From Basidiobolus meristosporus CBS 931.73 (Eukaryota; Fungi; Basidiobolomycota), in the NCBI GenBank assembly GCA_002104905.1, contig MCFE01000009.1, positions 201,036 through 265,035 of the forward strand: a stretch of DNA of 64,000 nucleotides, read 5' to 3'. Below the pieces are notes generated by a model. The model was not told the DNA's origin, did not search any database, and was given only the letters and a program-made list of their open reading frames with translations. Within the stretch, counting starts at the first letter, position 1, and every line of letters begins with the position of its first letter. Of the stretch, positions 1-64,000 are shown piece after piece. The position numbers were made by a program, and so were the translations under genes.

Positions 1-1
1 G

Positions 2-437
2 TTGGGCATAGAGCAGGATCCCTCAGTATTCAAAGATATCAAGTAGGTATCCTCCATTCGATCGCCTCTTCCAACCGCTTGTTCACCCCACCAATTATCC
101 CAGCCCACTGGCCAAGATGGAAGAAGAGCGTAAGATACACGAAAACAAGATGGCCAAGATGGAGGCAGAGATGAAGATGGTATTCCAGCAGAAGGTCCAG
201 GAAAAGGAAGACAAACTGAAGCAGACCGAGGATGAGGTAAGGTCCACTTTATATGCCGGGATTTACGGCCACTTATGAACCGAACCTATGTAGCTCTATC
301 ACCGTCACAAGGAAATGAAGGAGGCGTTGGAGAAGCAGCAGTACGAGTTGGAACAAAAGAAGAAACGCTTAGAAGCCGATGAGAGACCCAGCACCGCTGA
401 GAAAAGCAAAAAGAAGACGTTTGGGTTTAAGAACTAA
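2..437 (+). CDS. CDC3: Septin (Cdc3/AspB-like), 3' end only; exons <2-42, 104-236, 294-437
   Basis: Spliced translation LGIEQDPSVFKDIN|PLAKMEEERKIHENKMAKMEAEMKMVFQQKVQEKEDKLKQTEDE|LYHRHKEMKEALEKQ...KKKTFGFKN*. KMEAEMKMVFQQKV.EKE is the Cdc3/SEPT7 coiled-coil signature. GT..AG introns at 43-103 and 237-293. Confidence 0.9.
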
Positions 438-731
438 TTAATATGTACGGAACCCATGGTTCATCATGCACATTGCAAATAGCTGGGTTTGTGTGTGAGT
501 TGGTCGCTATTTAATTCCCATCTGTCTGGCACAACTCGAAGTATACTTGAAAGCACTCCTCTACAAAATAATGCCAATAAATTCGAAGGAAATACGCATC
601 ATTATCAGGTGTGAACGATACTGCCTAGTGCCCGGATCCTGTATATTCAAGAGTCTCAATAGCGTGCAGGCTGAATGATTTTTATTGCTGCTCGGAATGG
701 TGGCACCTGTACGCATATTTACCATACAAAC

Positions 732-2569
732 TCATTCCATTGATGTTGAGTTCGATAAGAAAGCCTCTTCCACATATCTACTGTAGAAATCCATTTTTAC
801 AACTGACCTGTTGTCCTCGGTTTCGCTGCTTGTTGCGTTAGGCCCAAATACGAGAGCCTTACCAGTGTCAAAGCTGCTCCAGCCATTCTGGCTGAGATCC
901 TCACCATATGCAAACCTGGCCCAATATTCAACCAATTTCTGGGCAACCAGTGTTTCGTGTGGGGTCAACACATTGGTATGAAAAAAGGTTGGCAACAAGT
1001 CTGAGGCATGGTGAACGGCGGGTGGCAATCCCGTAGCGTTCGATATGATCTTGATGAATTCCTCAATAGGTTGATCGAAATGGTAATACCACGTCTTGAA
1101 TTTGCCCTGTGCCGCCCATCTCTTAGCATATTCATGAATAGGGCCGTGGAACATGAAGTCACCGTTTATACTGCTTCCGAGGGCAACCCATTCTTGTGTG
1201 TTGTTCGACTGTGGCTCAGGATAAAGGCTTACGAATTCTTGTCTTAAATTCTGTGGGAGCTGTGTCTCAACATAGGCTTTGTACCCTTCAGGCTTCGTAA
1301 GATTGTTGAGTTCACTAAATAACGTACCCTGGGAGCAACAGCAGATGGGGTTAATTCGTACCAATTGTCGAATTCTTTGCATCAACAAACCTCGTCTTTA
1401 CAATCGCCAATGATCACTGCTTCAACGCTTTCATCGTATCCCTCGAACTCCAGAGCCTGCTTGATGATATCACCATAAATCAGAACATTATCTTGATGTG
1501 GCAAAGTTACAGCCCCTAGTGCGTTGGCATCGCTGATTAGCGTAGTATAGTTGATTTGACGGAGTGCGTCAACCTTTCCCTGGCTATCCAAGTTCTTGTC
1601 AATCCCATATTTCTCCAGAAGTTTGTCAAATAATGGCTGATCATTTGCAACAGGCGCTAGAGGTAAAGTATTGATAGTCCCTGATTGCAGAATCGCTCGC
1701 TTGAACAGACCACGGTTGATAAGCATATGATAGTGGATAGCGATGGCCCCAGCTGATTCACCATATACTGTGATATTCTCTGGGTCACCACCGAAGTGCT
1801 GGATGTTCTTCTTCACCCATTCGAGCCCTAGCTTCTGGTCCATCAGTCCCCAGTTTCCAACTGCCTTGTCTGTACCTGTCAACGAAGTATCATTTGAAAT
1901 AGTGGTGGCGATGTCATTTCCAGCCAGAAAACCAAGCACACCCAGTCGATAGTTAATCGTAACGATAACGACGGGGTGCGAGATATTCTTGGTGTAGGGA
2001 ATGACATTTTCCGCATCTAGATGGTCAGCATTAATTATACTACATCTCAACGAAGACACAGGCGTTTGTGATATTTTTACCATATGGGTAGTGACTATTA
2101 CCCCCCTGAATCAATGAACCACCATGAATCCAAACCATCACGGGTAATTTGGTGCTGTTGGTATCTGGGGTGTACACATTCAGATTTAAGCAGTCATGCT
2201 CACTGGCCACTGCACCTGGAGCGTCAACTCCAAAAACATTACTCAATATTTGTGGGCAGTATGGACTGCAATGACCATTAGTAAAACAATGTGCAAAAAC
2301 GAAACAAGCTCCTGAGCAAATCCCACTTACCCATAGCGAGTACTATCTCGCTCACCTTCCCAGGTCGCGTTGTATGGTGATGCAGGATACCAACGTTTGG
2401 TCACATTGGCAAATGGGATTCCTAGGAAGCATTGTGCCCCTTCGCTGGTCACCCCGCCTCGAAGTATTCCGTGACCGGGAAGATTAAGTGTCGTGGTTGT
2501 AGTAAAGTTTACACCGCTTGCTGTTAACGCAAACAAGGAGACAGTAGCAATGACTGTATACAGTACCAT
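732..2569 (-). CDS. Secreted type-B carboxylesterase/lipase, copy 1 (4 exons)
   Basis: Hydrophobic N-terminus MVLYTVIATVSLFALTASG; [12 protein letters not shown] (type-B signature); HGGS oxyanion loop; [16 protein letters not shown] nucleophile motif; GDCKDE|GT acid; AVHHASD catalytic His. Exons join in frame across GT-AG introns (e.g. 2330 donor, 1390-1329 intron). Confidence 0.88.
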
Positions 2570-2899
2570 TGGTGTGAAATGCAAATAATGCAACAGGTAA
2601 TGGTGATAGAATTACACTTCCCCATCTTAGCCAGGTATGGTTTATGTACCTCGCAAATCTGATGATTCATCGTATGAATTTGTAAAAGCAGCATTCGGCT
2701 ATTTCCATTTATTGGCAGACTAGGAGGTTGTGACGTGCATTCATGCAAAGTTTAGGGCCAAAAGCCCTATATCCCCTTCCTCAACCAATCCTATGGTGAA
2801 CCAGAGGTAGAGGTATCTGCAGCCATCAAATCAATCATCAGATAATGCATAGGTGCGATCATGTTTTTTGCCCAAGACCAATACGGTCACTTGAATAAA

Positions 2900-3790
2900 A
2901 AATCGTGGTATGCAATATGCTATGTTCGATATGGTCTTAATGAATACCTCTATGGGTTCATCGAAATGGTAGTACCACGCCTTGTATTTGCCTTGTGTTG
3001 CTCAGCTCTTGGCATAAAGATGGATAGGGCCATGGAACATGAAATCGCCTTTTATACTGCTTCCAAGGACTACCCACTCTATCCTATTGTTCAACTGTGG
3101 CTCAGGATAAAGGCTTACGAATTCTTGTCTCAAATTCTGTGGGATCTGCGTATCGAAATAGTTTTTGTATCCTTCAGGCTTCGTAAGATTGTTGTATTTG
3201 CTGAAGGTTACACCCGAGGAATATTGCAGAGGAAGTTATTTCTTAGAAATCTGTCAGGTTGCTTACACAAGCCAACCTCGCCTCTATAGTCGCCAACGAT
3301 GACTGCTTCGATGCACTCATCGTATCCTTCGAGCTCTAGAGTCTGCTTTGTAGTATCATCATGTATTAGAACATCGTCCTGATGTGGCAAAGGAGCAGCC
3401 CATAGCGCATTGGCATCGCTGATTAGCGTAGTATAGTTGATTTGACGGAGAGCATCAACCTTTGCCTGACTATTCAAGTTCTTGCCAATCCCATATTTCT
3501 TCAGAAGTTTGTCAAATAATGGTTGATCATCTCCAATAAGTCGAAGTGGTGCAGTATTGATAGTACCTGATTGCAAAATCGCTCGCTTGAACAGACTACG
3601 GTTGATAAGCATATGATGGTGGATAGCGATGGCCCCAGCTGATTCACCATATGCCGTGATTTTCTCTGGGCCAGTATTGAAGTATTGGATGTTCTTTTTC
3701 ACCAGTACGAGTCCCAATACTTGGTCCATCAATCCCCAGTTTCCAACTGCCTTATCTTTTCCAGTAAGCGAGGTGTCGCCCGGTTAGACC
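2900..3790 (-). pseudogene. Truncated carboxylesterase copy 2 (no exons 1-2, C-terminus broken off)
   Basis: ORF 3208-3732 contains YGESAG and GDYRGE. Homology stops near 3790 (5') and near 2900 (3', before the catalytic His). Confidence 0.8.
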
Positions 3791-5464
3791 ACGTTATCTG
3801 TTTGAAACCAGTCTGTAAACAAAGTAAATAATGCCATGGAAAATCGTGGCAAAAAATAAGTTATACCTTCCTATAGTTGATATGTACTTTCCGAGATCAT
3901 GGGGAATACGTTTTAGCTCGTAATTACCGGGATTCCCAGCTATGTAGACTATAATAAGACCTGGTTGAGCATTCAGTCTTGGTGACAACAGGACTGAGAT
4001 ATGGAATTGACAATATTGCTAGCATGACTAATGGTTGCGATTCATATACCTCATTTGAGGCAAATATAGTAAATGTTTGCATACCTAGAAGTCTATTTCG
4101 CTAGCTCAGTATAGCAGTTGCCACTGACTTTTGATAGCACTCATCAACGCTCACTAGATCGCTAGTAGTGGTAAATGATATTTATATGAATTGTCAACAA
4201 ACAATCACGTAAATGGCTCCGAAATAGATATCAGAGAATTTCATTTCTCTGATTGTTCAAAATAAGGGAAATCTCGAGAAACACCCTAACCTTCTCGTGC
4301 TACATTGTATAGCCTTTATTGATACATCTTCTTATTAGGCTTGCGGAGATCTTGCCAATGCTTAATTTGGCGCTGTAAATCACCACCAAATCCAGTGACT
4401 ATTCTCTAAACACTTTTGCCCAGTTGGGGTTTAAATGATCACATAATCATCTCACAGCAGAAAGTACCCTACCTATACATTTGCTGATATATTCATATGC
4501 GTAATCTTTGCTTTACTTCCACAGTACCGAATAGTGGGCAATTAGAGTCTACGAAAACGATACAAGGTCCCGTAAAATGCCTGCAAACAATTTTGCATAG
4601 TCGTTCACAACATATCTTTGTATTTTAGAAATCGAGTCTTCAACTGCAATCTAATACATCGATTGTAAACTGACTCTACTGGATGCGGTTGAAAATTTGC
4701 TACTATGCACTTCCAGGGAACTAGAGACTTCTATGAACCGGATAGTCTAATCATTTCCGTGAGCATGAATATTATCATAAAGCAAAAGTACCTGGCAAAT
4801 CGGATGATGTATCATTAATACTCGTAGCTGGGGCAGCTGGTTGTTGCCACTTATTGGCAGACTAAGAGGCTGCGGCTCGTTCTTGTAAGACTAAAGCTAA
4901 TAAACTATGGATGTTGAATCAGCGAGGCTAAACCATTCCCACAGATCTAGAAGTAGAGATCAGCAGCTACCAAGCCATTACCTAGAAAATATTACGGATA
5001 CATGTTGTCAGCTTGAGGCCAGTTTGATCCAATCAAAAAAGACAAAAATACCATGAAAATAGCGGCAACTAATAGCTATTTATGCCTACAGTTGATATGC
5101 ACTTTCCAGGACACTCGGGAATAAGTAGTAGCCTGTAATTACCGGGCATTTCCTGATTAAGAGCACTGTAATAAGTCCAGGCTGATTATTCAGTCTTAGT
5201 GGCCACAGGACTGACATAATTGTTCTCTTAGTCAAGTGATCGCGTGTGCGGAACTCTGTGATATATCGTGCTAGAATACTATTGACAAGCTTCATTCAAA
5301 GTATTGGAAGCGTTTAAAGTCATGGAGACAGATTTCATTAGATTTCATTTATTGTTTAGAATTGCGGAAATCCCGAGAAACGAATCCACTGTTGGGTACT
5401 CCCTCGGGTGAAATGTGTCAACTTCAAGGTAGGATCGATTGCTAATGGAAATAGTAGCACCTAT

Positions 5465-5789
5465 CAATTATCCTGATCCTTTGGCCTAGGTGTAAGAAGA
5501 GCGTAGAATAGCGAAGAAAAAATGGCATATACGCATTTCACCAGTAGGTTCAGAGAAGAAAGACAAACCGAAACAGACCAAGGATGAGGTAAGGTCCACT
5601 TTATATGCCGGGATTTACGGCCACTTATGAACCGAACCTATGTAGCTCTATCACCGCCACAAGGAAATGAAGGAGGCGTTGGAGAAGCAGCAGTACGAGT
5701 TGGAACAAAAGAAGAAACGCCTAGAAGCCGATGCGAGGCCCAGCACCGCTGAGAAAAGCAAAAAGAAGACGTTTGGGTTTAAGAATTAA
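5465..5789 (+). pseudogene. Duplicated septin 3' fragment
   Basis: 5580-5789 is almost identical to 228-437 (last intron plus last exon). 5465-5580 is a decayed, indel-ridden match to 95-230. No upstream septin sequence. Confidence 0.85.
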
Positions 5790-6010
5790 TTAATATGTAC
5801 GGAGCCCATGGTTCATCGTGCACATTGCAAATAGCTGGGTTTGTATGTGGGTTGGCCGCAATTTGACTCCCATGCTTGTGAAGTGTGAGCAATGCTAGAG
5901 CTTTAGCATATCCAAACCATATCCATTCGGCAGTAATGATAATATGCGAACTCGGCAACCTTTATTGCGCAAAATAACAATCCTTGGTCACATATTTGCC
6001 ATAAAACTCA

Positions 6011-7843
<1,833 letters not shown>

Positions 7844-9205
7844 CGGAGTGCAATACAAGCAATGTAGTAAATTTGAAGTGATGATCGAATTATCCTTGAA
7901 AACCTGGCTGTACGTGGCTTATGTACCTTGCAAATCCGATAATGCATCATTTAGGCTTGTAACTGCAGCATTCGGTTGTTGCCATTTATTGGTAGACTAA
8001 GAAGCTGCGGCCCATTCATTCGTGCAAAGTTTAGTTCCAAATCACCAAGTACAATTGACCATTGAGGCTGAACTAATAATGTACTCGTTCTCATCAAAGT
8101 AAACGATTTTTCATTAATCTGACAGTAGAGATATGCAACAGTTAAGCCAACGCCAAGAAAATACTGCCGTTTCGACCGTATTGTTGGTCCGATACCAGTC
8201 TTATCCAAATCAATATGTCGACAATAGCAATACGACACGAGTTTCATTTGCAGTCGATATACACTTTCCAGGACGATTCAAGTAAATATTTCGTTGCCCG
8301 GATTTCTATAGCAGTAAATAGCTTGTAATCAACGGGGATTATAGATTACGTATCTAAAGTTGATTATCTAGGCATACTGATCTCAGAACTTGAATGCGTA
8401 ATTGACAACATTACATAGCTTAGCCGACGGGTGGTATGTGCAGGGTTCTTTACGCAACGAGTTTTATTTGTATGCTATCGATGTGCTTCATTCAAGATAA
8501 TTGAAGATGTTTCATGCGTAGATTTATATTTCTATAGCTCTGCTTAGTAACAATCACTGGCCATTGATAATACCCATTATTAGAGGAGAATATGTAAAAG
8601 GGCTTATTTGAAGGATTCAATAGATTTCTATACAAATGATCACATAACACAGCCTCGTAAACCAATGGAATTTTTTTCAGTATTTCCGAGAAACTTACTT
8701 CGCTGAATGTTCCAAATTGCGGAAATCCTACACGCAACCTCTAACATTACCCACAAATTTCAATCCGCAATAAATCCCTAAATTTAGTAGTGCGAAGATC
8801 ACTATTTCAACTGTACAAATTTACATGCGAGCAACTCATTTCTAAAGTGATGCCATGAGCCAGACAACCCAATTATTTGAAACAACAATTCCATGCAAAG
8901 TGTAGCTTCCATTGCTGAGATTATCGAGATGTCTGGTATCATGATTGAGGAGTACTCAAATTCCATCATATTCAAAAGCGATTCTTGAAATTGATATTTT
9001 AATTAGAGTTGAATACCTATGTGTTGGCTGCTAAAAATTCCTGTTTAGCAGCTCGAAGCATTTTTAAAATCACTCGACCAAAATAGAACGCCAATGAATT
9101 CAGGCTTCACCAATGCGCCCTGACCTTTTCAATGGGATAAATCCACCAGTAATTTTTATTGATGCTTGGAATGTCTGTCCCTGTTCACATATTTACTATC
9201 GAAAC

Positions 9206-11050
<1,845 letters not shown>

Positions 11051-12434
11051 TGACGTGCAATGGAATTAGTAAACAAAGATGAAACTGCACATGAGTTGGT
11101 TTTTACGTACCTCGCAAATATGATGATTCATCATTTGGGCTTGTAACCACTGTATTTGGATGATGCCACTAATCGGCAGGCTAAGCGGCGGTGACTCATA
11201 TCATCGTGCGAAATTTATGCGCTAAGGACTTGGGGCCATGGACTACTGGGCTAAAACCATAATGTTCCTTTAATCAACCAACCACATGGTAAACCAGAGA
11301 CAGTGATCTGGAACTTGGGTAAACGGGATTAAGCATTGCAATGCCGGGATTTCTATTTATATTTCTCAAATTGGCAATATTCACATCATAATGCATCCAA
11401 GTATTGATTGGCAATGACTAAGTGTGTTCAGTCTTTGAGTTTCTTGTAAGTGAACATATATGACGTATTTCCAAGTATCTTTTTTCGCGAATTAGTTAGC
11501 ATTGCGGATTGCGTTGAAATCTAAATCCTTAATCTTCTACTCTAAATCACATCTAGAGCTAGTGACTAATGAGCAATAGTATTGCAACCTTCATTAATGA
11601 TCAGAAAAACACGTTAAGCATGTATGTATGAAGCTATACCATTAATCTGGGTCAGAACGGAGTATAAAATCATAGACGTTAATCCGGCAAACATATCCAT
11701 AATACCCAAGGTCTCGCACATATTATTCCATCCATCCAAAGAAATACCAGGTGCAAGTTAATCTGATCAGTCGTTGCAGTGGCAATGCTCCACAGCCACA
11801 AAAATGGGGTGAGTATCAGAAGGAATAGCCATGATGCTTTGGGCATATGATGACTACAAATCGAATATTTATATCGATCCAGTGGGTGTATCGAGCAAGT
11901 TTTAGAGCAGCAATCATTGCTAAAATCATCAGGATTTCTGGTACCAGTGTTGAGCAAAGCCTGGAATACATCATATTCGGTTGCGAAAAGTTTCATAGAA
12001 GCGGCCATATCTTGATAATGTGATCAACATTGATTCCTATTTTCGCCAAGCTGTGTTGATTATTGATTAGACAAGTGTAGGCCGTATGCATTAGAACAAA
12101 AGATATATTAAGAAGCAAATAAATGGCCAAGCACTGCCAAGATGAGGGAAATCAAAACGTTTAGGTCGAATTGTACAGTATGTCAGGGTCTTATAGTCAC
12201 ATATAGCTGGGTTTGTTTGAGATTTGTTCGCTATCTAATTCAAACATGTCTGGTACAATTCAAAGAATGTTCACGGCTTTCAATGGAATCTTGGTGATCA
12301 AAGAGAATATGCATAACCTTAATAAACGGTGCGAACCCTAACGATTCATGGAGTTTTGGGATTTTGCAAACATGATGATTTTAATTAATGCTTGGAATGA
12401 TGGCTCTTGCTTACATATTTCCCACTAAAACATA

Positions 12435-14266
<1,832 letters not shown>

Positions 14267-14363
14267 TGGTGTGCAATGCAAAATTGTAAAAAGTAGTAAA
14301 AGATGATGGTATTGTAGCTTTCTTCCCGAGCCAAGCATGGCTTATATACACCTTGCAAGTCCG

Positions 14364-14460
14364 ATGATTCATCATTTGGGCTTGTAGCTGCAGTATTTGG
14401 GTGCTGCCATTTATTGGCAGGCTGGGAGGCAGTGACTCACGTAATCGTGCGAGGTTCATG
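14364..14460 (-). promoter_or_regulatory. Conserved upstream element of the esterase genes (also ~2662-2745, ~4800-4890 orphan, ~7940-8035, ~11120-11225, ~17284-17380)
   Basis: Plus-strand motif TGATTCATC...GCTGCAG...GCCATTTATTGGCAG(A/G)CT recurs ~100-190 bp 5' of each intact ATG. The minus strand reads CTGCCAATAAATGG (TATA-like). Function is inferred from conservation only. Confidence 0.5.
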
Positions 14461-15346
14461 GCCAGTGGCCAAGGACGATGAGCTATTTAGGTAAAAACGA
14501 CAATGTGCCCTTTCTCATCAACGCACATGGCTTGCACTGATCCAGGAGTGGAGATCTGAAAATATCAAATCACCGCCAAGGAAATACCATGGAAGCGATC
14601 ACGCTGCTCGACTGAGTCTACAACAGCTATAATTGGATAGAATACCCTGGCATGAATCAAGTGGCGTTCCAAGATAGCGGTTTGTGATGAAACATGAATG
14701 AACACAGTTGATCTGTTTATTTGGAGGCACGTGGGGTGTACATCTCAACGCCTAGTTTCTTACTTTGGCAGTCGGTTTAGTGTGAAACTATTGATAAGAT
14801 TCATTAGTAGGCACCAAGGTATCAGCAAAGAAGTGATTCAAAATATTCGTATTAAGGAGAATTAGAGTGAACTCTGTATGAATGATGACGACAAAACGTA
14901 ACAGCCATTAGAAGGTCTATATATATTGGTTTATCTGTTGCGGGTAGTATTAGTTGGTCTGAGATGTTGAGTCAACTTTTTACTTGAAGTCATGCTCGAC
15001 ACAATCACATAGAATTTCAGCAATGGAGTAAATTGCACCCTTAAGAATTTATCGTACACTAACCATTGACCAACAATCGTGGATTGCAACCTAATATTAG
15101 TGAGTGCGCTGAGTATCAAACATCAGGAGGATAAGCGAAACTGAACTGGCGTGTTAATTATACGTTATGTGATTCCTATCCGACACAACTCCAGGTACGA
15201 CCAATAATTCTGATAAGTAATATAATTATATTTTACCAATACTTCCAAACAATTCCACAATTGGGGGATTTCAAAGGTATGCGAACTGAATGGTTTTTAT
15301 TGATGCTTGGCATTATGCACCTCATTTGTATATTTATCATACAAGC

Positions 15347-17186
<1,840 letters not shown>

Positions 17187-18690
17187 TGGTGTGCAATGCA
17201 AAATTGTAAAAAGTAGTAAAAGATGATGGTATTGTAGCTTTCTACCCGAGCCAAGCATGGCTTATATACACCTTGCAAGTCCGGTGATTCATCATTTGGG
17301 CTTGTAGCTGCAGTATTTGGGTGCTGCCATTTATTGGCAGGCTGGGAGGCAGTGACTCACGTAATCGTGCGAGGTTCATGGCCAGTGGCCAAGGACGATG
17401 AGCTATTTAGGTAAAAACGACAATGTGCCCTTTCTCATCAACGCACATGGCTTGCACTGATCCAGGAGTGGAGATCTGAAAATATCAAATCACCGCCAAG
17501 GAAATACCATGGAAGCGATCACGCTGCTCGACCGAGTCTACAACAGCTATAATTGGATAGAATACCCTGGCATGAATCAAGTGGCGTTCCAAGATAGCGG
17601 TTTGTGATGAAACATGAATGAACACAGTTGATCCGTCCAGCTTGTTACTTGGGTAACCCGTTTTATTTGGAACCAGTGAAAATATTTATTAGCATACATG
17701 TTCTTGAGTATCTGTTCTAAGTAAGGACATCTCCATTTGGTTATCATGTGTCTCGGTTCTATTACCAGACGATAGTGATTATATTTTTAGCAACTCTGAA
17801 AATCGAGAATATACATAGCACATTCATATATTTCAATGATATTTCGTCATGGGCCAATTCATTAGTTTTGCAAAGTTCATATAGGCAGTCAAAGGATAAA
17901 CACCCCAAATTATCTTCATGTCCACACCGCTACTTCAGTAATCATTCTTGGTTAGGTTTGACTCTTTGACCAGTTAGTAACATGTCTGCCAGTGGGGATT
18001 CAATGAAGCATCCTATCAATGTCAAATGGCATTTACTTACATACTGTTAGACTAATCACTCTCTCTGCAACTTTGGCTAATGCTTGCAAGTGCACTAGAA
18101 AAGAACACCGATATCAGACACACCCATTGGAATAATTCTTGCTGAAGTGTAGTAGCTCCAAAGCAATACAAAGAACCACTAAAATGTATTTGCTTTAATT
18201 GAGCCATTGTTAGTGAACAAACAGCATCAAATCTAAATGCACATCTGTTATGATTTCAAATATGGCCAAAACTTTGCAACCAATCAGTACTTCAGAATTT
18301 TTTCTGCAGAGCTGTTGTAAGAGTAGCAAGTAAATGTATTCGTATGAAACACCATACTTTACATATATCTTTTTATGAACTACTACATCACATTGTGATA
18401 TCAGGTATATCAGTTATCATGTTCCAAATAGTATGAGCAATGTATTTCAACTCAATAAATCTACAATTAATAACCATATTCTCCAAAAGTCACCACAGTT
18501 CTACTAGGTGATGTCTACGATTATAAACCTGCTAAACTGAGTGAAATGGTATAATAGGGAGGTTCGAATAATTCAGCTTCTTTAGCAAGTATGAACCGTA
18601 TCAATTGAAAGAACCTTGATAACATGCTGACTGGGTGAGTTTATTGATGCTTAGAATGATATCTTTCACTCACATATACTCCACAGGACC

Positions 18691-20473
18691 TCATTTCATT
18701 GATGTTGAGCTTGATAAGAAGGCCTTGTTCATATATTTACTGTAGAAACTCATTTGAGTGACCGCCCTATTGTCTTCGGTCTCGCGGTTTACTGTATTGA
18801 GCCCAAACACCGAAACCTTACAGGAGTCACAACTATTCCAACTGTTCTGGGATAAGTCCTCACAGTACGCAAACCGGACCCAATAGTCAATGAACTTGTA
18901 CGCAACCAGAGTTTCGTAAGGAGCAGGCACGTGCAGAAATGTTGTTAGCACGTCCGAGGCATGGTGGACAGCGGGTGACAAACCCAAGGATTTCGAAATT
19001 GACCTTACGAGTACTTTCATAAGTTGATCGAAATGGTAGTACTACGTCTTGAGTTTTCCTTGTGTTGCCCAGCTTTTGGCATATTGATGGATTGCACCGC
19101 GGAACATTTATGCTTGTTCCAAGGGCAAATCATTCCTATGAGTTGTTTGATTGAGGCTCAAGATAAATCCTCATGAATTCTTGTTCATATACATGTTGTA
19201 TGCCTCAGGCTTTGTCGGATTGCAGAATTGACTAAAAAACGTACCCTAAAATCAATTTCACAAAAGGTTAATTCGGTGCTAATTGCCGTGCGGTGTGCAC
19301 CAACAAACCTCACTTTTACAGTCACCAACGCTGACCGCTTCGATGCTTTTATCGTATCCTTCGAACTCTAGCGCCTTCTTTTTGATGTCAGTATGAATCG
19401 TAACATCGTCCTGATGCGGCAATGGAACAGCTCCTAGCACATTGGCATCGTTGATTAAGGTGGTATATTTGATTTGCCGCAGAGCATCAACCTTCCCTTA
19501 GCTGTCTAGGTTCTTGTCAATCCCGTATTTTTTCAAATGATTATCAAATGAGGGCCGGTCGTCTGCAACAGGTATAAGCGGTGTCGTATTGATAGTTCCA
19601 GATTTCAAGATCGCCCTTCTGAACAAACCACGGTTAGAAGCATATGATAATGGATAGAGATTGATCCTGCTGATTCTCCATACACCGCATTTCTGGGTCA
19701 CCACCAAAGTGTTGGATATTCTTCTTCACCCATTTGAGTCCCAAAACTTGGTCCATTAGTCTACAGTTACCAACTGCCTTATCTTTACCAGTCATTGGGG
19801 ATCGCTTGCAATGACGGTGGCAACATCCTTACCAGCCAGAAAACCAAGTACATCTAACCGGTAAGTGGATTGTCACGATGCCCACAGGGTGTGAGATATT
19901 CTTGGTTTAAGGTATAACGTTTTCCGTACCTGGAGATGCAGTATAAATTTTTGCGCATCAGGTAAGACAATGGCAGGTGTGATACACTTACCACATGGGT
20001 AGTGACTATCACCCTCCTGAATGAATGAGCCACCATGAATCCAAACCATCACGGGTATTTTGGTGCTGTTGGTATCTGGGGTGTATACATTCAGATTCAA
20101 GCAGTCATGCTCACTGGCCACTGCCCCTGGAGTGTCAACTTCATAACAGTCCAATGTCTGTGGGCAGTATGGAATAGAATGGTTATCAGTAGCACATTTG
20201 GTAGAGTGGAACAGCCCAACTGTAAGGGCCCACTTACCCATAGCGAGTACTATCTCGCTCACCTTCCCAGATCACATTGTATGGCGATGCAGGATACCAA
20301 CGTTTGGTCATATTGGCAAATAGAATCTCTGGGAAGTGTCCCCCTTCACTGGTAACCCCACCTCAAACAAACACGTAGCTGGGAAGGTTTAGTGTGGTGG
20401 TAGCTGTAAAGTTCACACTGGTCGTTGGCGGAGTGAATAAGGATATAGTAACAATGGCTGTATATAGTACCAT
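18691..20473 (-). pseudogene. Carboxylesterase copy 7, frameshifted pseudogene
   Basis: Recognisable exons ([32 protein letters not shown]) split over several frames. Stop after NLPSYVFV; indel just before the GESAG codons (~19690). Confidence 0.85.
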
Positions 20474-20539
20474 TGTGGTGCAATTCAAACAATGTAACAA
20501 GTAGTACGAGATGATAAAACTGCGTTTCCCCACCAGAGC

Positions 20540-20805
20540 TGTGTATCTCAAACTTGGAACTCATCTGATAATCTGCTGGTATTCTAACGGTATTTTGCTG
20601 GCATTCAGCTGGTGTTTTCTCTTCAAATTTTTAGTTGCAATTTTTGCTGGAAGTAGTGAGTAGCTGATTACCAAATTTGGTATTAATGCTAGATGGCTCA
20701 GTCTCCTCCTGGAAAATATGTCTGCCTGTCTGCCAAATAGCTAGTACATGAGATATCAAGAGTTGTCAATTTAGAAACTTGGAATTCAGCTGATGTTATG
20801 ACGGT
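20540..20805. repeat. Dispersed ~270-bp repeat; inverted copy at ~29185-29440
   Basis: The reverse complement of 20540-20805 aligns with 29185-29440 (TGAATTCCAAGTTTCT..AATTGACAACTCT..CAGGAGGAGACT..ACCAAATTT..AAAACACCAGCTGAAT..CAGATGA.TTCCAAGTT). Each copy has an AAACTTGGAA(C/T)TCA direct repeat near both ends. Confidence 0.7.
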
Positions 20806-22099
20806 ATTCTACTGGCCTTTTCTTAATTTTTTTTCTTATGGATAAGTATGAGACGAATTTTATTAGAATCTCTCTCAGCGCCTAGATTGCTATACTGGTA
20901 ACGCGGTTTAGCAGTAATCAACAACTTGCAATTGCCAAGAGTGCCTAATTGTGTATTTTACAGAGTAGAATATTAATTTCTAGTCAAGTACTGTACTTGG
21001 TTACCCTTAGAGGATTGGATACCAACCTATTGTGATTGATAAAATGCCTGATGCATATGTGCAGATGAAACTTCCTCTATAGCAGAACGTAAAAGTGGAT
21101 TTTACACCAAGGACCCCTTTTCATGGTTGATATTCCATGACAAGAGTAAAGGTCTTTCTAGTCACTTTTCGTTGAGTTACCGCCAATGTGAAAAATCTGC
21201 TACAAGTGTACTGGTTAACAAGGCTCACCTAATATTCTCATACTAATGTACTTGTAGGTTGATTGAAAATCACTCTGACCAATAACTCATAATTTCATCT
21301 CAAATTTTGTCGTCATCTTTTGTCCACCTATGCATAGCTCACAGCGTCCTACTCATATACTCGGTGGCTGGTATACTTGTAGTGTATACAAAGTGATTAG
21401 AATCCCCAAATTCCTATCCATTGAATCTGTACTTGAAATGGCATTTCATAGTAACCGTTAATACAGCAAAAAACCCCTGCCAGATGAAATTTATATATAT
21501 CAAGGCATAATAGCTGCTGAGCACCACCAATCTTGGATCATATTAAATGCCTGGCCAATCTGAAAATCGCTAGCTTTTTTTTTTGACGGCCCGACATCGA
21601 TACTTCTCCAAGAGAAACAAAAATTAGCTGATTGATTCTTGGCTGAAATATCCTGGAGGAGATTAAAATAGGCTAATCCCATGAATCAATTCACTGCTCC
21701 ATTTGTTATTTAATATCCGATTCAGGAGAAGGTATGGGCCAAGCTCGAGGATGATTACTAAAAGCAAAAGTCAAGCTCAACAATCTGATCTTTGAATTGA
21801 TGTGAAATCGTTTTCTGAGGGCATATTTCAAGTTTTCTATATACACCCAAACTTCGTCACATATATGGTTGATTTCAAAGCTTTTTTATCACATTGTGGG
21901 CGCAAATTATTCCAACAAAGTAATTTAACAATCCAAGATGGAAGAACCAACATTACCAGATTGGGCGGTAATTAGCTTGGTAGTTGAGCAATAATACACG
22001 ATTACAACAAGTGGTATAATAAAGAAGTTGACACGCGATGTGTGTCTTCTCAGAAATACAAAGCGGGTAAAGATGAAAATCCCTACTGTTTCAAACACT

Positions 22100-22560
22100 G
22101 AGCCTAAAGCCCACTACATCCGGATTGTAAACCTAAATGGGCGTCAGGTGATCGATCGACCTTTTACCAAGACCATCAAGTTGATTACGACGAACGTCTA
22201 CTAGGGATTATCAGAGAAATCGGTATTTTATCCTTTCAGCTATGTCACCATGAACTTCCCCAATGTTCCCTTTCTCTAGTTACGCAGTGTCACTATTCCA
22301 TACTCCCCAGCTATTGCATTTTTGTATTAGTAAGCCCATCCGGACCCCTATCTAACACTTAGACCAGAGATCTTCAATTAGTAATGCAAAATGAAACTCA
22401 CCCGGGACTTCAGTGACAGCATTGGTGTGACTTGACTTTCTGACTGGATCTAGATGCATCATATGGGCAAAGGGCCAAGGAATGAATTCGGAACCGCGCA
22501 AAAACAACTGGTCAACTTCACACACCATCTTCATTATGCCTCTCATTACTATTAAAGAGA
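22100..22560 (+). mobile_element. Possible highly decayed Ty3/Gypsy reverse transcriptase relic
   Basis: Broken frames give PYSPAIAF, VLVSP, LDLDASYGQ, RAKT and FIMPL in the order of Gypsy RT motifs (SPWASP, VLV, LDL.SGY.Q, KTAF, FLVMPFGL); many stops. Confidence 0.35.
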
Positions 22561-24284
22561 TAGAACGGTTTTCTTATCAGAAGCATTTATCTCAGGCTCA
22601 AGGTACAGCAATAACATCGATTCGCAATCCATCCAAAGAGATCGGATACAAGATGTATGTTCAAATATCAAACCGATTTCAGATCACTAAAATTCCGTTA
22701 AAAATGGTATACATAAACCAGTTGAGTGCACGTGTAATTTCAGCCATGTAAATCAATGAAGTTTGAAACGTCGCAATTTAACCATTGCTAGATCAGTGAA
22801 GGAACTGGTGGCTACCTCGTCTCACTTCCCACGAACATACTAGTGAGGGACATGACACAAGCCTGGTCACACTATGGGGAATCAACCGAAACCCAATTGG
22901 GTCGCAATGTCGAATGCTTTATATTCATCCAATTTCACCAGAGTGCATTGATCCTTCTGTAGCCTGATTCAGAAAAACAGGACGGTGAATGGAAATTTGA
23001 TGTCGTGCTAGTTTCCCTGAGTTGTTGTTGCCTTCGTGACAACTTAATCAACCATCAAGATGGCCATAGGTTTGTCTTGTAGCACGCGATAGTACAGATT
23101 TGCCAACTCTAAACGCATCACAATTGGAGGATTAGCATGATGTTCTAGTTTATGGCGTTCTAGCTATACACGCACGGGCCACATGAATCAAAGTACTAAC
23201 TCCGGATACTCGGCAAAGCAAACAGATACCCAATACAGGAGGGATATTTACACTCTGGCCGTCCTCTCTTGTATATCTATTTTAGAGAATTGCATCGAAG
23301 AATGGATGGGTGTTTCTATGTCGGAAATGTATAAACCGGGCAATATTTCTGTATTATCAGGAAAGGCTCACCTACATCCAGCTCATAAGGGTACTAACAC
23401 TATAGTGTTCGGGGGACAGCCGCAGTAGTGCCAAATAATACACAAGCTCAATTACTAATAAAGCTGCCAACTTGCTGCAGATAGGCGGCGTCGAAGAATT
23501 GAAAAGAGGACTAGAACCTGTATGTTAATTAAGTATCCATCACTCTAAGCAAAGAAGTGTATCCATATGGACTTTCAAGTTGCACCTGACGCATTACTGG
23601 GCTTTTTGCTATCCAAATACGAGTCTTACAGGATGGGTTTCTGGAGAAACTCATGGAATAGATAGCTATTGTTCGATCAGCATAAAGGTAGTACGTTTTA
23701 AGCCCCAGATGCCGTCCATGGAAAGAATTGGATCAAAAACACCATGGTGCCAGTGCCTTCTCCAGTTGCAACCAGATTTAGGATCATCCAGTGCAAAATA
23801 ATGAACACAAGCATGATCTTCTTGGTATGGATCATCCATGATGTCATCGTCCGTAGCAGAAATGATTTAATGCTGTGGATTTTCAGGAATGGATGCACAT
23901 GAGCCTTATACCCTAACAATAAGGTTTGGATATGAAATAATTAACGCATGTCCATGTTACTCTATCGATATGGATCTGGAGCGGTGAACTTATCTTTGTT
24001 AATAGCCAAGTTACACATAGTTATGCCAACCACCAGAAAAGCTTCAAATTGCACATGCACAACTGTTAATTGGTTAGTACTCAGCTCAACAAACAAGTTC
24101 CATCTTATAGTGGATATTTGCCCTTCTGGGTACTTATTGGAACGGGAAAGCATGTCACCTCTGAAAATGACTAATTTGACCCCGGGGTGGGTTCATCGTT
24201 GCCAATGGAGCACCAACTTCAGCTCGAATACCATAAAAATGACGCCGCCGCCCTAGAGTTTTTCGGGCCATCATTTCGAAGCAA

Positions 24285-25917
24285 ATGTCCATCTCAGATG
24301 CACAAAATGAGGCAAAGCCTTCACTGGAAATGGCAGTAGGGAGTTCGCCTGCCACAAATAATTCCGTTGCCACCACCAACGAAGTACCACGGCGGTGGTT
24401 TTTCATTTCGATTGCCCTCAGTTACCTAGCTTTTGTGGTAATTGGTTTCAATGACGGTAGTTTCGGGGTATTGCTTTCTGGTATCTCAGTCCAATATCAA
24501 GTTAGCGATCAGATGGTTGCTGTAGTATTTCTGTTCACTCTTATTGGATACTTGCTTTCTTCTCTGGTATGCGGCTGGCTTATTGAACGACTCACCATCC
24601 GTATATATCTTGCTTGTGCGGGCCTGCTCTTTATCATTGCAACAGTCCTTTGTGGCATAGCACCTCCTTTTGCCGCATATCTGGCAATATTGGTACTTCT
24701 TGGTGTGGCGGTAAGATCCCTGCCTACAAATTATCAATGCACTCGATACATGGCTAATTCACTTCAAGGTAGCGGCCGTCGATGCAGGTTTCAATGCTTA
24801 CTTTGTCGCCCTTCCGAACAATGGCGCTCTACTGAACTATCTGCATGCCTCCTATGGCGTTGGTGCCTGGGTTGGTCCTATTATTGCCAATGCTGTCATG
24901 GGGGAAAAAGAAAACCGCCTGCGTTGGCATTATCTATATTATATCTGGGGTGGCGCTTGCCTCTTGGTACTTCTTTGCTTTTTAGCTATGTTCCGGAATG
25001 CGCTTCCATCAATGAAATCAAAGGATACTGATTCTTGCGAAAAGAAGAATCTTGCCAACACTATAGACAGCGATGAAGATATCCAAGGTGGCCTTATGAT
25101 GGCTACTTTACGTAAAAGTGTGGTCTGGTTAGGTGGCTTGATGGCGTTTGTCTACATGGGTGCTGGTTAGTCGGGCTTTGCTAAAAAATAGGTAAAACTA
25201 CGCTACGTTGCTAATTGTTGCTACTCTATGATACATAGGTGTCAGTATTGGGAGTTGGACCTTTAAGTTATTTGAAGAAAGCCGTGGGTTTTCATCCTCG
25301 CTCTCGAGCTTGTTTGTCAGTATCTACTGGCTTGGTATGTTTCTTGGTCGTGTAACGCTTGGTCTCATGGCCCGAACTCGCCGAAGACAGTTTTTCGTGA
25401 TCTACGCTTGTCTTGGTTTCACTATTCTTGGTTTACTGCTTGTGTGGCTCTTACGCTCAGCAGCTGCTTGCGGCATTGGTATTTTCTTGATAGGATATGG
25501 ACTGTAAGTAGCATCCGTCATCTCCAACGATTTAGAATTGCTAATCTAGTGTTTCTCTACGCAGTGGCCCCATTTATCCTACTTCAATAGCTGTTATCAA
25601 CGATCTACTCTATTCTAAGCGTTTACAAGGTAAAATGAAACAAATCCCGATTTCCCTCGTGTGTGATATGTTTGCTCACATCGTCTGTAGCTACCGCAAT
25701 CGGCTTCATTACCGCATTTGCATGTTGTGGTAACGGATTATTCTCTTGGTTAGCTGGTTATCTCATAGGAAGCTATGGATACGAGACTTTCTTGCCCTAT
25801 GAAGTAGGGCTTGTCCTCGGGATCGCGGTTATTTGGATAATTCTACACGTTCGTGGATTGTTTCTGATCAAAGAGAGAGAGAAATCAATGGCTTATACAG
25901 AAGATAGGAGAGTTTAA
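24285..25917 (+). CDS. MFS transporter, fucose-permease/Bsc6-like; several introns
   Basis: Multi-TM ORFs. GFNDGSFGVLL; after intron 24711-~24768, AVDAGFNAYF...LLNYLHASYGVGAWVGP; VSIGSW; YWLGMFLGR. Stop at 25915-25917. Confidence 0.8.
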
Positions 25918-26049
25918 ACTATCTATATATATATATATTAAGATACTCGTCGTATAGTATTTACTCAAATAAACTGTGCTTACTGCACCGGCACAACTCA
26001 GTTGTAAATAAGCGAGTCTCCCAGGGTCTACGCACATGAATTTCAGAAC

Positions 26050-26950
26050 TCAAATGGTTATCGATATCATTCCCCAGATTGCTTATACTATCCCAACATT
26101 AACCAGTGATAACGCAATCCTAAAAAGTGGTTACCGTGACCCAAAATTCAGGATTGTTCTTACGGGTTGTAGTACATTCCTTGGTCAGAACTTTATAACA
26201 TTAGGAATGGATGGTTGTTTACGTACAGGAAAGTGAAAATCCGATTTGTTATCTAGAAACCAGCAATTCATCATCTCGATCTAAATGTATCCCTTCAGAT
26301 GGTCCAATATGGTAATAGGTGAAATAAAAGAAGAATTTTTCACCCAACTAGCAAGGTTCCTGGATTGCAGTGTGTAACAGCCAGCGAAACCTTCTGCTTG
26401 ACAAGAAAGGTTGACGCTCTTGGCACCAACATAAATGGTAATTTCTTGTTTAAGGGGAGCCCACCAATATTGACTCAAGCCTTAACATCTCCGTCTGCAC
26501 TCAGCATAGCGAACACAAAGTGCCACATTCTTTGTCGTACAAAACCAAGATACACTTCATTTCTTGCGAAAACACTTTAAGTGGTGTGTTCATATCCACA
26601 ATCTACAATATTCCCCACACCAAATGGGCTTGAGTATTCGCGCCCGCCATGCCCGTCATCAACATATCTTCGCCCATCATCTGGATGATAACCAATACTG
26701 CAGATGCTCCATCCAGTGTGTCTAAAGTGCAGATAGGGCCAGGTTTCGAAGCCAATAGCAAGTACAGCATTTGACTTGGATTTTTCCAAGATGGTCATCA
26801 AGGCTGAAAGCGGAAATTGTGTCTAAATTGATAGGTTATCGCCCGGATAGTGAAAGTGAATGATTGATTCATTGTTTGATGAAGTGGTGGATACATACTC
26901 ATCCAGCAGTGGGTTAATGTGACAGTGGCTCAACACCAGGTGTTTTTACT
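26050..26950 (-). mobile_element. Decayed LTR-retrotransposon integrase relic
   Basis: Minus-strand fragments DDGHGGRE and QYWWAPLKQEITIYV (integrase zinc-binding region) and SSDQG (core D motif), in the expected order; multiple stops. Confidence 0.45.
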
Positions 26951-27769
26951 AGCCCAGGTAACCGTGCACCTCTAGGCTGGGTGAGTTGATATATAGTGGA
27001 AAGTCTGGGCTAAATTTCAAGCCAGCCTTGCATTGATTTTTGGTAGCATGGTGGGTCGAGTAAAGCCGATTAAACGACGTATTAGGGAGTGCATGGACAC
27101 ACACAGGAGGAGGTAGTGTTGGTAGATTGTTATCATTCCCATGCAGTGGTATTGGTTCATTGGCACGTGAGTTAACAAACGTAGACGGGCGGATAGGCTT
27201 TGCCTCAAGTCCATGCTTCTCTTTTTCCATGCTCTACAAAGGTCCGAGAGATATAAGAACTGTGGCTCAGACGGGTCTTTTGGATTCTTCAGATGAGCCC
27301 CAGCCTCCACATATAGTAAAAGTAAAAATACCAATGGAAGAGATAGGTGTGCGTATGAATGGCTTGAATCAAGGCGTTCCTTTATTTGTGAGGGTGTCCA
27401 ACATACAAATCAAATTGCTCTCCAGACTATTGATGCACAAATGGTGAATGGAATCTTGATGGGAATTTCATATCAAAAAACTTACCAACTACGGTACTAT
27501 TACCGACAAAAGGAGAGTTCATGACACCCCCTAGTGCTACCAAATACACTATGTAGACCTAAGGAACCTATTCGCAGGCTTAGGACAGTGCCAAGTTGTA
27601 CCCAGATTTATTTTGAGGCTAATCAGAGTAACCTTCAATGTGTTAAATGTCCAACGTTTCATGAAAGATAATAGTGTTTATTCCTAAATGTTTACATTGG
27701 CCCATATACTACAACTTATGAACTTTTCCCTTTGTCGAGATTTGCCTAGAATATTGTCTACAAAACGAC

Positions 27770-28740
27770 AGGTACCCAAAACATGCACATGTAATAGTTT
27801 TTCCAAAATCCCCAAAGCTTTGCAAACATGTTTTTAGATCTCTTCAAACGTACTTTATGTACTTTTTGCCAAGACCTTGGAGAAGTGCAAATACCACTTT
27901 CACACTGAGTAGATCATCAAGTGAAAACCGTTGTAAATTTCGTAATTTCACCCTACTTAGTCACTTGGATCTTTGTCTACAAATCTTAGTGAGTTCTGAC
28001 CAAATCCCGTGTTGGGATTTACTTTGAATATTTTCACCAAAATATCAGGTACCCAGAACATGAAATTTTGTTAAGTTGTCCAAGAGTATAAATACTACTT
28101 TTACATTCAATAAATCATCAAGTGAAAACCACATAGTCTACTTGTTCTCCCAATCACTTCCAATATCTCCAAAACTCTTACAACAAAAATCATATAGTCT
28201 ACTAGCTCTCTTAATCCCCATCAATATATCCAAAACTCTCACAGCAGATGACATAAGCTATTGAATACTGTTGACTTAGAAAACTTGAAAGCAAAATAAT
28301 GCCTTTAATCAAATGGGTAATAAAAAATAGCAGCTAGAATGTGTTGACCAACAGTCAGCTTGGTGCAATCAAGATTTGGGTTGTATCTGTTGTAAAAATT
28401 CGGAATTCCACCTAAATATTCACCTAACTGAGTCCCTTAGATCATTACCTTCAAATCCTAGAGAATACTGACCAAATTCCTTGTCGGGATTTACTTAGAA
28501 TATTTACCCAGAACATGAAAATTAGATAAGTTGTCCAAACAGCCCCAAACTTTGCACACATGTTCTTGGGACCTTCCTTAACCTATTATATGTGTTTGTT
28601 ATGCCAAGACTATGTAAAAGTACAAATACTACTTTTACATTCAATAAATCATTAAGTGAAAACCACATAATCTACTTGTTCTCCCAAATCACTTCCAATA
28701 TCTCCAAGACTCTTACAGCAGTATCTGACCAGAATAACTT
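27770..28740 (+). repeat. AT-rich repeat family, about three diverged tandem modules; reverse-strand copies at ~40040-40150 and ~49420-49770
   Basis: Shared words AAATACTACTTTTACATTCAATAAATCAT.AAGTGAAAACC, CCCAAACTTTGCACACATGTT and CTAGAGAATACTGACCAAATTCC occur in 27770-28740 and reverse-complemented at 49420-49770 and 40040-40150. Confidence 0.75.
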
Positions 28741-30894
28741 ATTAGCTGAATGGAAGTATTGCACACATTTAGTGTAGCACTGATTTATTTATGTACAGTA
28801 TAATGCAGTCAGCATCATGCATTGGTTGTTAGCTAATAGGAGCCAATTAGTCAGATATCCACAAACACCCAGCTTATAACATAAACAAAACTCTCATTGA
28901 TTCTGTGGATCATTTGGATGAGTCTGAAAATGTTAATAACTTTCAATTTCTCACTACTTTCCAAGAATTAGTGATGAACTTAATTCCTAGGTAAACAAAT
29001 AAACAATAGAAGGTGCACTAACTCTAGGATATATGAGCAATCAAGTGTTAAACTAATTATATGCAACAGATTTGTGGAGTTCTAACAACACCAAGTTATC
29101 AGCCAATAACTCCAACATCTAATGATTGTTACATAATCCCTAAGAAAAAAAATTGACAAAAGGCCAGCAAATCACCATCATAGTATCACCTGAATTCCAA
29201 GTTTCTCAAAATTGACAACTCTCAAAATCTCTGTTCTGAGCTGATGGGCAGGGAAGCAAACAAGTTGTTCAGGAGGAGACTAGGCAAACTAGCACCCATA
29301 CCAAATTTAGTAATTAGCTGCCCATCACTTCCATCAATAATTGCATTTGAAAATTTGAACCCAAAACACCAGCTGAATACCAGAAAGATACCATCAGAAT
29401 ACCAGCTAAAAATCAGATGAATTCCAAGTTGAGATTTTACATATGGAATAGATGCTCCAGAATTCCTACCCAGATAGAAATAGATTTCCCCTCTGGTCTA
29501 CTCGAGCTAACTTGTATCCCAACTATTTCGTATGTGGATCAGTCAGGGGCTAAGCCAAAAGCGGACTTGCGTGCATACCACAGTATGTAAATAAATCCGC
29601 AGATCAACTGGTAACACGAAGATCCTGGGGAGACCCGCCGATGTCATATACCGAGTGTTTGGAGACAGTTTGAACAAATCATTAAATGATCGCTGGTTCG
29701 TTAGTGGTCAGCAAGGATCATCATGGGAGTAGATCGCAGGCTCGAAGCCCCATCCTCTTGCCATGAATGACTAGATAAACCGTACCAGGCACTGATGGAA
29801 TCTTCACCTCTTAGTACCGTATTTCGTCTCTAGAAAAAATCTTATTGGATCCACAGCTACTTTGGACACCCACCTGACACCGTCAATTCAAAAAACCAGT
29901 CAGCTACATTGCGGGCAAGACTGGAGTGCAGGTCATGACAGAGAACGATATATATTATGGTCATTATTGTAAGGCATACAAACTTCAACTCTCCAAAAGT
30001 TCGAAGTTTGCCCCATATCCGTCTCACTTTGATGAACTCTACTCCACGACGTGGTCCCTGCAAGTGCACCTTAGAGATCTTCCTTCAGGTTCATATTGTA
30101 AGGAACTTGGTTCTGTTGTAACTGGGCTGATGGTTTGCTCACTGGGCACACTCGGCATCTGTAGTCGAGGATTGTAACTACCCACTCCTCGTAATACTCT
30201 GCTAACTTCCATCAACAACTGCTACTCAGTTGGAGTTGTCGCTTGCACTTTTACACATCGGTGACTTCTATCTGTATCCGATCTATGCTGCGCTAACCAT
30301 GTAGAAACCCATGGAGTGGGCTTCTTTCGGTTCTAAGTCACTGGTGGAGGATTTTTTTTGGTTGACAGATGGGCAGGTTGAATATATATGGCTTCTCTTA
30401 CTTCTATTTGGCAAAGATCGAACCCAATTATATTATCCGAATCAAGACAGCCTAGACCTGCTAAACTCCCCACCGATGGAAACCAAGTTGGAAATGGGTG
30501 ATACAAACTTTGCATTGCCCAATGGGGTCATTTCCAACCAGATATAGTGCAATAAGTTACTATGTCGGGCTATTGCTTGCGGTCGGTTGTATATGTACCC
30601 GGCATTGGCTCCCCCTGTATATAGCGTTCATTTCGGTACGGGCTTGGATTATAAGTTGGGAATGAACTAAGATAACAGTGCATTCCAGATTGGATCTAGC
30701 ATTCAAGTGAGTCCATCGTGGCTGATTTGATCGACTATAAATTACAACGGCTGTGCGTCGCGTCAGTATCTTTATTCCCTTATAATGTACAAAGCAGACG
30801 ATACGGTAGGGGCATTGTTCAGTATATTGCGAGTGACATAGCTCTAATATTTCACGAATCATGATCCAAGAACAGAGAAAAGCAGGCGCGAAGT

Positions 30895-33800
30895 TTGAAA
30901 AACACATACCCTGAGCCTTCTTTATGTGAATCAATCAATACAAGTAATCTCCACGAATTGAGTATCTATGTCAAAGGTCTACCCATCGAAATGGAAGCTG
31001 CTGATATCCGAAAGTACTTCTCTACATGGGGGAATGTCAGCATGTGTAATGTGATAAACGTCAGCGTGAAGGGCAGAAAGAAAGCCGCTATCGTTGTATT
31101 TAGCCCACCGCCACCTACTCTAGATTTCATGAGCCAGGACCTTCAGCCTGCTAATATGAAGGAGGAAAATAGATTTCTTTACATGGATCTCACCACCAAA
31201 ACTTCTCAGCAACTGCAAAGTCAAGAAAGAGGTGAATACGTGAAGTTGTTTTTCCGAGCTGAGGCCACTTGCTTCGACATGGGGGTGATGGCAACCCGCC
31301 GCAGATTTCTGAGCGTTTGGAAGCCATCCGGCACTTGTATCGTCGAAGTAAATGCGGAGAGAAAGCTAATATTTTTCAAATTCCACCACTCGAACGACCA
31401 CTACAGGATAGGTGTAAGATTCGACGACGTTCGGAACAGTATAGTACTGAATAGAGGTGAAGAAGACACGTATGTGCTGTATTTTCGAACTGTTCACTGT
31501 CCTTTCATGTGGCGAAGACAGGAAAGGGCTTCTCCTTCCTCAGAAAGTTGGAGTGAAGAGGATTCGTGGGTGCGTGTCCCTTACATTGTTGATCAACAGG
31601 GGCAGAATACCAACAGAGTCCGTCTTGGTGACTTCTCCGCCTACCGAGTAAATATTCCAAGTCACAACCAACGGGGAGAACCATTCCAAGATACTCTTGA
31701 CCGTATGACGTGCTGCGGGCTTATTTCTACCCAGCCCGATTCCACCCTTCCCATCGAAATGAAGCAGTCAGGAGACTTGGTTGTTGATATTCACTCGATA
31801 CTTCCGTTCGAGTTGGCTTACCTGGTAGAATGCTTGGTCAGCGCACAGAAATTAACCATGTACAATTTAACGCACGAGTGGGTTGCGTTTTTGAATGACC
31901 TTGATGTAGGGGTTGCCAAGAATGTGCTGATGAATATGATGACGGCCAAAAGCTTGATCGAAGATCCCTTGGCATATACCCAGGAGATGTTACCAATGCT
32001 CGGAAATGGCCTGATCAACCTTGAGGGAAGCCTCATACAACACGTGTGGATCTATCGAGCTTACATTTCTCCCAGCAAGTTGCACCTCTTACCCCCGTCA
32101 CTGGAGCCATCAAACCGAGTGTTAAGGCATTTTCATCAATACCAACAACACTTCATCCAAGTCACCTTTTCCGAAGAGCACTTTGAGAAGATAGGAGCTA
32201 GTTGTCAACTGAATCAAGCCATCTTTGATAGTTTTGAGGAAATTTTGACCGAAGGATTTCACATTGGCAAGCGGCATTACCGATTCCTGGCATTTTCAGC
32301 CACACAACTTCGTGAACATAGCTGCTGGTTCTTTGCGGGTACATCTGATGGTATAGATGTAGATTTCATCCGCAAGTGGATGGGCGATTTCAGTGACATC
32401 GGGAACGTTGCCAAGCGTGCTGCCTGTATGGGCCTATGCTTTTCCAATACGCAAGGAGTCAAAACCCTGACCAAGGAGCAAGTAAAAGAAGTCCCGGATA
32501 TCACACGCAATGGCCATTTGCATTCGAATGGAGTCGGCCAAATCGCCATGTCATTAGCAGCAGAAATCTCCAGTCGATATCATCAGAAAATAACACCTGG
32601 TGCTTTTCAGTTCCGGTTCGGTGGGTACAAAGGAGTTCTTTCGGTCGTACCTGATGACAAGATGGACGGAACGCTTGTTCACCTACGCCCAAGCCAAAGA
32701 AGGTTCAGTTCGGAATCTTGCGACTTGGAGATCGTCCGAGCTGCCGAGTTTGTGCCAGCTTATCTGAATCGACAAGTCATCGCACTATTATCTACCATGA
32801 GGGTCTCAGATGATGTATTCGTGCATTTGCAAGCAGAACACCTACGGCTAACTGACGAAATCATGAGCAGCCAAGACCTGGCTTTAGAATTCCTGGCCCT
32901 CCACTACCGCTCCAGCTGGATAGGCGATGCATTAGGAGATATGATCGCTGCAGGCTTCCTGAGGTCGGGAGACTCGTTCGCCAAATCACTCCTGGGCTTA
33001 CTAAGAAATCAGGCACTTCGGGATGTCCAGGAACGAGCAAGAGTTCCCATCCAAAAGGGGGCCCATTTGATCGGTGTCATTGACAGCACGGATTCGCTGA
33101 AGGAAAACCAAATCTTTGTTCGATATACGGATCCTCGGCACCCCACTACTGTTAAAAGTTATGTAGGCCCAGCGTTGGTTATTAGAAACCCATACATACA
33201 CCCAGGAGATATGCATATGGTTGAGGCGGTTGATTGCCCGGAGCTTCATGCGCTTGTGAATTGTGTTGCATTCTCTACACGTGGCACTCGTGGTTTGGCA
33301 AGTAAATGTAACGGTGGCGACATGGATGGAGACACATATATGGTTATCTGGGACAAGCGGTTGTTTCCACTGTACAAGTTGCCTCCGTTGAGCTACAGCA
33401 AACTTGAGGATGAATCTGCCCAGCCAGTCACCATTAGAGACACCGTGGACTTCTTCATCAATTATATGAAATCCAACAATTTGGCCCAGATTGCCAACGC
33501 TCATCTAGCCTGGGCCGACCAGTCAGAAGAGTCTGCTTTATCTCCCAAGTGTATCGTGCTGTCTAAACTCCATGCTAAAGCGGCGGATTTCGTGAAATCA
33601 GGGATCCCAGCTGTTCTGCAGCCCAGTTTGATTCCAAAGCACTGGCCTGATTATATGAACAAACTACCAAGAAAATCATATCCTTCTACGCATGCCCTGG
33701 GTAGGATGTACAGGAGCGACGCCTTGAACCGCCAACTATCCGAGTACTCGGCCAATAGTCTTAGTGAAGTTCACTTTGATGAAAGAATGATCGTGTTGGG

Positions 33801-34254
33801 ATACGAAGAATACTTGGTGGAAGCCAGGCAGCTGAAGCATGAGTATGACAGGACGATCTCCGATATTATGCGCCAGCATGAAATCCAAACGGAGGCTGAG
33901 CTAGTCTCCGGGTGTGTTCAGCGTTTTTCCTTCGTGGTTAGCCGTACAAAAGAGAGATACCTACTCAAAGAAACGCTCAGCAACATTATCCAGGCGGTTT
34001 GGAGAATATTTCGCCAACGGTTTAATGATAACTCTCCGGCAGTAGAAGCTGTCGACGAAGATGTCGAAATGTTGAATCGAAGAAAGGCCAGCGCTTGGTA
34101 CTACGTAACATGCCATCCGACTGAAATATTACTTCAGAAGAATCAGCAGCTCTACAGCGACCATCCCAATCAAGCTGTCCACCCGGTCTACCTATCTTTT
34201 CCTTGGATAGTTCATGATATCTTGGTGCTGATATTACGGGATGCAACTCTTTAG
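30895..34254 (+). CDS. Eukaryotic RNAi-type RNA-dependent RNA polymerase with N-terminal RRM-like domain; true start uncertain
   Basis: 1119-codon ORF with RRM-like IYVKGLP, SNRVLRHF, YRFLAFSATQLREHSCWFF, AFQFRFGGYKGVL, AYLNRQVIALL, RNPYIHPGD, catalytic GGDMDGDTY (DxDGD) and IANAHLAWAD. The listed start is TTG; first in-frame ATG is 30991. Confidence 0.92.
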   Translation: MKNTYPEPSLCESINTSNLHELSIYVKGLPIEMEAADIRKYFSTWGNVSMCNVINVSVKGRKKAAIVVFSPPPPTLDFMSQDLQPANMKEENRFLYMDLTTKTSQQLQSQERGEYVKLFFRAEATCFDMGVMATRRRFLSVWKPSGTCIVEVNAERKLIFFKFHHSNDHYRIGVRFDDVRNSIVLNRGEEDTYVLYFRTVHCPFMWRRQERASPSSESWSEEDSWVRVPYIVDQQGQNTNRVRLGDFSAYRVNIPSHNQRGEPFQDTLDRMTCCGLISTQPDSTLPIEMKQSGDLVVDIHSILPFELAYLVECLVSAQKLTMYNLTHEWVAFLNDLDVGVAKNVLMNMMTAKSLIEDPLAYTQEMLPMLGNGLINLEGSLIQHVWIYRAYISPSKLHLLPPSLEPSNRVLRHFHQYQQHFIQVTFSEEHFEKIGASCQLNQAIFDSFEEILTEGFHIGKRHYRFLAFSATQLREHSCWFFAGTSDGIDVDFIRKWMGDFSDIGNVAKRAACMGLCFSNTQGVKTLTKEQVKEVPDITRNGHLHSNGVGQIAMSLAAEISSRYHQKITPGAFQFRFGGYKGVLSVVPDDKMDGTLVHLRPSQRRFSSESCDLEIVRAAEFVPAYLNRQVIALLSTMRVSDDVFVHLQAEHLRLTDEIMSSQDLALEFLALHYRSSWIGDALGDMIAAGFLRSGDSFAKSLLGLLRNQALRDVQERARVPIQKGAHLIGVIDSTDSLKENQIFVRYTDPRHPTTVKSYVGPALVIRNPYIHPGDMHMVEAVDCPELHALVNCVAFSTRGTRGLASKCNGGDMDGDTYMVIWDKRLFPLYKLPPLSYSKLEDESAQPVTIRDTVDFFINYMKSNNLAQIANAHLAWADQSEESALSPKCIVLSKLHAKAADFVKSGIPAVLQPSLIPKHWPDYMNKLPRKSYPSTHALGRMYRSDALNRQLSEYSANSLSEVHFDERMIVLGYEEYLVEARQLKHEYDRTISDIMRQHEIQTEAELVSGCVQRFSFVVSRTKERYLLKETLSNIIQAVWRIFRQRFNDNSPAVEAVDEDVEMLNRRKASAWYYVTCHPTEILLQKNQQLYSDHPNQAVHPVYLSFPWIVHDILVLILRDATL

Positions 34255-37200
34255 ATATGTGTTGCAGACAAATAACGTTACCATCGGTCAATTGTTATAT
34301 CCGCGTGTCGATATGTATTCTTTGCCTAGTAAGTTGGATAAATGTATCATTCCAAGTACAGGCCACAAACACAAACCAGCAATTACATTGCAGAACGACC
34401 GTCAATGCGCATCATGCCCGAGCAGTAGTCATGGATTCGAAGTATCATATTTACTGGATCGAAACCAACTGTATTGTAAAATTAAACTGATGCTTGCTCG
34501 TGATCAATTCGTATCAAAGCCCTTGTAGATTACTGGATTGATACGGATCTTGATGGGTTGTTCCAGATTGAAAATAAACCAATGTGTGTGGTGTGCAATA
34601 GCTCCAATAGCTGCATTGATATAGAATATCGCTGATACTCGTCCTTTAATAAATTGATGTAGCATTTCACTATAGATTCCAGACCCATAAAAGAATTATG
34701 TTAGTGGATCGCGGACTCAAACTCCAATCAACTGGCCTCTAGAAATATATCATACCAAGTGGTCAATAGAGAGGCTATTGGGAAGTGTGTTAACTGGAGA
34801 GTGAAGTTGAGCGGCCGCCTGTCATCTGTGTTGCATATTCGGCAATGGTTTGTCCACTCGACACCATGAGGAGTTGAATCCTTGTTTGGAAGAAGTGATT
34901 ATCCGCTTTTGGTATTAGCGTGCTCCAAATCTCTAAACCCATTTCCACTTTCGCGTGAGTAGGCCTCATACAGAGCTTGTTCATGTAGGGGTTGGTGTGG
35001 AAATATGTACCAATAGGTATTCCGGTGAGCATCTGGATCGATGGATTCTATCCATTTGGTAACTCTCGGGGTGAGTGAAATGCCTTCTTTCGGATTTACA
35101 TATATTCCATGGCCAGATTATACCAAAAAGCACAAGTTTGCACTGCCGAAAATCTCTATTTATTTTTTGTAGGTTGGAGTAACACCCCAGGGCTAGGCGT
35201 ATTATCAGTTGAAATATTTTATGGCTTTACCGGTTTTAGATAGGAACCAACAGGTTGTGTACCGGGATTGGTGCAAGGTGGCCGAGTACACCAATATCAA
35301 GAGTGGATAATCACCTTCCTCGAATAGGGATTCTACTCCCCATGGCGTCGAGTGGGCAAATCAACAGTAATAATAATAATCAAATATGCAAGATATATAC
35401 TAGGTCAACACTTGGGAGAAGTGTGCAGGAAATTGGTGGTAGTGAAATCAAATGGAATTTGGCAATATCAAATATCCGAGCTTCCCCTGTGGGATTTAGT
35501 GACCTGGCTTAAGAAGGGTCGGAAGTAGAGGAAGGGATAATGTATTTTGCTCCTAATTTATTCGTAGTCTTACTTCGCTAATTAAAGATTTTTGATGAAG
35601 ACCATGTCAATGCAGCAGAAATCCAACTCGAATTAAGCCTCCAATTTCTCAATAATGATTATAATTAGCCACCATACTCGAGTCTGTTATTACATGGAAT
35701 ATGCTGGCTTTCATATACACCATTTCTATGATTAGTTTAGTTGACTTCAAATGAGGTATGAATACTTTCAGGAGAACTTCGATAAACCTGTTGGGAGACC
35801 ATTGGAATGCCATCAAAACACCATTAAACTTTTGACTGCAAAAGAAGGTACAGGCATATCCACCAGTCCTAGTTGACAAATTTGATAAATTCTTAGGTAC
35901 CAGAGCTTAGACAATGTTGTCACTAGACTTTAATGGTATGATCTCCGTATCCATCTTGCTGTGCTCTTCTTGATTCAGTCGAATATGTTGCCTAGAATGC
36001 TGGCCAATGTTTCGGTTCAGTCAGTAATAATAATGTGACTAATGTTTCGGTTCAGTCAATAATAACAATGTGACTAATGTTTCGGTGAAAGACATAAATA
36101 GCTGATATCTTGGTGCACCATACAAGTAATGAGGGTTGAGTGATATGTATTGCATTCATAGTGCTTTATCATTAAACCTTGATGGACCCAAACCATATAT
36201 ATCTCATCTGATGGATGTAAGTGTAAAAAATATTGGGATTTTTGGTAGTTAGACCTAGCGCCACTTTGAAACAATCCTATTTATATAGCTGTAGTTACTA
36301 AATGGGTACTATTGGTTAGCGCAGTACATACTGCTTGTATTTAAAATGTCTCCGGTGGCTCCTTTACTCAGCCGACCCTCATAACGAAACAGACACTTGA
36401 TTAAATCCAGACACTATCCATAGAGCAACTCATTTTTGGCTCTATCAAATCCCAATTCGGCGATGATAAGCAACATTGATGGAATTGATCGAAGCTCCTT
36501 GCGATAGAATCAACACTTGGCCACCTGAAGACGTGGCAAGAAAGGTGTAGGCGTATAAACCATCGCCACACCTGTATAGGCGGTTCCATTAGAAACCAGT
36601 AGTAATGCGAGGGTATATATTATATACATGCGCAGCTATGGTGTAGCTTTGCATCAACGACAGCGACTTCTATATTGTCCATTGGCAGACAAAGGTCAAA
36701 TTCAAAATCCAGCCATTCCATGGGATTAGATTAGCCAATTTCAAATCGCTTCAATATTCGGGTATTTGTAGCAAACGTACAAACAAATAAGGCCCGCTGG
36801 TCTAAAGACGTTTGGCCATCATCATTCTACTTCGGAGAGGAGGATATCCCCAAAAGTCTTATCCTCAGCTATTATTTAATCTGGTGAGGAGCGATTCCCG
36901 AAATGGCTTATCCGAGAGTCATATCGATAACTCCTCGACCATTTGACAATTTGAGAACATTGGTCAAGACAGCATTTTATGGTTAATCTTCGACCCGGTT
37001 CGAGTCTAAGTACTCTATGTTTTCCAATTTTGCTGAATTCATCAAATGGTCAAATATTCTTTATCCAGCAACATAACAAAATCTCAACTACCGGCAGCTT
37101 GGATTATTGGAAGCATATGATATGGACTATTGGTAAGGTACTCATTGTGATGAAGAAGATGGTTACCATATCATCGCTTACATATCAGGTTTAGTTGCTC

Positions 37201-37330
37201 TGCTGTACTACACGCTGTAACCTCACTTGAACAACAAGTGCACCATCATATGTTTACTCACTAGGGTGTACAGAGACACAACCAACTTAGCCATGGTATA
37301 AATTACTCGCTCACATTGAAAGTTACTCGG

Positions 37331-37754
37331 AGATAAGCGTGCTAAGTTGGTATGTTCATCAATAATACAGACTGATGAAATTACCACATCGCTCTCAATT
37401 GCACTATTGACTCTCTGATACGTGTGGAAACGACTCCAAAAAGGAGGAGTGATCTGCTTGAATGGGATGATAGCTCGGAAATGTACCGTGGTGATCAACT
37501 TGAACGGGAATGTATCGTAATATACTTCTCACCAGAAATCCTTGGTATACATCAGATGAAGAAATTTCCATTTGTGGCATATCGAGAAACAAAAGACACC
37601 ATTGAATTTCCTAAAAGGTTCTAGTGCATGGGGAGGATGTATTATAGCGCATAGGTACAATCTCGTATCTCTTATCTCATCCAAAAGGGAAACCGACAGA
37701 GACTCGAAATGCCAGCTGTCAATGGAGCACGATTGATGTAGGCCCACTATAAAT
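37331..37754 (+). promoter_or_regulatory. Two GATA sites plus TATA upstream of Fet4 copy A, conserved in copy B (46178-46572)
   Basis: AGATAAG at 37331 / 46178, CTTATCT at 37671 / 46521 and TATAAAT at 37748 / 46566 are kept in otherwise diverged promoters. Fungal iron-uptake genes are commonly repressed by GATA factors (SreA/Fep1 type). Confidence 0.45.
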
Positions 37755-37774
37755 AGCCCATCTCGCACCAGTAC

Positions 37775-39361
37775 TTGTTCATGCCGAGCGACATGAATTC
37801 TGAGAAAGCCACCACCCATCGCGAACAGAAGGGCCTTCTGGGCAAGGTCTGGAAAAGATTATGCGCCCCCGGAAAACATTATGCCGTTCGTGCAGCAGCA
37901 GTAACCCAGTCAGTTACCATTGACAAGTCGGAGGCAGTGACCGTAATCGGGGAGATTTTGCCAGCCAAAACACCTCTACCAGAGTCGGACTCTCGCAGTG
38001 ATATCGTGTTTGAAGATCAGAAGCAAATCTCCATGGGATCTCGCTTTTTTGACTACATCACCAGCTTTGCCGGGTCCCGTTTCACATTCATCGTGACACT
38101 CTCGGTCTTCTTCGGGTGGGGAATAGCTGGTATTGTTCTCGGTGCGCCACAGAACTGGCAGATCGCCATGTCGGATGGTGGTTCCATTCAGTGCTATATC
38201 TCCGACTCACTGCTCATGCGCCAACAGCAAAACCAATGCACCCAGTTGTTGACCATCATAGCTCAGTTGCGCTCAAGAAACAAGACATTCAAAAGGCTGT
38301 TGAGTAACCCAGAGATAGTCAGAAAAATCCAAGAGTTGAAGAGCCAAAATCTTCAAATGCCCCAGGACCATATTGGTAATGGCGCCAAACTCCCCTTGGA
38401 AGGCTGGTTTGACAAACTCTGCAGCTGGGTCTCATGGCTCATCGGGTCGATCTATTCCCAAGTATTCTACTGGGTTGCTATTTTCGTCTGGATTGGCTGT
38501 GGTTATATCGACGATTGGAGTAACTTGTGGCAACTCTACATCAACACTGCCTCCGCTGTCCAGCTCAGCTTTACCTCTATGTTCCTGCAACACACCAGAC
38601 GAATCCACATGGAATATTTCGAAAAATGCCTGAAATCAGTGGTCGAGGCGGATTGCGAGGTGGAGAGTCTCCTGCGCCAAGTCACCACTGACTCCGAGTT
38701 AAACCCGATGATTGAAATCCAGCCCCTCAGAACCGGGTTTGGGGTCAGAGCCATTGACTACTACGCAGATCTTGTTGGTTCTGGTGTGGGAGCCTTCATC
38801 TCCACCTGCGTCTTTATCGTCTGGCTGGCCATCGGAAATGTGATGGACTGGAACTCCAACTGGTGGCTTATTATTGGTACATACACCGGTTTGATCGGCT
38901 ACATCGATGGATTTATGTTGCGAAACGTGTATTTCCGTCAAGACACCATTATCAACCAACAATTCCAAGAGCTAATCGACGAAGACTATGAGATCTTCCA
39001 AAAGCTCAGCGTAGAGGTTCCAGAAGAGCGCCTGGTCGACGACAAGTCTCTGATCTACAAGATGAGCCACTTCATGGGCGTTGTTTGCTCACATCCCTGG
39101 TCGGTCTTGAGTTCGGTTCTTATCACAATCGGTTTGATCTGTGTTGCGAGTGGAATGCTCTGGAATGAAACCGGTCAGTTAATCTGCAACACGCCGACAA
39201 TGATTATCGAAGGTTTCCTGTTCAACGTGCTGATCCAGGCCCACAATGTGGCCGACACCAAGAGACGTGTCGTGATTCACAACGTTCTCCTGAGAAGACT
39301 CAAACTGCTTCAGTATGTAAGACCACTTAGTGATGACTGCGAGAAGAAGTTGGTCGAGTAG
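37775..39361 (+). CDS. FET4: Low-affinity iron permease, Fet4 family, copy A (intronless, 528 aa)
   Basis: WQIAMSDGGSIQCY..DSLLMRQQ, WQLYINTA, WWLIIGTYTGLIG..DGF.LRNV and QLICNTPTMIIE...LIQAHN match the repeated Fet4 iron-permease motifs. Confidence 0.88.
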   Translation: MFMPSDMNSEKATTHREQKGLLGKVWKRLCAPGKHYAVRAAAVTQSVTIDKSEAVTVIGEILPAKTPLPESDSRSDIVFEDQKQISMGSRFFDYITSFAGSRFTFIVTLSVFFGWGIAGIVLGAPQNWQIAMSDGGSIQCYISDSLLMRQQQNQCTQLLTIIAQLRSRNKTFKRLLSNPEIVRKIQELKSQNLQMPQDHIGNGAKLPLEGWFDKLCSWVSWLIGSIYSQVFYWVAIFVWIGCGYIDDWSNLWQLYINTASAVQLSFTSMFLQHTRRIHMEYFEKCLKSVVEADCEVESLLRQVTTDSELNPMIEIQPLRTGFGVRAIDYYADLVGSGVGAFISTCVFIVWLAIGNVMDWNSNWWLIIGTYTGLIGYIDGFMLRNVYFRQDTIINQQFQELIDEDYEIFQKLSVEVPEERLVDDKSLIYKMSHFMGVVCSHPWSVLSSVLITIGLICVASGMLWNETGQLICNTPTMIIEGFLFNVLIQAHNVADTKRRVVIHNVLLRRLKLLQYVRPLSDDCEKKLVE

Positions 39362-41889
39362 AGTGCCCAGCTGAGAAACTTCCATTTGTGTATATAACTT
39401 AGAGTGAAAGTTATTCTTTATAGATCCATGTTTGTTAATAAATCCAAATTTCATCGAATAGAATCTCAGATACTCCATTAGCATGAGCTCGCGTTGGACG
39501 CGGATCAGTAAATCATCCTCCAGCGTCACTTGATATTAGGATCGAAGAATACTGAATCCTGCTGAATGGTCATGTATTACTGCAACGTGAGAGATTTGCT
39601 GCTTGGTATTTTATAACCTACAAATGAATACAAAGCTTGTAGATGATCACATTCAGCCCTATTCAAGTGGCGTATTGCTAAAGTAGACATTGGCGTCTTG
39701 TACATGCATGTGAGGTAAGCTGAAAGCTTGGTATTGGTGACAAGATCCAAGCTTATCACATAAATTGTCCAAGGAAATACTAGGCTGAAGCCGTAATATG
39801 ATAATGACTGCTTATGTTGTATCTGTTAATGTAGAGGACATCTAGCTCTATCTGTGGAAGATGCTTCACAAGAGGAGCATAACAAGGGGTTGATCCATTC
39901 ATCTTAAGCTTGAGGTTATTAGGTATATTACAGGGAAAATTGCACATACATGCATTTTTAGCATACTATAATATGACCAAGCCATATACAGGGAAAGCTG
40001 AGATTCAAAGCTCTGTAAATAAAGCGGATAGTTAGAATTGTGAGGGAGTCGGAGGTATTAGCAGTGATTGATGGTGGTTGGGAGAAAAAGCAGATAATTT
40101 GATTTTCACTCAATGATTTATTGAATGTAAATGTGGTATTTATACTCTTACATTATCTTGATAAAGAGCAAGCACAATGTATTAGACAACGTCTCAAAAA
40201 TATGTAGTCTTTTTCGCTAGACCCTTGGGTAGATAGGGGCTAAACCAAAAGCAAACTTAGGGGAGTGCCACAGCTACGAATCCACTGTTAACACCAAGAT
40301 ATGAGAAAACCCGCCGCATACTTTGAGATATACCAGGCCCAGCTGGAACAAATCATCGTCGTCGTTAAATGATCACTGATTTGTTGGTGGTCAGCAAAAA
40401 TTATTCTGACTAGATAAGCCATACCAAGCGGAGATGGAATCTTTGGAAACCAGTAACGTATATATGGATATATGAGGGAATCGCCGTCACAAAGGATCTC
40501 GTTGGATCCACGTCTAGCTTTCGTTCTTGTTTCGGATACTCATCCGACTCAGCCGATAGTCCATCTTAAGAAACCGAAACGCTACACCCCGGGGGTACGA
40601 TTGGAGCGCAGGAGGCGGTAGCGAGAAATATACAAACAGCAGGTGGTCACCATTGCTAAGGCATAAGCGTCCCCACTCTCCAAAAACTTCTCCTGGAAGC
40701 TGTATCCAAAGTCTGCCCTGCTCGGTATCTGACTCACTTCGGTAGGACTCCAAAAGTTCGAAGTCTGCCCCATATCCGTCTCGCTTTGATGAACTCTGCT
40801 CCACGACGTGGTCCCTGCGAGTGCACCTTAGAGATCTTCCTTCAGGTTCTTATTGTAAGGAACTTGATTCTGTTGTTAGGAATGCTCCTGTATGTTTCGG
40901 TGCAAAGACATGAATAAATGGGTTTCTCGGTGAAAGATAATTTTCTTTGGCATTACAGGTGCAACGAAGGTTTAATCCTGGTTTATCCCAGTGTTTCGTT
41001 TAGTCTAACGGATAATGTTCTCTATCCATCTCGCAATGATGCTTCCACCAGATATCTTTTATTTGGAACTTGGCTGATGGTTTGTTCACTGGGCACACTC
41101 GGCATCCGTAGTCGAGGGTTGTAACTGCCCACTCCTCATAATACTCTGCTAACTTCCATCAGCAACTGCTACTCAGTTGGGAATCCCTACGATGAACCAG
41201 TTGTAGCATGCACTTTGACACATCGGTGACTTCTATCTGTATCCGATCTATGCTGTGCTACCCGTGTAGAAACTCTCTTCAGTAGGCTACAAACAACCCA
41301 AGTCACTGGTGGGGGATGCATCTTATTTGTTGGGTTGTATATATATGGCTTCTCTTGCTTCTATTTGGCAAAAATCGAACCCAATTATATTATCCGCATC
41401 AAGACAGCCTAGACCTGCTAAACTCCCCACCGATAGAAACCAAGTTGGAAATGGGTGATACAAACTTTGCAACACAGCAAGGCAGCATATACCTGCTGAA
41501 CTCCCCACCGATGGAAGCCAGATTGGAAATGGTGGACTCCACATAAGGACTTTTTATTTCCAAATGGGGCCATTTTCAAGCAGATATAATACAATCAGTT
41601 ACTCTGTCGGGCTATTGCTTGCCGTCGGGTGTATATGTACCCGGCATTGGTTCCCGCTGTATATAGCGTTCATTTTCGTACGGGCTTGGATTATAAGATG
41701 GAAATGAGCTATGTTTCAAGATTACAATACATAGCACGGCTTTGAATTACAACCACTGTGCACCGCACCAGTATCTTTCCCTTATAATGTGCAAAGCGGT
41801 TGTTACGGTAGGGGGTATTGTTCAATATACTACGTGTTAAATAGGTCTAATATTTCACGAATCATTGGCCAAGAGAAGATTAAGCAGGT

Positions 41890-42880
41890 ACAAATTTGGA
41901 AGAGCACATACCCTTAGCCTCCCTTATGTGAATTAATCAATACAAGTAATCTCCACGAATTGAGTATCTATGTCAAAGGCTTACCCATTGAAATAGAAGC
42001 TGCTGATACCCGAAAGTATTTCTCTATAGAGGGGGATGCTAGTATGTGCTAAGTGATGAACGTCAGCACAAATGGCAGAGTAGAAGTCCCTATAGTTGTA
42101 TTTAGCCCGCACTCATCTCCAGATTTTATGAGCCGGGGTCTTCATCGTGCTAATATGGGGGAGGAATATAGATTTCTTCGGATGTATTTCCCCACCATAA
42201 CTTCTCAGCAACTGCAAAGCCAAGAAAGAGGTGAACACGTGGAGTTGTCTTCCCGGTCTGAGATCACTTGCATAAGCATGGAAGTATTGGTTAACCGCTG
42301 CAGATTACTCAGTGTTTGGAAGCCATCCGCACTTGTATCGTCGAAGTAAATGCGGAGAGAAAGCTAATATTTTTCAAATTTCACCACTCGAACGACGGCT
42401 ATGGGATTGGTGGTTCGAACCATTCCAAGATACTCTTGACCGTATAACGTGCTGCGGATTTATTTCTATCCAGATCTATTCCACCCTTCCCATCGAAAGC
42501 AATCGAGGGACTTGGCTGTTGATCTTAGGCTTGCCTGGTAGGATGCTTGGTCAGCACGCAGAAATTATCAAGGTACGATTTAACACACGAGTGGGCTGCG
42601 TTTCTGAATGATCTTGATGTAGGGACTTCCAATAATGTACAGATGAATATGGTGACGGCCAAAATCTTTATCAAAGATCCCTTGGCCTATACCTACGAAA
42701 TCTTACCAGTGCTTGAAATTGACCTGACCGACTCAAGGAAGCCTCATGGAATGTATGTGGACCTATCGCGCATACATATCACCCAGCAAGCTGCACCTCT
42801 TGCCTCCATCACTGGAGCCATCAGGCCGAGTGTTAAGGCATTTTCATCAATACCAACAACACTTCCTCCAAGTCACCTTT
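41890..42880 (+). pseudogene. RdRP pseudogene (5' part only)
   Basis: Aligns to 30890-32170 with stops and frameshifts and an internal deletion (~31410-31680 missing). It then jumps directly to the sequence found at ~34430, so the whole DxDGD catalytic region is deleted. Confidence 0.88.
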
Positions 42881-44422
42881 GGCATTTTCATCAATACTGA
42901 TTCGAGATGCCAGAATTTCACTGGATGGGAAACAACTATATTGGAGCATTAGACTGATGCTTGCTCGTGCCCAATTCGTACTGAAGCTGATGCTTACCAT
43001 AGCTCCTAGAGTACTGGATTGATACGGATCATAATAGAGGATTGGACATCAATCAATGTGTGTGGTGTGCAAGATTGATCTGGAATATCGTGGATACTCG
43101 TCTTCGAATAAACCGATATATCATATCCTAAATAAATATACTAGTCTCCGAATAGTTTTCTATTATCTCGTTCCAGTGGACTGCAAAAACTATCGATCAC
43201 AGGCCTAAAGAAAGAATTACGGAAGTGGATTGCGGACTCAAACTCCAATCAACTGGCCTCCTTAGATAGACCAGACCGAGCACTGATGTTTACATTGAGC
43301 TCATTAGTCACTCCTCATTGCGGATCTCGAATTGCTCATATTGTGAAACCTCATTTCGATCCTGGATTACACAGCTCAAGCGTCAAATGATGTGCGCCAA
43401 TAATGGGAGCGGATAAGTCCTCACTTATAACTGGAGGCCAAATCGCGAAATGAATAGTATATAAGGGGTAGGTTGTTGCCATTGCTGAAGTGTAAACATT
43501 TCACCTCTCTAAAAAACCTCTCCGGGAAGCTGGATTCGAAGTCTGCTCCTTATCCGTTTCACCTTGGTGACCCTCTGCAACTAGGGAATCTTCAATAGGA
43601 GCTGCTCCACCGCGTGGTCCCGTAACCAGGGTCTGCTGTTGTACGTACACCCTAGGAATTTCCGTCAAGTTATTTTTGTGCGGAGTTTCATTCTGTTCGG
43701 AATGTTGGTGAATGTTTGTGTGCAAAGACATGAATAAATGGGTTTCCTTGGTGATTTCGTTGTGTTTACCATGTAGTATATTGGTCTTCAAGTTCGTTAG
43801 CATTAATTGCCTTTATTATGGATTCGGTAGGATTATCCAACCTGGACCCGCCGTTTTTCTGCTAAATTCTCGTTGATATCAGCCGAATGCAGCAGTGTCC
43901 GGATCTTTACATTCATATTGGCAAGCTGTAATAATTATAACCCCGGGTTATCTATGCACTTGCAGTACGAGTTTTGATATCCATGCCATAAGATAGATTG
44001 CGCTACCACTAATGATTCTAATTCAAACCAATACGCAGTCTTCACTGATAAACCTATTATTCTGGAGTAAGTCTCTCTACAATGCAGAAGGTATATCACC
44101 TTTGCAACCACGACCCAGTACTGGCATATCGTGAACGCCAGCCGTACTTGTGCTACCTGGGTAAAAATGAACGCATGAAGGTGGCTGAAACGCTAAGACA
44201 CTGGTGGCGCAATGTTCAGAAGCGTTAGGTTGACTGAAGCGTGTAGTTGTTATCTATGTTACATATTGGGTAATGGTTTGCCACTTGACATTATGGGGGA
44301 TGGAGTCCTTACCTGGCGAAAGTGAATATCTGATCTTGGTATTAGTGTACTGCTCCAAGTCTCGGTACCCATTTCAATTTTCACATCAGTGGGCCTCCTT
44401 TGGCACTTATCAACAATGCAGG

Positions 44423-44516
44423 GATTGATGTGTGGTATTTCAATAGGTATTTCGGTGAGAATCTGGATTGATGTGTGGTATTTCAATAGGTATTTCGGTG
44501 AGAATCTGGATTGATG
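44423..44516. repeat. 43-bp tandem duplication
   Basis: GGATTGATGTGTGGTATTTCAATAGGTATTTCGGTGAGAATCT twice plus a partial third; single in paralogous copy A (~34990-35040). Confidence 0.8.
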
Positions 44517-46593
44517 GATTCCACTGTCAGCGGCATATGCTGAGTCAACCAATAGACCTCAATTGGTAATCCTTTTGGACTTGTGCTTTTTGGTATAATC
44601 TCACCTTGAAATATATACAAGTTGGCATTTCGACTAAGACACCAATACTATATTGATAAACATGTTGGAAAGATTTCAGACGCTGCATTCTAGATCAATC
44701 CAAAGCCATTGTGTGGAGAGCAAACATAATGGTAAAAAGTAGATCAACATGACCCCGTATGGGATGACTGGATAGACCATATCAGGCATTGGTGTGAACT
44801 CATATGAATGCTTAGTAACACCTCGGATTGATCTTGGTTGTGAGTGATTCATGTTGTGAGCGCACATCTCAATCACTGGACGCCCAGCTGTACATCGTAA
44901 AATATATTAGGAGCAGGTTGTTGAGATTGTAAACGTGTTAGCTACCTCCTACACTCCAGAAACTTTCCGTCTCACTTTGGTGAACTCTGTCTGTAAGCGT
45001 ACCCCTGTACTCTCTATGCCCAGAATCTGGTTCCGTCGGATATATCGTACAGAATGTTTGCTAATGTTTCGGTGGAAAGACGTCAACAAATGATTCCTCG
45101 GTGGATTGGTTTTATTTAGCGAATGATATACAAGTAATGAGGGTTGAGATCCAGAGTTACATGTGTGATGTGCTATATTGCATACATTGTGTTTGATGCC
45201 ATCAGTAACTCCTCGACCATTGGTAAAGACAACATTGGATGGTTAATCTTCGATCTTCCGCCCGATATGGGTGGATTAGAGCTGACTCTAACAAATGAAT
45301 TGACATTCAGCATCTATCACCATAGCGAAGTCTCGATGTTGCTTACTTGGTCCAACAGAAGAGTAGCGCAACTAGCGGCGGATTTACAAATCCCCATTTT
45401 CTCTCCATCAAAGCTATGGAACAAATGAAATCATGGGGATAAGTATTTTGTTACGGAGCATATTACGCCAACTGATCATTCAGTCTCTTGTGCAAGTTTA
45501 TGGTCTTGAATGCGTGATCGTCTAGAGGTCTTCCGGTAATTCGTTCTAGTTTCCAATGGATAGCCATGACTAAATAATATCCACACAACTGCTTCTTATC
45601 GGCTCTCTTCTTACCTAATTTGGTGGTGATTAGCAAGTCGTTCGACCAAAATAGCAACTTTTACTATAGTTATTCCCTGGAACAAGAGTATCCATGATTA
45701 GCTGAAAATATACCACGCAACCAATGCAGCAAGCTCATTGTTCCTCTTCGGAGAAGAGGAATCCCCCAAAAGCCTTATTCTCAGCCACATACCGAGAATC
45801 CTATCAGTGCCTCCTCGCCCATTCGACAGTTTTAGATATTGCACAAGACAACATTGTATGGTTGATCTTCGACCCGGTAAGAGTCGAAAGTACCTTTTGG
45901 ATGTTTCCTATTTTAGCTGAATTCATCGAATGTTCAAATATACTTGTCCGACAACATAGCGAAATCTTAACTACCGGCAATTGGAAGGGTACTCATTCTG
46001 ATTAATACACAGGGTGTAGCCCGCGCAGTTGCATGACCAACGTAATTTAAGCTCTAGCCTCCCGATTTTCAACAAGTGTATATGTGGGCCCATTGAGGTA
46101 CACAACTGCCTATAATATTTTAGAGGCACAGCTAACGCACCCAAGACACATCTTGCTCGCCCACATGTGATTTTCAGAGATAAGTGTGTTCTATGGGTAT
46201 CATGTGTGCCAAGTAGGTATATCTATCAATAGAGAATGGCAGAATCGCCCCATTGCTCTCAACTGCACTATTGGTTCTCTCGTACCTATGGATTCTAAAG
46301 AAAAGCGATCAAACCAAAAAGGGATGGACTCCCGATGAGGGGGGAGTGATCGACTTGAATAGGATAGTATTGTAATATACTTCTCACCCGAAATCCTCGG
46401 TATACATAAAATGCGACTATTTCCATCTATGGCATATCGGGAGCCTAAAGGAACAACTGAATAGCCTAAAACGCTCTGGTGAATGGGGAGGGTGTACACT
46501 ATAGTGTCAATCTCATTCCTCTTATCTTAACCAAAATGCTAGTTGTGAGTAGAGCACGATTCATGTATAAATAACACATCACGCAGCCAGTAC

Positions 46594-48180
46594 TTGTTCA
46601 TGCCGAGCGACATGAATTCTGAGAAAGCCACCACCCATCGCGAACAGAAGGGCCTTCTGGGCAAGGTCTGGAAAAGATTATGCGCCCCCGGGAAACATTA
46701 TGCCGTTCGTGCAGCAGCAGTAACCCAGTCAGTTACCATTGACAAGTCGGAGGCAGTGACCGTAATCGGGGAGATTTTGCCAGCCAAAACACCTCTACCA
46801 GAGTCGGACTCTCGCAGTGATATCGTGTTTGAAGATCAGAAGCAAATCTCCATGGGATCTCGCTTTTTTGACTACATCACCAGCTTTGCCGGGTCCCGTT
46901 TCACATTCATCGTGACACTCTCGGTCTTCTTCGGGTGGGGAATAGCTGGTATTGTTCTCGGTGCGCCACAGAACTGGCAGATCGCCATGTCGGATGGTGG
47001 TTCCATTCAGTGCTATATCTCCGACTCACTGCTCATGCGCCAACAGCAAAACCAATGCACCCAGTTGTTGACCATCATAGCTCAGTTGCGCTCAAGAAAC
47101 AAGACATTCAAAAGGCTGTTGAGTAACCCAGAGATAGTCAGAAAAATCCAAGAGTTGAAGAGCCAAAATCTTCAAATGCCCCAGGACCATATTGGTAATG
47201 GCGCCAAACTCCCCTTGGAAGGCTGGTTTGACAAACTCTGCAGCTGGGTCTCATGGCTCATCGGGTCGATCTATTCCCAAGTATTCTACTGGGTTGCTAT
47301 TTTCGTCTGGATTGGCTGTGGTTATATCGACGATTGGAGTAACTTGTGGCAACTCTACATCAACACTGCCTCCGCTGTCCAGCTTAGCTTTACCTCTATG
47401 TTCCTGCAACACACCAGACGAATCCACATGGAATATTTCGAAAAATGCCTGAAATCAGTGGTCGAGGCGGATTGTGAGGTGGAGAGTCTCCTGCGCCAAG
47501 TCACCACTGACTCCGAGTTAAACCCGATGATTGAAATCCAGCCCCTCAGAACCGGGTTTGGGGTCAGAGCCATTGACTACTACGCAGATCTTGTTGGTTC
47601 TGGCGTGGGAGCCTTCATCTCCACCTGCGTCTTTATCGTCTGGCTGGCCATCGGAAATGTGATGGACTGGAACTCCAACTGGTGGCTTATTATTGGTACA
47701 TACACCGGTTTGATCGGCTACATCGATGGATTTATGTTGCGAAACGTGTATTTCCGTCAAGACACCATTATCAACCAACAATTCCAAGAGCTAATCGACG
47801 AAGACTATGAGATCTTCCAAAAGCTCAGCGTAGAGGTTCCAGAAGAGCGCCTGGTCGACGACAAGTCTCTGATCTACAAGATGAGCCACTTCATGGGCGT
47901 TGTTTGCTCACATCCCTGGTCGGTCTTGAGTTCGGTTCTTATCACAATTGGTTTGATCTGTGTTGCGAGTGGAATGCTCTGGAATGAAACCGGTCAGTTA
48001 ATCTGCAACACGCCGACAATGATTATCGAAGGTTTCCTGTTCAACGTGCTGATCCAGGCCCACAATGTGGCCGACACCAAGAGACGTGTCGTGATTCACA
48101 ACGTTCTCCTGAGAAGACTCAAACTGCTTCAGTATGTAAGACCACTTAGTGATGACTGCGAGAAGAAGTTGGTCGAGTAG
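46594..48180 (+). CDS. FET4: Low-affinity iron permease, Fet4 family, copy B (protein identical to copy A)
   Basis: Same 528-aa translation as 37775-39361; only a few synonymous differences seen. Confidence 0.88.
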   Translation: MFMPSDMNSEKATTHREQKGLLGKVWKRLCAPGKHYAVRAAAVTQSVTIDKSEAVTVIGEILPAKTPLPESDSRSDIVFEDQKQISMGSRFFDYITSFAGSRFTFIVTLSVFFGWGIAGIVLGAPQNWQIAMSDGGSIQCYISDSLLMRQQQNQCTQLLTIIAQLRSRNKTFKRLLSNPEIVRKIQELKSQNLQMPQDHIGNGAKLPLEGWFDKLCSWVSWLIGSIYSQVFYWVAIFVWIGCGYIDDWSNLWQLYINTASAVQLSFTSMFLQHTRRIHMEYFEKCLKSVVEADCEVESLLRQVTTDSELNPMIEIQPLRTGFGVRAIDYYADLVGSGVGAFISTCVFIVWLAIGNVMDWNSNWWLIIGTYTGLIGYIDGFMLRNVYFRQDTIINQQFQELIDEDYEIFQKLSVEVPEERLVDDKSLIYKMSHFMGVVCSHPWSVLSSVLITIGLICVASGMLWNETGQLICNTPTMIIEGFLFNVLIQAHNVADTKRRVVIHNVLLRRLKLLQYVRPLSDDCEKKLVE

Positions 48181-50121
48181 AGTGCCCAGCTGAGAAACTT
48201 CCATATGTGTATATAACTTAGAGTGAAAGTTATTCTTTATAGATCCATGTTTGTTAATAAATCCAAATTTCATCGAATAGAATCTCAGATACTCCATTGG
48301 CACGAGCTCATGTTGGACGCGGATCAGAAATTCATCCTCCAGCATCACTTGATATTAGGGTCAAATAATTTTGAATTCGGCTGAATGGCCATGTATTGCC
48401 ACAACGTGAAGATTTTACTGCTTGCTAAGTTCAGCTTGGCATTGGATGGAAAGCAACCTATCTTTTTTGTGGAAGAAACTTGGAGGTAAAACCACCAGGG
48501 GCTTGTCCAATTTGTATTTGATATATTAGTATGGGGCACAACAAGGCATGCGAATTTGGTGAAAATAGAAGTTAGTAGCATACTTGCTTGGCAAGTATTT
48601 CAATTTTGCCTAGGGGTATGTGTTTGATCAATGGAACCTGATAAAATGGGCCCCAGATATTTTGATGAAATATTCCACCAATAAGCTAGCAAACAATTGA
48701 AAAAATTACTCTCAGATTTGTGAACTATAATCCAAGTGACTTAGTCCAGTGAGTATTTTGGTGTAATTAAAAATACATGACACTCCCACAAAATCAAATA
48801 TTCCTATTAACTAGTCCTAATTGTGATCCAGATATTCAAATTTGTCTCTAGCTTATGGTTTGGTAAATATATATGCAATCATTCTATCTATGGGCCTGTA
48901 AGCTAAGTTAGCTAACCTACTCTCTATGGCTTCTTCTATGAAAGGATGACTAATATTTATATGCTTAGTTCTAGCACAAAACATTGGATATCTATTTAAT
49001 TGTATAAATCCTGAACATCTTAAAATGATTTGGCAGGGGCTACTTGTTGTAAGCCTAAATCTTTGAAAATCATTCTTTTATAGCCTCATAGGCTGCCGTA
49101 TATTCTGGCTTGGTGGTGGAAAGTGCTATTATTGGTTGATATCTCAAAATCCATGAAATTGCTCCTTTACAGTAAAGAAAGCTTGTTGCATCCAAGAGAA
49201 AAGTGCAATAAACTCCTGAATGAGTTAACTGAACCTAAGTGACAACTAAGTGCAGAATCTTTGAGTTGACAAGAGTAACAGAAATATTAGCAGAGACGTT
49301 CTGGTCAAATGTTGGTCTTTATATGGCTGGGTTAGACTACAAAGGCAACAGGGTTGGTTTGTTATGCAGGCTAGGCTTGGCGTTCTTAGGAGTACTAGAT
49401 ATGCTAGACTTGGGTGGAAACTAGAATGTGTTGTAAGAGTGTTGGAGATATTGAAAGTGGTTGGGAGAACAAGTAGATTATGTGGTTTTCACTTAATGAT
49501 TTCTTGAATGTAAAAGTAGTATTTATACTTTTACCTGGTCTTGGCATTACAAACACATAGAATACATTAAGGAAGGTCCCGAGAACATGTGTGCAAAGTT
49601 TGGGGCTGTTTGGGCAACTTTGAGAATTTTCATGTTCTGGGTACCTGGTATTTTGGTAAAAATATTCTAAGTAAATGCCGCCAAGGAATTTGGTCAGTAT
49701 TCTCTAGGATATGAAGATAATGATTTAAGTGACCAACTTAGGTGAATATTTAGGTGGAAATACAAATTTTTATAAGAGAATGGAATTGTTGAATTTGTAA
49801 TTTTGCTGAGGCACAATCTTAATTTCATTGAGGCACACACTGAGCCAAAGGTTCAGTAAACTTTATATATATTTCTCTGATTAAGTCAAATTAGTAGGCA
49901 CCAAGAGACCAGACAAATTGAAATCTGATGGGGTGTTTATTGGTGGATAGGATAAATGAGAAATTGTATCATCAATCAGCTGATGTCTTGGCAACTGCTA
50001 AGTGGTTGGATAGATCTTAGCTGACCAATCACTTGGAAAGGCTTAGCAGATCAGTCAAGGATATATTGACCACATGAAAATTGATTAGTTGTGACAGCTA
50101 AAAATAGAATCTAAGTGATAA

Positions 50122-50208
50122 GGGGGGAAGACAGTCACCAACAGGTGAAATCTTTATTTCAGTTGAAACAAAGAAGCCAGCGCTACTGTTGTAGCTTTGA
50201 TACAAGAG
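50122..50208 (-). mobile_element. 87-bp 3'-terminal fragment of the LINE at 50731-52861
   Basis: Near-identical to 50731-50817, then switches to GGTTAGGG. Confidence 0.85.
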
Positions 50209-50730
50209 GGTTAGGGGGGGGAGGAAAGTCACCAAGTGGTGAAATCTTTATTTACTTATGACAGGTATCTAAAGAAGCCAAGTTAATCTGAAGTAATTCC
50301 TAGAAAGCTAGGTCTGAGAGATATCTTCCTGGTAAGCCAGGTTTGAGAGTTGAGAAGCTGAGTGGTACTATATTTCCTAGTTAGCTAGGTCTGAGAGAGG
50401 TTTCCTGGAAAGCCAGGCCTGAGAAGTGAGAATCTGAATATATCTGAGCTAAGTTATACTGGTTTGCGGTAGCTGAATTGTGGCCGGAATGGCCAGTAGA
50501 CTAGGGGAACTGAGATGAATTTCTGGGCAATCACTGGCCAAATTTACTAGGCAAATCTGACCAATTAGCATTTCAAGGATTTCAGCCAATCAGAGCCTTT
50601 ACTTTGCCCAATGGTTGATCAAGCCATCTCCCAATGAGCACACATCAATTTATTAATCAAATTTTGCTGGATCCAGGATTTGAACCCACAACCATGGGTA
50701 TGGAAGGGTTAGGGATATCCACAAGGCTTA
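50209..50730 (-). mobile_element. SINE-like element with tRNA-Gly(TCC)-derived head and LINE-type 3' tail
   Basis: Minus strand from 50730 reads TAAGCCTTGTGG...CTTCCAT...GGGTTCAAATCC. G18G19, U33-TCC-A37 and G53-T54-T55-C56-A58-C61 all fall in tRNA register. Internal ~80-bp duplication (~50305-50440). The 3' end shares AATAAAGATTTCACC..GGTGAC..CCCCCCCTAA with the LINE. Confidence 0.65.
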
Positions 50731-52861
50731 GGGGGGGAGACAGTCACCAACAGGTGAAATCTTTATTTCAGTTGAAACAAAGAAGCCAGCGCTACTGTTG
50801 TAGCTTTGATACAAGAGTGTGTAGCTGAGGGGAATTTGTAGGTAAGTTAATAAGAAGTGATGATAGTTCTTCAGTGCTCAAGACATTGTTCAGTGGGAAG
50901 GGGGGTAGCAAGAGAGGTAAGAATGACTTGTGAACAACATTAATGAGGGGAATGTGATAAGGATTGATATTCATCATAAAGGGAGTGTGCTGCTGCAGAT
51001 ATTGCTGCCAAAGGTCTGTCAAGTACTTCAGGTAGGCCAGCTTGGGTTTTTCTGACTGCAGAATAAATTCAGCAAACTTCTTGACTTCAGGATCTCCAAG
51101 TATAGCTCTCCAGCAGGAGCCAGGTGTTGTGTGGTGTGTTCCCTTCCAGGCCTTAATCAGTGGGTTGTTGCAGTTGTGAAGTCTGAGGTATAATCTGGTT
51201 CTAAGGTAGAGAAGTCTGATCTTATAGGGCATGAACCCAAAAGCACCAAGAATAGCATGTCTGTAGGGGCATTCAGGCAAATGAGGCACCAAGGAGGTAA
51301 TGCACCATTCTGCAAACTTGTCAAGCTTAGTGCAGTCTCTAGAAGTAAGAGAGAGAAGTGGTAAGCCAAATTCCAGGACAGGGAAGACAAACTGCTTGAG
51401 TAGAAGAAGGCAGCTGGGAGCTGAAGTTGTAGGAGGAGTAACAGCCAGTAGCTTGTGGAGTGCCTGTCTTGCTAGGATAATTCTCTTCTTCAGGTGTGCT
51501 CCAGAGTCTAGTCCAGTAGGAAGAAAAGGAAAGCCAAGATATGTAGGAGAAACCTGAGCAGGTAGAGTGGAGTTCTCCAAGTTGATGGGAGAGCCCAAAG
51601 GTACTGTCTTTGCAATGGAAAGCTGAAGATTATTCTTCTGCAGATACTGGTGGATGGTCTGGGAGTCTTGTTGCACATTGGAGGAGGATATTCTGATGTC
51701 ATCAGCAAAGAGAGTAACCAGGCAGTCAGCTGAGAGTCTTGGGAAATCATTCAGGAAAATGGCAAACAGTATAGGGCCAAGCACAGAGCCTTGAACCACT
51801 CCATTAGGAACTGAGAACACAGCTGATTGCTCACTTGGGTGCAGAATTCTTGCTTGTGGATCCAGAAACAGAGACCTGACAAGGAGGGTGAGAGAGGTAC
51901 TGGAGAAGCATTGCAACTTGGACCAAAGCAGATTTCCGTCAACTGAATCAAAGGCCTTAGTAATATCAAACAGAACAGAGGGATACTTGCACTGGAGAGA
52001 GTGATCTTGGCTAAGTATGACTGCATATTCCAAGGAGAGGCCAGGAACAAAGCCAAACTGTGCAGGATGAGACTTGAGGGAGTCAGAGTAGAGCTCCTGA
52101 GCAAGCAGAAGCTCAAACACCTTTCTGCAGGTGGGCAGCAGAGATATTGGCCTGTAGGAGCTAGGATCCAGGTGCTTTCCTTTACCCTTGTACAGTGGCA
52201 GAACATTTGCAAAGGACCATTCCTCAGGAGTAGAAAGCTGGGCTGAGCATTGCTGAAACAGTGGAAGCAGAAGTGCAGACATGGCCTTGGTACTAGTCTT
52301 CAGAAGCTCATAGGAGATTGTGTCCACACCTGGAGCAGTAGAGTTGGGAAGCCTCTTGAGCACATTATGGATTCTCCCTTGATCAAGTGCAAGTGGGATG
52401 GGCAGAGTCTTGAAGTCAGGATGAAAGTCAGGAGTTGAGTACTGCTTTGTAGAGAAGAAGATGTTAGCCAGCTGTTCTGTTGAAGGTAACTTCCTGGAAG
52501 AGGGCCTCATTGCCCTGTAGAGTCTTGATACTGTTCTTGTTATAGAGTTGGAAGATTGCAGAGGCAAAGAACTCATAATATGATCCCAGAGCTGAGTATG
52601 AAGAGTGTGGTGAATTGCCTTGGAGTGGTGTATGGCTGTCAGGAGAAGTTTCTCTGTTTTTGGGTTAGGGAAACTCAGGTAGCTTTGTTGCAGGGCTGAA
52701 ACAATGGATTCCCATTTTCTTGAGGTAACAGCAGTAGTCTTGCATGGCAGTGAGAGGGAGGCAGACACCAGAATCAGATGCTTCACAAAGAGCCAGGCAT
52801 AGTTGAGATCATCTGGCAGAGAAAGTAGCAAACTGGCAAGCTTCAAGTAGTTCCCAAAGTC
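50731..52861 (-). mobile_element. Non-LTR retrotransposon (LINE-type RT), lacking the endonuclease region; ORF 50792-52846
   Basis: APGVDTI, YRPISLLP, QFGF, FDITKAFDSVD, GVVQGSVLGPILF, LFADD, YLGF and thumb FPVLEFG. The N-terminus resembles the post-APE linker (DDLNYAW..). It is bounded 5' by (CCCTAA)2; no CCHC or PD-(D/E)xK seen. Confidence 0.92.
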
Positions 52862-52873
52862 TTAGGGTTAGGG
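52862..52873 (+). repeat. (TTAGGG)2 telomere-like seed; further seeds at 50208-50216, 50706-50714, 50728-50733, 55897-55902, 56337-56342
   Basis: Read directly. All are G-rich on the plus strand, and all but 50706-50714 sit at element junctions. Confidence 0.8.
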
Positions 52874-52915
52874 TGTAGGTGTTATAGTAAGGGCTAGGAA
52901 ATGGTTAGAAGAGCA

Positions 52916-52982
52916 GGGGGTCTGGGGGACGCAGTCCCCTAGAGAATAAAAAAGCAGGGGGTTTGGGGGATGCAATCCCCCA
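52916..52982 (+). other. Pair of GCA-triloop hairpins with four G5 tracts (also 56386-56452)
   Basis: GGGGAC-GCA-GTCCCC and TGGGGGAT-GCA-ATCCCCCA, each preceded by AGCAGGGGGT(C/T)T. Confidence 0.8.
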
Positions 52983-53511
52983 TACTGCTCCCATACTCTT
53001 TAAATTCACGTTGGGTTACTTTTCTCTCATTCTTGGTTCTGGTCCCTTAGGGTTAGAATTCTTCCTCCTAACCCTTATCACCCTAACCATAAATATTTTT
53101 ACCCTACAATTGGCACATTGTCTGCTCATATAGTGGGCATGTCTGGGCCAATATTTGTCTCCCTATACTGTCCATATACTCTGTATAAGTCTTGATGACT
53201 ATTTAATTAATAAATTGTTACTTTTAATGTATATCTAATAATTAATGGGATTCATCCCAATCTGGCCACAATCCCATATTTTGATAAGCTTCAGGCACCA
53301 TAAATTGCGCGGCCCTAATATGATAAAAAAATTCATGGCCAATACAAATTTTCTGTAACCCAATTGCTTTTACCAAATATAAAGTGTATCCCAAAGTTCA
53401 ATATATATTATGGCTATAATAGAAACTTTATTTGACACCATCGCAACTACTACTTATGTTCTATGCGCACATGTATCCCGCGGGAATTGTAAAACTTAGC
53501 CACGTGGTACA

Positions 53512-54212
53512 AAAGTGCTTTTATTTTTCATCATGATAGTTTTACATGAGTTCCTAACGCACTTTGAAAGTACGCAGTAGCCATACCCCAACAGGTTTTA
53601 AGGATGTCCACTAGCTACATCTACTTGTGTCTAGCAGGGAGCCATCAATCATCAGCCGCGCAATACTGAAATGCTTTTATTTTTCATCATGCTAGTTTTG
53701 TATGAATCCCTAACGCACTTTCATAGTGCGCGGTAACCATACCCCAACAGGTTTTAAGGATACCCACTTGCTACGTTTACTTGTGTCTAGCGGGAGTCAT
53801 CAATCATCAGCTGTGCGGTAATAAAGTGCTTTTATTTTTCATCATGATAGTTTTACATGAGTCCCTAACGCACTTTTATAGTGCACGGTAACCATACCCC
53901 AACAGGTTTTAAGGATACCCACTTGCTACGTTTACTTGTGTCTAGCGGGAGTTATCAATCATCAGCTGCGCGGTAATAAAGTGCTTTTATTTTTCATCAT
54001 GATAGTTTTACATGAGTCCTTAACGCACTTTCATAGTGCGCGGTAACCATACCCCAACAGGTTTTAAGGATACCCACTTGCTACATTTACTTGTGTCTAG
54101 CAGGAGTCATCAATCATCAGCTGCGCGGTAATGAAGTGCTTTTATTTTTCATCATGATAGTTTTACATGAGTCCCTAACGCACTTTTATAGTGTGCAGTA
54201 ACCATACCCCCA
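53512..54212. repeat. Tandem array, ~155-bp unit, ~4.5 copies
   Basis: Unit starts at 53512, ~53668, 53823, 53978 and 54133 (AAAGTGCTTTTATTTTTCATCATG...). Confidence 0.92.
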
Positions 54213-54669
54213 GAAAGTAGTGTGGATGCTTACTTTAAACGCTCACTTGTGTATTGTACGGACTATCAACAAACAGCCACGTGGGAATGGAACATCATTG
54301 AAAAGCATTGCTTTGTTGTTAGCAAGTATTGATGCGCAAAGAGTGGTACTATGTGAATTATTGAGTAACTATTTACTCTAGTTGGTTCCAAGATATTCCT
54401 AGACAATATGCTCAAAATCAATATTAGCATCAATAGCTTGCTCTTTGATCACTAAACCACCGCACCCAATATGCGGTGGCCTTGGTTTTGTCTAGCCGTC
54501 AAGGAATGAAACCAGAGTACAGTCACAAGAGAGGCAAAAGTGAAATGTGATGAAGTAAGTGTATATGAAAGTAATATAAATCTACAGGACAGAAGAGAAC
54601 AACTAGTAGTTAAACAGCACTCACTGACACTCCACCAAGTAGAGCACCAACACGGACAATAAACAAGTC

Positions 54670-55131
54670 ATGAGGGGAAAGCTTAAGGACCACTACTTGG
54701 GGATCAAGACCAAAAGAGGAAGCTGCCTCTACCATAGCAGTCCTTGCGCTCCAAAGGAAGACCAAGAGTCTATTATAGACAAAGATAGTGGCGAGAAGAG
54801 CAGTACAATTACCAGTTCTGGTAGTGGTACCTTTGGAAGTCCCAAATACCTGGAGAAAACTCGGAAAAAATTGGCAGATGACTCAGTTGTTGTGAGGAGA
54901 AAACAAACCAATGCAATTGAGCAGTTCCAAAACGAACTTCAGCTTAGTTCTTCTTTGCCTCACTATAAAGTACTCCAAGTGGCTTATTTGGATTATAAGC
55001 GTATGAAGGAGAATCAGGCAGAGACTGATAAATTAAGTGATAGTCAATTGCATCACTTCTTAGATCAGGTAGAGAAACAGTCGCACAGCCAAGAGACGGA
55101 ACAAGAATTGACAATTACAGAAACCAAATAA
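54670..55131 (+). CDS. Hypothetical 153-aa protein (unit copy 1)
   Basis: ATG-initiated ORF, also open in copy 2; no recognised domain. Confidence 0.4.
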   Translation: MRGKLKDHYLGIKTKRGSCLYHSSPCAPKEDQESIIDKDSGEKSSTITSSGSGTFGSPKYLEKTRKKLADDSVVVRRKQTNAIEQFQNELQLSSSLPHYKVLQVAYLDYKRMKENQAETDKLSDSQLHHFLDQVEKQSHSQETEQELTITETK

Positions 55132-55363
55132 TTTTGCCATTGTAGTTTTGCATTTTAATAAAATAAAAGGGTGTTAATAAGAACAGAATAAAGTTAACTT
55201 ATGTGTACATCAAATGATTCAAATACTGGCTAGATGGATGTTACGTAGGAGCAAGAAGCTCAGTAACCTCAAAGGAAAGATATGATGAATGGGCCACCAA
55301 CATCATCCAAATGAGTATAAAAGTGGAGAAAGTAGACATAATCCTTCATAAAAAACAAGAAGC

Positions 55364-55900
55364 ATGGAAGCAGGCAGTAGCCGGGTAGATGCCAGGAGTG
55401 AAGGTAGAGTACAAAGAAAGCAAGGAAGGGGACAAGGATGCGGAAGAGGACGCGGAACCGGGCGCGGAAGAGGAAGAGGGCAAGGAAGTGGCCAAATCCA
55501 AGAGGAGCGTGAAGGAGGTGTTGCAGCAAACATGGATGATGCTGAGCAAGTTGCTGTAGTCACTACCAGGCGGCCGGTCAACCAAGTTTCCCAAGCATTG
55601 TCAGAGGTTCAACAAGAGCTTCCGGAATATAGGACAACATTGCACCATGAGATATTGCGACGTATGTGCCAGGAGATTAAACAGAGGAGGGGTGATATTG
55701 TAAAGCTAAATCGGGATATTGCTGGACTTCAAGCCCAGATTGATTTCAGTTTCCACCATTCTACTGAGGCATTAGTGGCACAAATGGTGGAAAAGTTTGC
55801 CTGCATCAGGGCAAGCGATGAGCAGGGTGCATCTTCCAACCCAGGTGTACTTGCAAGCAACAGTATTGGAGAGGATACTACTTCCTCCCTCAAACCTTAG
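55364..55900 (+). pseudogene. RG-rich/coiled-coil ORF truncated by the retroelement junction (copy of 58522-59307)
   Basis: Matches the 261-aa ORF up to ...TTSSL and ends at a TAG supplied by the TTAGGG junction. Confidence 0.55.
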
Positions 55901-56336
55901 GGGAGGGAAAGTCACCAAAGTAGGTGAAATCTTTATTTGATTTCAGACAAGTCCAACTACAAATAAAGAAGCCAGCTGGGAATAGAAGATTCCCAAAATA
56001 AACACTAAGTTGAATATGAATAAGTCTAAGCTAAAGTTAAGGCAGTATCCCAGAGTACACTGGAGTTCAGGTTCATGGGGGAGTGAAGTAGATAAGCTTG
56101 AGAAATATAATAATCTTTTAAGAAGTGGGTAACAGCAGGTGAAGGGGAGTTTTTGATAAGTGAAGTGAATCTTGAGATCAGAGATTCCTCTAATGAGAAG
56201 GTCTTGTAAACTGGAGAATCAGGAAACTCTTTGAAGGCATGGTCAGTAGGTTCCCAGTAAAACTGGTCAGAGACATTTTGAGAGAATTGTTTAGCAATAC
56301 TTTTGTCAAGTACTACCTCCAGAGTGTGATGGTTGA
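55897..56336 (-). mobile_element. 3' fragment of a second, divergent retroelement family member
   Basis: Same terminal motif (TTAGGGGAGGGAAAGTCACC..GGTGAAATCTTTATT..AAAGAAGCCAG). The minus strand has an ATG-less ~100-codon open frame (INHHTLEVV...WDTALTLA*) cut at CCCTAA. No CpG seen. Confidence 0.65.
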
Positions 56337-56980
56337 TTAGGGTGTAGGTGTTATAGTAAGGGCTAGGAAAAGGTTAGAAGAGCAGGGGGTCTGGGGGACG
56401 CAGTCCCCTAGAGAATAAAAAAGCAGGGGGTTTGGGGGATGCAATCCCCCATACTGCTCCCATACACTTTAAATTCCCATTGGATTACTTTTCTCTCATT
56501 CTTGGTTCTGGTCCCTTACGGTTAGAATTCCTCCTCCTAACCCTTATCACCCTAACCATATATATTTTTACCCTACAATTGGCACATTGTCTGCTCATAT
56601 GGTGGGCATGTCTGGGCCAATATTTGTCTCCCTATACTGTCCATATGCTCTGTATAAGTCTTGATGACTATTTAATTAATAAATTGTTATTTTTAATGTA
56701 TATCTAATAATTAATGGGATTCATCCCAATCTGGCCACAATCCCATATTTTGATAAGCTTCAGGCACCATAAATTGCGCGGCCCTAATATGATGAAAAAA
56801 ATCATGGCTAATACAAATTTTCTGTAACCCAATTGCTTTTACCAAATATAAAGTGTATCCCAAAGTTCAATATATATTATGGCTATAATAGAAACTTTAT
56901 TTGACACCATCGCAACTACTACTTATGTTCTATGCGCACATGTATCCCGCGGGAATTGTAAAGCTTAGCCACGTGGTACA

Positions 56981-57370
56981 AAAGTGCTTTTATTTTTCAT
57001 CATGATAGTTTTACATGAGTTCCTAACGCACTTTGAAAGTACGCAGTAACCATACCCCAACAGGTTTTAAGGATGTCCACTAGCTACGTCTACTTGTGTC
57101 TAGCGGGAGCCATCAATCATCAGCCGCGCAATACTGAAGTGCTTTTATTTTTCATCATGCTAGTTTTGTATGAATCCCTAACGCACTTTCATAGTGTGCA
57201 GTAACCATACCCCAACAGATTTTAAGGATACCCACTTGCTACATTTACTTGTGTCTAGCGGGAGTCATCAATCATCAGCCGCGCGGTAATAAAGTGCTTT
57301 TATTTTTCATCATGATAGTTTTACATGAGTCCCTAACGCACTTTTATAGTGCGCGGTAACCATACCCCCA
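56981..57370. repeat. Tandem array, ~155-bp unit, ~2.5 copies
   Basis: Unit starts at 56981, 57136 and 57291; two units fewer than the array in copy 1. Confidence 0.92.
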
Positions 57371-57827
57371 GAAAGTAGTGTGGATGCTTACTTTAAACGC
57401 TCACTTGTGTATTGTACGGACTATCAACAAACAGCCACGTGGGAATGGAACATCATAGAAAAGCATTGCTTTGTTGTTAGCAAGTATTGATGCGCAAAGA
57501 GTGGTACTATGTGAATTATTGAGTAACTATTTACTCTAGTTGGTTCCAAGATATTCCTAGACAATATGCTCAAAATCAATATTAGCATCAATAGCTTGCT
57601 CTTTGATCACTAAACCACCGCACCCAATATGCGGTGGCCTTGGTTTTGTCTAGCCGTCAAGGAATGAAACCAGAGTACAGTCACAAGAGAGGCAAAAGTG
57701 AAATGTGATGAAGTAAGTGTATATGAAAGTAATATAAATCTACAGGACAGAAGAGAACAACTAGTAGTTAAACAGCACTCACTGACACTCCACCAAGTAG
57801 AGCACCAACACGGACAATAAACAAGTC

Positions 57828-58289
57828 ATGAGGGGAAAGCTTAAGGACCGCTACTCGGGGATCAAGACCAAAAGAGGAAGCTGCCTCTACCATAGCAGTC
57901 CTCGCGCTCCAAAGGAAGACCAAGAGTCTATTATAGACAAAGATTGCGGCGAGAAGAGCAGTACAATTACCAGTTCTGGTAGTGGTACCTTTGGAAGTCC
58001 CGAATACCTGGAGAAAACTCGGAAAAAATTGGCAGATGACTCAGTTGTCCTGAGCAGAAAACGAACCAATGCGATTGAGCAGTTCCGAAACAAACTTCAG
58101 CTTAGTTCTTCTTTGCCTCACTATAAAGTACTCCAAGTGGCTTATTTGGATTATAAGCGTATGAAGGAGAATCAGGCAGAGACTGATAAATTAAGTGATA
58201 GTCAATTGCATCACTTCTTAGACCAGGTAGAGAAACAGTTGCACAGCCAAGAGACGGAACAAGAATTGACGATTACAGAAACCAAATAA
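57828..58289 (+). CDS. Hypothetical 153-aa protein (unit copy 2)
   Basis: Same length as, and similar to, 54670-55131. Confidence 0.4.
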   Translation: MRGKLKDRYSGIKTKRGSCLYHSSPRAPKEDQESIIDKDCGEKSSTITSSGSGTFGSPEYLEKTRKKLADDSVVLSRKRTNAIEQFRNKLQLSSSLPHYKVLQVAYLDYKRMKENQAETDKLSDSQLHHFLDQVEKQLHSQETEQELTITETK

Positions 58290-58521
58290 TTTTGCCAATG
58301 TAGTTTTGCATTTTAATAAAATAAAAGGGTGTTAATAAGAACAGAATAAAGTTAACTTATGTGTACATCAAATGATTCAAATACTGGCTAGATGGATGTT
58401 ACGTAGGAGCAAGAAGCTCAGTAACCTCAAAGGAAAGATACGATGAATGGGCCACCGACATCATCCAAATGAGTATAAAAGTGGAGAAAGGAGACATAAT
58501 CCTTCATAAAAAACAAGAAGC

Positions 58522-59307
58522 ATGGAAGCAGGCAGTAGCCAGGTAGATGCCAGGAGTGAAGGTAGAGTACAAAGAAAGCAAGGAAGGGGACAAGGATGCG
58601 GAAGAGGACGCGGAACCGGGCGCGGAAGAGGAAGAGGGCAAGGAAGTGGCCAAATCCAAGAGGAGCGTGAAGGAGGTGTTGCAGCAAACATGGATGATGC
58701 TGAGCAAGTTGCTGTAGTCACTACCAGGCGGCCGGTCAACCAAGTTTCCCAAGCATTGTCAGAGGTTCGACAAGAGCTTCCGGAATATAGGACAACATTG
58801 CACCATGAGATATTGCGACGTATGTGCCAGGAGATTAAACAGAGGAGGGGTGATATTGTAAAGCTAAATCGGGATATTGCTGGACTTCAAGCCCAGATTG
58901 ATTTCAGTTTCCACCATTCTACTGAGGCATTAGTGGCACAAATGGTGGAAAAGTTTGCCCGCATCAGGGCAAGCGATGAGCAGGATGCATCTTCCGACCC
59001 AGGTGTACTTGCGAGTAACAGTATTGGAGGGGATACTACTTTCTCCCTTGAACCTACCACAGGCCAAGAGACAAGAGCAGAATCCTCCACAACAATGAGA
59101 ATGGCCCCCACGCAGGTTGATATGGAAGTGTGCGAAGAAGACGTGGAGAAGCAGAGTGGGGATACTATAGGCCAACCAGAAACTGTAATGGAGGCGGAGA
59201 GACCAAGTCATATTGTCATCTTAAAAATACCACAGGTTGATTCATCGCTATCACTTCCCCCATCATCACTATCTGTGCCCCCATCACCACCGCCATCCTC
59301 TGGCTAA
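58522..59307 (+). CDS. Hypothetical 261-aa protein with RG/GR-rich tract and predicted coiled coil
   Basis: GRGQGCGRGRGTGRGRGRGQG followed by heptad-like EIKQRRGDIVKLNRDIAGLQAQI; S/P-rich tail. Confidence 0.5.
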   Translation: MEAGSSQVDARSEGRVQRKQGRGQGCGRGRGTGRGRGRGQGSGQIQEEREGGVAANMDDAEQVAVVTTRRPVNQVSQALSEVRQELPEYRTTLHHEILRRMCQEIKQRRGDIVKLNRDIAGLQAQIDFSFHHSTEALVAQMVEKFARIRASDEQDASSDPGVLASNSIGGDTTFSLEPTTGQETRAESSTTMRMAPTQVDMEVCEEDVEKQSGDTIGQPETVMEAERPSHIVILKIPQVDSSLSLPPSSLSVPPSPPPSSG

Positions 59308-59479
59308 CTTGAGTAAATAAAGAATTTCCACCATCCCAAATCAATGAATTGACAAGTAATAAGTTGAACTGATAAGATTGACAATTTACAGACTAATATA
59401 TGTAAAGTATGTAGTACTTAAGAGCTTTCAAGTTGTGGTGTATTATCAAGTATTCACCGTCACATAAATCACGCAGCAG

Positions 59480-62327
59480 TTGTTGTATCCCTATCCCAAT
59501 GGCATTAGAAGCCAGCAGTTACAAGGAGCATCGGAAAAATTTGGCGTTTACCTGGCGACGGTGGCAGGTGTAACAAAACGCAGCTATTGCTCGATGACCA
59601 TTACCCCATCTATGAGATACTTGCTATTATATGGAGGGTATTCTGTTGAGCACTTTCAAGACAGCAAAATATCCCCGCCTTATGATGAGCGTATAGCTGA
59701 AGAAACATCCGGCCGTGGAATACTCTATGAGCCCAGCTCAAAGGTTCAAATGATTCACCTTGCAGATCTACACGGTGATGAAGACATCACAGTGACAGTT
59801 CTCCCGACTCCAGACAACATATCAACTACAGAGGCAGCCAAAGGGGTGATTTTAATTGGCAACAGCTGTGCTAGTGACCACGAGAATCTCTACATATATG
59901 GTGGTTTTGAGCTGAGCCGTAGAGAATACTCAGGGCGACATGAAAGTGCCAAAAAACGGGGGAAAAAAGCGATACGAAGCAAGAGTGGGGAGACAATCAA
60001 TAGAAGACTGAGCAAGCTGGAGGTAATCACGTACAAAGATGGCAATGGATGCTCCAGAGTATTGGAGACAAGGCCATTCTTGAATAATCCGGCGAATATG
60101 CCTTCAGCAAGAGGTTGGGCAGTTCTTACGTACGCATTTGATTGCTTATTCTTGCTGGGCGGCTATCCTACACCATTGGAACCACCTTATACCCAACCAA
60201 ATGGGAGTTTTTTAAACAAGTTCTACTGTTTAAAATTGCAAACTGGTGATTGGGAAAGACGATATGTACACTCAGCAATACAGGAGCTTGGAGAAAACTT
60301 TATTGCTGTGGTAAACGAGTATAGCAACCAAATCCAATACATCAACAATGCAAATGTTACATTCACCTATGATGTCGATAATCAGATCTGGACTTACCCT
60401 CCCGATCCAAGTCAGGAAGAAATGAGTACAAAGCAGCTACTAGGGCGCATTCTTAATGAATTGGCAGCAATTTCTCAGCGGCACAAGAGGGAAGGCGAAG
60501 GAAGTGCTGAGACTGAAAATATCTTGCGGCATAGTGCCCATGGTCTTACTGTACCACTTAAGAACCATCAAGCATTTGGCGTACAATGGCTGATGTATAC
60601 AGAGGCCATCCATAAAGGAGCATTGCTTGCCAATTCCATGGGACTTGGAAAGACATTGCAGATATTAAGTCGCATATTGGAGACACCTGAGCAAAGGCCA
60701 AATCTTATTGTTGTCACGCTTGGAATACTTCTCAATTGGGTGATGGAGATAAAGACAAAAACAAGGATATCCGATGAAGAGCTTCATGTATTTCATGGAA
60801 AATTCCGAGCTATCAAGAAGTCAGATATGGAGACTAAGAGGATTGTGCTCACCACCTACCACACACTATGTGTTGAAGCAAGGAACCCTGATTTGCCTAT
60901 ATGGAATGTGAAATTTGGCCAAATAGTGGCCAATGAGGCAGATACACTTAAGAACTACGAAGGCGGTAGCTTAAACGCAGTGAGTAAAATTGATGGAGAA
61001 TCCTTAATACTTGTCACTGCCACCCCATTCCAAAATGAGATTATGGATCTTTATTCACATTTCACATTATTCAATCTATGGGAAGGTATTCCAAAGGATT
61101 TCCATCAACTCCTACTTGAGGAGGCCAATGCAAACAGGCTAGTTGAATGGGTTGTAGAAAGACTTGGCCCATTAATATTGAGACGCGTTCCAGAGTCGCA
61201 AATATTTGGAGAACACGCAGTATCCATGCCTAGTATTCAAGAGCAGATTGTCTTGTGCCAATTCTTGCCGGAGGAGCTGCAGGAGTACAAACAACTGCAG
61301 TCAAGTCTTCCAGAGGAAGTCGGTTGGATGGGTGCAAATACCTATCTGCGTCTGTACTCATGCCATCCATATATGTATACCTGGAGCAGGAAGAGGAATT
61401 GACTGAAAAAAGCGGCTGATGCTAGCATTGTCCAAGATGTCGAGATGAGTGAGGATGATTTTCTACCTGAGATTGATGAGGATCTTGAGGTGGTTGCGGT
61501 TGAGGTTGAGGAGCAGCTTCAAGAGATTAATAGCAAAGAGGTTGACAGCTCATCCAATGTTCCATCTACTTCTGCACCAACTGCCATACGCACCGAAGAC
61601 GCCCCTACAATTGCCCAAAGAGGGCTTGCGTTAGAGGACTCCAACAGGGTATTCATCCAAGATTTCCTCACTGGTGTAACCAACAACACTGTGAACGAGC
61701 ATAGTGGCAAAACTTGGAAAATCATGGAAATCCTGCTTGAAATCCAAGAGAAATAAGGAGCACGCACGTGTTATTATTTTTTCTGGGTTTAATCTGATGC
61801 TTGACATAGTGGCTTACCATTTGAGGGAGCAGAGCATTGAACATCTGAAGATTACCGGTTCCACCCCAGTTTGGATACGAAAGAGCAGTATAGATACATT
61901 TGCATTGCCAGTTCCGGAGGGCAAGATTTGTGTGTTACTGATCAACATCAAATGTGGCGCATTTGGATTAAATTTGCAGATGGCATCGGCGGTGATCATT
62001 GCCGACAATTGGTGGAATCCCTATGTAGAAATCCAAGCGAAGGCCAGAGTTTGGAGGGTGAATCAACCAAATAATGTTTCTAGTTACCAGTTAGTCATGC
62101 AAGATTCCATTGAAGCTCAGGGTGTAATTGACAGTCAAACTCGTAAGATTGGCTTATTTGGCCAGATTACGCATACGTTGGTAGATGAAGCATCCAAAGT
62201 ACCAATTTCATTACAACTTCAAGAGCAAGATGATCGGTACTTGAGCCAATTACATGAAGCGCAAGGCAGTGGATCTCTGATGCACAAAGATGAAGAGGAG
62301 GTTGATGAGACAACAGATGAGGAGTAA
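59480..62327 (+). pseudogene. Kelch-like repeat / SNF2-family helicase fusion, disrupted
   Basis: N-terminal LLLYGGY, LYIYGGF, PSARGW..LFLLGGY (Kelch-like). SNF2 motifs LKNHQAFGVQW, LANSMGLGKT, IVLTTY, VANEAD, TATPFQN, LILRR, RVIIFS, GAFGLNLQMASAVII..WWNP.VEIQAKARVWRVNQ. In-frame TGA at 61400-61402 (61445 ORF is the same frame) and a frameshift near 61750. Confidence 0.82.
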
Positions 62328-62522
62328 ATAGGGGTTGCAATGTACCAGGAATCAAGTATGCCAGACTCGAGGTAGTAGTAGCTACTATTGGTAAATAAAC
62401 AATGAGACTAATCTTTTTGCACGAGAAGGGTGGGAGAGGGAGAGGGAGAGAGAAAAGTCAGAGTGGTACAGTCTAAATAAAAAAGGGTGCAAGAGTTTTA
62501 TGGTGATGAAGATAAACATGCA

Positions 62523-63015
62523 TTTGGTGCCGCGCGGTGGTGTTGGGGATTCATCGGGCACAAATGAAAGTGCGATGCTAGAATATAGTGATGAGAATAA
62601 CCATAGGTTTGGTGCCGCGCGGTGCCAATTTGGTATTGAGATTCATCAGGCACAAATGAGAGTGCGATACTAGAATATGGTGATGAGAATAACCATAGGT
62701 TTGGTGCCGCGCGGTGCCAATTTGGTATTGAGATTCATCAGGCACAAATGAGAGTGCGATACTAGAATATGGTGATGAGAATAACCATAGGTTTGGTGCC
62801 GCGCGGTGCCAATTTGGTATTGAGATTCATCAGGCACAAATGAGAGTGCGATACTAGAATATGGTGATGAGAATAACCATAGGTTTGGTGCCGCGCGGTG
62901 CCAATTTGGTATTGAGATTCATCAGGCACAAATGAGAGTGCGATACTAGAATATGGTGATGAGAATAACCATAGGTTTGGTGCCGCGCGGTGCCAATTTG
63001 GTTTTAAGATTCATC
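62523..63015. repeat. Tandem array, 92-bp unit: one diverged, four identical and one partial copy
   Basis: TTTGGTGCCGCGCGG recurs at 62523, 62608, 62700, 62792, 62884 and 62976. Confidence 0.95.
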
Positions 63016-63352
63016 AATATGCGGTAATGAATGATTTGATATGTGCCTTCGTTGGATGGATGACATGCGTTAGTTGGTACTAAAATAGTCTACTCCAACA
63101 AAAACCGCAGGGTATGCCCCCGTGTCTGTTTCATGGGGTTCAGTAAATCACCCAGGGCTATATAAAAATGAAGACCTCTTCTGTAAGGTATTCAGACACA
63201 GACGCGAGAGTTAGTGAAGTACTTGAATCTTACTCACAATTGTAAGCAATGGACTTTCAGTTAGGCAAGAAGTCTTACCTAAGGTAAGTTGAGCTTTGAA
63301 GATTCTAGAAAGGACTTGAGCGTCTTGGTCGCTGCTAATAGCATTCAAGTAA

Positions 63353-64000
63353 GAACTGATTTGGTGGCAATTGTGCGCTAGGGTTGGAAGCAATAGCACA
63401 TCTGGGCAACATATATTCATTGAGAATAACTACTGTCAGGCTGCTAGAACTTCCTCCGGATCCCAAAGCGCTTTACACTTAGAGCAGGGCAAGAGCAGTC
63501 ACCAGCATGGACAATGCGTAAATCCCAGAAAGAGAACGCGACGTGGCAAAAAACATTCCCGAGCCAAGAAGAACAGAAGGGTAGCACTAAATGGGGAAGT
63601 ACGCATTTTAGGAATGAGGCAGGTGATGGAAACATCGGTTGCAACGCAGAAAGGGCAGCAAGAAAAGAGCACCCAACCTGGATTGAAAGGCGGTGATACT
63701 TGCAGAGTAGGCATGGTGCGTGAATATCTGGGTGAAAATCAGGATCCTGGAAATGATTTTGGCGACCTTGATGTGGGCAACCTTGATGTGGATATCATGA
63801 GTAGTGAATACAGCACAGATCGGGGATCCATTGGGGGCATATCAGAGGAGAACATTGCCCAAGCAACAATTCGAGTGGCATCAAATGGTGATCATTCAAA
63901 CGGGCTTAGTAATTGTTGCACAACCACAGGGGAAGAAAGAAGCACTGAGAAGCCACATGGCCTACCGCACACTGCACGTGGTACAAGAGGCAGAAGGGAG
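63353..64000 (+). CDS. Open frame running off the window end (unknown protein, basic NLS-like tract)
   Basis: No stop from 63353 to 64000 in this frame (...PRKRTRRGKKHSRAKKNRR...MVREYLGENQDPGNDF...). TATAAAA at ~63160 and intron-like GTAAGT..CTAATAG (~63285-63340) upstream. Confidence 0.4.

Follow-up and report, generated by a model that had tools for sequence, protein, structure and literature searches.

The window analysed here comprises 64,000 nucleotides from Basidiobolus meristosporus CBS 931.73, the strain to which a 93% identical protein (P0001) is assigned. It belongs to a scaffold of 265,035 bp and at right reaches the scaffold's end or stops close to it. From position 50121 on, it contains a stack of retroelement pieces and two copies of a gene-bearing unit:

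50121–50211, minus strand: LINE 3' tail fragment, 5'-truncated; first and most internal member of the stack
50212–50727, minus strand: SINE-like element, non-coding, with the LINE's 3' tail; TTAGGG junctions at 50211 and 50728
50728–52861, minus strand: LINE, 5'-truncated; reverse transcriptase ORF 50792–52846
52862–52873, plus strand: two TTAGGG repeats at the junction of the truncated LINE with unit copy 1
52868–55897, plus strand: unit copy 1, about 97% identical to copy 2; cut distally (right) inside ORF2
52874–53100, plus strand: left-end module of copy 1, about 230 bp, telomere-like fold-back
53507–54210, plus strand: 155-bp tandem array of copy 1, 4.5 copies (TRF), with GCGCGGT motifs
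54670–55131 (copy 1) and 57828–58289 (copy 2), plus strand: ORF1, 153 aa, orphan
55364–55897, plus strand: ORF2 of copy 1, broken off after codon 178
55898–56336, minus strand: LINE 3' fragment, 5'-truncated, added to the broken end of copy 1
56337–64000, plus strand: unit copy 2, with a single TTAGGG at its start (56337–56342); leaves the window at right
56975–57368, plus strand: 155-bp tandem array of copy 2, 2.5 copies (TRF)
58522–59307, plus strand: ORF2 of copy 2, 261 aa
59499–62327, plus strand: Kelch-like/SNF2 gene, disrupted in copy 2; reading through gives about 943 codons
62456–63016, plus strand: 92-bp tandem array, 5.1 copies from 62548 (TRF) plus a degenerate unit from 62456
63249–64000, plus strand: start of gene 4, tyrosine-recombinase-like, leaving the window; exon 1 63249–63283, intron 63284–63447 (GTAAGT...CTAG), exon 2 open to the window end

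Comparison of the window with itself by BLASTN yielded 97.5% identity between 52868–53900 and 56337–57368, and 96.9% identity between 53817–55897 and 56975–59055. The two copies are therefore collinear, and their 155-bp arrays differ by two units. In both copies the alignment opens at the T of TTAGGG, which is followed by TGTAGG. The upstream flank of copy 1 is the 5'-truncated LINE plus two TTAGGG units, and that of copy 2 is the 439-bp LINE 3' fragment plus one TTAGGG unit. Copy 1 ends at 55896/55897 inside ORF2, where a minus-strand LINE tail starting with TTAGGGG abuts directly. These results confirm two claims of the preliminary description, namely that the copies start from the identical base and that copy 1 is cut within an ORF by a retroelement 3' end. 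The continuation of copy 2 into orphan ORFs, a Kelch-SNF2 gene and a second array was likewise verified by ORF calls, Pfam and TRF. The right end proposed earlier (63015), by contrast, is merely the end of the 92-bp array, beyond which gene 4 starts. Because no further TTAGGG occurs between 56337 and the window end and this fourth gene begins at 63249, copy 2 runs off the window. The unit was thus read from its left end to the inside of gene 4, with copy 2 spanning 7.7 kb; together with an 828-aa paralog of gene 4, this suggests a length of at least 9.7 kb, roughly 10 kb. Its order is TTAGGG, fold-back module, 155-bp array, ORF1, ORF2, Kelch-like/SNF2 gene, 92-bp array and gene 4. All of its genes are directed toward the chromosome end and, as had been noted, antisense to the neighbouring retroelements.

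From 50211 on, the element junctions coincide with plus-strand TTAGGG at 50211, 50728, 52862/52868, 55897 and 56337. Occurrences off the junctions are at 50709 (head of the SINE-like element), 52665 (within the LINE) and 53047 (within the unit). TTAGGG dimers with at most one mismatch were found three times, compared to an expectation of 0.24. A repeat search showed that the left-end module contains degenerate motifs resembling telomere repeats; these occur in both orientations and fold back on one another. A 34-nt motif combining a G-run and a hairpin occurs in it twice (52906–52939 and 52947–52980), and inspection of the two hairpins identified a compensatory pair (GAC/GTC versus GAT/ATC). 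The calculated DNA fold has -39.7 kcal/mol and a z-score of -3.8; none of 200 shuffled sequences was equally stable. The 155-bp and 92-bp arrays have no overall similarity, but share GCGCGGT motifs, and according to a motif count each unit of the 92-bp array contains CCGCGCGGT. Each array stands upstream of a transcription unit, and the repeats probably represent binding sites for proteins or regulatory sites.

The most internal LINE fragment is 97.8% identical to 50730–50820 (BLASTN), and its tail comprises a poly(A) signal, a stem-loop, a C-run and TAA. ARAGORN called no tRNA in the SINE-like element. The LINE encodes a reverse transcriptase (Pfam RVT_1, E 5e-24) and has a CpG observed/expected ratio of 0.02. 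The fragment between the unit copies resembles it (55888–55950 versus 50719–50780, BLASTN) and has zero CpG. The preliminary description had considered that the neighbouring reverse transcriptase spread the unit in trans. In such a scenario, the minus strand of the unit would be transcribed into a long RNA with the complement of TTAGGG at its end, which would pair with a G-rich chromosome end and be reverse transcribed. This would agree with a fixed end on the centromere side and a truncated end on the telomere side, as in the 5'-truncated LINE/SINE pieces, and with the CCCTAA in which the minus strand of the unit terminates. Furthermore, a tail alignment indicated that the short stretch GGGGACTGCGTCCCCC in the unit resembles GGTGACTGTCTCCCCCC of the LINE tail. 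However, the tail conserved in the LINE and SINE, with its poly(A) signal, TCACC-loop-GGTGA stem and terminal C-run plus TAA, is missing from the unit, whose CpG observed/expected ratio is 0.48–0.56, compared to 0.00–0.09 in the three retroelement pieces. Since the tail is missing and the unit is not CpG-free, copying by the neighbouring LINE/SINE machinery is unlikely, and the CpG contrast also argues against a long shared history of the unit and the retroelements. All four genes, one of which has a spliceosomal intron, would moreover be antisense to the template RNA. Neither a hammerhead nor any other Rfam family was found at the unit, which removes a parallel in ribozymes to Terminons. We therefore regard a retro-copy as quite improbable.

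The unit is a repeat family at B. meristosporus scaffold ends, and both copies in the window are now defective. For ORF2, at least 26 gene models were found on more than 20 scaffolds (one 20-member cluster plus six other clusters); for the SNF2 gene there are eight on eight scaffolds, every one fragmentary. On four other scaffolds, models of the two genes are neighbours by locus tag (309207/309208, 309243/309244, 300649/300650 and 299722/299725), and ORF2 occurs together with gene 4 on scaffolds of 13,828 bp and 202,103 bp. It had been suggested earlier that the finding of only two copies would point to a simple local segmental duplication. The two copies are indeed about 97% identical and 440 bp apart, but their upstream flanks differ although the start base after TTAGGG is identical, a LINE fragment lies between them, and dozens of paralogs exist on other scaffolds. 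A local duplication is thus extremely improbable and was rejected on the basis of the copy number on other scaffolds. The general picture drawn earlier, a TTAGGG-anchored, multi-copy SNF2 unit within a retroelement stack pointing to the chromosome end, was borne out.

No Pfam family matched ORF1. The ORF2 product is rich in RG at its N-terminus, helical in the middle and rich in Ser/Pro in its tail; protein searches yielded no homologs outside B. meristosporus. Between the copies, dN/dS is 0.54 for ORF1 (5 synonymous and 11 non-synonymous changes), and values for ORF1 and ORF2 are in the range of 0.5–0.8, based on few changes. The SNF2 gene matches SNF2-rel_dom (E 2.5e-29) and Helicase_C (E 5e-15). 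In the AF2 model of its product, residues 350–510 (SNF2 N-lobe) have pLDDT values of 80–95, and residues 1–314 are unmodelled. Alignment with the eight paralog models and a frame check located a frameshift about 14 codons past the family ATG; an in-frame TGA follows at 61400–61402 and a second frameshift near 61750. The Walker B motif is altered in those SNF2 copies that span the region. Given the dN/dS values and the broken SNF2 gene, the copies are considered inactive. The SNF2 motor may have aided access to, or recombination at, telomeric chromatin.

Gene 4 is preceded by a TATA-like box at 63161. Its spliced translation is identical in 189 of 189 residues to the annotated protein P0129, which is partial on the 265,035-bp scaffold. 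Among 1.84 billion representatives, the sole match was P0126 (94% identity). Longer paralogs are P0128 (828 aa, full-length) and P0127 (737 aa), and four annotated models exist in total. For residues 545–775 of P0128, Phage_integrase (PF00589) clusters make up 17 of the 30 named feature matches in the ESM Atlas, with scores of 0.96–0.97 and 171 shared features. The Atlas model of this segment matches PF00589/XerC clusters, and also eukaryotic proteins of roughly 700 aa, with TM values of 0.56–0.66 by query. The order of the catalytic-type motifs is as expected: IRIS (Arg), EDKRPGG (Lys), RDLRRW (HxxR box) and NHH...QIY (His, Tyr). The HxxR box starts with R instead of H, and P0127 contains a Q replacing R. 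A SAM-like N-domain was matched weakly at residues 396–420, a position in the right order. Searches for a recombinase by profile (Pfam, PHROGs, PDB phmmer) were blank or non-significant, as were comparisons with XerC, XerD, lambda Int and Cre by hhalign/hmmsearch; there was no match to DUF3435 (PF11917). The AF2 model of the recombinase-like protein has a pLDDT of 29.7. Atlas features and the modelled fold predict that the gene 4 family is likely a tyrosine recombinase.

The earlier statement that no transposase is visible does not hold, as the full-length members of this family carry a tyrosine-recombinase-like catalytic domain. Its apparent absence is an edge effect, because the window, and probably also the scaffold, ends inside gene 4. 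A known transposase had been named as a result that would refute the earlier reading; the recombinase predicted here moves the interpretation away from a passive Y'-like repeat and toward a recombinase-bearing element. A viral origin was considered as well, in which the unit would be the remnant of an endogenous DNA virus that integrates into telomeres via its tyrosine recombinase, like crustacean nimaviruses. Telomere-specific viral tyrosine recombinases are documented (PMC10871703), the unit contains orphan genes and iterated arrays, and the Atlas feature clusters nearest to residues 290–737 of P0127 are hypothetical proteins, mostly from Preplasmiviricota. However, capsid, polymerase and packaging genes are absent from the 7.7 kb seen, the PHROGs search was blank, and gene 4 has a spliceosomal intron, which makes a viral remnant very unlikely.

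The presence of a tyrosine-recombinase-like gene argues for a mobile chromosome-end element rather than a passive Y'-type repeat. With a probability of about 0.5, we propose that the unit is a recombinase-bearing mobile element of chromosome ends, which is now decayed. By analogy to the short target cores of Cryptons and telomere-specific viral integrases, its own tyrosine recombinase would join the unit by its fixed end to the TTAGGG core of a chromosome tip that has worn down. The tip would then erode into copy 1 from the distal side, a LINE would be copied onto the broken end and later be eroded itself, and finally a TTAGGG seed would be added, onto which copy 2 would be joined. Tyrosine recombinases that target telomere repeats have precedent (PMC10871703). 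That both copies begin with the same base behind unrelated flanks, with only 6–12 bp of TTAGGG at the junction, suggests site-specific joining, which fits better than general homologous recombination. On the other hand, a long-tract target should lead to variable and often long proximal tracts; those at the two junctions have one and two units, as expected for critically short ends. Moreover, gene 4 (four models) is rarer than ORF2 (at least 26), which distal erosion explains at least as well as integration.

Spread by recombination, as envisaged in the preliminary description, persists as the serious rival, possible but less probable than the mobile element. The unit would then be a subtelomeric repeat that is passive like Y' elements or TLH regions and devoid of present mobility of its own. 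A short end with one or two TTAGGG repeats would anneal to the TTAGGG of a unit on another end or an excised circle, and break-induced replication would copy it; the recombinase gene would be a relic of the element that landed first. In Fusarium, TLH regions likewise alternate with telomere-specific retrotransposons and with interstitial telomere repeats that occur singly (PMC12857005). Several observations suit such a repeat: its multiple copies at scaffold ends, junctions appropriate for priming from a critically short end, the distal truncation of copy 1 and the low gene 4 count expected of tip-ending units, and decay in all unit genes seen here. The unit genes face the telomere, as do those of yeast Y'. 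In contrast, a homology of 6–12 bp is far below the needs of Rad51-type recombination, and the junction tracts of yeast Y' are tens of bp or longer. Furthermore, the 828-aa recombinase ORF is intact in at least one copy, and the exact first base behind unrelated flanks needs the extra assumption of microhomology priming.

In comparison with known systems, the TLH regions of Fusarium oxysporum, Magnaporthe oryzae (TLH1) and S. pombe (tlh1/2) and yeast Y' are, like the unit, multi-kb, multi-copy blocks next to telomeres, with many truncated copies and a superfamily-2 motor gene whose transcription is directed to the chromosome end. TLH is defined by RecQ motifs, a TLH domain and C2H2 fingers (10.1101/2024.02.27.582403), all of which are missing from the SNF2-type motor with its Kelch-like N-terminus. 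As this motor is neither a RecQ-type TLH nor a Y'-Help1 helicase, its type is unusual, in agreement with the preliminary description. The unit further differs from both systems by a tyrosine-recombinase-like gene, two orphan ORFs, two tandem arrays and junction tracts of just one or two repeats. Like the unit, MoTeR, FoTeR, HeT-A/TART and rotifer Terminons occur in terminal stacks that run head-to-tail in one direction, with the fixed proximal end on telomere units and truncation at the distal end. In contrast to these, the unit has no reverse transcriptase, shared 3' tail or hammerhead ribozyme, and its genes are antisense to the orientation needed for telomere-primed reverse transcription. 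Starships, with their DUF3435 'captain', resemble the unit as fungal elements that combine a tyrosine recombinase with other genes. Their recombinase gene comes first, at the 5' end (PMC9156397), whereas that of the unit lacks a DUF3435 match, comes last among the genes seen and is oriented away from the fixed end. Starships also measure tens to hundreds of kb compared to about 10 kb, and the host here is an early-diverging fungus, not a member of the Pezizomycotina. TATE elements of kinetoplastids are linked to telomeres. By description, TATE/VIPER and endogenous nimaviruses resemble the unit in a tyrosine recombinase tied to telomere-repeat insertion, which for the nimaviral enzyme is associated with a host telomere repeat motif (PMC10871703). 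The former are retroelements with a reverse transcriptase, which the unit does not contain, and the latter are viral genomes of 200–360 kb, whereas the unit has no viral genes. Cryptons usually comprise 3–5 kb and one gene, sometimes with an additional DNA-binding or protease domain; the unit has at least 9.7 kb, four genes including an SNF2 ATPase, and a recombinase lacking sequence-level similarity to known recombinase profiles. A restriction of Cryptons to telomeres is not described in the literature searched. They share with the unit a eukaryotic, intron-bearing tyrosine recombinase gene and the lack of visible terminal inverted repeats. Cryptons are thought to integrate via recombination at short matching sequences (PMC3212892), and by analogy the boundary TTAGGG of the unit could act as a recombination core.

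Alignment of the window with itself by BLAST yielded two collinear copies of the four-gene unit, one at 52868-55897 and the other at 56337-59055 and onward, which are about 97% identical; the length of the 155-bp array differs between them by two units. Both copies start with TTAGGG followed by TGTAGG, and their upstream flanks are unrelated: copy 1 is preceded by a 5'-truncated LINE with an RVT_1 ORF plus two TTAGGG units, and copy 2 by a 439-bp 3' fragment of a LINE plus one TTAGGG unit. The statement of the preliminary description that the two copies begin at exactly the same base is thus confirmed. It was also correct in that the right side of copy 1 is cut within an ORF by the 3' end of a retroelement; the copy breaks off at 55896/55897 inside ORF2, and a LINE tail starts there. 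The element end assigned to position 63015 proved to be arbitrary: no TTAGGG was found between 56337 and 64000, and copy 2 therefore comprises at least 7.66 kb. The components of the unit, which lies on the plus strand in both copies, are the following.

First ~230 bp of the unit: left-end module with degenerate telomere-like motifs in both orientations, which pair with each other
52906-52980 and 56374-56448: pair of adjacent 34-nt motifs; each motif has a GCA-loop hairpin and two G5 runs
Following the left-end module: 155-bp array, ORF1 (153 aa), ORF2 (261 aa, with an RG-rich head)
Following ORF2: Kelch-like/SNF2 gene, 92-bp array, TATA-like box (63161), gene 4
53084, 53734-54199, 57047-57357 and 62598-62966, plus strand: octamer TAACCATA, which resembles the C-strand telomere repeat

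The DNA fold of the left-end module has a z value of -3.8. The paired hairpins of the 34-nt motifs differ by a compensatory base pair, and the four G5 runs of two adjacent motifs could together form a G-quadruplex. The left-end module has a single octamer, and every unit of both tandem arrays contains one as well, always in the same orientation. Only this octamer and the short motif GCGCGGT are common to the 155-bp and the 92-bp array; of the 27 GCGCGG hexamers of the window, 25 fall into the unit region, where most belong to the arrays and share a single orientation. The idea that the 92-bp array is an inverted counterpart of the 155-bp array, which would create subterminal inverted arrays, was discarded because local alignment scores were no better than those of shuffles. 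Similarly, a hammerhead or other structured RNA, as a parallel to Terminons or Penelope-like elements, was rejected since there was no match in Rfam, which returned nothing at gathering thresholds for the whole window and nothing at E-values up to 5 for 50000-64000. ORF1 and ORF2 gave no match to Pfam families.

The products of ORF2 and gene 4 of the window are annotated on a 265,035-bp scaffold of the Basidiobolus meristosporus CBS 931.73 assembly, and the SNF2 ORF has 93% identity to a protein of the same strain. The right end of the window should lie at or very near the end of this scaffold, because gene 4 is annotated as partial there and its 189 residues correspond to the spliced translation of 63249-63980. 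Left of position 50121, ordinary genes are found, which include a FET4-type iron permease and a unit of about 3.2 kb that is repeated seven times in tandem at 700-20500 with 75-100% identity and probably represents a tandem gene family. Several inverted repeat pairs (80-180 nt, 80-93% identity) link the regions 27947-28687, 40058-40160 and 49429-49779; these apparently represent copies of a short dispersed repeat, and one of the three places is situated immediately internal to the point where the terminal stack begins.

From 50121 rightward, the stack consists of a LINE tail fragment, a SINE-like element, a LINE with an RT, copy 1, a LINE fragment and copy 2. Its minus-strand pieces are each linked to the left neighbour via TTAGGG and a G-run, and the four retroelement tails have a strongly conserved end composed of a poly(A) signal, a TCACC-loop-GGTGA stem, a C-run and TAA. 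As TTAGGG is found on the plus strand, the chromosome end is to the right. Minus-strand elements whose 3' ends point to the centromere would be expected from priming by the G-rich end, as in HeT-A/TART-type addition. In the SINE-like element (50212-50727), the T-loop-like sequence GGTTCAAATCC was noted on the minus strand near 50680; ARAGORN detected no tRNA in 49000-64000.

The retroelements of the stack (50212-52861 and 55898-56336) are nearly devoid of CpG. The LINE and the SINE-like element contain two CpG each and the LINE fragment none, which corresponds to observed/expected ratios of 0.02, 0.09 and 0.00, respectively; for CpA, the value in the LINE is elevated to 1.53. The pattern indicates either selection against CpG or an extreme decay driven by methylation. 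In the unit the CpG ratio is 0.48-0.56, and in the rest of the window it is 0.70. The difference between the unit and the three retroelement pieces argues against a copying of the unit by the reverse transcriptase of the LINE, which agrees with the geometry only. Furthermore, the 3' tail shared by LINE and SINE is absent from the unit, and the genes of the unit and the intron would be antisense. Among the modes of spread proposed in the preliminary description, an RT acting in trans is therefore quite improbable, whereas recombination is retained. No RT was detected on either strand of 52868-64000, and a classification of the unit as a telomere-targeted non-LTR retroelement or as its non-autonomous partner was dismissed, as neither an RT gene nor the shared tail is present in the unit.

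In the Kelch-like/SNF2 gene, the SNF2 N-terminal domain (PF00176, E = 2.5e-29) and Helicase_C (PF00271, E = 5e-15) exceed the curated Pfam cut-offs. The assignment of the N-lobe is solid, and its pLDDT in the AF2 model is 80-95. The Walker A motif is GLGKT, which complies with the pattern GxGKT. At Walker B, all four family sequences that cover the motif contain NEAD instead of the DEAQ of relatives (A7 consensus); because of this replacement, the motor may be impaired in the whole family. The Kelch label appears weak, because the Pfam matches are below threshold (PF24681, E = 3.8e-4, 20 bits versus a cut-off of 50; Kelch_4, E = 0.005) and residues 1-314 have an AF2 pLDDT below 40; one paralog carries the UniRef name 'Galactose oxidase'. 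The window gene contains a frameshift 14 codons past the family ATG and a second one near 61750. Its TGA at 61400 is common to the annotated paralog P0099. Removal of this codon by a 51-nt in-frame intron at 61375-61425 was considered; given the weakness of the splice signals and a public model of another copy that terminates at this very codon, the TGA was kept as a shared stop.

Gene 4 possesses a canonical 164-nt intron. For the open frame at the right end of the window, a single relative (P0126) was found among 1.84 billion representatives, and this sequence led to two longer paralogs, P0127 (737 aa) and P0128 (828 aa). The catalytic-type domain of the family lies in these paralogs, outside the window. 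For residues 545-775 of P0128, 17 of 30 named ESM Atlas feature matches were to PF00589 (Phage_integrase), with scores of 0.96-0.97, and the Atlas model superimposed on PF00589/XerC clusters with a TM of 0.56-0.66 (by query) over ~160-180 residues; the structure search also returned eukaryotic proteins of ~700 aa. According to these models, the family would adopt the catalytic-domain fold of phage integrases; the AF2 model of the recombinase paralog, with a pLDDT of 29.7, is too poor to be of use. Motifs were read by eye in P0128 in the expected order, namely IRIS (R), EDKRPGG (K), RDLRRW and NHH...QIY, their positions being fixed by no significant profile alignment; in the HxxR box RDLRRW, an R occupies the position of the usual H. 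Searches of Pfam and PHROGs at E-values up to 10 gave no relevant recombinase profile (PF00589, DUF3435), and phmmer against the PDB as well as hhalign and hmmsearch comparisons with a few aligned sequences (XerD, XerC, lambda Int and Cre) were non-significant for the gene 4 paralogs. Neither the recombinase protein nor the left-end DNA of the unit gave a match in metagenome scans. Overall, the gene 4 family probably encodes tyrosine recombinases.

Genome-wide counts for the unit refer to annotated proteins and scaffold lengths. More than 20 scaffolds carry ORF2, with at least 26 models in total; outside Basidiobolus meristosporus, no homolog was found. The SNF2 gene has eight models on eight scaffolds, all of which comprise 157-634 aa as compared to ~943 codons upon read-through. 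Adjacent locus tags tie ORF2 to the SNF2 gene on four scaffolds, ORF2 is linked with gene 4 on two, and two gene 4 models are cut by scaffold ends. The dN/dS values between copies 1 and 2 are 0.54 for ORF1 (16 changes) and 0.79 for ORF2 (11 changes); the copies are therefore drifting. In P0111, an annotated protein of another scaffold, the N-terminal part of ORF2 continues without interruption into the central part of the SNF2 gene, which suggests an internal deletion variant of the unit.

The fixed proximal and the eroded distal end of the unit fit three models of spread. We give a probability of roughly one half to the model in which the unit's own recombinase would join it site-specifically at a TTAGGG core. 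Such joining would account for the identical first base behind unrelated flanks that share only 6-12 bp. Precedents are telomere-specific viral recombinases (PMC10871703) and Crypton-type integration at short cores (PMC3212892). That the unit is a viral remnant would be a special case of integration by the recombinase, and has very little likelihood. A Y'-like mechanism, in which a critically short telomere primes the copying of a unit that lies on another end or on a circle, would explain the junctions with one to two TTAGGG units and the scarcity of distal genes; it is a possible but less favoured route. Returning to joining by the recombinase, one may tentatively go further and regard the unit as an autonomous DNA element of a new type. 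With ~10 kb, this tyrosine-recombinase-driven element would carry an SNF2 motor of its own as well as two orphan proteins and arrays of binding sites. Through recognition of TTAGGG it would take part, alongside telomere-tailed LINEs and telomerase, in building chromosome ends, and would thus be the DNA-based equivalent of HeT-A/TART.

Chromosome ends are usually maintained by telomerase, and a few lineages add retrotransposons. Many fungi have helicase-bearing repeats at their chromosome ends, whose origin is unclear. An early-diverging, culturable fungus appears to combine TTAGGG repeats and stacks of telomere-tailed LINEs and SINEs with a recombinase-encoding repeat of the helicase type. Should the recombinase be what places the unit at TTAGGG, there would be a concrete and testable derivation of Y'- or TLH-like end repeats from elements that were once mobile, and the sparse set of eukaryotic tyrosine-recombinase elements would gain a telomere-specific member. 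If it is not, the unit still contains what is, judging by the literature searched, the first SNF2-type telomere-linked motor gene family; we found no report there of such a unit, of an SNF2-type motor linked to telomeres, or of the chromosome ends of Basidiobolus.

Among known systems, Cryptons are compact, have a tyrosine recombinase as sole enzyme and are bordered by short direct repeats at both ends; the unit contains four genes in at least 9.7 kb, with its left end seen. With four genes and a length of about 10 kb, it is not a typical Crypton. A Starship was rejected as well: PF11917 (DUF3435) has no match in the gene 4 family, the captain is the first gene at the 5' end of a Starship whereas the recombinase of the unit is the gene most distal from the fixed end, and the size is also wrong. 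Repeats of the Y'/TLH type form multi-copy blocks that border the telomere repeats on their internal side at many chromosome ends. The unit may be such a block; it occurs on many scaffolds, it has TTAGGG junctions, and two gene 4 models are cut by scaffold ends, but a terminal telomere tract was not seen. TLH genes are defined by a RecQ-type helicase, a TLH domain and C2H2 (10.1101/2024.02.27.582403). Neither this combination nor Y'-Help1 was present in the Kelch-like/SNF2 gene, for which Pfam gave only SNF2-rel_dom, ResIII and Helicase_C. The closest arrangement is known from Fusarium, where TLH regions alternate with single telomere repeats and FoTeR retrotransposons (PMC12857005). In contrast to these regions, the motor of the unit is of the SNF2 type instead of RecQ with a TLH domain and C2H2, and a recombinase gene is added.
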